Assembly (NCBI GenBank): GCA_964016885.1
Contig: OZ024741.1
Coordinates: 169,322,001 to 169,386,000, forward strand
Source: Eledone cirrhosa
Taxonomy: Eukaryota
DNA length: 64,000 nucleotides
Direction: 5' to 3'
Part shown: positions 1-64,000 of the stretch, one piece after another
Layout: every line of letters starts with the position of its first letter
How positions within the stretch are numbered: position 1 is the first letter of the stretch
The notes under the pieces: generated by a model
The model's database searches: none
Seen by the model: only the letters and a program-made list of their open reading frames with translations
Told to the model about the DNA's origin: nothing
Program-made: the position numbers and the translations under genes

Positions 1-1331
1 TATGTATGAGAGACAGAGAATGTTTGTGTATGAATGTGTATGTGAATGTGTTTGTGTGTTGGTGTTGTTTGTATTTCAGTTAGATATTCCATGCAGCAGC
101 ATTGAAAAATGGAAGTGTTTGTGCCACAATAAAATGCACCCAACCCATATTGTAAAGTGGTAATGGAAGTGCCATGATAAAATACACCCATTATCCACTG
201 TGAATTGGTTAGCATTGGAAAGGGCATCTAGCTCTAAAAACAATGCCAAAAGTAAAACATAGGAGGAAGATGCAGTCATCTGACCTGTCTGGTCTCAGAA
301 TATGACAGCTCATCTAACCCATGCAAACATGGAAAATAAACATAAAATGGTGATGATGATGAAACAATATTTGAGTAATATACCAGTATCAGGTTATGTT
401 CAGTTAATATAGCAATTAATGTTGACTGTTATCTGATCAACAAGTTAAGGACATTGAGTTGATTGGATGTAATAACGTATGAAGTTGGATTTGTAAAGTA
501 TGTTGATTAATTGTGGTAAGGAAATAAGAATTCTGAAGCTAAAGGTAAAGTTGTACTTGTTAAATATGAAATGCAAAATATCATTAGCTGTCTGGCGGGC
601 ATGATACCTGGAAAGAGAAAGTGAGGATGCTTCATAGTGAGACCAAATCCCAAAGTGGTCTCAATGTCAATCACGAACAGAACTCAGTGCAATGACAATG
701 ATCAGGAATAAATGGACGAAATATGTTCATGACATTTCCTACTTTACTGTAAGTAGAAGAAATAATGATTTTAAAAATCCCAATATAGTTATTGTTGGTC
801 AATCCTGATCAAGAAAACCTATGGATCCAACATGGTTGAATAGTCTTTTTCTTAAGACCTTTCTCAAACTTTAGTGTCTAGCATAATTTCAAGAAGGTCA
901 CACAACTGCATTGAGGCTCTTTATGTTGACTCACCACATTTTAGTTGAGAGTTGAAGAGATGAAAGAGTGCTTTGCATGGAAACATTGCTGGATGTTACC
1001 ATTCTGTTTAGGTGTGCTTAAGCACAGAGCACCATTGGCATTGGGGCATCATCCTGCCCAAAATATTTTTTATGAGTAAGGGGCCTCATTTGTCCTAAAT
1101 CCAGCACTGCATGGAGATTTCATTTTTGTATTTGTTTTGCCAGATTCTTAACACTTAACATCTTGTAATGATTTAGTAGAAAATATGTTAAAATTGTTTT
1201 GTTAATCCATAGTATCTTTACTTGTTCATAGTATCTTTACTAGTGGATAGATCATTGTGAAAATTTGTAGGAATTGACTAAATGTTTCAAGGGATTCACA
1301 GCCTCACCCTCAGAATAAAAATGATAATAAT

Positions 1332-1510
1332 AATTGTTTCTACTTTTGGCACAAGGCAGCAATTATCCCAGTGCATTACTGGTACTTTATTTTATCAACC
1401 CCGTAAGGATGAAAGGCAAAATTAACCTCAGTGGGATTTGAACTCAGACCGTAAAGGGACATAACTCTATGGCATCCAATTCTCTACCGATACTGTCAAT
1501 TCACCACCAA
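1332..1510 (-). mobile_element. tRNA-derived SINE with Meta/MESC-like central domain
   Basis: Minus strand has B-box GAGTTCAAATCCC, then GCCTTTCATCCTTACGGGGTTGATAAAATAAAGTACCAGT and an (ATT)n tail; more than 10 copies in the window. Confidence 0.8.
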
Positions 1511-1649
1511 TGATGGTAACAATGGTATGTTGTTCCTGCAATTTGCACTAAATCCCAAAATGTCATAACAGTGCTGGTAATATTTTCAATGTCAGATTTT
1601 AATATGAAAATTCCTTAATAAAAAAATTAACTTGAACACAGATATGTGT

Positions 1650-2405
1650 ACATTAGTGTATGTATCTGCATGAGTTAGTGTGTGTGTGTGTGTGTGGTTG
1701 TATATCCGTGTGTATAAATGTATGTCTATGGTTGTGTATGTGTGGAGGGTGTGCGTCTGTGTTTATGGTTGTGTATGTGTTTACCTTTGTAGATATGTGT
1801 ATGATTGTATATAAGTATGATTAGGTGTACGTATATATATCTAAATGTGTGCCTGTGCATGCCTGCATGTGTATGTGTGCTTATCTGTATGTTTGAGTAT
1901 GTGTGTGTGTGTGTAACTGTACATGCAGGATTGTATACGTCTCCAATCATTTTATTAAAGAGCAAAAATGTACTTACAACATTACATTCTAAAATCCATT
2001 AAAGAAAAGAAACATAGTAAAACTACAATATACAAGTACACACACACACATACCCACACATACACACACACATATATACCCACACATACATATACACACA
2101 CACACACATACCCACACATACATATACACGCACATACCCACGCATACATATACACACACACACATACCCACACACACACATACACACACATTCTCACACA
2201 TACATATACACACACACATACCCACACATACATATACACACACATACCCACACATACATATACATACACATAGACACATATATATAGGTACATATATATG
2301 TAGGTAAAAAGATAGATAGATGATAGACAGGTAGATATATACTAGGTAGATAAATAGACACAGTCTCTCTCTCACACACACACACACAAACACACACAAG
2401 TACAC
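1650..2405. repeat. Compound (TG)n/(CA)n/(TA)n/(GATA)n microsatellite region
   Basis: Directly visible; explains the low-complexity ORFs here. Confidence 0.95.
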
Positions 2406-2894
2406 TTCCAGTTTTCCCTTTAGAGTTTTTATGTCAAATATATTTCTCTAGCCTTTTAAGTTGTGAAGCTCAATTTTTAACCATTTAAAAGTCACAATCT
2501 AATTTTTCCTTTTAACTCATCCAAACTCTCTATTTATGTACAACTTGCTGCATCATTATTTTCATTGTTGCTGCATCATTGTTTTCTGTTGTTTCCAAAT
2601 GTTATTGACAATGAATCTAGTTCCAAATATCTTAAAAGCTGCTAAACAATATTATTCTCACTTTTTGCTGCAAAATCCTAATTATAACTGTTTTAAAGAG
2701 CATTTTTCCACCAGTTTTAATAGTTGCAAAACAATTTCAAAGTTTTCTAAAGTATATTTGATGTAATCTAGAATACTATTTATATGTTTGGAATGTATTG
2801 CAGTCTGCAACTCTATCTATGTCCTTTTTTAGGGGGGGGGGGGTATTAGATATGCTTGTAAGTTTATATATACATATATATATACATATATGCA

Positions 2895-3205
2895 TGGAGG
2901 CACATGGCTTAGTGGTTAAAGCATTGGTCTTGCAATCGAAAGGTTGTGAGTTCAATTCTCAGACCGGGTGATGTGTTGTTTCATTGAGCAAGACACTTTA
3001 TTTCACATTACTCCAGTTTACTCAGCTGTAGAAATGCAAAGTGGTCGTGGATGTGCCATGGCAAAAAAGTACCCAGTCCACACTGTAAATGAGGTTGGTG
3101 TTAGGAAGGGCATCCAGCTGTAGAAATCAAGCCAGAATCAGTTCCCGTCCCACCCTTGCAAGCAGGGAAAAGCGGACGTAAAATGATGATGATGATGATG
3201 ATGAT
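2895..3205 (+). mobile_element. tRNA-derived CORE-like SINE with RTE-type 3' tail
   Basis: A-box TGGCTTAGTGG, B-box GAGTTCAATTC, CORE-like TTGAGCAAGACACTT, tail GGTTGGTGTTAGGAAGGGCATCCAGC...(GAT)n shared with the RTE LINEs. Confidence 0.8.
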
Positions 3206-3287
3206 ATATATACATATACATATATATATATAAAATTGAAAAAGTGGAGAATAACATGGTCAACAGTACAAAAAAGGGGATTTATTT

Positions 3288-3386
3288 ACAGTCTAACAAT
3301 TTTTTCTCTGATAAAGTTGTCTAAAAATTGTCTAAAAATTGCAATTTCAAATACGATGCTAGCTCGATCAGATCTTCAGAAACTGT
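3288..3386 (-). ncRNA. Type I hammerhead ribozyme motif (Penelope-like pLTR relic), one stem III substitution
   Basis: acagttt-CTGAAGA-tctgat...atcaga-GAAA-aAATTG-TT-agactgt, then AATAAA; stems I and II pair; homologous inverted copy at 4213-4325. Confidence 0.7.
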
Positions 3387-3496
3387 TGTCTACGTAAACC
3401 TCTTGTTGAGTCAAATAACGCCGTATGCTAAAACTATCCATAATAAGAAGTATTCACAACCTCTAACTGGATTACCTATAACGATATTTTGTTATC

Positions 3497-3566
<70 letters not shown>

Positions 3567-3912
3567 ATATATATATATATATGTGTGTATATATATATAT
3601 ATTATTCATTGAAGTTTGGTGGTTCACTACTGGATAGAGCTGGCCATTGCATATAGTTAATCATGATGTAATAGTAATAAAAGCACTCAACGTTATGTAA
3701 CTCATCCATCTTTGATGTTGAATCCTGTGGAGTTTCCTTATACCCTCTAGGACTGTGTTACCCATTATTCTTTTATTATATAACTATTATGCAATATATA
3801 CCTGATGATGACGCCAGGATTCTACATAACCTTGCCACTCAAATGTACATAGTGTTTGCAGAAATAAAACTTTGAAGGAATTTCACCAGTCCGGCCTCCT
3901 GTCATTTTACTC

Positions 3913-3993
<81 letters not shown>

Positions 3994-4212
3994 TGTGTGT
4001 ATACGCATAAACAGTGTGACGTAACTTTGCACTACCAGCAATTTCAAGATGAAAACACATCTAAATCATCTTGAAATAGCTGGTACTGCAGAGGTCAGTC
4101 AAAACTGTTAATATAAATATTCAGCTTCAACATTATATATATATATATCAAGAATGCCTTGCTAAGGTGGTTTAATGTGGTATAGGGCAAAATCAGATCA
4201 TCGGAGAAACTG

Positions 4213-4325
4213 AGTTTCTCCGATGATCTGGTTAAGCTAACAACGTATTTAAAGTTGAGTGGCACAGCTTCAAATGTTCAGCAATTTTTAGACAACTTAA
4301 TCAGTGAAACAATTGTTAAGACTGT
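4213..4325 (+). ncRNA. Type I hammerhead ribozyme motif, degenerate core (CCGATGA)
   Basis: CCGATGA-t-ctggttaag...cttaatcag-t-GAAA-CAATTG-TT-aagactg, then AATAAA; hairpin at 4194-4230 overlaps its 5' end. Confidence 0.6.
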
Positions 4326-4386
4326 AAATAAAACCCTTTTTTGAACTGTTGACCATGTTATTCTTCACTCTTTCAATATATATATG

Positions 4387-4480
<94 letters not shown>

Positions 4481-4786
4481 ACAATACAACAGGAGGAAAC
4501 ATAATAGCACCACAGACGATGTTGCAGATGTGCAACAAAAGAACTTTGTTAGACTATATATGTGTTTGTGTCTATCTGTATTTTTGACCGTTGGTCAGTC
4601 AATGGTAAACATTGAGGACCGAATAAATTAACTGATATAAAAGATACAGAAGCGAAAACCAACCAAACAGTGAATGTGTTCTGTTATTAATTCTGGCAAT
4701 ATTATTACAACAATATGACCCTCCCTAAGTATAACAATATTTATTTCGACACACGATTTCATATCAAAAACCTATATATATATATA

Positions 4787-5548
4787 AATATAAATTCAGC
4801 GAGAATCGCATTTCGGCGGGTAGAAAGAGCGAAACATAACGCAAATTCAGAGTCATGCTGGCAAGCGCTCCATAGTTTAAAAACCAGAGCTATAAACATG
4901 TTATAAACACCATACAAACTTAGAAGGCGGTCAAAAAGGCATTAACCACCTAAGCCAAAAAACAAGTCAAGCTAAACAGGTCAGACAAAATAAATGATAA
5001 AATCATACATATATATATATACACATACACATATATATATAACACACCTGGACCCATTGGAATTGATGGTAAAATCCAAATACAGGGTTTCTATGACACC
5101 TAAATCAATAATACTGTCTGCTTAAAACCATAAGCTTTTGGTATAATAATCGAACAAGGAATATCACGTTATCAACAGGTATTTTGTTCTGCGCCAGTGC
5201 TGTGAATGATGTAGTGTTTTGTAAAAGCACATGAGTAAGTCACAAGGGGTAAAACCCCAGATTTTGGCAAATGAATTCAGTATGTGTAAATCATGCAAAA
5301 AATTGCATAAATAGCTCAAATCGAATAAGCACTCAACCGGGTAGTTTTTAAAATAAACTTATGCAATTAATCTGTCAATAGAATTATTAACAGGTTAATT
5401 GTAAGACTCGGGAGATTAATACAAATATAAATTCAGCGAGAATCGCATTTCGGCGGGTAGAAAAAGCGAAACGTAACGCAAATTCAGAGTCATGTTGGCA
5501 AGCGCTCCATAGTTTAAAAAACCAGAGCTATAAACATATGTTATAAAC

Positions 5549-5552
<4 letters not shown>
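4787..5552. repeat. ~125-bp direct repeat pair (4787-4912 and 5423-5552) within (TA)n
   Basis: AAATATAAATTCAGCGAGAATCGCATTTCGGCGGGTAG... occurs twice, nearly identical. Confidence 0.85.
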
Positions 5553-5592
<40 letters not shown>

Positions 5593-5679
5593 AAATTAAG
5601 ATAATCAAAATTATGGGTGTCATGCCAGAAAGATATGCGCCATATCACCCGCGAAATAAGCTCTAAGATTGTATATATA

Positions 5680-6100
5680 TCAAGTAAGAATATTTTCGAA
5701 ACAGCGAGTGGGTTTGAAATTATTAGAAATGTAAGCTATCGCCGTATTTTGACTAAAGAAATTATTTAGCCTGATAGTCTTTAATTTCTTTAGTCAAAAT
5801 ACGGCGATAGCTTACATTTCTAATAATTTCAAACCCACTCGCTGTTTCGAAAATATTCTTACTTGACATTACAGTCGCTAAGTTTATAGCTTCTAATTTG
5901 AATGGAAAACGATGGGTGATGTGTTGGTGTAAATGGTAGCACAGTGGTCCGGATAATCAAAGATGTGGGTTCAACTCCCATGTACGTCGATACTCATCTT
6001 TTTCCATTTCTCCGAGGGTTCTTAACCCCACTATCAGGCTAAATAATTTATTTAATTTCTTTAGTCAAAATACGGCGATAGCTTACATTTCTAATAATTT
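5680..6100. mobile_element. (TA)n-embedded element: 85-bp-arm palindrome plus ~271-nt unit with terminal direct repeat
   Basis: Inverted arms 5680-5764 and 5782-5866; sequence at 5781 recurs at 6052-6100; related copy at 30816-31053. Confidence 0.75.
5918..5989 (+). tRNA. tRNA-like cloverleaf (pseudo-tRNA or Pol III head) inside a repeat unit
   Basis: Acceptor GATGTGT/GTACGTC, D arm GTGT..GCAC, loop CCGGATA, T arm GTGGG-TTCAACT-CCCAT, followed by TTTTT; lacks U33 and has several G-U pairs. Confidence 0.55.
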
Positions 6101-6237
6101 ATATATATATATATATATATATTCTAATACTATGATTGCATTTCATTAAATATTAAATTTATTTTATTGCAAATTTTCACAATGAAATGTACACTAAAGG
6201 TATTGTTAACATTTTAATTAACAGTCATATATCTGAA

Positions 6238-7793
6238 AGGCTTGTGAGAGCTATACAAGCCATGTATAAAGAAACAGTCAGCAAGGTTAGAATTAACAAC
6301 GAATATAGTGAAGAATTTTGGCGTAAAAGTTGGTGTTCATCAAGGCTCTGTCCTTAGCCCCCTCCTATTTATTATTGCCCTTCAGGCTATAACAGAGGAG
6401 TTCAAGAACGGCTGCCCATGGAAACTTCTATACGTAGATGATCTAACTCTCATAACTGAATCGATGGCTGAACTAGAGACAAATTCCAAACATGGAAGCA
6501 TGGCCTAGAATTAAAAGGCCTTAAAGTTAACTTGTCTAAGACTAAAGTTCTAGTATGTAGAAAGGAAAATAGGGCACAGGTCCCCTCTGAGAAATGGCCA
6601 TGCTCAGTGTGTAAGAAAGGAGTAGGCAGAAGTTCCATTGTATGTCCCAAATGCAAACTATGGGTACATAAAAGATGTAGTGGGATTACAGGTAAGCTAT
6701 CTAAGAACATAGATTTTATATGTAGCCGATGCTCAGGTGCAATAAGTAGCAAGTGCCCACAGGATACTAGCTCCTTCTATTGCCCAGATGGTTCTATAGA
6801 AATAGTGGACACCTTCCGTTACCTGGATGACAAAATCAGCAGTGGTGGAGGGTGCTCTGAAAGTACAGTAGCTAGAGTCAGAACGGGATGGAAAAAGTTG
6901 AGAGAGCTTATACCACTATTGCCCACTAAAGGTTTCTCTCTAAAAATGAAAGGCAGATTGAATGATGCCTGCATACGAACAGCAATGTTACATGGCAGTG
7001 AGACATGGACATTGTGTGCAGAGGATCTGCGCAGACTGGAGAGGAACAAAGCATGCATGCTCCATTGGATGTGTGATAGTAATATACGCGAACGGCAAAG
7101 CATAAATGAACTAGGTGAGAAATTAGGAATAAGAGGGATCAGATTCTGTTTACTTGAGAGAAGACTACATTGGTATGGTCACGTGATGCGCATGAAAGAC
7201 GACAGCTGTATAAAAAAGTGCAGGGCGATCAAAATTGATGGAAGTTATGGAGTAGGTAGACCCAAAAAAACCAGGGACAATTTGATAAATTCCGATCTTA
7301 CATACTTACACCTCTCTAAGACAATGTCACTGGACCGACATCTTTGGTGCTACGCAGTAATACAGATAACCTGCCTTGCCTATGTACAAAGCGAAACCTA
7401 CAGTCAGTAGGCACCTCTTAACCAAATATACACCCCCATCCCACTACCCCTACTCCACCCCCACTGCCACCAACACCACCCTTTCGATGTAAAGCTATGT
7501 TGGTACCACAACATTCAGTCCAAAATAAATGAGGTCGTGTAGGTGTCACAACAAAAAAACACACAGTCCACGCTGTAATGTGGCCATGTAGGTAACAAGT
7601 TAAAAACCTCCCAGTCCACACTGTAAACGTGGTTGGTGTTAGGAAGGGCATCCAGCCATAGAAAACCTGCCAGACAGTCCTATATGAGCGAGATATGGTC
7701 ACCCAACCAATCTTGCCTCAAGTGGGACAATTCCTGTTTAAACCCATGCTAGCATGGAAGATAGACATTAAATAATGATGATGATGATGATGA
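6238..7793 (+). mobile_element. 5'-truncated RTE-clade LINE (RT C-half with PHD-type finger, 3'UTR, (GAT)n)
   Basis: [34 protein letters not shown]; frameshifted. Confidence 0.92.
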
Positions 7794-8034
7794 TATTTAG
7801 ATATTTTCTGATCAATGATTAAATGTTATAAGTATTCCAAAATGACATTGATTATATATTCAAATGTGGACAAACTTAAGAACAAATTCTGTTGGCCACA
7901 AAATTAGTATTAGATATCTAATTTCTTTTAATATACATGGGTGACCCCAAAAACACTCCTTGATTTCAAATACTTGTAATATGAAAACTTAAATGAATAA
8001 TCTTACAATATTGGTGGCTATAGTTGCATAAGTG

Positions 8035-8305
8035 GAGGCATGTAGCCTAGTAGTAAGGGTGTTGGACTTACAATTATAATGTTGTGGGTTTGATTCCTGG
8101 GTTGTGTGTTGTGTTCTTGAGCAAAACACTTCATTTCATGTTGCTTCAGTATACTCAGCTGAAAATAAGTACCAGCAATAGCTGGGGGTTTAACCCTGCA
8201 ACGGACTGGTGTCCTGTCCAGGGAAGAGTCTTGTACTCTCAGTGGCTTCACGCCATGAAACCGGGATAAGCACTGGCTAAATGAACCTTGTGACTTAAGA
8301 CAGAC
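8035..8305 (+). mobile_element. CORE-like tRNA SINE
   Basis: tRNA head plus TTCTTGAGCAAAACACTTCATTTCA. Confidence 0.7.
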
Positions 8306-8886
8306 TTTAGATTTTTTAGACAGCTGCATAAACAAAGTTTCATGTGGTATTGGTTGATATCATAGACACACGATGTGTACCCTTTTTGTTGCTCAGCAAA
8401 CATCAATGCTATAATCAAGCTCGGAGTGTTTTTGTGGTCACCTTGTATAATACACTCAAAATCATGAAATGTTGTCTATTAGATGAGGTTTCAATTGATA
8501 CACAATCAATTTTCACAACAAGTAAAATCTATAAATTGTGAAATATCAAATCATAATACTTCAATAAGCACACAGAAATAATAGCTTCATGGTCTCACAT
8601 GTGCCAATCATGAAGATATGTAATGCAGGGCATCACTAAAAACCTTATATATAAAAGCATACTTATATACATATATAATATATACATCGCATACAACTTA
8701 ACAGGAGCACACAAAATCACTCACCTATGCATATACAAGTGCATGCACATCTTAGCATTCATATAAAGATGCTGTCAACACAAACACAGGTATGCCTATA
8801 ACAAGCACTTTAACTGGATCTACAAACATATACAAACACACATTTCAATTGACTCATAGATTATATAAACATACACATTGAAATAT

Positions 8887-9076
8887 AATTGTCTCTACTT
8901 TAGGCACAAGGCCAGCAATTACCCAGTGCATTACTGGTACTTTATTTTATCGACCCCGTAAGGATGAAAGGCAAAGTCAACCTCGGCGGGATTTGAACTC
9001 AGATCGTAAAGGGACGTAACTATGCTGGAAAGCATGGCGTCCGACCCTCTACTGATACTGCAAATCCACCGCCCTT
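8887..9076 (-). mobile_element. Meta-type tRNA SINE with TSD
   Basis: Same family as 1332-1510; flanked by a TTGAAATATAAT duplication. Confidence 0.85.
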
Positions 9077-9648
9077 GAAATATAATGACAAACAGACTGA
9101 AACAGAAACAATACAAAACAAGGCAGTGAGAATGCATGCTTCGCTATTCAAACTTCAATCACAATAGAAAAACTAATTTGGTTACTATTCTTAGTTCAAG
9201 AAGAACTATATGAAGAAGGAACATGGAACATTAACTCAACAACCATGAAATAGGGAAATTAATAATTGTATTGAAAAGATGTAATATCTCGCTAATAAAT
9301 AATGATATATCATACACTACATTTTGACATTAAATTCACTTTCGTCTAATATTGCATGTATTCCAGTCTACATATGTGTGTGTCAGTGTGTGTATGTGTG
9401 TATGTGTGTCAGTGTGTGTATGTGTGTCAGTGTGTGTATGTGTATGTGTGGAAGGGGGGGAGCTCTCAAAGTCAAGATTTCTTCCTAACCCTACAAGGAT
9501 CTTCCAAATATGATTATGTCACTGCATAGCTTTCCAACATTTGCTCCAAAGAATAGAATCTTAGTCCTGTTAGCGTCTCTGTGATGATGATTAGGATTAT
9601 GATTGACAATACATTCATACATACATACATGTATATACATACATGTAT

Positions 9649-9815
<167 letters not shown>

Positions 9816-10245
9816 TACATATATACACATATATGCACACACACATATATATATATACACATATATATATATATATTTATTTATTTATATATATATATAT
9901 ACATATTTATATATTCCTTCCATATACTGTATCTTTTGTGTTGTTATTTCTGTTTTCCTTTTACATAAATATACATATATATATATACATACATACACAT
10001 ATGCATACATAGATATATAATCATGAAATACAAATCAACAGGTTATATTTCACTTTGTTTATTCATAATTGCCTCATCAGACAGCTAGAAGTTGAATAGA
10101 AAAACATAAAGGAGAAATAAAGGTTACTTTTGTTGTTTTGATTCGTTGATATGCCTTTGGCAGATATTTGGAATTGCTTTCTCAAAGCACCGGTGACATA
10201 TCCATATAAATATATATAAATATATATATATATTTACATATGTAC

Positions 10246-10315
<70 letters not shown>

Positions 10316-10551
10316 CACACACATATATACATAAATATATGTATATACACATATGAACATATATTTATATACATATGTATATACATATGTACATAAATAT
10401 ATATATGTATATATACATATATATTTATGTATGTATGTATATATATATATGTGTATGTGTGTGTGTGTCTGTGTATCTATAGACATATATATGTGTGCGT
10501 ATGCATTTGTATATACTTAGATGAACCATTGCTTCATATACACATATATAC

Positions 10552-10606
<55 letters not shown>

Positions 10607-10607
10607 A

Positions 10608-10640
<33 letters not shown>

Positions 10641-10641
10641 A

Positions 10642-10674
<33 letters not shown>

Positions 10675-10962
10675 AATAAATATATATATATATATATACA
10701 CACACATAAATATATATATATATATATATACATAAATATATATGTATGTGTGTGCGTGTGTGTCTAAGCGTGTGTGTATCTGTATATATCTGTACACATA
10801 TATATATGTGTGTGTGTGTATTTGTAGATACTTAGATCAACCATTGCTTCTTTCTGTAATCAGCTTCAGGCTGACGAAGAAGTTGATACTATCTCTATTC
10901 TTTAACCTGTTTGTTCAAGTCTATTATTCTGGACAGTTAATCAGGCAATATCTATCTACCTA

Positions 10963-11043
<81 letters not shown>

Positions 11044-11153
11044 GTGTGTGTGTGTGTGTCTATGTGTGTGCGTGTGAGTGTCTGAATGTGTGTGCGTATA
11101 TATATATCCATATGTGCATAATATAGTATGTATATATATATATATATATGTGC

Positions 11154-11191
<38 letters not shown>

Positions 11192-11259
11192 AATGATGTA
11201 ATTCCGTCGGAAAAGTCCAGGAAAAAAGAGTGCTCTATGTAGGTAACAGAGCTTAATTA

Positions 11260-11473
<214 letters not shown>

Positions 11474-11569
11474 CATGTATAATGCATATATATATATATT
11501 TATTTGTATAATATATATATACATACATATGTATATACATATATATACATACGTATATATATACATATA

Positions 11570-11641
<72 letters not shown>

Positions 11642-11705
11642 ATACTTTGGGAGGGTCATAAAGAATCTTGCTAAACAAATTCAGAAACGAAATATATATA
11701 TATAC

Positions 11706-11745
<40 letters not shown>

Positions 11746-11840
11746 TCGTCTAACCCATGGTAGCATGGAAAAATGGACATTAAACGGTGATGATGATGAT
11801 GATGTAATCATCATCATCATCATCATTTTATGTCCGCTTT

Positions 11841-11888
<48 letters not shown>

Positions 11889-12149
11889 GTAACATTTTAT
11901 ATTTTAATGTCTGTCAATGCATATTTCACACATGTGAAGATATAGTTGTATACATATGTGCATGTGTCTGTGTATATATACATAGATATTATAATATTCT
12001 GTATTTCAATATATTTCAATACATATCCACTCACTGTTGTAACTCCATATGATGTAAATAAAATTTTGAAAGCCTCCACCTTACTGTTAGTGGTGTTGTT
12101 TATTGAAGCTTTTTATAAAAATATAGATATGTTAATATATGTTTATATA

Positions 12150-12702
12150 TCATCATCATCATCATCATCAACGTTTAACGTCCGTGTTCCACGCTTGCAT
12201 GGGTTTGGACGGGGGTAGTCCCACTTGAGGCAAGAGTGATTGTCTTGCTCGCATAGGACTGTCTGGCAGGTTTTCTACAGTTGGATGCCCTTCCTAACAC
12301 CAACCACATTTACAGTGTGGGGCTGGGAGGTTTTTACCGTGTTGCCTACACGGCCACATTACAGCGTGGACTGTGTGTTTTTTGTCGTGACACCTACACA
12401 ATCTCATTTGTTGCGGCCTGGATGGTGTGGCACCAACATAACTTTACATAGAACGGGGTGGTGTGGATGGGGTGGGGGGGGGTATTTTGTTAGAGATGCG
12501 TACTGGCTGTAGTAGGTTTTACTATGTATTTAGGTAAGGCGGGTCTTCTCTGTTACTGAGTACCGCCAAAAGTCTCGGTCCAGTGACATTGTCTTGGAGA
12601 GGTGTAAGTGTGTGAGGTCGGAGTTTATCAGCTCGTTCCAGGTTTTTCTAGGTCTGCCTATTCCGTGGCTACCGTCTATCTTTATTGCCCTGCACTTTGT
12701 TA
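12150..12702 (-). mobile_element. RTE LINE 3' fragment
   Basis: GRPRKTWNELINSDL, 3'UTR and (GAT)n; near-identical to the 23889 copy. Confidence 0.9.
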
Positions 12703-12708
12703 TACATA

Positions 12709-12741
<33 letters not shown>

Positions 12742-12865
12742 GTCTTATGTTAGCTAGGATGCGTCCATAGGCGGTATGCCAGTTGAGCACTCTATGCTCC
12801 TACGGAGCAGAGTATGATAGAATGGAAAACAAAGAATCAGTGAAGCATTGGAACTCAATTTATTA

Positions 12866-12957
12866 CGTATTACAATTGTTTCCCCCGGCGAACAGCTCGA
12901 GGTGCGATCTGTGCGTGGATCGAACCTGACTCTGGATTCACAGGTTCCTCAGACACG
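12866..12957 (-). ncRNA. Type I hammerhead ribozyme motif, intact-looking core
   Basis: cgtgt-CTGAGGA-acctg...ccgggg-GAAA-CAATTG-TA-atacg, then AATAAA; cleavage triplet GUA. Confidence 0.75.
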
Positions 12958-12984
12958 TCTATTGATTTCGGGGCAGATCCTCTT

Positions 12985-15730
12985 TCTAGTGATAGAATAA
13001 TTAAGCTTAGATTAGTTGTAGGCAAGAGACTACTGACAATCATCTCTGCCTATGCTCCCCAGGCAGGCCTAGGTAAAGAAGAGAAAGACTGCTTTTACGA
13101 GCAACTTTTACAAACAGCCTCAATGACAGAGGACAGAGACATCCTTATGCTAGCAGGGGACTTCAATAGACATGTTGGACAGCTCCAGGATGGATACACT
13201 GGGGTACATGGTGGGCACGGTTACAGCTCAAGAAATGAAGGAGTGAGGCTTCTTGAATGTTGTGATACAAATGCACTAACCATTTACAACACTAAATTCC
13301 AGAAGCCTACAAACCACCTAATAACCTACAAATCGGGCGAACACATAAGCCAGATTGACTTCCTGCTAGTTAGACAGTGAGACAGACAGATGGTGTCAAA
13401 TACTAAGGCATACCCTGGGCATAGGTTAGTCATTAGTGACATCTCAGTAAGCATGAGAAAGAATGAGACATTACAGGAAGGTGTGGAAAAGGAAGGTCTG
13501 AAAGCTAAAAGACGTTTCATTAAAATATAAATTTAGCAAAGCCCTTCAAGACATGTATGACGAAAAAGAAGACGATTTAGAGTTGTATGACATAGATGAT
13601 AACTAGACTTTCTTACGTGACAACTTACTGCAGGCTACTGAAGAAACTTGTTGTTGGGCAGAGCTTCAACCAGATAGAGAGTGACCTGGTGGTGGAACGG
13701 CACAGTAGATAGGGCCAATAGAGACAAAAGACTGGCATGGAAGGTTTGGGAAAATGGTGGGAGTAGGGAAGGACACACAGCCGCTAAGAGAGAAGCTAGA
13801 CGTCAGGTGTACTTAGCACGCAGGGAGGCTGAGAGTAGGAGGTTTGCCAATGTTCTGTGACGGGAAGGTCAGAGATGTGCGGTGTGACGCATTGCAAGGC
13901 AGTGTGTCAGTGTAAATCAGGATGTTGTTGGAGATAAATGTGTCCAGAATGATGCCGGTGTACTTAGTGTCACGAATGATAAAAAAAAGGAGGTTTGGAA
14001 ATGTCACTCTGAGAGACTGATGAATGTGGAGAACAAATGAGACAGAGAGAAAATACCCCCAGTAGACCCAACAGAGGGACCAGCTATTGAGATTGACGAA
14101 TATAGGGTACAAGAGGCAATTAAGGAAATGAAGAATGGTAAGGCTGCTGGACCGTCAGGGATAGTTGCAGGCATCAGGAGAAGTAGGCATTAAACTGGTT
14201 GCACGCATCATTAATCACGTTATATATGGTGGTGTCATACCCAAAGACTGGTGCAGCAGTATTCTCATAAATTGCTACAAAGGTAAAGGGGATGCTCTAG
14301 AGAGGAGCAATTATAGGGGCTTAAAGCTGATGGATCAGGTTATGAAAGTGGCAGAGAGAATATTAGCACAACTGATTAGAGAAAGGGTCAAATTAGATGA
14401 GATGCAGTTTGGTTTTGTGCCCCGGAAAAGTACAACAGATGCCCTCTTCTTAGTGAGGCAACTGCAAGAGAAGTTCTTAGAGAAGAATAAGCCACTATAC
14501 TTAGCTTTTGTTGACCTAGAGAAGGCCTTTGATAGGGTACCCCGATCTGTCATCTGGTGGTCCCTAAGGAAACTAGGTGTAGAGGAATGGCTTGTGAGGA
14601 CAGTGCAAGCTATGTACAGAGGTGCTGTCAGTAAAGTGAGAGTAAGCATGGAGTTTAGTAAGGAATTCCAGATACAAGTAAGTGAACATTAGGGTTTGGT
14701 CCTTAGTCCGCTCTTGTTCATTATAGTCCTTAAGCCATAACAGAGGAGTTTAAGACTGGATGTTCATGGAAACTTCTATATGCTGATGATCTGGTTCTTA
14801 TAGCAGAATCAGTAGAGGAGCTAGAGAATAAATTCTGGCTATGGAAACAGCAGTTGGAAGCAAGAGGACTGAGAGTGAACATAGCTAAGACAAAAGTGTT
14901 GATAAGTAGAAGAGCGGACAATACTCCGATTCCATCAAGGAAATGGCCATGTTCAATATGTAGGAAAGGAACTGGCATAAATTCCATAAAATGTTCGCAA
15001 TGCAGATCTTGGGTACACAAGAGATGTAGTGGAATAGCAGGCAAACTAACAGGTAGGGAAAACTATGTATGCAGTAGATGTACAGGGAAAGTTGGCAGTA
15101 GTAATCGCAGTGATAGACACATTTTTCCAATGCAGGTGGGTTCTATAGAAGTGGTTGATAGCTTCCGGTACCTAGGTGATCAGATTAGCATGGGAGGGGG
15201 GTGTTCCAAGGCCATAGTATCTAGAATAAGGATGGGCTGGAAGAAGTTTAGGGAGCTGCTTCCTCTGTTGACAAAGAAGGGTTTCTCCCTGCGTACGAAA
15301 GGACAGTTATATGATGCCTGTGTGAGATGCGCGATGCTGCATGGTAGTGAGACATGGGTAGCAACAGCAGAGGATATGCGACTGCTGGAGAGAAATGAAG
15401 CAAGTATACTCCGTTGGATGTGCGTGAACAACTATGAATAGACGAGTTGAGAAAGAAACTGGGTATAAGATGGATAAGTTGTGGTGTGCCGGAGAGAAGG
15501 CTGAGATGGTATGGACATGTGATGCACATGGAGGATGACCGCTGGATAAAGAGGTGCCAAGAAATCCCAGTAGAAGGAAGACGCAGTAGAGGTAGACCTC
15601 AGATCGCTGAAACTCACCAAGGAGATGACAAAGGACCGTGACAAGTGGAGAGATGCTGAATAGGACCCGTCTAACCCTTGCAAGCAGGGAAAAGTGGACG
15701 TAAAATGATGATGATGATAATGATGATGAT
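12985..15730 (+). mobile_element. Degraded RTE-clade LINE, second subfamily (APE endonuclease, RT, PHD-type finger)
   Basis: AYAPQ, AGDFN, SQIDFLLVR, NYRGLKLM, FVDLEKAFDRVPR, LLYADD; several stops and frameshifts; (GAT)n tail. Confidence 0.92.
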
Positions 15731-15810
15731 ATATATATATAGTTATATAAATAGCTCTGTAGCCTACATAGAGCACTCTCCTTTCCTTTACCTTTTCTAC
15801 GGAAACACTT

Positions 15811-16595
<785 letters not shown>

Positions 16596-16596
16596 T

Positions 16597-16734
16597 AATA
16601 TTTAATATAGAAAAGGCTTCTACAGGACTGAAACTGTTTCATTTGAAGGAAAGTATAAGAAAAGGGCTTTCCTGATGATTTCCTTAGAATGAAACAGTTC
16701 TAGTCCTGTAGAAGCCATTTCTATATTAAATATT
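16597..16734 (+). ncRNA. Imperfect palindrome with degenerate hammerhead core
   Basis: agggct-ttc-CTGATGA-tttccttagaat-GAAAC-agttct-agtcct; inverted arms about 16597-16652 and 16679-16734. Confidence 0.5.
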
Positions 16735-16820
16735 GTATATACTCTACTATGTATTGAGTACCTTACTTACTGTGGTTCCCCCTGATTGAACCCAGGATAC
16801 ATATATATATATATATATAT

Positions 16821-17300
16821 GAGATCGTGTAGGTGTCATGACAAAAAAACACACAGTCCACGCTGTAAATGTGGCCGTGTAGGCAACATGGTAAAAACCT
16901 CCCAGCCCCACACTGTAAATGTGGTTGGTGTTAGGAAGGGCATCCAGCTGTAGAAAACCCGCCAGACAGTCCACACTGTAATGTGGCCATGTAGGCAACA
17001 TGGTAAAAACCTCCCAGCCCCACACTGTAAATGTGGTTGGTGTTACGAAGGGCATCCAGCTGTAGAAAACCCGCCAGACAATCCACGCTGTAATGTGGCC
17101 GTGTAGGCAACATGGTAAAAACCTCCCAGCCCCACACTGTAAATGTGGTTGGTGTTAGGAAGGGCATCCAGCTGTAGAAAACCCGCCAGACAGTCCTATG
17201 CGAGCAAGACAACACCACTCTTGCCTCAAGTGGGAAAACCCCCGTCCAAACCCATGCAAGCGTGGAACACGGACGCTAAACCTTGATGATGATGATGATA
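16821..17300 (+). mobile_element. RTE 3'UTR fragment with three tandem ~112-bp units
   Basis: Units start at 16853, 16966 and 17078; ends in (GAT)n. Confidence 0.85.
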
Positions 17301-17673
17301 TATATATATATATATTCACAGTATGACTCATCCAGTAATTATGTCAAACTCTTTTAAATATATTCAGAAATATCTGAAAGATTTTAGGCTACAAAACACT
17401 AATAATACATAAAATAAAGTGAAACTGTTAGTATGTATAGTCTCCTCTTTCGCACTATATGCTGACTGATCTTCACATTCATTTATATTTATAGGTATAT
17501 GCATATATATATATATGAAGGTTTATACACATTTATATATACGAGCTTTTGATTCCGTAGTCGGGCCAGATCAATACAGATCGAACCTTGAGCTGATCAA
17601 TAGCGAAACGTGTGTCACTACTCAATAAACATAATGAAGACATAACAAATCGTCCTTTTATTATTATTTTATC

Positions 17674-17746
<73 letters not shown>

Positions 17747-17831
17747 GGAGGTGAGTTTTATTGTAGTACAATAAAGCAATGCAGATATCGGATAAGAAGC
17801 ACTCTACAGTTTGTAGGACTGGAGTATACAT

Positions 17832-17988
17832 AATTGTTTCTACTTTTGGCACAAGGCCAGCAATTATCCAGTGCATTACTGGTACTTTATTTTATCGACC
17901 CCGTAAGGATGAAAGGCAAAGTTAACCTCGGCGGGATTTGAACTCAAACCATAAAGGGGCGTAACTCTTTGCTGCAAAGCTAGCGTCA
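17832..17988 (-). mobile_element. Meta-type SINE inserted into the palindromic hammerhead element
   Basis: Family match; absent from the homologous position in the 26268 copy. Confidence 0.8.
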
Positions 17989-18212
17989 ATCAAAAGATGG
18001 TTAAAGGAGTTCCATGTATTTTATTATGCGCATTTCAAAAACAAACATCATCATGCAATAATATTTGTGTTTTCATCAGATAAAACAGGAGAACATGATA
18101 TGAAGGCTAAAAACACTTGTGGATAGTGCAATTTTAAATCAACATATCATATATGTTGATTTAAAACTGCACTATCCACAAGTGTTTTTAGCCTTCATAT
18201 CATGTTCTCCTG

Positions 18213-18279
18213 TTTTATCTGATGAAAATACAAATATTATTGCATGATGATGTTTGTTTTTGAAATGCGCATAATAAAA
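18213..18279 (+). ncRNA. Type I hammerhead ribozyme motif, intact-looking
   Basis: ttttat-CTGATGA-long stem II-GAAA-TGCGCA-TA-ataaaa; self-complementary stem III; AUA cleavage triplet. Confidence 0.78.
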
Positions 18280-18311
18280 TACATGGAACTCCTTTAACCA
18301 TCTTTTGATCT

Positions 18312-18356
<45 letters not shown>

Positions 18357-18359
18357 ATG

Positions 18360-18485
18360 AATAGGAAAAAGTATGACCCCGACGGCAGAGCTCAAGCCGT
18401 TTTGACGGCTATTTCTGGACGAGTCCAGAAATAGCCTTCGAAATTGCTTGAGCTCTGCCGTCGGGGTCATACTTTTTTCTATTTC
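18360..18485. repeat. Palindrome with ~60-bp arms in (TA)n
   Basis: GAAAAAGTATGACCCCGACGGCAGAGCTCAAGC...GCTTGAGCTCTGCCGTCGGGGTCATACTTTTT. Confidence 0.88.
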
Positions 18486-18574
18486 TTACTCTACTACCCT
18501 AAGTATTGAGTACTCTGGTGCATTATGGTCCATCCGGTTCCTTACCACAATTCCTTTGTTATATATATATATAC

Positions 18575-18620
<46 letters not shown>

Positions 18621-18774
18621 ATATATATATACATATATATGTGCGTGTGTGTGTATATATATATACATATATATACACACCCACATAATCGGAACTTGAA
18701 ACCATAGGTAGCGCTTTTTGTTGTATATGAGCATAAATAATAATGTATGTATGTGTATATATATATATATATAA

Positions 18775-19100
18775 GAAGGCACATGGCTTTGTGATTAGGG
18801 TATTTGGCTTATAATTGTAAAGTTGTGATTTTGAATCCCAGCAGTATGTTGTGTCCTTGAGCAAGACACTTTAATTCCCATTGCTCCAGTTCACTCAGCT
18901 GGCAAAATTGAGATGTAGCTGTACTTTGAATGGCCAGCCATGTCACATTGTGTGTCACACTGAATCTCCCAGAAAACTACAATCAGGCTTACGATGTCTG
19001 TGGAATGCTAAGACACTTGCACGTTAATTTCATGAGCAGGCTCTTCCATTGATCAGATCAACTGGAACACTCATCGCCGTAAATGACAAAATGACCCAGT
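18775..19100 (+). mobile_element. CORE-like tRNA SINE
   Basis: tRNA head plus GTGTCCTTGAGCAAGACACTT. Confidence 0.75.
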
Positions 19101-19104
19101 TCAG

Positions 19105-19310
19105 TATCATCATCATCATCATCATCATCGTTTAACGTCCGTGTTCCACGCTTGCATGGGTTTGGACGGGAGTTTTCCCACTTGAGGCAAGAGTGGTTGT
19201 CTTGCTCGCATAGGACTGTCTGGCGGGTTTTCTACAGTTGGATGCCCTTCCTAACACCAACCACATTTACAGTGTGGGGCTGGGAGGTTTTTACCGTGTT
19301 GCCTACACGG
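19105..19310 (-). mobile_element. RTE 3'UTR fragment
   Basis: Matches the 3' ends of the longer RTE copies. Confidence 0.85.
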
Positions 19311-19342
<32 letters not shown>

Positions 19343-19394
19343 CAGACACACCACATATATAGTGTAGTGTATTGTAATTTAGTACTGAATAGTT

Positions 19395-19900
19395 GGGTGA
19401 ACACTCAATCCATGTGACAAATGAATACCCTCCATCAAGCATCTACCATACTCTGAACACCTTGCTTCTCTGGGCATGGATACTTTAAAGCTCTGACGTC
19501 TGGAAACTGACTTGGTAGACACCCACAAAATTATTAGCCACCTTGCCAACAGCAACCCTGAAGACCTTTTTGAATTCCATTGACATGCTTACAAAGTCAG
19601 AAAACAGTACAGCTACCATGACTTTCGGAAACATTTGTTCATGCTCAGAGTTGCTGAAGCAAAGAACAAACTACCTGCATCAGTTGTTAGCTGTTGGACA
19701 CGACATCCTTCAAAACTTCCATGCTTCCCAAAATTTGCCAACACTACACACCTGCTATTCCCCCTCCATACACATGCACGCATATATCTATGTGTATACC
19801 ATGACTCATACACTGTTCGCTTTCCTGACATTTGTACATTATTCTATGTACTATACATGCACCTTTGATGAGTTGTAGTGCACCTAAACATTGTATACAA
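19395..19900 (+). mobile_element. Degraded CR1-type LINE 3' fragment
   Basis: SLGMDTLKL*RLETDLVDTHKII...HAYKVRKQ...FRKHLFMLRVAEAKNKLPASVV resembles CR1 ORF2 C-termini. Confidence 0.6.
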
Positions 19901-21033
19901 TAATTTTCATTATTATTATTATTTAAGTTATAGTGTACAGATATTTATTATACTATCTATTCTGTCATTTAGGTACATGTGTTTCTTTGGCTGCCTATTT
20001 CAGATATTATTGTGTCAGGCCCCAAATCTTCAGCCTCTATTGACTCCATTTCACCAACTGAATATAAGGGCAGATTTCTTCCTAAAGAACTGGAAAAATT
20101 CGCCTTTGCTGGATTAAAAGAACTCTAACATGACAGATTCTACTCACTGGCTACCAATATCACTTACCTACTTCCACATGAGCCTTCCTCTTAAAATTCA
20201 TTAATATTTTCCTTTTTAACTCTATGGGTGCTATAGTTACATATATGTATGGTTTTGAGATGACTTTTTTGTTTTGCTTTGCATGTGACAACTTTTCAAG
20301 TATTGGTACCACTATAAAATGTACCTAGTCCACTCTGTAAAGTGGTAGTGTTGGTGTCATTAAAAAGCACATCCAGTAAAACATTAAGGTGGTTAGAGTT
20401 ATCAAAGACATCCAATTGTTGAAAGTATAATGAGCAAGATGTGTCATTCCAACCTATCACGTCTCTGAAAGTGGATGTACAATAATGATGATGATATATG
20501 CTCTGTCTTACCTGCAAAGAGAATTATATCGGTCAGATTAGTAACCCTTTGTATGAATAAGTCAGGGTACACAAACAACAGATACTAAAACTGGGACTAA
20601 GGAAAATCTCACAAAATTATTCTTTAAAACTTTGTGGAACAGTAAATTCAAAATATTTCCTTTATATAAATGTACCAATTACAAATTAGAGATTAAAAAT
20701 GAAATAAAGAAATTCACTCTGAGACTAAACAATAACAGACCTACTTAAAGAGATACAAAAATATATATAATGAATTTCCTGTTGACTACCTCTATAATAA
20801 CAGCTAAATTTATATCTTGCTAAATCTTGTGCTAGATTCAAATTATAAGCAATGTTTCCATCAGCATCATTTTACATCTGCTTTTCTGTATTCACATGTG
20901 TTGGATGGGTCTTTTCCAACACAACCTCCCTCCACTCATTGCAGTACTTATCATATCCTCTGTGTGCTTCAGTTATTTGAGATCATCATCATCATCATAA
21001 TCATCATCATCATCATCACCATCACCGTCATCG

Positions 21034-21073
<40 letters not shown>

Positions 21074-21233
21074 TTAACATCGACTTTCCCTTGGATGGGT
21101 TTACATAGACAAAGTCAGTACTGAAGCCGGGCTACTGACCACCAAGACATATTGTAGGGTTTTGGTTGATAAACTTCATAAGGCTGGATGCCCTTCCTAT
21201 CAACAACCACTTTACAGTGTGTACTGGATGTAT

Positions 21234-22890
21234 TGTTTCCATCAGCATCATTTTACAACTGCTTTTCTATATTTGCATGTGTTGGATGGGTCTTTTCCAA
21301 TACAACCTCCCTCCACTTATTGCAGTACTTATCATATCCTCTGTGTGCTTCAGTTATTTGAAATCATCTCTCACAACTTCCCTCTACTGCAGCTTCCTTC
21401 CATTGGAATTTCTTGACTCTTCTTCACCCAATGATCATCTTCCACAGATCCATATCAGTGCAGTCATCTCTCCTGCACACTATGTCTGATTCCTCTTATA
21501 CCCAGCTCTGCACTCACCTCATCTATGCTTCATCATAAATGCATACTAATATGGTACATTCATCAAAGCATGCTTCTTTCATTCCTCTCTAGCTTTCATA
21601 TGTCTTCTGCATTCACTGTCTTTGTCTCATTACCATGCAACATTGTGCATTGCATACAGGCATCATACAGCTGGCTTTCATTCATAGAGAGATACCTTTT
21701 AATGTCAACAGAGGTAGTAACTCCCTGAACTTCTGCCAGCTTGTTCTTATTCTAGCTACTATATTCTCAGAGCAACCTTCTCCACGGCTAATTTTATTAC
21801 CTAGGTAACAGAAGCTATCAACTATGTCTATGGATCCTTCATGGGACTGGAAAACATTTATTTCACTGAAGCTCTTACTACTAACTATCTCTGTGTATTT
21901 GCTACATACTAGTTTACCTTTTCTGCTAGTCTGCCCACTATTCCACTATACTTCATGTGTACATCGTAGAGTTTCTACCTATACATTTTCTACATATCAA
22001 GCAAGGCTATTTCCCTGAAGGGATCAGGGTTTTGTCTTTTCTACTTTCTAAAACTTTAGATTTTCCCAAATACACTCTAAGCCATTTTGTTTCTAATTTC
22101 TGTTTCTAAAGCCAGAATTTCTTCTCTAGCTCTTCCACTGATTCAGCTATAAGAACCATGTCATCAATATATAAAGGTTCCCATGCCAGTCTTACACTCT
22201 TCCATATAGGCCTGGAGAACTATAATAAACAGAAGTGGTCTGAGGACTGAGCCCAGATGAACACTTACTTGCATTCTAAACTCCACACTAAACTCATTAC
22301 CTACTCTCAGTTTACTGACAGCTCCTCTGTATATGACTTCACTACTTTCACAAACCAAACCAATTTTCTATCCCTAATATTCTTAAGGACCACAAGATGA
22401 CAGATCTTGATATTCTGTCAAAGGTCTTCTCTAGATCCATGAAAGCGAGATAGGCTTACACTTAGCTAAGAACTCCTCTTCTAATTATCTCACTAAGAAA
22501 AGGGCAACTGTGGTGCTCCTTCCTGGAATAAAACCAAACTGCATCTCACCTAATTTAATTCTTTCTTTAATTAGCTGTGTTAAAACTCTTTCTATCACTT
22601 TCAAAACTAAGTCTATCAGTTTTATACCTCTGCAGTTGCTCCTTTCTAACACATCACTTTTTCCCTTGTAACAATTAATGAATATACTGCTATGCTAGTC
22701 ATTGGGTATAACCCCATCATGCATTATCTGATTGATTATGTGAATGACTAATTTGACTCCTACTTCCCCAGAAGATTTCAGCATCTCAGCAACTATCTCT
22801 GATGGACCAGTGGCTTTACAATTTTTCATCTCCTTGATTACTTCTTTGACCCTTTAACTGTCAATTTTGATAGCTGGTCCCACTGTTGGA
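21234..22890 (-). mobile_element. Old degraded RTE LINE
   Basis: SVHLGSVLRPLLFIIVLQA and MQFGF remnants; many stops. Confidence 0.8.
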
Positions 22891-23035
22891 TCAGTTATCA
22901 GAAGAAGTCTTTCTTTCTACCATCCATTCTTCACAATCATCACCCTCTCATAATATTATTATTTCCAAGCCTCTTTCCTTTGAGCATACTATATATTTGT
23001 ATGTATATATATACATAATTATGTGTGTGTGTATA

Positions 23036-23071
<36 letters not shown>

Positions 23072-23555
23072 TATACACATGAGAAACACAACCGTGATTA
23101 GTGATAGGAAGATAGGAAGGGCATCCAGCCATAGAAAGCTTGCCAAACAAAAGTTGGGGGGGGGGCTTCAGGTGTGTCAAGGACATGACAACCTCCCTAA
23201 TGTTGATGATCTACATGATAAAAGCATGCAGTGCACACTGTAAAGAGGTTGCTGATAGAAAGGGCATCGAGCCTTATGAAGTTTATCAAACAAAAGATTG
23301 GAAGGGCCCTTCAGTTTGTGTAAAAAGACATGACAAACTCTCCTGGCGGTGGTGGTGGTGGTGGGGATGATGATGATGATGGTGATGATGATGGTGATGA
23401 TGATGATGATGATGACGATGATGGTGATGATGATGGTGATGGTGATCATATAATAAACAAGCCTTGCAACCACAAAACTTTTAATGATTCAAACTAAATA
23501 TATACTTAAAGATATCAAATAACTGATTAGAAAATGTAATATGTATATATATTTA

Positions 23556-23628
23556 CAGGGTGTCCCAAAACAATGTATACACACTTGAACAGCATTCCAA
23601 TAAGTATACATTTTTGGGGGACACCCTG
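23556..23628. mobile_element. Tiny Tc1/mariner-like MITE
   Basis: TA-CAGGGTGTCCC...GGGACACCCTG terminal inverted repeats; relative at 30286-30351. Confidence 0.6.
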
Positions 23629-23842
23629 TGTATATATATGTTATAATTTTTTATATTTTCCCTAACAATCAGATACCACCATACCACCCTGTCTAATCTT
23701 CACTTTCTTCCCAAAATCGAGAATCCATGCATATTCATACTTTGTTATTATTGATTAAACTTTTATTCCTTACATTCCTGTTGCTCCAAACCAAATTATT
23801 CAGTTAGTAATCTAAGTAAAAGATTTCTTTGTAACATGTGTG

Positions 23843-23888
<46 letters not shown>

Positions 23889-23891
<3 letters not shown>

Positions 23892-26164
23892 TCATCATCA
23901 TCATCATCATCATCAACGTTTAACGTCCGTGTTCCACGCTTGCATGGGTTTGGACGGGGGTAGTCCCACTTGAGGCAAGAGTGATTGTCTTGCTCGCATA
24001 GGACTGTCTGGCAGGTTTTCTACAGTTGGATGCCCTTCCTAACACCAACCACATTTACAGTGTGGGTCTGGGAGGTTTTTACCGTGTTGCCTACACGGCC
24101 ACATTACAGCGTGGACTGTGTGTTTTTTTGTCGTGACACCTACACGATCTCATTTGTTTCGGCCTCGATGGCGCGGCACCAACATAACTTTACATAGAAC
24201 GGGGTGGTGTGGATGGGGTGGGGGTGGTGGTGGTGGGACGGGGTGTATTTTGTTAGAGATGCCTACTGGCTGGAGTAGGTTTTACTATATATTTAGGTAA
24301 GGCGGGTCTTCTCTGTTACTGAGTACCGCCAAAGGTCTCGGTCCAGTGACATTGTCTTGGAGAGGTGTAAGTGTGTGATGTCGGAGTTTATCAGCTCGTC
24401 CCAGGTTTTTCTAGGTCTGCCTATTCCGTGACTACCGTCTATCTTTATTGCCCTGCACTTTGTTATACAGCTATCGACTTTCATGCGCATCACGTGTCCA
24501 TACCAACGTAGCCTTCTCTCGAGTAAACAACATCTGATCCCTCTTATCTCTAATTTTTTCCTTAGTTCGTTTATGCTTTGCCGTTCACGTATATTACTGT
24601 TACACATCCAGCGGAGCATGCAAGCTTCGTTCCTCTCTAGTCTGCGTATATCCTCTACACACAATGCCCAGGTCTCACTGCCATGCAGCATTGCTGTTCG
24701 TATGCAGGCATCGTATAACCTGCCTTTCATTTTTAGGGAGAACCCTTTAGCAGCTAATAGTGGTATAAGCTCTCTGAACTTTTTCCAACCAGTTCTGACT
24801 CTAGCTACAGTACTTTCAGAGCACCCTCCCCCACTGCTGATTTTATCGCCCAGATAACGGAAGCTGTCCACTATTTCTATAGAACCCTCTGCGCAATTGA
24901 AAGAGCTAGTATTTTGTGGGCACTTGCTGCTACTTATTGCACCAGAGCACCGGCCACATGTAAAATCTATGTTCTTAGTTAGCTTACCTGTGATCCCACT
25001 ACATCTTTTATGCACCCATACTTTGCATTTAGGACATAAAATGGAGTTTCTACCTACGCCTTTCCTACACACCGAGCACGACCATTTCCCAGAAGGGACC
25101 GCCGCCTTGTTTTCTTTCCTACAAACTAGTACTTTGGTCTTAGCCAGGTTAATTTTAAGTCCTTTTGACTCTAGGCCGTGCTTCCATGTTTGGAATTTCT
25201 TCTCTAGCTCGGCCATTGATTCCGCTATGAGTGTCAGGTCGTCTGCGTATAGGAGTTCCCATGGGCAGCCTGTCTTGAACTCCTCTGTTATAGCCTGAAG
25301 GGCAATAATAAATAGTAGTGGGCTGAGAACAGAGCCCTGATGGACGCCAACTTTTACACTAAACTCTTCACTATATTCGTTGTTAATTCTAACCTTGCTG
25401 ACTGTTTCTTTATACATGGCTTGTATAGCCCTCACAAGCCATTCGTCAACACCTAGTTTTCTAAGAGCCTACCAGATAATGGAGCGGGGGACTCTGTCGA
25501 AGGCTTTCTCCAAGTCGACAAAAGCTAAGTAGAGGGGTTTACCTTTAGCTAGGTACTTCTCCTGTAGTTGTCGTACTATGAAAAGAGCGTCTGTGGTACT
25601 TTTGCCTGACACAAACCCGAACTGCATTTCATCTAGGTCAATTCTCTCTCTGATTAGTTGCGCTATTACTTTTTCCGTGACCTTCATGACCTGGTCGATT
25701 AATTTAATGCCTCTATAGTTACTCCTATCTAGGGCGTCTCCTTTACCCTTATAACAGTTAACGATGATGCTGCTATGCCAGTCCTTCGGAACAACCCCAT
25801 TCTGTACGACTTGGTTAACTATGCGGGTGACCATGGTGTGTCCCACCGTGCCAGATGCCTTCAGCATCTCAGCAACTATTTCCGAAGGCCCAGCCGCCTT
25901 ACCCGTCTTCATATCCTTGATTGCCTTACTTATTATACTCCCCTCGACTAACACTGCTGGCCCCTCTATTGGGTCGATATGGGGGAGACTGTCTTTCTCC
26001 CATTTATTCTCCTCATTTAGTAGCCTTTCATAGTGACACTTCCAAGCTACCTTCTTATCAGCGTCGGTGATGGCAAGTGTGCCATCGTTGTTTAGTACAC
26101 ACTTCTCCCCGACAATATCACGGTTTTCCTTGACGCATTGCCTAGCAATCCTGAACACCTCACG

Positions 26165-26165
<1 letters not shown>
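23889..26165 (-). mobile_element. Young 5'-truncated RTE LINE (RT with PHD-type finger)
   Basis: In-frame ORFs 25469-26158 and 24293-25435 separated by one stop; LLYADD; both ends abut (TA)n. Confidence 0.95.
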
Positions 26166-26215
<50 letters not shown>

Positions 26216-26231
26216 CACACATATATATATA

Positions 26232-26266
<35 letters not shown>

Positions 26267-26267
26267 A

Positions 26268-26684
26268 TGTAGGAGGTGAGTTTTATTGTAGTACAATAAA
26301 GCAATGCAGATATCGGATAATAAGCACTCTACAGTTTGTAGGACTGGAGTATACATAATATATAAGAACAAAAGATGGTTAAAAGAGTTCCATGTATTTT
26401 ATTATGCGCATTTCAAAAACAAATATCATCATGCAATAATATTTGTGTTTTCATCAGATAAAACATGAAGACATGATATGAAGGTTAAAAAACACTTGTG
26501 GATAGTTCAGTTTTCAATCAACACATGTTGATTTAAAACTGAACTATCCACAAGTGTTTTTTAACCTTCATATCATGTCTTCATGTTTTATCTGATGAAA
26601 ACACAAATATTATTGCATGATGATATTTGTTTTTGAAATGCGCATAATAAAATACATGGAACTCTTTTAACCATCTTTTGTTCT

Positions 26685-26693
<9 letters not shown>
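26268..26693. mobile_element. Palindromic Penelope-like relic with two hammerheads (copy 2)
   Basis: Same leader; palindrome 26356-26693; hammerheads at 26397-26463 (-) and 26586-26652 (+). Confidence 0.8.
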
Positions 26694-26719
<26 letters not shown>

Positions 26720-26723
<4 letters not shown>

Positions 26724-26934
26724 AAAAGAGAAAACACAGGTAAGCATTAAAAAAAGGATTTTATCCAGGTATTTACGACCGTTTCATTGGTAAGTGCAAC
26801 CTTATATTGCTATACTGCAAATAGCAGCCACTCGATAATAACTGTTATTCACCTCCAAATTTTCAAAATAATACATTATTATACCTGGATAAAATCCTTT
26901 TTTTTAATGCTTACCTGTGTTTTCTCTTTTATTG
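26720..26934. repeat. Inverted repeat (~52-bp arms) with a 3' half hammerhead
   Basis: Arms about 26720-26772 and 26881-26934; minus-strand GAAAC-GGTC-GTA adjoins the left arm. Confidence 0.7.
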
Positions 26935-27068
26935 TTTATACTCCAAGATTGAACGGGATTTACTAACCAGATTCTTGCAAACTTGTGGAGTTACCTCTAA
27001 CCGTACGTTGGAAATTGTCCAAGAAACTGGTTATCTTAACCACGAACTGGATTACAATAAGCATTTTC

Positions 27069-27109
<41 letters not shown>

Positions 27110-27112
<3 letters not shown>

Positions 27113-29845
27113 TCATCATCATCATCATCGTTTAACGTCCATCTTCCATGCTAGCATGGGTCTGGACGGGAATTGTCCCACTTGAGGCAAGATTGGTTGT
27201 CTTGCTCAGGACTGTCTGGCGGGTTTTCTACAGCTGGATGCCCTTCCTAACACCAACCACGTTTACAGTGTGGACTGGAAGGTTTTTACTGTGTTACCTA
27301 CACGGCCACATTACAGCGTAGACTGTGTGTTTTTTTTTTGTCGTGACACCTACACGACCTCATTTATTTAGGACTGGATTTTGTGGTACCAACATAGCTT
27401 TACATTGAAAGGGGTGGTATAGATGGCGGTGGGGGTAGGGGTAGTGGGACGGGGGTGTATTTTGGTTAAGAGGTGCCTACTGACTAGGTTTTGCTTTGTA
27501 CTCAGGCAAGGCGGGTCTTCTGTATTACTACGTAGTGCCAAAGATCTCGGTCCAGTGACATTGTCTTGGAGAGATGTGTGTGTGGTTGGATTTTATCAAG
27601 TCGTCCCAGGTTTTTCTGGGTCTGCCTACTCCGTAGCTACCGCCTATTTTGATCGCCCTGCACTTTTTTATACAGCTGTCATCTTTCATGTGCATCATGT
27701 GACCATACGAACGTAGTCTTCTCTCGAGTAAACAGCATCTGATCCCTCTTATTCCTAATTTCTCACTTAGTTCATTTATGCTTTGCCGTTCGCGTATATT
27801 ACTATTACACATCCAATGAAGCATGCAAGCTTCGTTCCTCTCCAGTCTGCGTAGATCCTCTGCACACAAGGTCCATGTCTCACTGCCATGTAACATCGCT
27901 GTTCATATGCAGGCATCATACAGCCTGCCTTTTATTTTTAGAGAGAAACCTTTAGCGGCCAATAGTGGTATAAGCTCTCTGAACTTTTTCCATTCCGTTC
28001 AGTCTCTAGCTACAGTACTTTCGGAGCACCCTCCACCCCTGCTGATTTTGTCACCCAGGTAACGGAAGGTGTCCACTATTTCTATAGAACTATCTGGGCA
28101 ATGGAATGAGCTAGTATTCTGTGGGCATTTGCTGCTACTTATTGCCCCAGAGCACCGGCCACATATAAAATCTATATTCTTAGTTAGCTTACCTGTGATC
28201 CCACTACATCTTTTATGCACCCATACTTTGCATTTGGGACATAAAATGGAGTTTCTGCCTACCCCTTTCCTACACACTGAGCATGGCCATTTCCCAGATG
28301 GGACCAGTGCCCTATTCTCCTTCCTACATATTAGGACTTTAGTCTTAGACAAGTTAACTTTAAGGCCTTTTGATTCTAGGCCGTGCTTCCATGTTTGGAA
28401 TTTCTTCTCTAGTTCAGCCATTGATTCAGCTATGAGCGTTAGATCATCTGCGTATAGAAGTTCCCATGGGCAGGCAGTCTTGAACTCCTCCGTTATAGCT
28501 TGGTGGGCGATAATAAATAGGAGGGGGCTAAGGACTGAGCCCTGATGAACACCAACTTTTACACTAAACTCTTCACTATATTCGTTGTTAATTCTAACCT
28601 TGCTGACTGTTTCTTTATACATGGCTTTTATAGCTCTCACAAGCCATTCATCTATAGCTAGTTTTCTAAGAGCCCACCAGATAATGGAGCGGGGGATTAT
28701 GTCAAAGGCTTTCTCCAGGTCTACAAAAGCTAAGTAGAGGGGTTTACTTTTAGCTAGGTACTTCTCCTGTAATTGTCGTACAATGAAAAGAGCGTCTGTG
28801 GTACTTTTACCTGACACAAACCCAAACTGCATTTCATCTAGATCAATTCGCTCTCTGATTAGTTGCGCTATTACTTTTTCTGTGACCTTCATGACCTGGT
28901 CAATTAATTTAATGCCTCTATAGTTTCCCCTATCTAGGGCATCCCATTTACCCTTGTAGCAGTTAATGATTATGCTGCTACGCCAGTCCTTTGGTACGAA
29001 CCAATTCTGTATAACTTGGTTTACTATCCGGGTGACCATAGTGTGTCCCACCGTTTCAGATGCTTTCAGCATTTCAGCAATTATTTCCGAAGGCCCAGCC
29101 GTCTTGCCCATCTTCATATCTTTGATTTCTTTACTTATTATACTACCTTCAACTTGCACTGCTGGTCCCTCTATTGGATCGATGTGAGGGAGGCTGTCTT
29201 TCTCCCATTTATTCTCCTCATTTAGTAGCCTTTCGTAGTGAAACTTCCAAGCTACCTTCTTATCAGCGCCAGTGATGGCAAGTACACCATCATCATTACG
29301 GACACACTTCTCCCAGACAATATCACGGTTCTCCTTGACACATTGTCTAGCAATCCTGAACACCTCACGTTTTTGGTCCTCGCGTTGTAGAACATGCTTG
29401 AACTTTCTTTCCTCTGCTTCCCTTCTTGCGAAGTACTCTTGTCTCCTAGCTTCCCTCCTGGCCACTTGATAGTCTTCTCTACTTCCCCCATCCCACCATA
29501 CTTTCCAAGCCTGCTTTTTGGCCTTGATCGACTCCTCCACCTTACTGTTCCAGCACCAAGTTACTCTCCTCCTACCTGTCGCCTTCAGCAGGTTAGCTTT
29601 CAGGAATTCCCACTGTTCCTTTATATTGTACGACTCTAATTGTTCTTCCTTACTGTCAAAAGCATCAAGTAATATGCTTTTAAATTTATTACTGGCTGTG
29701 GGGTCCTTTAACTTCCATATTTTTCTCCTAAGGATAGTCCTCCTCTGTTGTCGAATACGTCTCGTCCTGACTATGAGGTCGTTAACTATGAGGCTATGTT
29801 GGGAGGTGCATTCTTCATGGGGGAGGGATTTGAAATTATGCTAAG
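27110..29845 (-). mobile_element. RTE LINE, 5'-truncated (end of APE, RT, PHD-type finger)
   Basis: 513-aa ORF 27999-29540, a stop, then the C-terminal part; 3'UTR and (GAT)n. Confidence 0.95.
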
Positions 29846-29849
29846 AATA

Positions 29850-30122
29850 TACAGCTAGGAAGTAAAAGAAGAAAATTATTTGTCCCCAACCTGTCAAAAT
29901 AAGCAGAATTCTTCAATAATTAATGCAAAAGAATAATTTTGCTATCGATTTTTTATTGCTCAACGTGGGTCGATTTGCAAAATGTTTGTGATGTGACCAT
30001 CTTAGCGACAGGTGCAACATGCACAGAAATTTTTGGTCAAATTCGGTTGGGAATTGTAAAAGCCTTAGCTGTCCAAATTTGTCCACAGACACACACACAT
30101 CCTCACTTTTATATATATAGAA
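29850..30122 (-). mobile_element. Probable non-autonomous Helitron 5' portion
   Basis: Minus strand starts TCTATATATATAAAAGTGAGGATGTGTGTGTGTCTGT, typical of Helitron 5' ends; no clear 3' hairpin. Confidence 0.45.
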
Positions 30123-30176
30123 GATATATATATATATATATGTATATATATACACATATAATACATATTATGTATG

Positions 30177-30239
<63 letters not shown>

Positions 30240-30285
30240 GTGAGAAAGAGAGAGAGAGAGATAGAGAGAGAGAAAGAGATAAATA

Positions 30286-30351
30286 CAGGGTGTCCCCATA
30301 AACTTATAAGGATGCCGGTGAAGTGTGTATACATTTTGGGGGGACACCATG
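30286..30351. mobile_element. Tiny Tc1/mariner-like MITE
   Basis: TA-CAGGGTGTCCCC...GGGGACACCATG-TA. Confidence 0.55.
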
Positions 30352-30423
30352 TATATATATGTGCATGTGCATGTATGTTTATAACATACAGATATATATA
30401 TATATATATCTGCATGTTATAAA

Positions 30424-30795
30424 CATCATCATCATCATCATCATCTTTTAACGTCCATCTTCCACGCTTGCATGGGTTAGGACGGGAATTTTCCCACTTT
30501 AGGCAACATTGGTTGTCTTGCTCGTATAGGACTGTCTGGCGGGTTTTCTACGGCTGGATGCCCTTCCTAACACCAACCACGTTTACAGTGTGGACTGGGA
30601 GGTTTTTACCGTGTTACCTACACGGCCACATTACAGCGTGGACTGTGTGTTTTTTTGTCGTGACACCTACACGACCTCATTTGTTTCGGACTGGATGTTG
30701 TGGTACCAACATAACTTTACATTGAAAGGGGTGGTGTGGATGGGGTGGGGTGGGTGGGACGGGGGTGTATTTTTGTTAGAGGTGCCTACTGACTG
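30424..30795 (-). mobile_element. RTE 3'UTR fragment
   Basis: Family match. Confidence 0.85.
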
Positions 30796-30815
30796 TATAT
30801 AAACATATATATATA

Positions 30816-31053
30816 TTAGACTAAATAAATTTCTAGCCTGATAGTGGGGTTTATAACCCTCGGAGAAATGGAAAAAGATGAGTGTTGCCGTAACTCATCT
30901 TTTTCCATTTCTCCGAGGGTTATAAACCCCACTATCAGGCTAGAAATTTATTTAGTCTAAAATACGGTGAAAGCTTATAATTTCTAATTTCTAATTTCAA
31001 ACTCGTGCACCGTTTCAAAAACATACTTACATGTTTACGTTTATAATTTGCTT
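30816..31053. mobile_element. Second copy of the tRNA-like unit family, with its own ~68-bp-arm palindrome
   Basis: ACTCATCTTTTTCCATTTCTCCGAGGGTT...CCCCACTATCAGGCTA shared with 5992-6043; palindrome 30816-30960. Confidence 0.8.
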
Positions 31054-31073
31054 GTATATATATATATATATAT

Positions 31074-31214
31074 ATATGAAAGACGTAAAATAAGAAAATT
31101 ATGAAAATTAACTTACTTACTAAAATTTCACACAAACTAATTAGTTTCTGAAAGGGAATAAACATGGTTTCTTTCGGAAACCATGTTTATTCCCTTATTT
31201 TACGTCTTTCATAT
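31074..31214. repeat. Nested inverted repeats beside (TA)n with a GAAAC-CAT-GTT half motif
   Basis: ATATGAAAGACGTAAAATAAG / CTTATTTTACGTCTTTCATAT outer arms; inner GGGAATAAACATGGTTTC hairpin. Confidence 0.7.
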
Positions 31215-31323
31215 AATTGTTCTGCATCCCCTTGCATTGAACCACAAAGTTACTAAGACAAAACCTATATATTTGCTAGCATAGGTATGCATCTGTATAT
31301 ATATGTTGGTAGATATACTAATT

Positions 31324-31364
<41 letters not shown>

Positions 31365-32059
31365 CATATACACAGAGAAATGCAGAGCACTGAAAATATC
31401 AGTCAGGCATTTTTTTCAACTTTTCAAACAACTTGAAACAATATGTTGTTGAAGTACTACCTAATCTCTAATAGTTTTATCATCAATCCCATAGAGGTGG
31501 AAATATCTTGCATCCTACATCCCCAAACAACCTCCCTACTTAATACAATCAGATTAAACTTAGCTAACCCACAAGAATGAGACCCATGAGTTGGACTGGC
31601 TCTCTCAGTGCTCATTTGCATATAGTGAAAGCTTGGTTTGTTTGTATTTAATTGCACTAAGACAGGGCATTTCCAGCCAGTGTTTTCTATTTGCTGTATG
31701 CAAATGAGCATCTCCAGAAAATGTACATCACGCAAAATTCTATATAGTCTATTGTCTCTGTCATGCCAATGCAGTTGTACTGAAATACTAATGATGAAAT
31801 ACTAATGATGAAAAGTTAACAATCTTAAAACAGCACTGTAGGATATTTTCAAAATCTACTGGTAACTGATATATTCACATAAGAAAATAGAGAAAAATAT
31901 AATCTTTTTTTTTTATATGAAAAAATACTTTTCTTCAGTAGTGACGCTACCCATATGCTTATTGTATATAAATGTATTGTATATGTTTTCATATGTTTTC
32001 ATATACACTTATATTAAACTTAAATGGTGTCTTAGTGCTACTACCAAATCTCTCACTCT

Positions 32060-32355
32060 AGGGATAAACTGTAGTGAGCAGGAGAGAAGACTGCATTGGC
32101 ATGGACATGTGATGTGCATGGAGGATGGCTGCTGGGTAAAGAAATGCCAAGAAATCCCAATGGAAGGAAGACGCAGTAGAGGAAGACCACAAAGAATCAT
32201 GGGCGGAGATGGTGAGAGCTGACCTCAGATTGCTGAAGCTCACAGAGGAAATGACGAAGGACCGTGACGAATGGAGAGATGCTGTGCTGAAAAGGACCCA
32301 TCCCACCCTTGCAAGCAAAGAAAAGCAAATATAAAATGATGATGATGATGATGAT
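32060..32355 (+). mobile_element. RTE 3' fragment (second subfamily)
   Basis: QERRLHWHGHVMCMEDG...GRRSRGRP; (GAT)n. Confidence 0.85.
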
Positions 32356-32468
32356 ATATATATATATATATACATCCTTATGTAATTGATGGATGAAAGA
32401 AAGGAGTACTCAATACTGAAGTAGAGTTTTAATATTCATTGTTATCATAGCTAAAAAGGGAATCTTAT

Positions 32469-32515
32469 TATTCTGGAGTTTCACTTGTTTATCACAGAGT
32501 CATCAGACAAGAATA
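32469..32515 (-). ncRNA. Degenerate hammerhead motif (cleavage triplet lost)
   Basis: tattcttgt-CTGATGA-ctctgtgataaacaagt-GAAAC-tcc-agaata. Confidence 0.45.
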
Positions 32516-32532
32516 GCATTTTGGGGTTGGTT

Positions 32533-32597
<65 letters not shown>

Positions 32598-32636
32598 ATA
32601 TATATATATGTGTGTGTGTGCATATATACACATATG

Positions 32637-32673
<37 letters not shown>

Positions 32674-32712
32674 ACATATATATATATGTGTGTGTGCATA
32701 TATACACATATG

Positions 32713-32744
<32 letters not shown>

Positions 32745-32824
32745 CATATATATATATGTGTGTGTGCATATATACACATATGTATATATGTGTGTGTGTG
32801 TGTGTGTGTGAGTGAGTGTGTGTG

Positions 32825-32855
<31 letters not shown>

Positions 32856-32931
32856 ACATATATATATATGTGTGTGTGCATATATACACATATGTATATA
32901 TATGTGGGGGGGGGGGTGTATATATATATAT

Positions 32932-34030
32932 CTCTTAATCTTAGGTTCTTCCGTGCCATTTGGTGCACGATTAGCGGCGGCTTTTCCACCAATGCTTGCT
33001 AGGATGCTCCCCAGATATGTGAAGTGATCGACTTCTTCCAGGTCTTGTTGGTTGACTCTGATCGCTGGAGCTGTGTTGCTGGCTGTTCTTATCACCTCAG
33101 GCTGATCTTTTCCCCACTCTCTTACATGTCTGCACTGTCTTCAGCAATAAAAGCAATGTCATCGGCGAATTCCAGATTCCTTAGCCTCTACTGGCCTCTC
33201 CATGGTATTCCTCAACTGGGTGCTTCATCTGTTCACCTCATAACGAAATTGGCTGCCAACAGGAACAACAGTATAGAGAGAATGCAACCCTGTCTGACTT
33301 CATGTTGTCGTGACCAACAGCTTCCTCTACCTCAGCACCTTCTTTTTCCAGCCAGATGCGTGTGTCCCACTGGCAGCTTCACTTTACTAGTCGGTCAATT
33401 TGACGGTATGCGGCATCTCTTTTCGCTTGGTCTTCCTCTAATCTGGCAGAATCTTGTTCAACTTTCACCTTCTTTCATTCGTCAATCAAGTCCCACGCTG
33501 GATCCATTGTTCTTTCCTTGTTCCTTGCTTTGGGCCAACAGTTTCTCGTGCTGCTTCAGTCACTGCTGTCGCAAACATCACCCATTTATCTTCCACATCT
33601 GCAGCCTCACTCAACTGCTGGAATCGGTTTTGCAGCAGCAGCTAGTACAGTCGAGCTTGACCGTGATCCTTCAGCTACTCCACTGCATACGGCTTCAGTC
33701 TTTCTTGTCGTGTCCATTTCTTTAGGCGCAGCTGAAGTTCGACACTCAGTAGGCGGTAGTCTGAGCCCAAGTCTGCACCTCGGTACACTCTGACATTGCG
33801 CACCGAGGACCAACAGCACTGGTTGATGCAGACATAGTCGATCTCATTGTGGCTTTTCTAGTCCAGAGACTGCCAAGTAGCTTTGTGAATCACCTTGTGT
33901 TTGAAGTAGGTGTTGCTGATGCACAGGTTTTTGATGATGCAAAGGAGCTGTTGTCTCTCGCCATTGTCCCTGGTGATTGTAGCAGAAGTGAACGGTCAAT
34001 CTGAGCATTGAAATCGCCAATCAGAATTAC
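32932..34030 (-). mobile_element. Degraded, internally deleted RTE-like LINE (third family)
   Basis: GDFNAQI, NTYFKHK..HKATW, NEIDYV, RQGCILS, LEEVDHFTYLGS remnants. Confidence 0.75.
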
Positions 34031-34478
34031 ACCTCACCAAGGTAATGACACAGGACCGTGACCTCTGGCGCTATGCAGTACTATAGAAGACCCACCCTCC
34101 CATATGCTTGAGCTGAACATATATCTAATAGGCAACACTTTCCTCTACCTTCTCCCCTCCCATACACCTCACTTTGTGGTTACCATATCTCCCCTATTAC
34201 CTACGTCCGCAATTTCCCCAAGCTTCCTCCCACTCCCAGCCTAGTTCCAAGACAAAACTGCCCAGTCCACACTGTACTGTGTTCATGTAGGTGACACAAC
34301 AAAAAGCACCCAGCACACACTGTAAATGTGGTTGGCATTAGGAAGGGCATCCAGCTGTAGAAACCAAACCAAACCAAAATCTGCCCTCAGTAAGCTAAAC
34401 ATGGTCCTCTGACCTGATTCTCTCCCATGCTAGTGTGGAAGATGGACGTTAAGCACTGATGAAGATGATGATGATGAC
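34030..34478 (+). mobile_element. RTE 3' end fragment
   Basis: MTQDRDLWRYAV plus 3'UTR and (GAT)n. Confidence 0.75.
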
Positions 34479-34573
34479 ATATATATATAAGAATATGTTT
34501 AAAATTCAATAGTATTTAAAACATTCATTATGTATAAAAATATGTGTTCAAAATACTGTAGTATTTAAAACAT

Positions 34574-34604
<31 letters not shown>

Positions 34605-34723
34605 ATAAGTGAAGGCTAAGGGAATCAACTCCAACAGTAAATAATTAAATTATATCAGAAGAGAACTCCTGACCCACCAGCTCTCAACTATGAGGGTGAG
34701 ATTTACTCATTCATAGATAAATT

Positions 34724-34754
<31 letters not shown>

Positions 34755-34775
34755 TCAGTCCCTGAAATAAGATAA

Positions 34776-35297
34776 TCATCATCATCATCACTGTTTTATG
34801 TCCATTTTTCGATGCTAGAATGGGTTAGATGGATTGTCCTATTGTGGGCAACGCCAGGTCAGAACTGATTCTGACTTGATTTCTAGAGCTTAACACCAAC
34901 CTCATTTACAGTGAATACTGGGTGCTTTTTTACCATGGCACTTACATGACCACTTTTTCGATTTTAGTGCTCTGCACCTTTTTATGCAGCTGTCATCATT
35001 CATACACATCACATGTCCATACCAACGTAATCTCCTCTCCTGCACACAGCATTTGATTCCTCTTATACTAAAATCGTTTATACTTTGCCGTTCGCGTATG
35101 TTACTATTACACATCCATCGAAGCATGCAAGCTTTGTTTCTTTTTAATCTATGCAAGTCTTCTACACACAACGCCCAGATCTCACTACCATGTAACATTG
35201 CTGTTTGTATGCATGCATCATACAGTCTGCCTTTCATTTTCAGGGAAAAGCATTTTGCAGCTAGCAGTGGTAGTAGCTCCCTGAACTTCTTCCAGGC
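34776..35297 (-). mobile_element. RTE 3' fragment
   Basis: KGRLYDACIQTAMLHGSE...RRLRWYGHV. Confidence 0.85.
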
Positions 35298-36342
35298 AAA
35301 ACAGAATAGCTTCAGATTTAGAAATAATTTACTATAAAGCAGATCACTGAAGAGTTATGTCGTCAAATTCAAGATGAGGGTTGAAAAAACGAGAAATATT
35401 AAACAAAATAATTACAAAAAGTCAATGTTTAAAGTTCTGTGATATTCTTGGCCTTAAAACTGATATATTAACACGAGAGATCAAATGAAAACATTTTCTC
35501 ATACACTTTTAACATGATATTTTATTACTACACACTATTCCTACAACACAAAACACAGCATACCACAACTTCTGTCACATGAAATTAAACAAAAAAACAA
35601 ACATTTTTCAAGTAGATGCATAAAAAAACTTGTGGAAAAGTCAAATTTATTGAAAATTCTGTGATCTTTTTGGCATTAAAATCTGATATTTTAACAGAGA
35701 AAGAAATCACTCCTCATCTTCCTATTCATTTAGTGGCTGCATGAACATGTTGACAAGGACATTCAATTGACACTTGGAATATGCACAAGACCTAGTGGTT
35801 AGGGTGTTATACTCAGAATCATAAGGTCATGGGTTCAATTCCTTAACCAGGCAATACATTGTTTACTTGAGCAAGAGATATCATTTCACATTGCTTTTTA
35901 TGATAGAAGTATGACACGTATCATTAAAACACCTGACGTGTATTGTAGTAGGATGCCAACTAAACCTGCATAGATGTGAGCTGTAAATTTCATTTTATCA
36001 TCATCATCATTACTGTTTTACATCCATTCTTCCACGCTAGCATGGGTTGGATGGGTTGTCTTGTTGTGGGCAATGCCAGGTCAGGTGGCCTTGTTTTGCT
36101 CATACAGGAACTGATTCTGGCTTGATCTCTACAGCTTGATGCCCTTCCTAACACCAACAGTGAGTGCTGCGTGCTTTTTTTCAGTGGTGCCTACACGACC
36201 ATTTCACAGTGTAGGCTGGGTGCTTTTTTGTCGTGACACCTCCATGACCACTTTGCAGTGGGAGGGGGTGGGGTCATATTCTCTATATGCTTCAGCTTCA
36301 GCTTGTACCCGTGGGAAACATATATACACACATATATATAAA

Positions 36343-36391
<49 letters not shown>

Positions 36392-36394
36392 CAA

Positions 36395-36780
36395 TCTGAG
36401 TTTTTCGAATATTTATAATATTCGATTCGTTTGCAATTATGCAAACAGTGTCTTAAGCCATGTCAGTAGAATAACCCCGCCATTCTTACTCTTGTGTTGG
36501 CATACAAACAGAATGGCAGTGTGCTAATATGCAAATCAGGCTAATCAGTTACTGAATATTCCAGAAAATATCATATATTTTCACTAGCTCTGACAGTTGG
36601 CAGGTAAACAGTATATGGTACTGATGAAGGGGAATCACCCAGAAACATTAGTGTCTGCCATTCTGTTTGTATGCCAACACAAGAGCAAGAATGATGGAGT
36701 CATTCTACTGACATGGCTTAAGAGGCTGTTTGCATAATTGCAAACGAATCAAATATTATTAATATTCAAAAACATCAGAT
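36395..36780. mobile_element. Penelope-like relic: ~130-bp inverted arms around a hammerhead
   Basis: Arms about 36395-36530 and 36645-36780. Confidence 0.75.
36615..36661 (+). ncRNA. Compact type I hammerhead ribozyme motif, intact-looking
   Basis: atggta-CTGATGA-a-ggg-gaatca-ccc-a-GAAA-CATTAGTG-TC-tgccat; GUC cleavage triplet. Confidence 0.8.
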
Positions 36781-37132
36781 TTACATTTCTTGTATTCAGC
36801 CATGAAGAACGATAAAACTTATTTGTTATATATATCATTCTACTGCAAAGTGGTCGTGGAGGTGCCATGGCAAAAAAGCACCCAGCCACACTGTAAAAGG
36901 GACGTGTAGACGCCACGGAAAAAAAAGCACCCAGCACTCACTGTAAATGAGGTTGGTGTTAGGAAGGGCATCCAGCTGTAGAAATCAAGCCAGAATCAGT
37001 TCCTGTATGAGCAAGACAAGGTCACCCGACTGGACACTGCCCACAACAGGACAATCCATCTAACCCATGCTAGCGTGGAAGAACGGACGTAAAACGGTGA
37101 TGATGATGTTAATGATGATGATATATATATAT

Positions 37133-37890
37133 CTTGGTTGTCTATCGTAAACGATGATGACATCTTCTTTATTTTAGTTCCCATCTGCCGTGGGCACGAA
37201 GTTGGCTGTGGAGGCCAATCCTTGACTTGCAGGTCCGGGGACAGTGGGGGCAGGGGAAGAGACCGGAGTCGCTTGGAGCAGCTATTGATGCCTTTCTCCT
37301 CCTTTCACGGGCCTCAGTGACCTCTGCCCGTCTCTTCTCTTCAAAAGAGTCTTTGGCACCATCGCCGCAGGGCTTTGGGAGTGCACGCTAAAGAAGAAAC
37401 CTGTGTGGGAATGGTTTATAGTGGGAGGGCCAGTGCACAGTGATGGTCCCACTCACTCGGCCGCAGAAGCCAGAATCCGGTGGTACGGTGGACTGTCACG
37501 ACCAGGGACTTCCTTGTCTGCAGTGGATGGCCACGACATCTGTAGTGCCTTGCCGTGCCCTAGCACTCCACACCACTTGCTGTCACTGCCTTCGTGACCG
37601 TTAGGACGATGTTGTCCTCCTCCACTCACTCCGCCGGGTCCAGTCTTCGCATGCAGGGGTAGGCATCCCCTATCTAACTCAATGGGGGGGGGGGGTTCAG
37701 ACCCGCCCGGCTACCCTCAACCAGGTTCAGCCTGCCAGCCAAGGTGGTTTACCGGGGTGTGGCCGATGTTGCATGCTACAGCTTCTTGGGGCCACAGGTG
37801 AGAGCTGAGTGTCAGCTGAGTGTCCTGAAAAGGGCATGGCTAGCTCTCCCCCCCCTACAGAGGTACATGCCCCTCCCTGACACCCCAGGC
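37133..37890 (-). mobile_element. Non-autonomous bipartite RTE element (5'UTR joined to the extreme 3' end)
   Basis: GC-rich 5'UTR joined to FPCPHCPRTCKSRIGLHSQLRAH, an RTE-1-type C-terminal zinc finger; no EN or RT. Confidence 0.75.
37714..37886 (-). ncRNA. HDV-like self-cleaving ribozyme candidate at the RTE 5' end
   Basis: P1 GGGGTG/CACCCC followed by GG, P3 TGGC/GCCA with CC in L3, J4/2 GGCTGAA, imperfect P2 CTCTCACCTG/CTGGTTGAGGG. Confidence 0.6.
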
Positions 37891-38141
37891 ATATACACAC
37901 ATATTTACATACACATACATATGTACATGTGTATATACATATTTACACATTTTTGGATAGCCGTTGACTCTTATGAGTTCTTCCGCCCTTTGTCAGGTTT
38001 TGTTTTTTGTCCTGCAGGGTGTCCAAAATCACCCTCCTCACCAAGTAAACTTGGTGGGGTTGCCAGTTTAGTCGCCGACGACGACCATGTGACAGGTTGT
38101 ACTGGTTTACATGTTACCAGTAGCACTCAAGAGTGACCTGA

Positions 38142-38198
<57 letters not shown>

Positions 38199-38948
38199 AT
38201 ATTACTATCATCATTTCATGTCCATTTTCTCTACTAATAAGGGTTGGGTGGGTCTTCATAGACCATGTCAGTTTTTAATCAGGGTCTGCATCATGCTTAC
38301 ATACATTCCTGCACTCTACTGAATGTACTGGGTGCATTTTATTGTAGTACCAGCACTAGAGTGATTGTCATGTCTTTGACCCAAAGTTCTCTCCAGATGG
38401 ATGCCCTTCTTATAACCAAACACTTTACAGAGTGTACTAGGTGTGTTTTATCATATCACCAACACTAGAGAAATTGTTGTTCCCTTGACACAACTAAAGA
38501 GTTCTCTCAAGCATAGTTTACCTTGGTTTCTACAGATGGATACCCTTCCTGTCACTAATCACCTTACAGGATGCACTGGATGCATTTTTCATGACACAAG
38601 CACTATATCACACACACACACACACACACACATACTTATGCATGCATAGAAAGTTGGACATGCTCCATAATATGCTAGAAAGTGCAACTCACTCTCTTCA
38701 AGGTCACCACCATTATGCCTCACTTGCTCTTCCACAGTTGTGGTGCCGTGACAAAATGCATCCAGTCCATCCTGTAAGGTGGTAGTGGTTGCACCAGAAA
38801 AAAACGATAGCCACCCATAGAAAACCAAGCCAAAAATGGATTGTGTGTGCAAGACATGGTCACCTGAGCTGTCTAGCCTACTTGACAGCCCATCAAACCG
38901 ATGCAAGCATGGAAAATAAACAATAAAAGTTAATTATATATATATATA

Positions 38949-39341
38949 TCATCATCATCATCATCATCATCATCGTTTAACGTCCATATTTCATGCTTGC
39001 ATGGGTTTGGATGGGAGTTTTTCCACTTGAGGCAAGAGTGGTTGTCCTGCTCGTATAGGACTGTCTGGCGGGTTTTCTACGGCTGGATGCCCTTCCTAAC
39101 ACCAACCACATTTACAGTATGGAACTGGGAGGTTTTTACCGTGTTGCCTACACGGCCACATTACAGCGTGGACTGTGTGTTTTTTTGTCGTGACACCTAC
39201 ACAACCTCATTTGTTTCGGACTGGATGTTGTGGTACCAACATAACTTTACATTGAAAGGGGTGGTGTGGATGGGGTGGGGTGGGTGGGACGGGGGTGTAT
39301 TTTCGTTAGAGGTGCCTACTGACTGTAGTAGGTTTCACTTT

Positions 39342-39345
<4 letters not shown>
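38949..39345 (-). mobile_element. RTE 3'UTR fragment
   Basis: Family match; flanked by (TA)n. Confidence 0.85.
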
Positions 39346-39396
<51 letters not shown>

Positions 39397-39409
39397 TATA
39401 TATATATAG

Positions 39410-39635
39410 GGCAGGTAAAATTCCTGAGATCCATGGACGGGTTCTATCCCGTGTCTCCCAGACACCAGTGTCTGTCCTTAGGGCAACAGCATATGTCATC
39501 CTCAGTCTCTATCTTCCAGTGTGTCCGTGAAGGGGCTCCCACAGGATCACTGAGTGCAGTGTCAACTCTGAATGTCGGTGAGCATGTTCAGCTAGCCTCA
39601 TTCTACTCTATGTCACTTTTGAGATGACTTTTGGG
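39410..39635 (-). mobile_element. RTE-like ORF C-terminal fragment
   Basis: SRMRLAEHAHRHSEL...ILWEPLHGHTGR*RLRMTY...LRTDTG. Confidence 0.6.
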
Positions 39636-41967
39636 ATATATATATATATATCATCATCATCATCACCATTAAGATGTTTCATGATGATCGTTTCAGAAGG
39701 TAAAAAGAATTTATTAATGTGCAGTTATGCAATTCCATATCTTTAGCATATATACTTTAATACATTTATATAGTTGTACATTCAGTTTCAGTACATGCAG
39801 TTTCATAGATATTATTGACAAAGGTACAAGTTCTCCATTATCAGAACTTGTATGTATGCCTTCTCATGACTAATCATCAGTCTCTTCTTTGTGCTGTTAT
39901 TCTCAGTATCAATTCATTATTTTCCCCATTATGATATTTATATATCTATGTTATTATTCTTTTTATATATATATTTTCAGGATTCCCGGTTTGGAATGGA
40001 TGTATCACTGAGATGACAAACAACTCAACGGGTCTCCACCAAAAGCATTGAGCTGAACAGCAACAGACTTGTGGAAATAAATCATATATGAAATAATGAA
40101 ATACTGGAATGAACACAAAGTGATCATATATATATGTGTGGGCGTATGTGTGTGTGTGTGTGTGTGTGTGCACATGTGTGTATGTGTATTTGTATCTGTC
40201 TGTGTGTGTATTGTATTTTATAGATTGATATTTCCATGTATCATTTATAATATTCATTAAGTTATTTGGTTTATTTTTTGTTTCCTCTTACATTGGGTAG
40301 GGGTAAAAAGTAGGGGAAGAATTATTTTTCTTTTTTTCTATAAATTCAAATTCAAATCATTTTTGTCATTTCAAGCCTTCAATATGTCATTAATTGACCA
40401 CTTCAACCTGAACTGATAAAAACATATGAAGTTCTGTTTCAATCATTTTCCCTGAATTACAGCTGATGAGTTTAGGTTTTAAATGTAACAGAATTAATGT
40501 AATCTTTGCAGAATACTGCATTTTCCTTTCAAAACACCCATTAAACACCTCTAATTTACATACTGACCCTTGCTGCTTTTATTTGTAGTACCCAACAAAC
40601 ACCTAATTTACATACTGATCACTACATTTGTAATGCCTGACAAACACTTACAATCTATTGTTGACCCTACATCTTCCATTTGACAGGCCAAATAAATGCC
40701 TCTAGTTTACAGACTCATCTCTCCAGTTTTCTTCATAACACCCAAACAAAACCTCTAATCTACTTGTTAAAATGAAATGAAAAAATTGAAATATACAGCT
40801 CACACCTATGCAAGTTTAGCTGGCCTACAATGAGATTTTATCCTATATGAGGTATTTTAATGATAGAGGTCCTCATCCTATCATGAAAAGTAACATGAAA
40901 TGTCCTTCTTGATACAAAAATTGAACTCACCATGGTGTCATAGTGGTACTGTCATGATATACAGCATGTGAAATAGAGAACGAACTGATTTCAGTAATTG
41001 AGTGGTACTTTATTTATCAATCCTTGAAAGGATGAATATAAAGTTGACTTCAAGAAGATTTGAACTCACAGAGCACAGAGAACTGGAATGAATGCTGCAA
41101 AGCATTCAGTCAGACATTCTAATAACTCCCAATTTGTCATTTAGCCTTTGAAATGTTCAACAAACTTCTGTAATCTCTTGTGTTCCATATAATTTTTATA
41201 ACAACTGATTTGTATAATTTATAACATAAACTAATACTGAAAATGACAGGGTTCAAATCCCACCATAGTTGACTTTACCTTTCATCATTCTGAAATTATT
41301 TGAACAAATACCAGTTGCATACTAAGGTCAACTATTTTTCTTCCTTTCCTTACAAGTGGTGAATGGGCAAAATTGTTAAATCATAGGACAAAATGCTTTG
41401 TGAAATTTGTTCCAACTCACTGCCTTCTGAGTTCAAATCCTGCTGAAGTCAACTTTAACTTTCACCATTTTGAAAGTTAATAAAACAAAACAAAAGCACC
41501 CCTGTTAGAAAACTCCTAACCCTGTATCCTGGTTCTACAATGCAAAACTAGTATTTATTTATATTTCTCAAAAACCTTCCATCATTATCTCCCTATATTT
41601 ACTGTCTGTTTCCTTATGCATTCTCAAACAGCTCAACCAAATTAAATCAAATTTTACAAGGTAATAATAGTATTAGACCCCGGGATTAACAACATGTAAT
41701 TTTTATTTATATTTGGATTAAAACAATATAACATTTTATCTAAAATATTCTACTATAGACTATAAGTAAACAACATTTTATAACATGACGATGACACTAT
41801 CTTTTGTATATGAGTGTTTGCATGTTCGTTACATACGTTAGGCCTTAGTAAGTTACATACACATACATCTTCACGTAAATATTTAATCAGATACACAGAG
41901 AATTAAACACACACACACATCTATACATATGTGTTGACTGACAAGTATATGTGTGTGAGTGTATGTG

Positions 41968-42372
41968 AGGTTGAATTTAAGAGGCTTCAGTTACCAGTCA
42001 AACTAAGTTTTGTTATTTCAATTAACAAATCTCAGGATCAATCCCTCAAGGTACTTGGACTTGATCTCTCTACTACATGTTTCTCCCACAGTCAACTCTA
42101 TGTTGGTTGCTCATGAGTTGGAAGCAGCAACAATTTATTCATTTGAACACCAACAAAAAATTACACACTGAATATTGTTTAACCTGAGGTGCTTCAAGAT
42201 TGACAGATTTTCATTTCTAAATTCTATTATCATTACAATTTTAATTTTTTTTTTTAATAAAATGTAGATACTTTGAAATAATTATGAGAAAAAATATATA
42301 TCTCTATATTTATTGTTTACTAATTTGAATAAGAACAGCAGTAACCCAGACAACGCCAGGTCATTCAGCTAG
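41968..42372 (+). mobile_element. Helitron 3' end (Pif1-like helicase remnant, hairpin, CTAG)
   Basis: FKRLQLPVKLSFVISINKSQDQSL...FSHSQLYVGCS; terminal ACCCAGACAACGCCAGGT...CTAG-T. Confidence 0.85.
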
Positions 42373-42489
42373 TTTTATATAAGAAACTTATTAATGAGAA
42401 AGTTAGTTATCACCAAACTATTGATTATATTCAAGATGGTTTCAATGGTGGTTTCAATGATGAACGTTCCAGGTGTTTGAACAACAAGA

Positions 42490-42835
42490 CATAGTAAAAG
42501 TTGTTGTTGTTGTTGGGCTTTGAGCAGTTCTGATGTATCCCAGTTAATGCAATCAATGGAACAGCCCGCCCATAAAATTAACATACAAGTGGTTGAGTAT
42601 TCCATAGACCTGGATACCTTTAATGTAGTTCTCAGGGCAGTTCAGTGTGACATAGCTGCCGCTTTGAATTACAGGTACAACTTACAGGTACAACACATTG
42701 TTGTCAGCAGAATGAACTGGAGTAACCTGAAATAAAGCCTCTTGCTCAAGGACACAATGTGCTGATGGGAATCAAACTCACGATCTTATGGACATGAGCT
42801 GGACACCCCTAACCACTAAGTTATGTGCCTTCACA
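42490..42835 (-). mobile_element. CORE-like tRNA SINE
   Basis: Reverse complement has a tRNA head and GTGTCCTTGAGCAAGAGGCTT. Confidence 0.7.
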
Positions 42836-43049
42836 AAAGAGAGTAAAGTAGTTTTGTCCAGAGGGTTCAGGCCTTTTTGCAAATAAACCAACCAAAGTGA
42901 TGCTTATGAGTGCTTCCAATGGTACCCACAAAATATACAATGTGATTGGTGAGCAGAAATGTGGAGTGCTTTGACTTGAGATAACTAGTGGATTCTCAGT
43001 ATTGAATAGTTAAACTTAGATATTTTTCATTATAATTATATATCTTATA

Positions 43050-43275
43050 TAGGGTGGTGAATTAGTAGTAGTAATGGTAGAGCGTCGGACACCATGCTTT
43101 GCAGCATAGATTTACAGCCCTTTACGGTCTGAGTTCAAATCCCACCGAGGTTAGCTTTGCCTTTCATCCTTATGAGGTTGATAAAATAAAGTACCAGTAA
43201 TGCACTGGGGTCGATTTAATCGACTTATGCCTCCCCCCAAATTGCTGGCCTTGTGCCTGTAGTAGAAATCACTAT
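43050..43275 (+). mobile_element. Meta-type SINE
   Basis: Family match; further copies near 43624, 44865, 45036, 52113, 52912, 58096 and 62695. Confidence 0.8.
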
Positions 43276-43719
43276 AATTATACATCTTGTTTGAAATATT
43301 ATGTTTTACAATAATTTTATATTCATTTAAAATGTTATCACATTTTAATCTGTTTCATGCATAACAAATTCACCTCTCATTTTGTTTTTATGTAGCTTTG
43401 TTTGTTCAGTCCCACATATAATGTGACCCCTATATTTGTAACATTTGTTGTATTGTAAGAGCAGCCATTATGGCGAATAAAAGAAAAAATTATCATTATT
43501 ATCATTGTAAATCCCACTTTGTGCTGTAATTCTTCCTTGTATTGTTTTCAACGTTTTTGGCTCTTGCGACCAATAAAATAAATCAATACTAACATTTTTA
43601 TAATTATCATAGTAGAAATCATTGCCTTTCATCCTTACGGGGTCGATAAAATAAAGAACCAGTAATATACTGGGGTACTTGCTGGCCTTGTGCCAAAAGT
43701 AGAAACATTATTATTATCA

Positions 43720-44802
43720 TTATTGGAAAGGCTTGCAGCTCGGGACCTGGAGAGGCAAGTCCATGCCATCCAAGAGCATCGCGTGACAGACGGACTGGTA
43801 AAGTTGCTCAGGGTGACTGGCATCTGGAATATTGCCAGGCACTCACTGCCCTCTACCAAGCGGGCAATGCGGTCAGTGGAACTTCCACTCTCGAGTTCTA
43901 TAGAGGATTAGTGGTGGGCAAGTGTGACAACACACTTGGAGAAGCTCTGGGCTTCGACGAAGTCGAACTAACCAGTCTGTCATGGAGGACTTTTGAGCCA
44001 GTGATGATGGATAACTTCCAGAAATTCCTCACTTGGCAGTGCTACGGGAGGGCGCTGCCAGTTCGAGATAAACTCTACAGGCACGGAAGTGCTGTCAGAC
44101 AGACCTGCCCGAGATGTGCACAGAGTGACGAAACCATTCTGCACGCACTCATCCAATGTCCATGCATCACTGACTTGTGGAGTTATGTCGAACAGCTGTT
44201 GTCGTGTGTAGAACGGATCTGGATATCAGCCGAGTCCATAGTGAAGATCGACCCACCGCCAGGAAGGGCAGGCAATATTCCTGTCTGATGGCAGTTGCGA
44301 AAGAGGTTGTATGGTGGACCAGGTTGAAAGGACTGAAGACAGACACTTTTCTCTTCGGCAAATCCCTCATCAACTTTTTCAAGTTTCACCTGGAAAGGAA
44401 GTTGAGGGTGGAGAGAGAAGTGCTGCCCCCCCCCCCCCCCCAGTACACTTGCTAAAAGATGGATGAATGTGGTGAGAATGGCCTGTGTGAGTGGGTCTAC
44501 TCTGACCATAAGCCTGTAGGCTGGATAATTTGAGGAGAAAAGGGGTGGCCTCCCTGGGTGCCCTAGAAGCGTCGAGAGGTTCAGGATTGGTGAGGTACCT
44601 GAGTCGCCCCTGGGTCGTCCACCCCCACCCCCACCCTCATTGGGGAATTTATTTTGTTATGTTTATACATAGTTTATTTTATATTTTCATTGTTAAATTG
44701 TTTTTGCTATTCTGTACTTTAATTGAGCTTATTGTAAACCCCCACTGTCCATGTCTCTGTATTGTCTCCTACATGTTGTCCCTTGTGGCCAATAAAGAAA
44801 CC
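43720..44802 (+). mobile_element. L1/Tx1-clade LINE 3' fragment
   Basis: WQCYGRALPVRDKL...TCPRCAQSDETILHALIQC (zf-RVT/CCHC); ends GGCCAATAAAGAAACC(ATT)n. Confidence 0.85.
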
Positions 44803-44827
44803 ATTATTATTAGTATTAGTATTATTC

Positions 44828-44864
<37 letters not shown>

Positions 44865-45217
44865 GGTAGATTGGCAGTATCAGTAGAGTATCGGACACCC
44901 TTTACGTTCTAATTTCAAATCCTGCCTAGGGTCGATAAAATAAAGTACCAATAGCGCACTGGGTCGATTTAATTGACTTTCCCCTCCCCCAAAATTGCTG
45001 GCCTTGTGCCTCTATCAGAAACCCTTATTATTAAGGGTCGGACGCCATGCTTTGACGCATAGAGTTATGGCCCTTGCCATTCTGAGTTCAAATCCCGCCG
45101 AGGTTAACTTTGCCTTTCATTCTTACGGGGTCGATAAAATAAAGTACCAGTAATGCACTGGGTAATTGCTGGCCTTGTGCCAAAAGTAGAAACAATTATC
45201 ATTATTATTATTATTAT

Positions 45218-45812
45218 TTGCTGTCACGTGTAGGATGGATCTGGTTATCGACTGACTCCATTGTGCAGATAACCCTGCCGTCCTCCTCCTTTAAGGAAGA
45301 GGACGGCAGGGAGTTGTCATTTGCCTGGTAGCCATGGCGAAAGAGATTGTATGGTGGACAGGGCTGAAAGGATTGCAGACAGACACTTTCCTATTCGGCC
45401 AATCCCTGATTAACTTTTTCAAGTTTCACTTGAAGAGGAAAATTGGGGTGGAAAGAAGAGTGCTGTCTTCTAGTAAGTTTGTTGAAAGGTGGGTGAAAGT
45501 GGCGAGTCTGGTCTGAGTGAACGGGCCCACTCTGAGTATGCACCTGTAGACTGAGGAGTAGAAAACTGAGAGAGGGCATTTTCCCTGGGAGTCAGGGTGG
45601 CCGTGGTTTTTTGTGTGGTTTTCGCCACGAGTGACCCTCGGAAGTTTTCCCTCCTATTTGGGAATTTTTGTTGTTTGAATTATTTTGATATTTCTATCTT
45701 TTTGTTATAAACTTTTTTACACGGCCAAAACCCACTTTGTATCGCCCTGTACCGTTCTGTGCCATCTGTAATGTTTTTCTTCATGTTAGCCCTTGTGGCC
45801 AATAAAGAAACC
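45218..45812 (+). mobile_element. L1/Tx1-clade LINE 3' fragment (second copy)
   Basis: AKEIVWWT...LINFFKFHLKRK; same 3' terminus. Confidence 0.85.
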
Positions 45813-45995
45813 ATTATTATTATTATTATTCTTTGAGTCTCAGTCATTGATTTTATTTAACTGGAAAGTTTGTTGAAATGAATATCAAGCCGTTAACTGC
45901 AGCCTCAGACTTAAAGGAGGGTTCTTGCTGTTCCCAGCAAGCATGCCTTTTGAAGTGTTCCAAAAAACAGAGCTGGACTAATTTTCTTTAACCTT

Positions 45996-48002
45996 TGTAG
46001 CAGTTGCCTCCCTTGTTGTGACTCACAACCCCAATAGATTAACAACATCTAGACGGGAAGTAGAACCCTTTCTGTAACTTCCGGTCAGAACCCTATAAAA
46101 CTAACAACTTTAAGTTCTCACTCTCTCATTTGCCCTTCCGGCGCCTGGCCTTCGCCAGGCGTCTTCTGCCAGCCTGCGTTTGCCTGGCAATCAAAGCGGT
46201 AACTACTAACTTTGCCTAATTCTTTCGTTTATTCATTGACATGTCAACTATACTGTTAAATTGTTGATTAAATATTATACACACAAACCATGTCTCCGTG
46301 TTACATTCATACACACGAGTTCCCCGCTATATTGGTAACCCTGACGTGATACGAACACGCAGCCGTTCATTGTTATAAGTGGTCACCCCGAAAAAAGAAA
46401 AAAATAGCAGAATCTGGTGTTGTGTGAGTAACATTACGAATACACAGCAAATTTATTGACAAACTATGAAAATACTCAGTCAAAGAAACGAACACACCAC
46501 ACACATGTGAAACTTTCGTGCAGACAGACTTTTTCTCTCACGCATCAACTAACTGTCGCATTTCACGATATATATATGTTTCTCGTTTCTTACAACGAAC
46601 ACTTTCAAAACAAAAAAAAACAAAAAAAAAAAAAAAAAAATTTGATATTTTTTTTTTTAGAAACATTTCAACAGGAACATTTATTTTCGATGAACCATTG
46701 CCTATTTTTTTTAATCGTTTTCTTCATCGTTCAAGTTTGTTTTTTTTTCAAAAGTTCACACCAATAATTATGCTAAGTGAAGCCTTTCTTTTTCATCATT
46801 GTCACTTTCACACTTGCACTATCATTTTCTCGCGCGTTAGAAATATTATTTTTTAAACCTAACTTAACCTTGTATTGGCACGTGTAGGCAGCACAAATTC
46901 TCAACTCACAGAGATATCTCGACTCACAGAGATAGCCGCACGCCAGAGATAACGTTTCTCGCCAAGGATTCTTCAGCCTTAAGCTATATTCTCCTATTTG
47001 CCGGTTTAAAAATTTACCACGTAAATTTGCCGTTGAAAACTGCGCATTTATTCAGAATGCTTATTTCTTTGGTCGCTGGCCTCTTGACCCTTCCAGGTCA
47101 ACGCATTCTCAACATCGACCATCAACTTCGGCTGTTATTTCTAACACTTTGCGCAACTCATTTTTTCCGAAAAAAAAATTTTTTACTGTGAATTTAAACA
47201 CCGAATACGCTCACTCCGCGAGACAACAACATCAACAGCAACACAGCTTCACCAACAACCAAAACCAGCAGAACAAGCCAGAGAATTTATTTTTGCAGCA
47301 CTCTTCCTGTGAGAAAATCCATTCGGAGGTTGGAAATTTCACGATATACCACAGAACAGAAACCACCTGCATTCATTCTCTGGAACACACTTTCTTTCCT
47401 GCTGTCATGTGATTGCACACCTGTGAACTATATTTTGTACATTTGAACTTTGAGCTCTTCTCTTACTTTATTACATTGTATCTTTGGGTGATGGATAGAA
47501 AGATGTCCAGTCGTTCTCTGGCCAAGAGCGGTTGGCTACCTTGATATCTATCATTGATTTTTGCAAACATTCTTTTGTCGTAATTTTCATGCCTGTTACA
47601 ATATTCTCACCAACTTGCTGCATATTTCATTCGATTTTTATATTCTAAAATTCTGGCGGGAGGTTATGTAGCAGTTGCCTCCCTTGTTGTGACTCACAAC
47701 CCCAATAGATTAACAACATCTAGACGGGAAGTAGAACCCTTTCTGTAACTTCCGTTCAGAACCCTATAAAACTAACAACTTTAAGTTCTCACTCTCTCAT
47801 TTGCCCTTCCGGAGCCTGGCCTTCGCCAGGCGTCTTCTGCCAGCCTGCGTTTGCCTGGCAATCAAAGCGGTAACTACTAACTTTGCCTAATTCTTTCGTT
47901 TATTCATTGACATGTCAACTATACTGTTAAATTGTTGATTAAATATTATACACACAAACCATGTCTCCGTGTTACATTCATACACACGAGTTCCCCGCTA
48001 TA
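45996..48002 (+). mobile_element. Non-autonomous LTR retrotransposon (probably Gypsy-type), recent
   Basis: 336-bp LTRs at 45996-46331 and 47667-48002 (two differences seen), TG...TA ends, CCTT TSD, tRNA-Trp-type PBS, PPT GGCGGGAGG, non-coding interior. Confidence 0.93.
46333..46364 (+). promoter_or_regulatory. Primer-binding site complementary to the tRNA-Trp 3' end (extended)
   Basis: TGGTAACCCTGACGTGATACGAACACGCAGCC versus the recalled metazoan tRNA-Trp complement TGGTGACCCCGACGTGATTTGAACACGCAACC. Confidence 0.8.
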
Positions 48003-48524
48003 CCTTCCTTTGAAACTCTTTGAGATAGTACCTAGGGCTCCTATGACAATCGGGACAAACTTGATCTCATGACAGTTCCAAATCCTTTTTAAATCCCACT
48101 TTAAATCCTAGTATCGGTTAATTTTCTCCCTCTCCTTTTCTTGCACTCTCGTGTCAAATGGGCAGGCTACATCTACAATCAGGCATGATCTTTTTTCCTT
48201 GTCCAAAACCACCAGGTCAGGCCCATTGTGTTCTAATTTCTTGTCTGTCTGTATCCTAAAATCCCATAGCACCTTCACTTGATCATTTTCTATCACCGAC
48301 TCTGGCTTATGCTCATACCACTTCTCAGAATGAGGTAAATTGTTTAGTTTGCATAGATGCCAGTGGATCACCTTTCCTCTCATATCATGTCTCCAGCCTT
48401 TATAGTGAGTCTGGGCTAGGGGTTTACACTCGGATACAATGTGAGCCACAGTTTCCTCTCTCCCTCCACAGATCCTACACAGTGAGCTAGCCTCCTTTAT
48501 TATTATTATTATTATTATCATTAT

Positions 48525-51500
48525 TGTTCTTTGAGTTTCAGTCATTGATGTTATTTAACTGGAAAGTTTGTTGAAATAAATATCAAGCCACTACCTGCAG
48601 CCTCAGATATTCAGGACGTATCGGGGGGTTCTTGCTGTTCCCAGCAAGCATGCCTTTTGAAGTGTTCCAAAAAGCAGGGCTGGACTAATCTTCTTTAACC
48701 ATCCATGGAAACTCTTTGAGATAGTACCTAGTGCACCTATGACAATCAGGACATCTCCAACTCATACCACTTCACAGAATGTGGTAAATTGTTTACTTTG
48801 CATAGGTGCCAGTGGATCACCCTGCCTATCACATCATGTGTCCAACCTTTATAATGAGTCTGGAGTAGGTGTTTACACTTGGATGCAATGTGAACCACAG
48901 TCTCCTCTCTCTCTCCACAGATCCTACACAGTGAGCTAGCTTCCTCTTTGTCAATATGGTGTTTCACCGACTTCGTTCTGAGGGCTTGCTCTTGCGCAGC
49001 CATTAGCATTCCTTCTGTAGTTTTTTTAAGGTCTCCTCTTTTTAACCAGTTCCATGTATGTGTATCTCTAAATTCCGTTTTCTTAAAGAAGGTCCTATGA
49101 AGGGATTTTTCATGAAGGTTGCTCTTCTTCCTTCTTGTTATTTCCTCCTTGGACATCCCCTGGTCTATTGTCCTCTCCTTCAGTACAATTTTGAGCATTG
49201 GCTCCCTACTGTCAGCCACTTGTGCAGGTTATTTTTCTCCATCTGAACACAGTCCTCTATGCTGATAAGACCTCTTCCACCTTCAGATCTCTTTAAGTAG
49301 AGTCCATCAACATCACTCCTCTTGTGGAACATGTTGTAGATAGTCATTAGCTTCCTAGTCTTCCTATCCATTTCTTTTTGTTCAGCAACATTCCATTTCA
49401 GAATTCCCGCACTGTACCTAATAATAGACACAGCTCGGGAATTTACTGCACTTATGACATTCCTACTGTTCAGATGTGACTTTAATACGCTCCTTACTCT
49501 CCTTATGTATTCAGATCTTATCAATTCCTTCGTTTTTTTGTTCTCGATGTCATCTGCCTCCAGAACACCTAAATATTTGTATCCTTCTTCAGTGTCAATT
49601 TCCTTTATCATCACACCTGTTGGTACCTGGATTCAGTTGCTTCTGTTCAATTTACCCCTCTTCCTCACTAGGACTTCACACTTATTAATATCAAATTACA
49701 TACATATATCATTGCTGAAAATACGGACAGTGTCAACAAGTACATCCAACTCCTTCTCACCCTTCCCAAAGAGTTTAAGATCGTCCATGAAGAGGAGGTG
49801 GTTGATGGTAAGCTCTCCTCTTCCCCACTTGTATCCTGCCCTCACTTTTCACAATATGAAAGGACAGGGGTATCAGGGCAAGGAGAAACAACAAAGGGGA
49901 CAAACTATCTCCCTGGAAGATACATCTCTTGATCTTCACGCCTCCCAAGGATTCGCCACCCGATGTTAACTCTGTTTCCCAGGACTTCATACTTTTGCTT
50001 AATAGCTGTCTGATGTTATCTGCCACCTTGAAGATCTCTAGGCTTTTGGTTATCCAAGAATGAGGTACCATGTCGAATGCCTTTTTGTAATCTATCCATC
50101 CCATGGCAAGACCAGTGTGCCTCCTCTTGCAATTCCTCATTACCATCTTATCAATAAGTAACTGGTCTTTTGTACCACGGGACTTCTTTCGGCATCCTTT
50201 CTGTTCATCCGGTAACAAGTTGTTTATGTGGAGGTGATGCTAGATTTCCTCAAACACAATGCTTGTTAACAGTTTCCTTATTACGGACAGACATGTGATA
50301 AGCCTATAGTTGGTAACATCATTACCCTTGATTCGGTCTTTCATTACCAGAACAGTGGTACCTTTTATCAACCACTCTGGTACCTCACCCAACATCAAGC
50401 AGTCATTGAACATGGTTGTCAGTTTCGGGTGGAGGGTTGTTATGTTTTTAATCCAATACCCCTGCACATCATCTGGGCCTGGTGATTTCCAGTTGGTTAG
50501 TTTTTTGGCCTGCCCTTTAAGAGTTTCAACTGTGATACTCAAATCAGTTTGTTGGTGTGCTTGTTCACTAATCTCCTTTTGTACTGTCTTAATCCACACT
50601 GCCTGATCATTATGTTCAACATTTTGTTCCGATATTCCTCTCCAGAATGACTTAGTCTGTTCTGCCTCAGTGATCAAGTCGTTGCCTCTTTCTTTCCCTT
50701 CAAGCTGTCCAAACAACATCTTCTGGTTGTTACAATGTGTTGCTTCAGTTCCTCTATGATAATATTTAGCTTTTTCCTCCTAGTTTTGTACTTTATTTCC
50801 AGTCTATTTTTAGTGTCTATGTTTTGTAGTGTCCCATTGAGTAGGGACTCAAGCTTTCCAATGTCTTTTCTCATTTCCTTGATTTGACCATTCAGTCATT
50901 TCTTCCACCAAGGTTCTGATCTTTCTTGTTTGTTGTTTCCTCTCGTTTTTATGCCAAGTAATTTGCTGTTGCTTTGAGGATATTTTTGCATTGGTGAAGG
51001 TTCCTCACCTCAAGGTATGGGATGACTTTGTTTACATTAGCTTTTGTTTCTTTTAACTTTTTCCTGCCTACAAATCTTAGGTTCATAGGTTTCCCACTAT
51101 CATTGTTCATTTCATCTACCACTAAGTTCAGGATATCAACCAAATCTTGTTCTAGCCCGTCAGGATTCATTTCCTCAATCTTTGTTCCAGATGTTATTTA
51201 TTTCAGCATTCAAATCATTGTCTGCTTCAGATGCTTATTAGTTCTCTCAACCTCTTCACCTTCATTTCCCACTGGCTCGTTTGCCTGACATACTCCACTC
51301 TCCATTTCCAACTTAATCTCTCTGTTCAGTTCCTCCAGTTCCAACTCGCTTATCCATCCATTAGTTCTTATTACCCGAGCCTGCCCGACCAATTTTTGTT
51401 CATCTAATTTAAATAGACCAATCTCGTTCCAGATGTTATGCATCCGTTTCCTATAGCCTTTTTCCATGGGGTTACTCTTCAGGTAACATTGCATAACAGT

Positions 51501-52909
51501 TCTATTCAATTCTTTCGTCCAGTTGGTTCTTGTCCCTTTCCTTCTCTTCTTCCTCCAACACCAGCAGTATTTGGATGACAGCCAGGTCCCTACTGCTGGG
51601 CCAGGGAGCATTTGCTGGGTGACAGTCTTTCACATGACGTTCCAGTCTCCTCTTCACCGTTATTCGAACTGTTTAGGTTCGACATTTAAACACTCATATC
51701 GAGGATTGGTGAATGTATGGCTACATAACCACCGGTGATTTCATCACCCCCAGTGATTTCATCACTCCCGGTGATTTTAGCGTGGCACCATCACACTGTA
51801 GACGAACATAAATAAGTAAACAAATAAATAGATAAAAACTTTAAAAAATAAACAAGTTTCATTGTAATGTTTGAATGTCTGACTTAGTTTTTTGTTTGTT
51901 TTTTTTCCTTTTCGTTTTTAGGCTAGTAACATCGGTTACATGGTGGTGGTGTTGCTGCTGCTGCTATTTTTGATTTTAGCTACGAAGGAAGTGGGGGTTG
52001 TTGCATTCAAAACTTTTGAAATTTGTTTTTCTTTTGTTGTTGCATTTATTTTTGTCTGTGTTCTGTTCTATAATTTTTTCGACTTGTTGCTTATCATTAT
52101 TATTATTATATTAGGTGAGGGCGGTGAATTGGCAGTATCGGTAGAGGGTCGGACGCCATGCTTTCCAGCATAGTTACGTCCCTTTACGGTCTGAGTTGAA
52201 ATCCCGTCGAGGTTAACTTTGCCTTTCATCTTTACGGGGTCGATAAAATAAAGTACGAGTAATGTACTGGGTAATTGCTGGCCTTGTGCCAAAAAGTAGA
52301 AACAATTATTATTATTATATTATAGTTTAGATTTGACATCGTTTAAACTAAACATTTTGAGAGAGTTTAGAGATACATGGTGTTGTTGTTAGCTGTTTGA
52401 CCGGGTCACTAAACCAGTCTATTTATATCTTTTGATGACTTCCTCGCTTCTAGGCATGTGTAGTGCCACTACTACCATATCTCTCTTAACAGGAGGTAGT
52501 GAGGGAATAGTGGTGGTAGCGATGATGCAGTGGTGACGGTGGTGATGGGATAGTAGTACTGTAGTGATGGTGTTGCTGCAGCCGTTGGTTTGTTTCTACC
52601 GTAGCAAAATTTTAGTGGTAGTGGTGATGATGGCGGCGGCGGTGGTGGTGCTGGTGGTGAAATTATTTGGCTGTTGTTTGTAACCATTTTCTTTTTTGAC
52701 TATAAAATTTCTGATACAAAATTGAATATTAAATATTGGAGCCCTGTGCCATAATGTGATGTGTTGTCACTTCCTGAGAGCTAAGACTGGTATCTTATGT
52801 CCCATTTGTAATAAGAATTATTCTATCACAATTGATTTAAATATGTAAAAAATCAAAAGCTTACGGGAGCGATTCCATAACACTCTATCCACCATGTGCG
52901 TATTCTTCC
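48525..52909 (-). mobile_element. R4/Dong non-LTR retrotransposon, copy A (long, decayed)
   Basis: Fragmented RT/CCHC ORFs homologous to copy B; deletions; SINE inserted at 52113; 3' end in (TAA)n. Confidence 0.9.
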
Positions 52910-53117
52910 GCGGTGGGTCGGCAGTATCGGTAGAGTGTCTGATGCCATGCTTTGACGCATAGAGTTACGGCCCTTGCCATTCTGAGTTCAAATCCCGCCG
53001 AGGTTAACTTTGCCTTTCGGGGTCGATAAAATAAAGTACCAGTAATGCACTGGGATAATTGCTGGCCTTGTGCCAAAAGTAAAAACAATTATTATTATCA
53101 TTATTATTATTGTTATT

Positions 53118-56100
53118 ACTCTTTGAGTCTCAGTCATTGATGTTAGTTAACTGGAAAGTTTGTTGAGATGAATATCAAGCCACTACCTGCAGCCTCAGAT
53201 ATTCAGGACGTATCGGAGGGTTCTTGCTGTTCCCAGCAAGCATGCCTTTTGAAGCGTTCCAAAAAGCGTGAAGGGGCCAATTTTCTTTAACCATCCCTGG
53301 AAACTTTTTGAGATAGTCCCTAGTGCGCCTATGACAATCGGGATCACTTTGACTTCATGGCAGTTCCAAATCCTTTTTACCTCCCACTTTAAGTCCTGGT
53401 ATCGGTTAATTTTCTCCCTCTCCTTCTCTTGCACTCTCGTGTCGAATGGGCAGGCCACATCCACAATCAGGCACGATCTTTTTTCTTTGTCCAAAACCAC
53501 CAGGTCAGGTCTATTGTGTTCCAGTTTCTTGTCCGTCTGTATCCTAAAATCCCACAGCACCTTCACCTGATCGTTTTCTATCAACGACTCTGGCTTATGC
53601 TCATACCACTTCTCAGAATGTGGTAAATTGTTTACTTTGCATAGGTGCCAGTGGATCACCCTGCCCATCACATCATGTCTCCAGCCCTTATAGTGAGTCT
53701 GGGCTAGGTGTTTACACTCGGATACAATGTGAGCCACAGTCTCCTCTCTCTCTCCACAGATCCTAAACAGTGGGCTAGCCTCCTCCTTGTAAATGTGGTG
53801 TTTCAACCACTTCGTTTTGAGGGCCTGCTCCTGCGCAGCCATTAACATTCCTTCTGTAGCCTTTTTAAGGTCTCCTCTTTTCAACCAGTTCCATGTCTGT
53901 GGATCTCTAAATTCAGTTTTCTCAAAGAAGGTACTATGAAGGGATTTTTCCTGAAGGCTGCTCTTTCTCCTTGATGTTATTTCCTCCTTGGACATCCCCT
54001 GGCCTATTGTCCCCTCCTTCAGTACAGTTCTGAGCATTGGCTCCTTACTATCAGTCACGTATTTGTGTAGGTTGTTTTTCTCCATCTGAACACAGTCCTC
54101 TATGCTGATAAGACCTCTTCCACCCTCAGATCTCCTTAAGTAGAGTCTATCGACATCACTCCTCTTGTGGAACATATTGTAGATAGTCAATAGCTTCCTA
54201 GTCTTCCTATCCATTTCTTTTTGTTCAGCAACATTCCATCTCAGAATTCCCGCACTGTACCTAATAATAGACACAGCTCGGGAATTTACTGCACTTATGG
54301 CATTCCTACTGTTCAGATGTGACTTTAATACGCTCCTTACTCTCCGAAGGTATTCAGTTCTGATCAATTCCTTCATTTTTTTGTTCTTGATGTCATCAGC
54401 CTCCAGAACGCCCAAATACTTGTATCCTTCCTCAGAGTCAATTTCTTTTATCATCTCACCTGTTGGTATCTGGATTCCGTTACTTCTGCTCAGCTTACCC
54501 CTCCTCATCACAATGACTCCACACTTACTAATACCAAATTGCATACATATATCATTGCTGAAAATACGGACAGTGTCAACAAGCACATCCAACTCCTTCT
54601 CACTCTTCCCGAAGAGCTTAAGATCGTCCATGAAGAGGAGGTGATTGATGGTAAGCCCTCCCTTTCCCAACCTGTATCCTGCTCTCACTTTTCGCAGTAC
54701 ACTGGTCAGGGGCATCAGGGCAAGGACAAACAACAGAGGGGACAGACTATCTCCCTGGAAGATACCTCTCTTGATCTTCACGCTTCCCAAGGATTCTCCA
54801 GTTGATGTTAACTCTGTTTCCCAGGACTTCATACTTTTTCCCAACAACTGCCTGATGTTATCTGCCACCTTGAAGATCTCCAGGCTTTTGGTGATCCAAG
54901 AATGAGGCACCATGTCAAATGCCTTTTTGTAGTCTATCCATCCCATGGCAAGACCAGTGTGTCTCCTCTTGCAATTCCTCATTACCATCTTATCAATAAG
55001 TAACTGGTCCTTTGTACCACGTGACTTCTTTCGGCATCCTTTCTGTTCGTCCGGTAACAAGTTGTTTGTGTGGAGGTGATGCTAGATTTCCTCAGACATA
55101 ATGCTTGTTAACAGTTTCCACATTACGGACAGACATGTGATAGGTCTATAGTTGGTAACATCATTACCCTTGATTCGGTCTTTCATTATCAGAACTGTGG
55201 TACCTTTTGTCAACCACTCTGGTACCTCACCTGACATCAAGCAATCATTGAACATGGTTGTCAGTTTCGGATGGAGGGATGTTATGTTTTTAATCCAATA
55301 CCCCTGCATACCATCTGGGCCAGGTGATTTCCAGTTGGTTAGTTTTTTGGCCTGCCCCTTAAGAGTTTCAACTGTGATACTCAAATCAGTTTGTTGGCGT
55401 GCCTGTTCACTGATCTCCTTCTGTACTGTCTCAATCCACACTGCCTGGTCATTATGTTTAACATCCTGCTCCCATATTCCTCTCCAGAATGTTTTAGTTT
55501 GTTCCGCCTCAGGGTTCAAGTCGTTGCCTCTTTCTTTCCCTTCAAGCTGTCCAAACAGCATCTTCTGGTTGTTGTCGAACATGCGGTTCTGTCTATACTG
55601 GCTGACTCTGTTCTCGTATCGCCTGATTTTTGCACTCTTTACTACGATGCGTTGCTTCAGTTCCTCTATGATAATATTTAGCTTTATCCTCCTAGTTTTG
55701 TACTTTATTTCCAGTCTATTTTTAGTGTCTATGTTTTTTAGTGTCCCATTCAGTAGGGACTCAAGCTTTCCAATGTCATTTCTCATTTCCCTGATTTGAC
55801 CACTCAGTCGTTTCTTCCACCAAGGCTCTGCTCTTTCTTGTCTGTTGTTTCCTCTCGCTTTTATACCAAGTAGTTTCCTCACCGTATTTGCTGTTGCTTT
55901 GAGGATATTGTTGCACTGGTGAAGGCTCCTCGCCTCAAGGTATGGGATGACTTTGTTTACCTTAGCTGTTGTTTCTTTTAACTTTTTCCTGCCTACAAAT
56001 CTTAGGTTCATAGGTCTCCCACTATCATTGTTCAATTCATCTACCACTAAGTTTAGGATATCTACCAAATCTTGTCCTAGCCCGTCAGCATTCATCTCCT

Positions 56101-58011
56101 CAGTGGCCGTATCTCTGTTCCAGGTATTATTTATCTCAGCATTCAAATCATCGTCTGTTTCGGGTGGTTCCTCCGTTCTCTCGACCTCTTCACCTTCATT
56201 TCCCACTGGCTCGTTTGCCTGACATACTCCACTCTCCATTTCCAACTTAATCTCTCTGCCCAATTCTTCCAGTTCCAGCTCGCTTATCCACCCATTAGTT
56301 CTTATTATCCGAGCCTGCCCGGCCAGTTTTTGTTTATCTAATTTAAATGGACCAATCTCGTTCCAGATGTTATGCATCCTTTTCCTATAGCCTTTCTCCT
56401 TGGGGTTACTCTTCAGGTAACATTGCATAACAGTTCTATTCAATTCTTTCGTCCAGTTGGTTCTTGTCCCTTTCCTTCTTCTTCTTCTTCCTCCGACACC
56501 AGCAATATTTGGTTGACAGCCAGGTCCCTGCTGCTGAGCCAGGGAGCACCTGTTGGGTGAGAGTCTGTCACATGACATTCTAGTCTCCATTTCACCGTTA
56601 TTCGAACTGTTTAGGTTCGACATTTAAACACTCTTATCGAGGATTGGCGAATGTATGGTTACATAACCACCGGTGAATTACTTGTCTCCGGTGGTTTCGT
56701 CACTCCACGTGACTTTTGTGTGGCATTATCACGCTGTAGACGAACCCAAACAAACAAACAAACAAACAGGCAGAAAAAACCCCAACAATGAATAAGCATA
56801 AGTTTCATTGTAATGTAGTGTTTGAATGTCTGACTTAGTTTTTCCCTTCCCTTCTCTGTCCGTCCGTTTGTTTTTCTCTTCATTTTTATTTCCTTTACGT
56901 TTTTCGTTGTTGCTGTGCTGCTTTGATTTATTATTATTTTTTTTTTTTTTTGACCGGGTCATCAATTCAGTCTATTTATATATTTCGATGTTTTCCTCTT
57001 TTAGTGAGAATTCTACAATGTAGCAGGGGGTAGCGGGAGAGAATAGCGGCGGTAGTGATATTGAGGCAGCGGCGACGGTGGCGGTGCTGTGCTAGCAGCG
57101 ACTAGCAGGAGGTAGTGGGAGAGAATAGCGGCGGTAGCGATAGTGAGGCAGCGGTGGTGGTGATGTGGTCGTATTACTGTAGTGATGGTGTTGAAGTTGG
57201 AGTAGAAATTTGAGTCGACTTGACCAGAGTTTTCATCGTGGTAGTGGTGGTGGTATTGGTGGTGAAATTATCTTTAGTGAAATTATCGTTAGTCGCGTAT
57301 ATGTGTTGACATAAACTTCATAATATTGGAATTAAACATTTTGTTAAAACTAAAACTTGATTTTGATTTTTGTTTTTTGTTTTTTTTTATTTTGACCAGG
57401 TTATCAATTCAGTCTATTTATATATTTTGATGTTTTTCTCTTTTAGTGGGAATTCTACAATGTAGCAGGGGGAAGCGGGAGAGAATAGCGGCGGTAGTGA
57501 TATTGAGGCAGCGGCGGCGGTGGCGCGTATATGTGTTGACATAAATTCCATAATATTAGAATTAAACATTTTGTTAAAACTAAAACTTGAGGCAATAGTG
57601 ATAGTAATTATTATTATTATGCTGAGATTGGTGGTGGTGGTGGTGGTGAAATTGCTGTTATCGGGCTGTTGTGTTTAGTGTACACAGAGGGGTGATGGGG
57701 TAGGTGGTGTATCTAGTTTCTGATGTTGGTGAAATTGCTGTTATTTGGCTGTTCTATATAGTGTAGACAGAGGGGGTTTTCTTCCATTTATAACCATTTT
57801 CTTTTTTAATATAAAATGTATAATACAAAATTGAATATTTGAGCGATATAACAATATATTGTGGATCCGAATTTTTTGGGACTCAAGCTGGATGTTTTAT
57901 GCAACATTTGTACTAAGAATTGTTATTTCACAATTGATTTAAATATGTTAAAAAATCAAAACTTACGGGAGCGATTTCTCGACCTTCTATCCACCATGTG
58001 TGTCTTCTTCC
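53118..58011 (-). mobile_element. R4/Dong non-LTR retrotransposon, copy B (apparently full length)
   Basis: ~1.4-kb putative 5'UTR shared with copy A, single reading frame, 3' end in (TAA)n. Confidence 0.92.
53195..56623 (-). CDS. R4/Dong polyprotein (N-terminal domain, RT, CCHC, restriction-like endonuclease), ~1140 codons with one internal TAG at 55082-55084
   Basis: ORFs 55082-56623 and 53195-55060 are in frame; [59 protein letters not shown]; first CCHC Cys reads Phe in this copy. Confidence 0.85.
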
Positions 58012-58012
58012 C

Positions 58013-58071
<59 letters not shown>

Positions 58072-59118
58072 GTTGTTGTTGTTGTTGCTGTTGTATTCAA
58101 ATCCCGCTGAGGTTAACTTTGCCTTTCATCCTTACAGGGTCAATAAAATAAAGTACCAGTAATGCACTGGGATAATTGCTGGCCTTGTGCCAAAAGCAGA
58201 AACATTTATTATTATTGAGCATTAGCACTGACAATTGGTGTTGCAGCTCTGGTTTGTTTTCACACCAGCAGGTGTCAAGAAGATACCAAAGGTTACTTGA
58301 ATCCTTCCCCACTGCCAATTAAGACAAAACTTTCCACAATAGTTGTGAGGTTCAATTCAAACAATCCACTCAGCTGGCAGAAAATTAGTTGTACCTGTAA
58401 TTCAAAAGGCCGGTTTTGTCATGCCTTGTGTTGCTGAATCCCCCTGAGAATGACATTAACCTGTCGATTGCCACGTACATTTTACACAGCTACAGTTCCT
58501 GTGCCAGGGTTTTTTTCTGTAAAATGACTATTTTGATTGAAAAACATCACATCAATAAGCTAGTAACCCCCATCTAGCTTTGAAGTTATGAACTGTTGGA
58601 AACGAGTCCATAACTTTGAAGTTATGAACTGTAGGAAAGGAGTTCAAGCATGTTAGGATGAGTTATCTCGTCCATGTCACTGGAATGTATAGATGTTAGG
58701 ATGAGGTATCTTGTCTACAGCACTGAAGAGAATAAGGGTACATTATCTATGCAATGTTCAATCACTTGCATGTTAATTTCACTAGCAGGCTGTTCCATAG
58801 ATTGTAGTAAAAGGCAACACTCATCAGAACTGACTGAGATCCAACAAGAACAGCTTCTGTTGCTGTTTGTTTTTTCTTCTTTCTTTACATTAACAACACT
58901 TGAACAAATCTATTTAATAGTAACTTGGAAATCAAAATATTTCTTTCCATAGAAAAGCCTCAAGTCAAATATAAAACATGTTCAAACATCTTCAACGATA
59001 TTAGTTATTTCATTGTGTACCTTTGGGATAGAGTTTGGTGTTGAATAAACTTACAATGTTGAAAGCAAAGAAATGAAATATATTTTTGCTGTGTGTACAT
59101 GTGTGTGTGATTAAGTAT

Positions 59119-59184
<66 letters not shown>

Positions 59185-59278
59185 AGTGTGCATGTGTGTG
59201 CATGTGTGTGCATTTGTACATATATATATGTATGTATATGTGTGTGTGTTTATATATTTATATATATATTCATATGTA

Positions 59279-59325
<47 letters not shown>

Positions 59326-59363
59326 GTATATATATATATATAATATATCGTTGAAGATGTTTG

Positions 59364-59407
<44 letters not shown>

Positions 59408-59428
59408 TATTATATATAATATAATATA

Positions 59429-59508
<80 letters not shown>

Positions 59509-59568
59509 TATATATAATATATATATTATATATATATACATATATTATATTATATTATATATAATATA

Positions 59569-59616
<48 letters not shown>

Positions 59617-60299
59617 ATGTATATATATATACACACACACACATATATATATATAGATATATATACACACATCTATGCATATGCATGTGTGAGTGTGAGG
59701 AGTGTGGTTGACAGTAAAACTGGTAAGAGCATAAAAGGAGGAAGCTCAGATGAAACACATTCACCACAGACTGTTGGTTTACCTTTTGTCTCTTAATTTT
59801 TCTTGGGCAGTGAGGGGGGGGGGCGCTTCCCATTCTTCCCTCCTGTTACTTTTCTGTTTTCTCCAATTTTTACATTAAAGTTTTTTTCTATTTTCTCGTT
59901 TTATTTTATTTTATGTTTTCGTTCTGTGCGTGCATGTGTGCATACGTGTGTGTGTGTGAGTGTGTGTGTGTATACACATCTGTTGAATATTTCAAAAGGT
60001 GGAAATGTTTAAATTTAATATTCTTATAGAAATTCTAGCTTTAATTCTGTATCATTATATGTGTTTATCTAAGTGTAAATGTACTCATAATAGTAATTTC
60101 TTTCTTATTCTCTCTCTCTATGTGTGTGTGCAAGTGTGTGTGCAAGTGTGTATTCAAAAACACACATATGTATAACTTTGTGTTATATTTGTCTGGGAAG
60201 TGATAATTTGATATACTCTTTCCTCACATGCAGGTGGTCAGTGGTAGAACAAGCATCTATCTAACTACGTATCTATCAAAAACTGGCAATGTGCCAGTG

Positions 60300-62520
60300 A
60301 CTTCTCCAGGGAGGCATGAGATGGATGCACAAAAGTTACATATCCCGAGACCCCCAAAAAAGGGTCCAGAAGGGAGCAAACCTTAACAAGTGGCAAGTGG
60401 AATGTTACAACCCTGACAGGAAAGGAGCAGGAGCTAGTGGAGGAGGCTAGATGCTACTGGTCAGATATAGTTGAGGTTTCCTTAACAATGTTCCATCTCT
60501 CTTGTACTGTAGATTGGATGGAGGATGGAAACTCCATTATTCAGGTATGGCCAGAAAGGAATGCACAGGTGGGAGTAGGGATACTCACAAGTCACCAGCT
60601 GTCAGATTGTGTTATGGACTGGATCCCATTGGGAGGGAGGATTTTTCTCTTGAAGCTAAGGCTGAAATAAAGATGGTCCAAGTTTATGCGCCAAACAGAG
60701 AATCTAAATACAGGTCCTTCCTTGATGAAGTCACTGCAACATTAAGACTGAGTCATATATCCTAATAGAAAATTTCAATGCACATGTTGCCACTGACCAC
60801 CTGACATGGAAAGATATAATTGGAAGGAATGGCAATCCCGATTTAAATACAAATGGAGAGGCCTTATTGGTCTTCTGTTCTAGCAATGGACTCTTTATTA
60901 TGAACACCTTTTTCCAGTACAAAGACATCCATAAATATAAGTGGTACAGGTAAATTGAGATCAGAGATCAATAATTGATTTTGTTATTGTCTCTGATCTC
61001 TTTGATTCTGTGCTGGATGTTCATGTTAAGAGGGGGGCTGAGTTGTCACCTGATCACCATCTAGTTATCTGCAACTTGAGACTACCTAAAGCCAAGGAAA
61101 CCCCCAAAACTGGCAGGTCCATGTGGATCTACAGGATAAAATTGGAAGCAGTGGCAGATAAGGAAATCAGGACCAGATATGTGAATGCTGTTGCATCCAA
61201 ATTCAAAGAACTCCCTGAGCAAACTGATGATGTTGAAATAGAGTGGAGACTGTTCAGCAAGGCAGGCTCTGCTTCAGCTGCTTCCTTCCTATCGTGTCCA
61301 ATGCTGCTAAATGTTGAGGACAAAAGTGACTTGGTGTGGTGCTGAGTGGCACAAGGACCCCTCGGTTTAATGACGGGGTCAAAGATGTCATCAGAGCAAA
61401 GAAGGAGGCTTACAAATCATGGCTTGGCAATACATCCTATTGCAGCAGAGATTTTAAAGGCATCCAAAGTTAAAACATGGGAGGATTTTGCAGTTAAGCA
61501 GATCAGCAAATAAAGAGTTCTGGAGACCATCCGTTGACTTCATATAAGAAGTCTTCCTCCACGCCTTCTTTTAGGAATGTGTCTGGGGTTCTTCTTTCTT
61601 CAGAGAGGCGCATCCTTGCAAAGTGGAAAGAATACTTTGCTGATCTCCTAAACCCGGTCACAACATTTTCTGATACACATGAGGTGCATCTGCGCGTGAT
61701 GACTAACCTTTTGGGGGCTGAGGTCATCAGAGCAATTAAAGGGCTTAAATGTGACAAGGCCTCTGGGGAAGATGTTAAAAGCCTTAAATAGAGAAGGTAT
61801 TCTATGGCTGACTCGTGTATGCCAGGTGGCTTGGATCTCTGGAAAGGCATATAAGCAATGGCAATTGGGTGGGATAGTCCCAGTTTTCTTAAAGGGAGAC
61901 AAGAGTGATTGCTTTAATTATTGAGGAATCTCCTTGTTAAGCATCCCCAGTAAAGTCTATGCTAAGTATCTGACAAAGAAATGTTGGGAGATTGTCAAGT
62001 CCAAGCTAGCTGACAAACAGTGTGATTTTCACCCTGGACACAGCTCAGCAATAGGTCTTTGAGAAATAATAGGAGTCTTGCCATGAGGTGCATGCTTATT
62101 CTGTAGTCCTTGAAAAGGCACTTGACCCCATTCCATGGGACCTGTTGTGGAAGCTTTTGTAGGAGCAAGGAAACGATGGACAGCTTTTTGTTGCTCTGAT
62201 GTTTATGTATAAATACAGATTATTATTATTTGTGTTCAGTCAAAACCATTCAATGTGGGTGTCAGACTCTGCCAATGATGCATACTGTCACCTCCCCTAT
62301 TCATAATCTTCATGAGCTGGTCTGACATGTGCAGCCAGGCTGGAAATGGTATCAAACCTGGCAGGTGTAGGATCAGATGACTGGAATTTGCAGACGACAT
62401 GGTAGTACATAACTAACCAGGTGATCTCTGACATACATTGGATAGGTTTGCTACTGGGTGCTGCATGGCAGGAATGAAAACTAAGACGCTTCTCCTCTCA
62501 AGGAGGCCTCCACAGAACAT
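60300..62520 (+). mobile_element. Old Expander/Rex3-like RTE LINE
   Basis: WNVTTLTGKEQELVEEA, VQVYAPN, IMNTFFQYK, VKRGAELSPDHHLV, WKEYFADLLNP, LEFADD; many disruptions. Confidence 0.85.
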
Positions 62521-62525
62521 TCTAC

Positions 62526-62581
<56 letters not shown>

Positions 62582-62842
62582 GAAGAAGAAGAAGATACCA
62601 CACAACCTTTAATATTATCAGAACATCAGAACATAATATACAATACAGCCTTTAATACTACCACAGCATGGTAATATACCACACAAACCCTTGTGGGGTG
62701 GCTGAATTGGTAGATTGTTAGACAAAATGCCATTCAAATATTTGTTCTGGTTCTTTACATCCTGAGTTCAAATCCTGCTGAGGTCAACTTTCCCTTTCAT
62801 CCCTCTCCAGGGTCAATCAGCCAAGTACTAGGGTTGATTTAA

Positions 62843-63273
62843 CCCTTTAGCATTTACATTACTCAATATTTACTATTTTATTTTCATTGTAACAGCTTTA
62901 CTTCCCATAATTATCTCACATAATATCGAATCTATGAGATTTTGATATTATTTATTTTGAGAACAATACCTTAACATCAGTATGTACAGTCGGTTACATC
63001 TGGTTTGAAGAGAAAGAGGTGAGAAAATTCTGACCGGATACAGCTGTTTTAATGTTTTAGCATTTAAACTGACCATATCTGGCCAGAATTCTCTTACCTC
63101 TTTCTAGTCAAACCAGCTGTAACTGGCCACTCATACTGATGTTAAGGTATCTTTCTCAAAATAAATAATATCAAAATCTCATAGATTTGATATGATGTGA
63201 GATAATTATGTGAGATAAAGCCTTTACCGTGAAAATACAATAGTATATATAGAATAATGTAAATGCTAAAGGG
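62843..63273. mobile_element. piggyBac-like MITE inserted in a Meta-type SINE
   Basis: TTAA-CCCTTTAGCATTTACATT...AATGTAAATGCTAAAGGG-TTAA; internal inverted repeats. Confidence 0.85.
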
Positions 63274-63652
63274 TTAATCAACTTTGTCCTTCCTTTAAAT
63301 TTGCTGGCCTTGTGCCTAAATTAGAAATCCATATTACCACAGAACCTACTAATATGTCATGCAATTCACCCCAGACTATTTCATACACAAGACAAAAAAA
63401 ACCTTTGCAGAATAGGTTTCATTAGCTTCTGCACTTTAATATTCTCCATTGATATAGATTGTTATTAAATAAAATCTACTACTCTGTTAATTATCATTAT
63501 CAGTTAAGACTCACTACTCTACTTATTAACACTATAAGATACCACCTACTACTCTGTAAATACCAGCTTCCCTAGATGAATAATTGACTAGCAGCCGGAA
63601 ACTGATTATATCTGTGTGTGTGTGCACAAGTGTGTGTATGTGAATGTATATA

Positions 63653-63686
<34 letters not shown>

Positions 63687-63719
63687 CACTAAAACACACA
63701 AACACACACATATACACAT

Positions 63720-63777
<58 letters not shown>

Positions 63778-64000
63778 ATAATAATAAATTTGAAGACTAA
63801 AATCCAAAGAGGGCTCGATAAGGACAAATATATATCAAATATATAAGAACCGTAGAGCAAATATTTATTAAAATAACAGATTAAAGTTTAAGCAAAGAAT
63901 CGCTGCTTTCACCCTTAATGGGATCTTCTGAAACTAACAAAGTCAATCTGTGAACACGGAAGTGAATATTTCAAAAAACATTGCAACTGGAGGAAGACAG

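Follow-up and report, generated by a model that had tools for sequence, protein, structure and literature searches.

The 271-nt unit described here, which carries an internal tRNA-derived module, is probably a non-autonomous and ribozyme-free passenger that is mobilised by Penelope-like elements (PLEs) and copied in trans by an endonuclease-bearing PLE. It was found in the window, i.e., the whole 64-kb stretch of Eledone cirrhosa DNA that was analysed. The fold-back and the permutation of the unit represent the standard PLE footprint, and the unusual part is the passenger. What is worth following is the combination of a tRNA module and a clamp in a unit that has no ribozyme; the family is known here from two copies, and this module from the one full copy.

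Structure of the first copy

The unit of copy 1 is 271 nt long and is followed by an exact repeat of its first 50 nt. In the initial annotation, it was noted that the sequence at 5781 recurs at 6052. The direct repeat and its spacing of 271 were confirmed, while its limits were corrected to an exact 50 nt, with 5780-5829 being identical to 6051-6100 (50/50). The unit is preceded by an inverted, 5'-truncated copy that extends 37 nt further at its own 3' end. This fold-back consists of two segments, i.e., 5680-5764, which is the exact reverse complement of 5782-5866 (85/85), and 5759-5778, which is the reverse complement of 6030-6049 (20/20). The features of copy 1 and its flanks are as follows:

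5673-5680, no strand: left target, a short TA repeat, as judged from the sequence and the junction context
5680-5716, minus strand: 37-nt 3' extension (the tail), present in the inverted arm only and equal to 5830-5866; its last base may be derived from the target
5680-5778, minus strand: inverted 5'-truncated copy, equal to 6030-6049 joined to 5782-5866, without the 9-nt duplicate
5780-5829, plus strand: 5'-truncated upstream copy, which forms a 50-nt pseudo-LTR identical to 6051-6100
5830-6100, plus strand: a complete 271-nt unit when one counts backwards from the right-hand 3' end; the same circle as 5781-6051
5801-5845, plus strand: stem D (5801-5807 with 5839-5845) and its AU/AC-rich loop, within which the right-hand 3' end (= 5829) lies
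5900-5917, plus strand: 5' strand of the clamp stem, purine-rich (14/17 bases in 5900-5916)
5918-5989, plus strand: tRNA-derived module with the A box at 5925-5936 and the B box at 5969-5977, degenerate as a tRNA
5992-6009, plus strand: 3' strand of the clamp stem with the sole plus-strand run of at least four T in the unit (T5, 5999-6003); 0/18 positions differ in copy 2
6016-6028, plus strand: stem B hairpin; the stem is the same in copy 2 and two loop bases differ
6037-6066, plus strand: stem C, which spans the unit junction and has the 9-nt duplicate (6043-6051) as part of its loop
6101-6122, no strand: right target, (TA)n, from the sequence

The BLAST alignment showed that the inverted arm crosses the unit junction without the 9 nt that the main body carries at 6043-6051, which are a near-tandem duplicate of the 9 nt that follow them. 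The loop of the palindrome was previously described as the reverse complement of the end of the unit. The arm does cross the junction, but the loop matches the reverse complement of 6030-6043 and not that of the extreme end of the unit. This arrangement is not due to chance, because a BLAST search of 5601-6150 against the window recovered the 50-nt repeat with an E value of 1e-20 and the palindrome with one of 7e-80. Both outer ends of copy 1 meet TA repeats. Since its main arm comprises 321 continuous nt, including the 51 nt between the end of the tail and the tRNA, a template longer than one unit was needed. Non-LTR retrozymes have tandem units of approximately 150-400 nt; in total, copy 1 amounts to 1.18 units of 271 nt, and no full dimer was found within the 64-kb window.

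None of the 93 frames of at least 90 aa listed in the window overlaps the element, and neither an empty target site nor paralogous flanks of copy 1 were found within the window. The same BLAST search of 5601-6150 returned only the second copy, TA repeats and weak matches with E values of at least 1.2, which aligns well with the earlier observation that a LINE tail is absent.

The second copy and the age of the insertions

Copy 2 is located at 30816-31033 and is approximately 87% identical to copy 1 over the aligned bases (17/135 of which differ, with eight gap columns). It is also folded back, with other break points:

30816-30892, minus strand: inverted arm of copy 2, equal to approximately 5983 through the junction to approximately 5797; its 9 nt of the tRNA 3' end match at 6/9
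30893-31033, plus strand: main arm of copy 2, equal to 5992 through the junction to 5865; the homology stops where the tail of copy 1 ends

The arms of copy 2 are exact over 68 nt, the centre of the fold-back is at the 3' end of the tRNA and the 9-nt duplicate is absent. Its tRNA content is restricted to 9 nt of the tRNA end, six of which match. In the clamp strand there are no changes at any of the 18 positions, and this strand and the six bases are the support that copy 2 gives to the tRNA module. As read from the alignment, four of the five stem changes keep the pairing, including one two-sided change in stem D; taken as covariation, this change is not significant with two sequences (240/500). 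The divergence between the copies is similar in stems (5/38) and in unpaired positions (12/79). An extension of the homology past the end of the main arm scored no better than shuffles (1266/5000). Both 5' ends of copy 2 are found no more than 7 nt from the 3' end of the tRNA; with n = 2 ends, this position may signify stalling at a structure or occasional cleavage.

The arms and repeats are exact in both copies (50/50, 85/85, 20/20 and 68/68), while 17 of the 135 aligned bases differ between them; judging from these sequences, the copies therefore appear to be two recent insertions from diverged lineages. Only these two copies were detected within the window using BLAST and nhmmer. The searches of prokaryotic collections, in which a blank says little, gave 15 records in the phage collection, all of which had an E value of at least 0.3 (102 records with a best E of 0.2 for the tRNA part alone), no match in the plasmid collection and 0 matches in each of two exact-pattern scans of the GTDB genomes.

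Next to copy 2, 21 nt (31034-31054) separate the end of the homology from a TA run, and their resemblance to the neighbouring element is not clear (248/5000). That element (31073-31215), directly to the right of copy 2, is small and MITE-like; its terminal inverted repeats are perfect over 22 nt, and a 20-nt hairpin lies inside it.

The PLE insertion footprint

PLE insertions were described as partial tandems truncated at the 5' end, next to which lies an inverted copy that is also 5'-truncated, with a tail of 30-40 bp that is often present at one end only (PMC8557442). All four hallmarks, i.e., the partial tandem, the 5' inverted truncated copy, the one-sided tail and the TA target, were found at the locus of copy 1. 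The partial tandem that forms a pseudo-LTR is present in one of the two copies, and the inverted 5'-truncated copy with joined 5' ends in both. When the plus strand is taken as the sense strand, the truncated 5' ends are joined to each other in both copies, and the 3' ends point towards TA repeats. These repeats directly abut three of the four outer ends, the fourth being 21 nt away, and there is no clear target duplication. The tail is 37 nt long in copy 1; the ends of copy 2 differ by approximately 68 nt, which is outside the 30-40-bp expectation. Together with the hammerhead fold-backs discussed below, the inverted 5'-truncated copy, the partial tandem, the 37-nt tail, the TA targets and the existence of a second copy with other break points support the PLE mobilisation that was proposed in the initial annotation.

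The four outer ends map to three positions, i.e., approximately 5797, 5829 and 5865/5866 (twice). The shorter 3' end of copy 1 lies in the loop of stem D, just before an AC-rich stretch, and the longer one coincides with the end of the copy 2 homology; the end at approximately 5797 fits neither of the inferred start sites. According to the experiments reported in PMC11167929, purified PLE protein cuts and extends both strands of AT-rich DNA and starts at two internal RNA sites in an AC-rich stem-loop, the interval between which corresponds to the tail. Priming by microhomology between the target and the template was considered and set aside, as the opposite is reported in the same paper.

Among the 93 open frames of at least 90 aa in the window, none had a GIY-YIG match that would indicate a partner PLE. 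Based on the TA targets and the lack of a canonical hammerhead, Naiad-type PLEs are the likeliest partner class; (TA)n targets and the lack of a canonical hammerhead are reported for Naiad PLEs in PMC8557442. TA-targeting Naiad and Hydra families from Octopus are described in the supplement of that paper, and the supplement of PMC13282606 gives a PLE content of 6.83% in 190 families for the O. vulgaris assembly. None of five short motifs of the element occurred in the Naiad, Chlamys and Hydra consensus files, in which line breaks may hide matches. Five motifs likewise gave no match in the supplements of PMC13282606 and PMC8967140, which appear to consist of tables and not of sequences. When inspected by eye, five cephalopod Naiads and Hydra-1_Obim have at most a terminal TTGA before TA in common with the element at their 3' ends.

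Further evidence comes from the other fold-backs. There are 18 local inverted repeats in the window, and four fold-back loci match the type I hammerhead descriptor: 16672 (weakly), 18219/18079, 26592/26457 and 36621. These four carry a short palindromic stem III, as is listed for PLE ends in File S2 of PMC8557442, and five of their eight outer ends abut TA-rich sequence as judged by eye. The same layout in four hammerhead fold-backs indicates that this genome has PLE activity of this type and that such fold-backs are a normal outcome of it.

The tRNA-like module and its clamp

The tRNA-like part at 5918-5989 that was recognised in the initial annotation was recovered by Rfam (tRNA, 37.6 bits with a gathering threshold of 29 and an E value of 2.5e-4 over the whole window) and by ARAGORN, which called 5917-5990 as tRNA-Ser(GGA). 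The T5 that was said to follow it begins 9 nt past its end, at 5999-6003, and lies inside a longer stem (5900-5917/5992-6009) that the annotation omitted. The A and B boxes are intact and are 32 nt apart. They form the sole pair in the window that matches a strict A-box/B-box pattern; the pattern missed the head of an ordinary SINE at 2905, though both boxes are present there. The central position of the tRNA, in place of the 5' end, was also pointed out earlier. Indeed, none of the four arms starts at the tRNA, but whether it is central is decided by the point at which the circle is opened, and the unit reads as a head plus a body when it is counted from the promoter.

A functional tRNA-Ser gene has a long variable arm, U33, a purine at position 37 and intact stems. 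Because the variable loop of the tRNA-like part is only 4 nt long, C33 and T37 are present, the anticodon stem has a G-A mismatch and the acceptor stem contains three G-U pairs, its sequence is not that of a credible tRNA gene and should not yield a working tRNA. Tools that search for tRNAs will count such copies as tRNA genes, as in the case of the ARAGORN call. The tRNA-like part folds no better than shuffles (115/200), and the cloverleaf is not the minimum-energy fold.

The clamp is formed by 5900-5917, which pairs with 5992-6009 at 17 of the 18 positions and extends the acceptor stem beyond a 3-nt bulge. Its energy of -19.6 kcal/mol was equalled by 3/5000 shuffles, and its pair probabilities range from 0.67 to 1.0. 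Elsewhere in the window, 129 of the 12,774 positions pair as well in the same geometry; the top 40 are mostly microsatellites or other palindromes. The T5 lies inside the clamp and the pairing runs 6 nt past it, so that an RNA which uses the clamp would have to be longer than a transcript that is terminated at T5.

On the plus strand, the 58 drawn stem positions comprise 46 Watson-Crick pairs, 10 G-U pairs, no A-C pairs and two other pairs, a polarity count that is biased as the stems were drawn on this strand allowing G-U. This pairing bias agrees with the sense of the tRNA. The circular fold has an energy of -52.3 kcal/mol on the plus strand and -43.9 kcal/mol on the minus strand. In the computed fold, the unit forms a circle that pairs with itself and is closed by stem C together with the clamp. 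Taken as a whole, the unit does not fold better than shuffled sequences (30/200).

Ribozymes, circular templates and tRNA processing

No hammerhead was found with up to two core mismatches on either strand of the circularised unit, as had been noted before, nor was any found with the full descriptor that matched the four control loci in the window. The Rfam ribozymes, including the HDV-like, twister, pistol, hatchet and hairpin families, had no match to an E value of 10 in a scan in which motifs spanning the junction by more than approximately 100 nt were not presented as one piece. A hammerhead-like reading of the minus strand at approximately 6005-6040 (CTGA, a stem and GAAA) was rejected, since it fails the descriptor at two mismatches and lies on the strand that is disfavoured by the G-U pairs. 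The term retrozyme-like that was used in the initial annotation does not apply, as the defining ribozyme is absent, and its suggestion that another ribozyme may define the ends found no backing in Rfam. The processing of the tRNA-like part was offered there as the other possible source of the ends. RNase P and Z need an unpaired leader and trailer. Processing by these enzymes is disfavoured, because the leader and the trailer are paired at 17 of the 18 positions and the copies read through the predicted cut sites: both sites are read through in copy 1, and the inverted arm of copy 2 extends 7 nt into the acceptor strand.

Previously, a tandem or circular template was considered to be implied by the junctions. 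A template longer than one unit is needed, as the 321 continuous nt show, but a circular RNA, which is compatible with the data, is not required because tandem read-through explains the same junctions. It is unlikely that the element is a retrozyme, either ribozyme-free or with a cryptic ribozyme, whose tandem transcripts would be cut once per unit by a ribozyme or by a host nuclease acting on the tRNA-like fold, ligated to a circle of 262-271 nt and reverse-transcribed by a PLE. This explanation has the PLE integration step in common with the one that we prefer, and differs in the template. Animal retrozymes are reported to measure 150-300 bp (PMC7761336), a range that includes the unit, RtcB is reported to circularise animal retrozyme RNAs (PMC7229834), three arms read through the unit junction and the self-paired circle closed by stem C and the clamp would suit such a template. 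However, neither strand has a hammerhead and no Rfam ribozyme was matched to E 10, the same junctions are explained by tandem read-through and the 9-nt duplicate is present in only one arm of copy 1, which means that the arms were not cleanly derived from one circle. A specific form of a ribozyme-free retrozyme, in which the clamped tRNA mimic replaces the hammerhead and the module serves as promoter, processing site and ligation splint, is decidedly doubtful. In that scheme, a host nuclease would cut each unit once in the tRNA-like fold, the clamp and acceptor stems would hold the ends, a tRNA ligase would seal a unit-length circle with the promoter module restored and the PLE enzyme would copy the circle.

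Proposed mechanism and source of the template

For the preferred explanation, i.e., a passenger copied in trans by a PLE, we propose that an RNA of plus polarity and longer than one unit would be made from tandem copies. The PLE protein would cut both strands of a TA-rich target and prime reverse transcription at each end. Reverse transcription would start inside the RNA, in and just after the loop of stem D, at sites that are 37 nt apart, which would produce the one-sided tail. Two cDNAs would stop early and be joined at their truncated ends to give the fold-back, and the longer cDNA would pass one unit, thereby creating the 50-nt pseudo-LTR. New full templates would be launched only by insertions that retain more than one unit. 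The clamp would keep the tRNA-like part paired on both sides and should shield it from RNase P and Z.

The intact A and B boxes point to Pol III. On balance, we lean towards transcription by Pol III that begins at the tRNA module, passes the weak T5 and continues into the following unit, a route predicted from sequence to which Pol II read-through or a circle would be the alternatives; Pol II read-through of tandem copies is the usual PLE route and the other source of a template. With a T5 directly after the tRNA, many Pol III transcripts should be stopped. In yeast, T4-5 tracts were found to be weak terminators that adjacent structure strengthens (10.1101/2021.08.27.457903), and thus read-through is plausible and not assured. 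A transcript that starts at the tRNA, passes the first T5 and ends at the next T5 would be terminally redundant. Similar terminal redundancy was described for Cassandra, the transcripts of which begin in one 5S copy and stop in the following one (PMC10886601), and in schistosome repeats the upstream copy must transcribe the next one (PMC6765202). To yield copy 1, such an RNA would need a second read-through or a 5' template jump.

Two further arguments were considered. The unit body contains ten T3 runs and no T4, and 47/5000 shuffles were as extreme; this avoidance lends weak support to Pol III, and as proof of Pol III elongation it is weakened by the comparable segments of the window, 17 of 139 of which are also free of T4. 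A conditional terminator, in which only the clamp of the second unit would stop Pol III, was not supported as the short nascent RNA also folds a hairpin beside T5 and the probability of the inner clamp is near 0 in the long nascent RNA.

Alternative origins of the insertions

An ordinary tRNA-headed SINE or a tRNA pseudogene that was later duplicated and inverted by DNA repair or template switching at TA repeats is very unlikely. The initial annotation contrasted the element with an ordinary SINE, the copies of which all begin at the tRNA 5' end with target duplications; copy 2 does not begin there and no target duplication is visible. Counted from the promoter, the unit does resemble a tRNA head with a body, TA repeats are unstable and the window holds 18 local inverted repeats, yet both independent copies are folded back with joined 5' ends and neither starts at the tRNA. 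Moreover, the unit carries along the 51 nt that precede the tRNA, which pair with the trailer, a simple-repeat tail is missing and the ordinary SINE at 2893-3195 is absent from the 18 fold-backs. The latter SINE has a 5' tRNA-like head (Rfam 31.7 bits) and an ATG-repeat tail, and its body occurs in many partial copies in the window. It is highly improbable that the element is a TRIM remnant or a tandem form with a tRNA-bearing LTR of the Helenus type that was moved by an LTR retrotransposon. A purine-rich 17-mer lies directly 5' of a 120-nt TG...CA stretch (5917-6036) that holds the tRNA, and Helenus LTRs, which have tRNA-like A and B boxes, were found in bivalves and can form tandem arrays (PMC10886601). 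The tRNA, however, lies outside the repeated 50 nt, the TG and CA boundaries coincide with none of the eight arm ends, no primer-binding site starting with TGG follows the CA, and there is neither a second LTR nor a target duplication of 4-5 bp; furthermore, a fold-back is not the product of an integrase. The likeness of the purine tract and the TG...CA stretch at 5917-6036 to the PPT-LTR layout of tRNA-bearing TRIMs could be due to chance or could be a trace of origin; a TRIM is a possible origin of the module and not of the insertions.

The chance of a DNA-level element, i.e., a Helitron/Helentron, a MITE or a DIRS-type element with a captured tRNA, is extremely small. Such elements typically have TA targets and inverted repeats, copy 1 starts with TC after an A at its left end, and the two strands of the clamp could pass for short inverted termini on either side of the tRNA. 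Against this, the break points vary between copies and arms, which leaves no fixed termini, and the centre of the fold-back shifts from the junction in copy 1 to the tRNA 3' end in copy 2. An artefact of the assembly or the library, i.e., a fold-back chimera, is hardly credible. The exactness of the arms would be expected from one, but the same layout recurs in the diverged second copy, the 9-nt deletion distinguishes the arm from the main body and other families share the layout with a divergence of their own.

Comparison with known systems

Of the systems compared, the Naiad-clade PLEs share with the element the partial tandem or pseudo-LTR, the inverted 5'-truncated copy, the one-sided 30-40-bp tail, the (TA)n target and the lack of a canonical hammerhead (PMC8557442). 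Unlike these PLEs, which are 3.4-4.4 kb long, the element is 271 nt long, has no ORF, carries a tRNA module and showed no similarity to the published consensus ends. The non-autonomous Chlamys elements such as MRC1 described in the same paper are also short non-coding PLE passengers with pseudo-LTRs and head-to-tail copies; in contrast, they are algal, generally resemble the 3' end of their autonomous partner and are described there without a tRNA module. The animal non-LTR retrozymes, as presented in PMC7229834, PMC7761336 and 10.64898/2026.07.22.740005, have tandem units of 150-300 bp without an ORF and PLEs as their proposed partner, but they are defined by a type I hammerhead in each unit, which the element does not have. 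The word "tRNA" had no occurrence in the search listing for the last of these papers.

A Pol III promoter inside a tandem unit, the upstream copy of which transcribes the next, is also known from Sm-alpha and Sj-alpha (reviewed in PMC6765202). The predicted A and B boxes would give the element such an internal promoter, while the active hammerhead of these repeats is absent from it; conversely, that review does not describe a fold-back, tail, clamp or PLE partner for them. The TRIMp3 elements (Cassandra, Helenus and Ajax) likewise have a small-RNA-derived Pol III promoter in a non-autonomous non-SINE element, but are reported to possess true LTRs, a primer-binding site, a polypurine tract and 4-5-bp duplications and to use the enzymes of LTR retrotransposons (PMC10886601). 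Of the Helenus/TRIMp3 characters, only the PPT-like tract and the TG...CA stretch were found in the element. The tRNA-derived SINEs in SINEBase (PMC3531059) are also short and interspersed, with tRNA A and B boxes and a degenerate cloverleaf. For a canonical SINE, at least 100 copies and an identity of at least 60% to a tRNA over 60 nt are expected there; two copies of the element are present in the 64 kb. By comparison, the head of the element is not at the 5' end of its insertions (the tRNA 5' end is the starting point of 0/4 arms), copy 1 is a partial tandem, the ends vary, and neither the simple-repeat tail of a canonical, non-tandem SINE nor a LINE-derived 3' end was found. In its layout the element resembles a non-autonomous PLE, for which the MRC1-type Chlamys elements and the animal retrozymes are precedents. 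It is neither a retrozyme nor an Sm-alpha-type repeat, as it has no hammerhead, nor is it a canonical SINE or a Helenus TRIM. A tRNA-bearing PLE passenger without a ribozyme was not found to be described in the full-text literature as judged by titles and the beginnings of abstracts, with Repbase, Dfam and subscription journals being outside this scope; the element may already be catalogued as an unclassified SINE.

The trans-mobilisation of short non-coding RNAs by PLEs has been argued mainly from co-occurrence and shared hammerheads. The element has the whole PLE footprint including the tail, but neither a ribozyme nor any sequence that is visibly derived from a PLE; this suggests that the PLE enzyme can be recruited by RNA structure alone. 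If it is driven by Pol III, it would be the PLE counterpart of the LINE-driven SINEs and the LTR-driven TRIMp3. Being 271 nt long and represented by two diverged young lineages, it would offer a compact substrate for studying how a PLE reverse transcriptase recognises its template and forms tails and inversions, and possibly a small natural passenger of this poorly understood copying machine.

Other repeats in the window

The window is AT-rich and laden with repeats, with many microsatellites and broken frames of non-LTR retrotransposons that have reverse transcriptase, PHD and endonuclease domains. Two of the hammerhead loci, 17989-18309 and 26350-26699, are near-perfect fold-backs of one family (97.8% and 98.3%) with TA-rich ends. 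The type I hammerhead pattern found in each of their arms combines a stem I of 8 bp with a palindromic stem III that has no loop, and the two loci are likely to be 5'-truncated PLE ends. The fold-back at 36393-36781 has one hammerhead pattern, at 36621, and the similarity of its inverted arm starts at approximately the predicted cleavage site. Its outer end has TTGA before TA, like the end of the copy 1 tail and the published Octopus Naiad ends, which may be due to chance. The long palindromes beside TA-rich sequence at 16597-16734, 18360-18483, 26714-26940 and 62833-63282, of which the first has a weak hammerhead pattern and the others none, may be MITE or PLE remnants.

Just upstream of copy 1, a 130-nt element occurs in two copies (4782-4908 and 5419-5548) that are 637 nt apart and 94.6% identical; both are TA-bounded, no other copy was found in the window and the pair is possibly a partial tandem. 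Two copies of a non-LTR retrotransposon, which we take to be R4/Dong-like, are located near TTA repeats at 53195-56623 and 48111-50779. The former has two long frames of 513 and 628 aa that are split by a single stop, and looks young. Additionally, a LINE family in which a PHD finger follows the reverse transcriptase, presumably RTE-like, is represented by fragments at 6472-7410, 14165-15441, 24293-26164 and 27999-29840.
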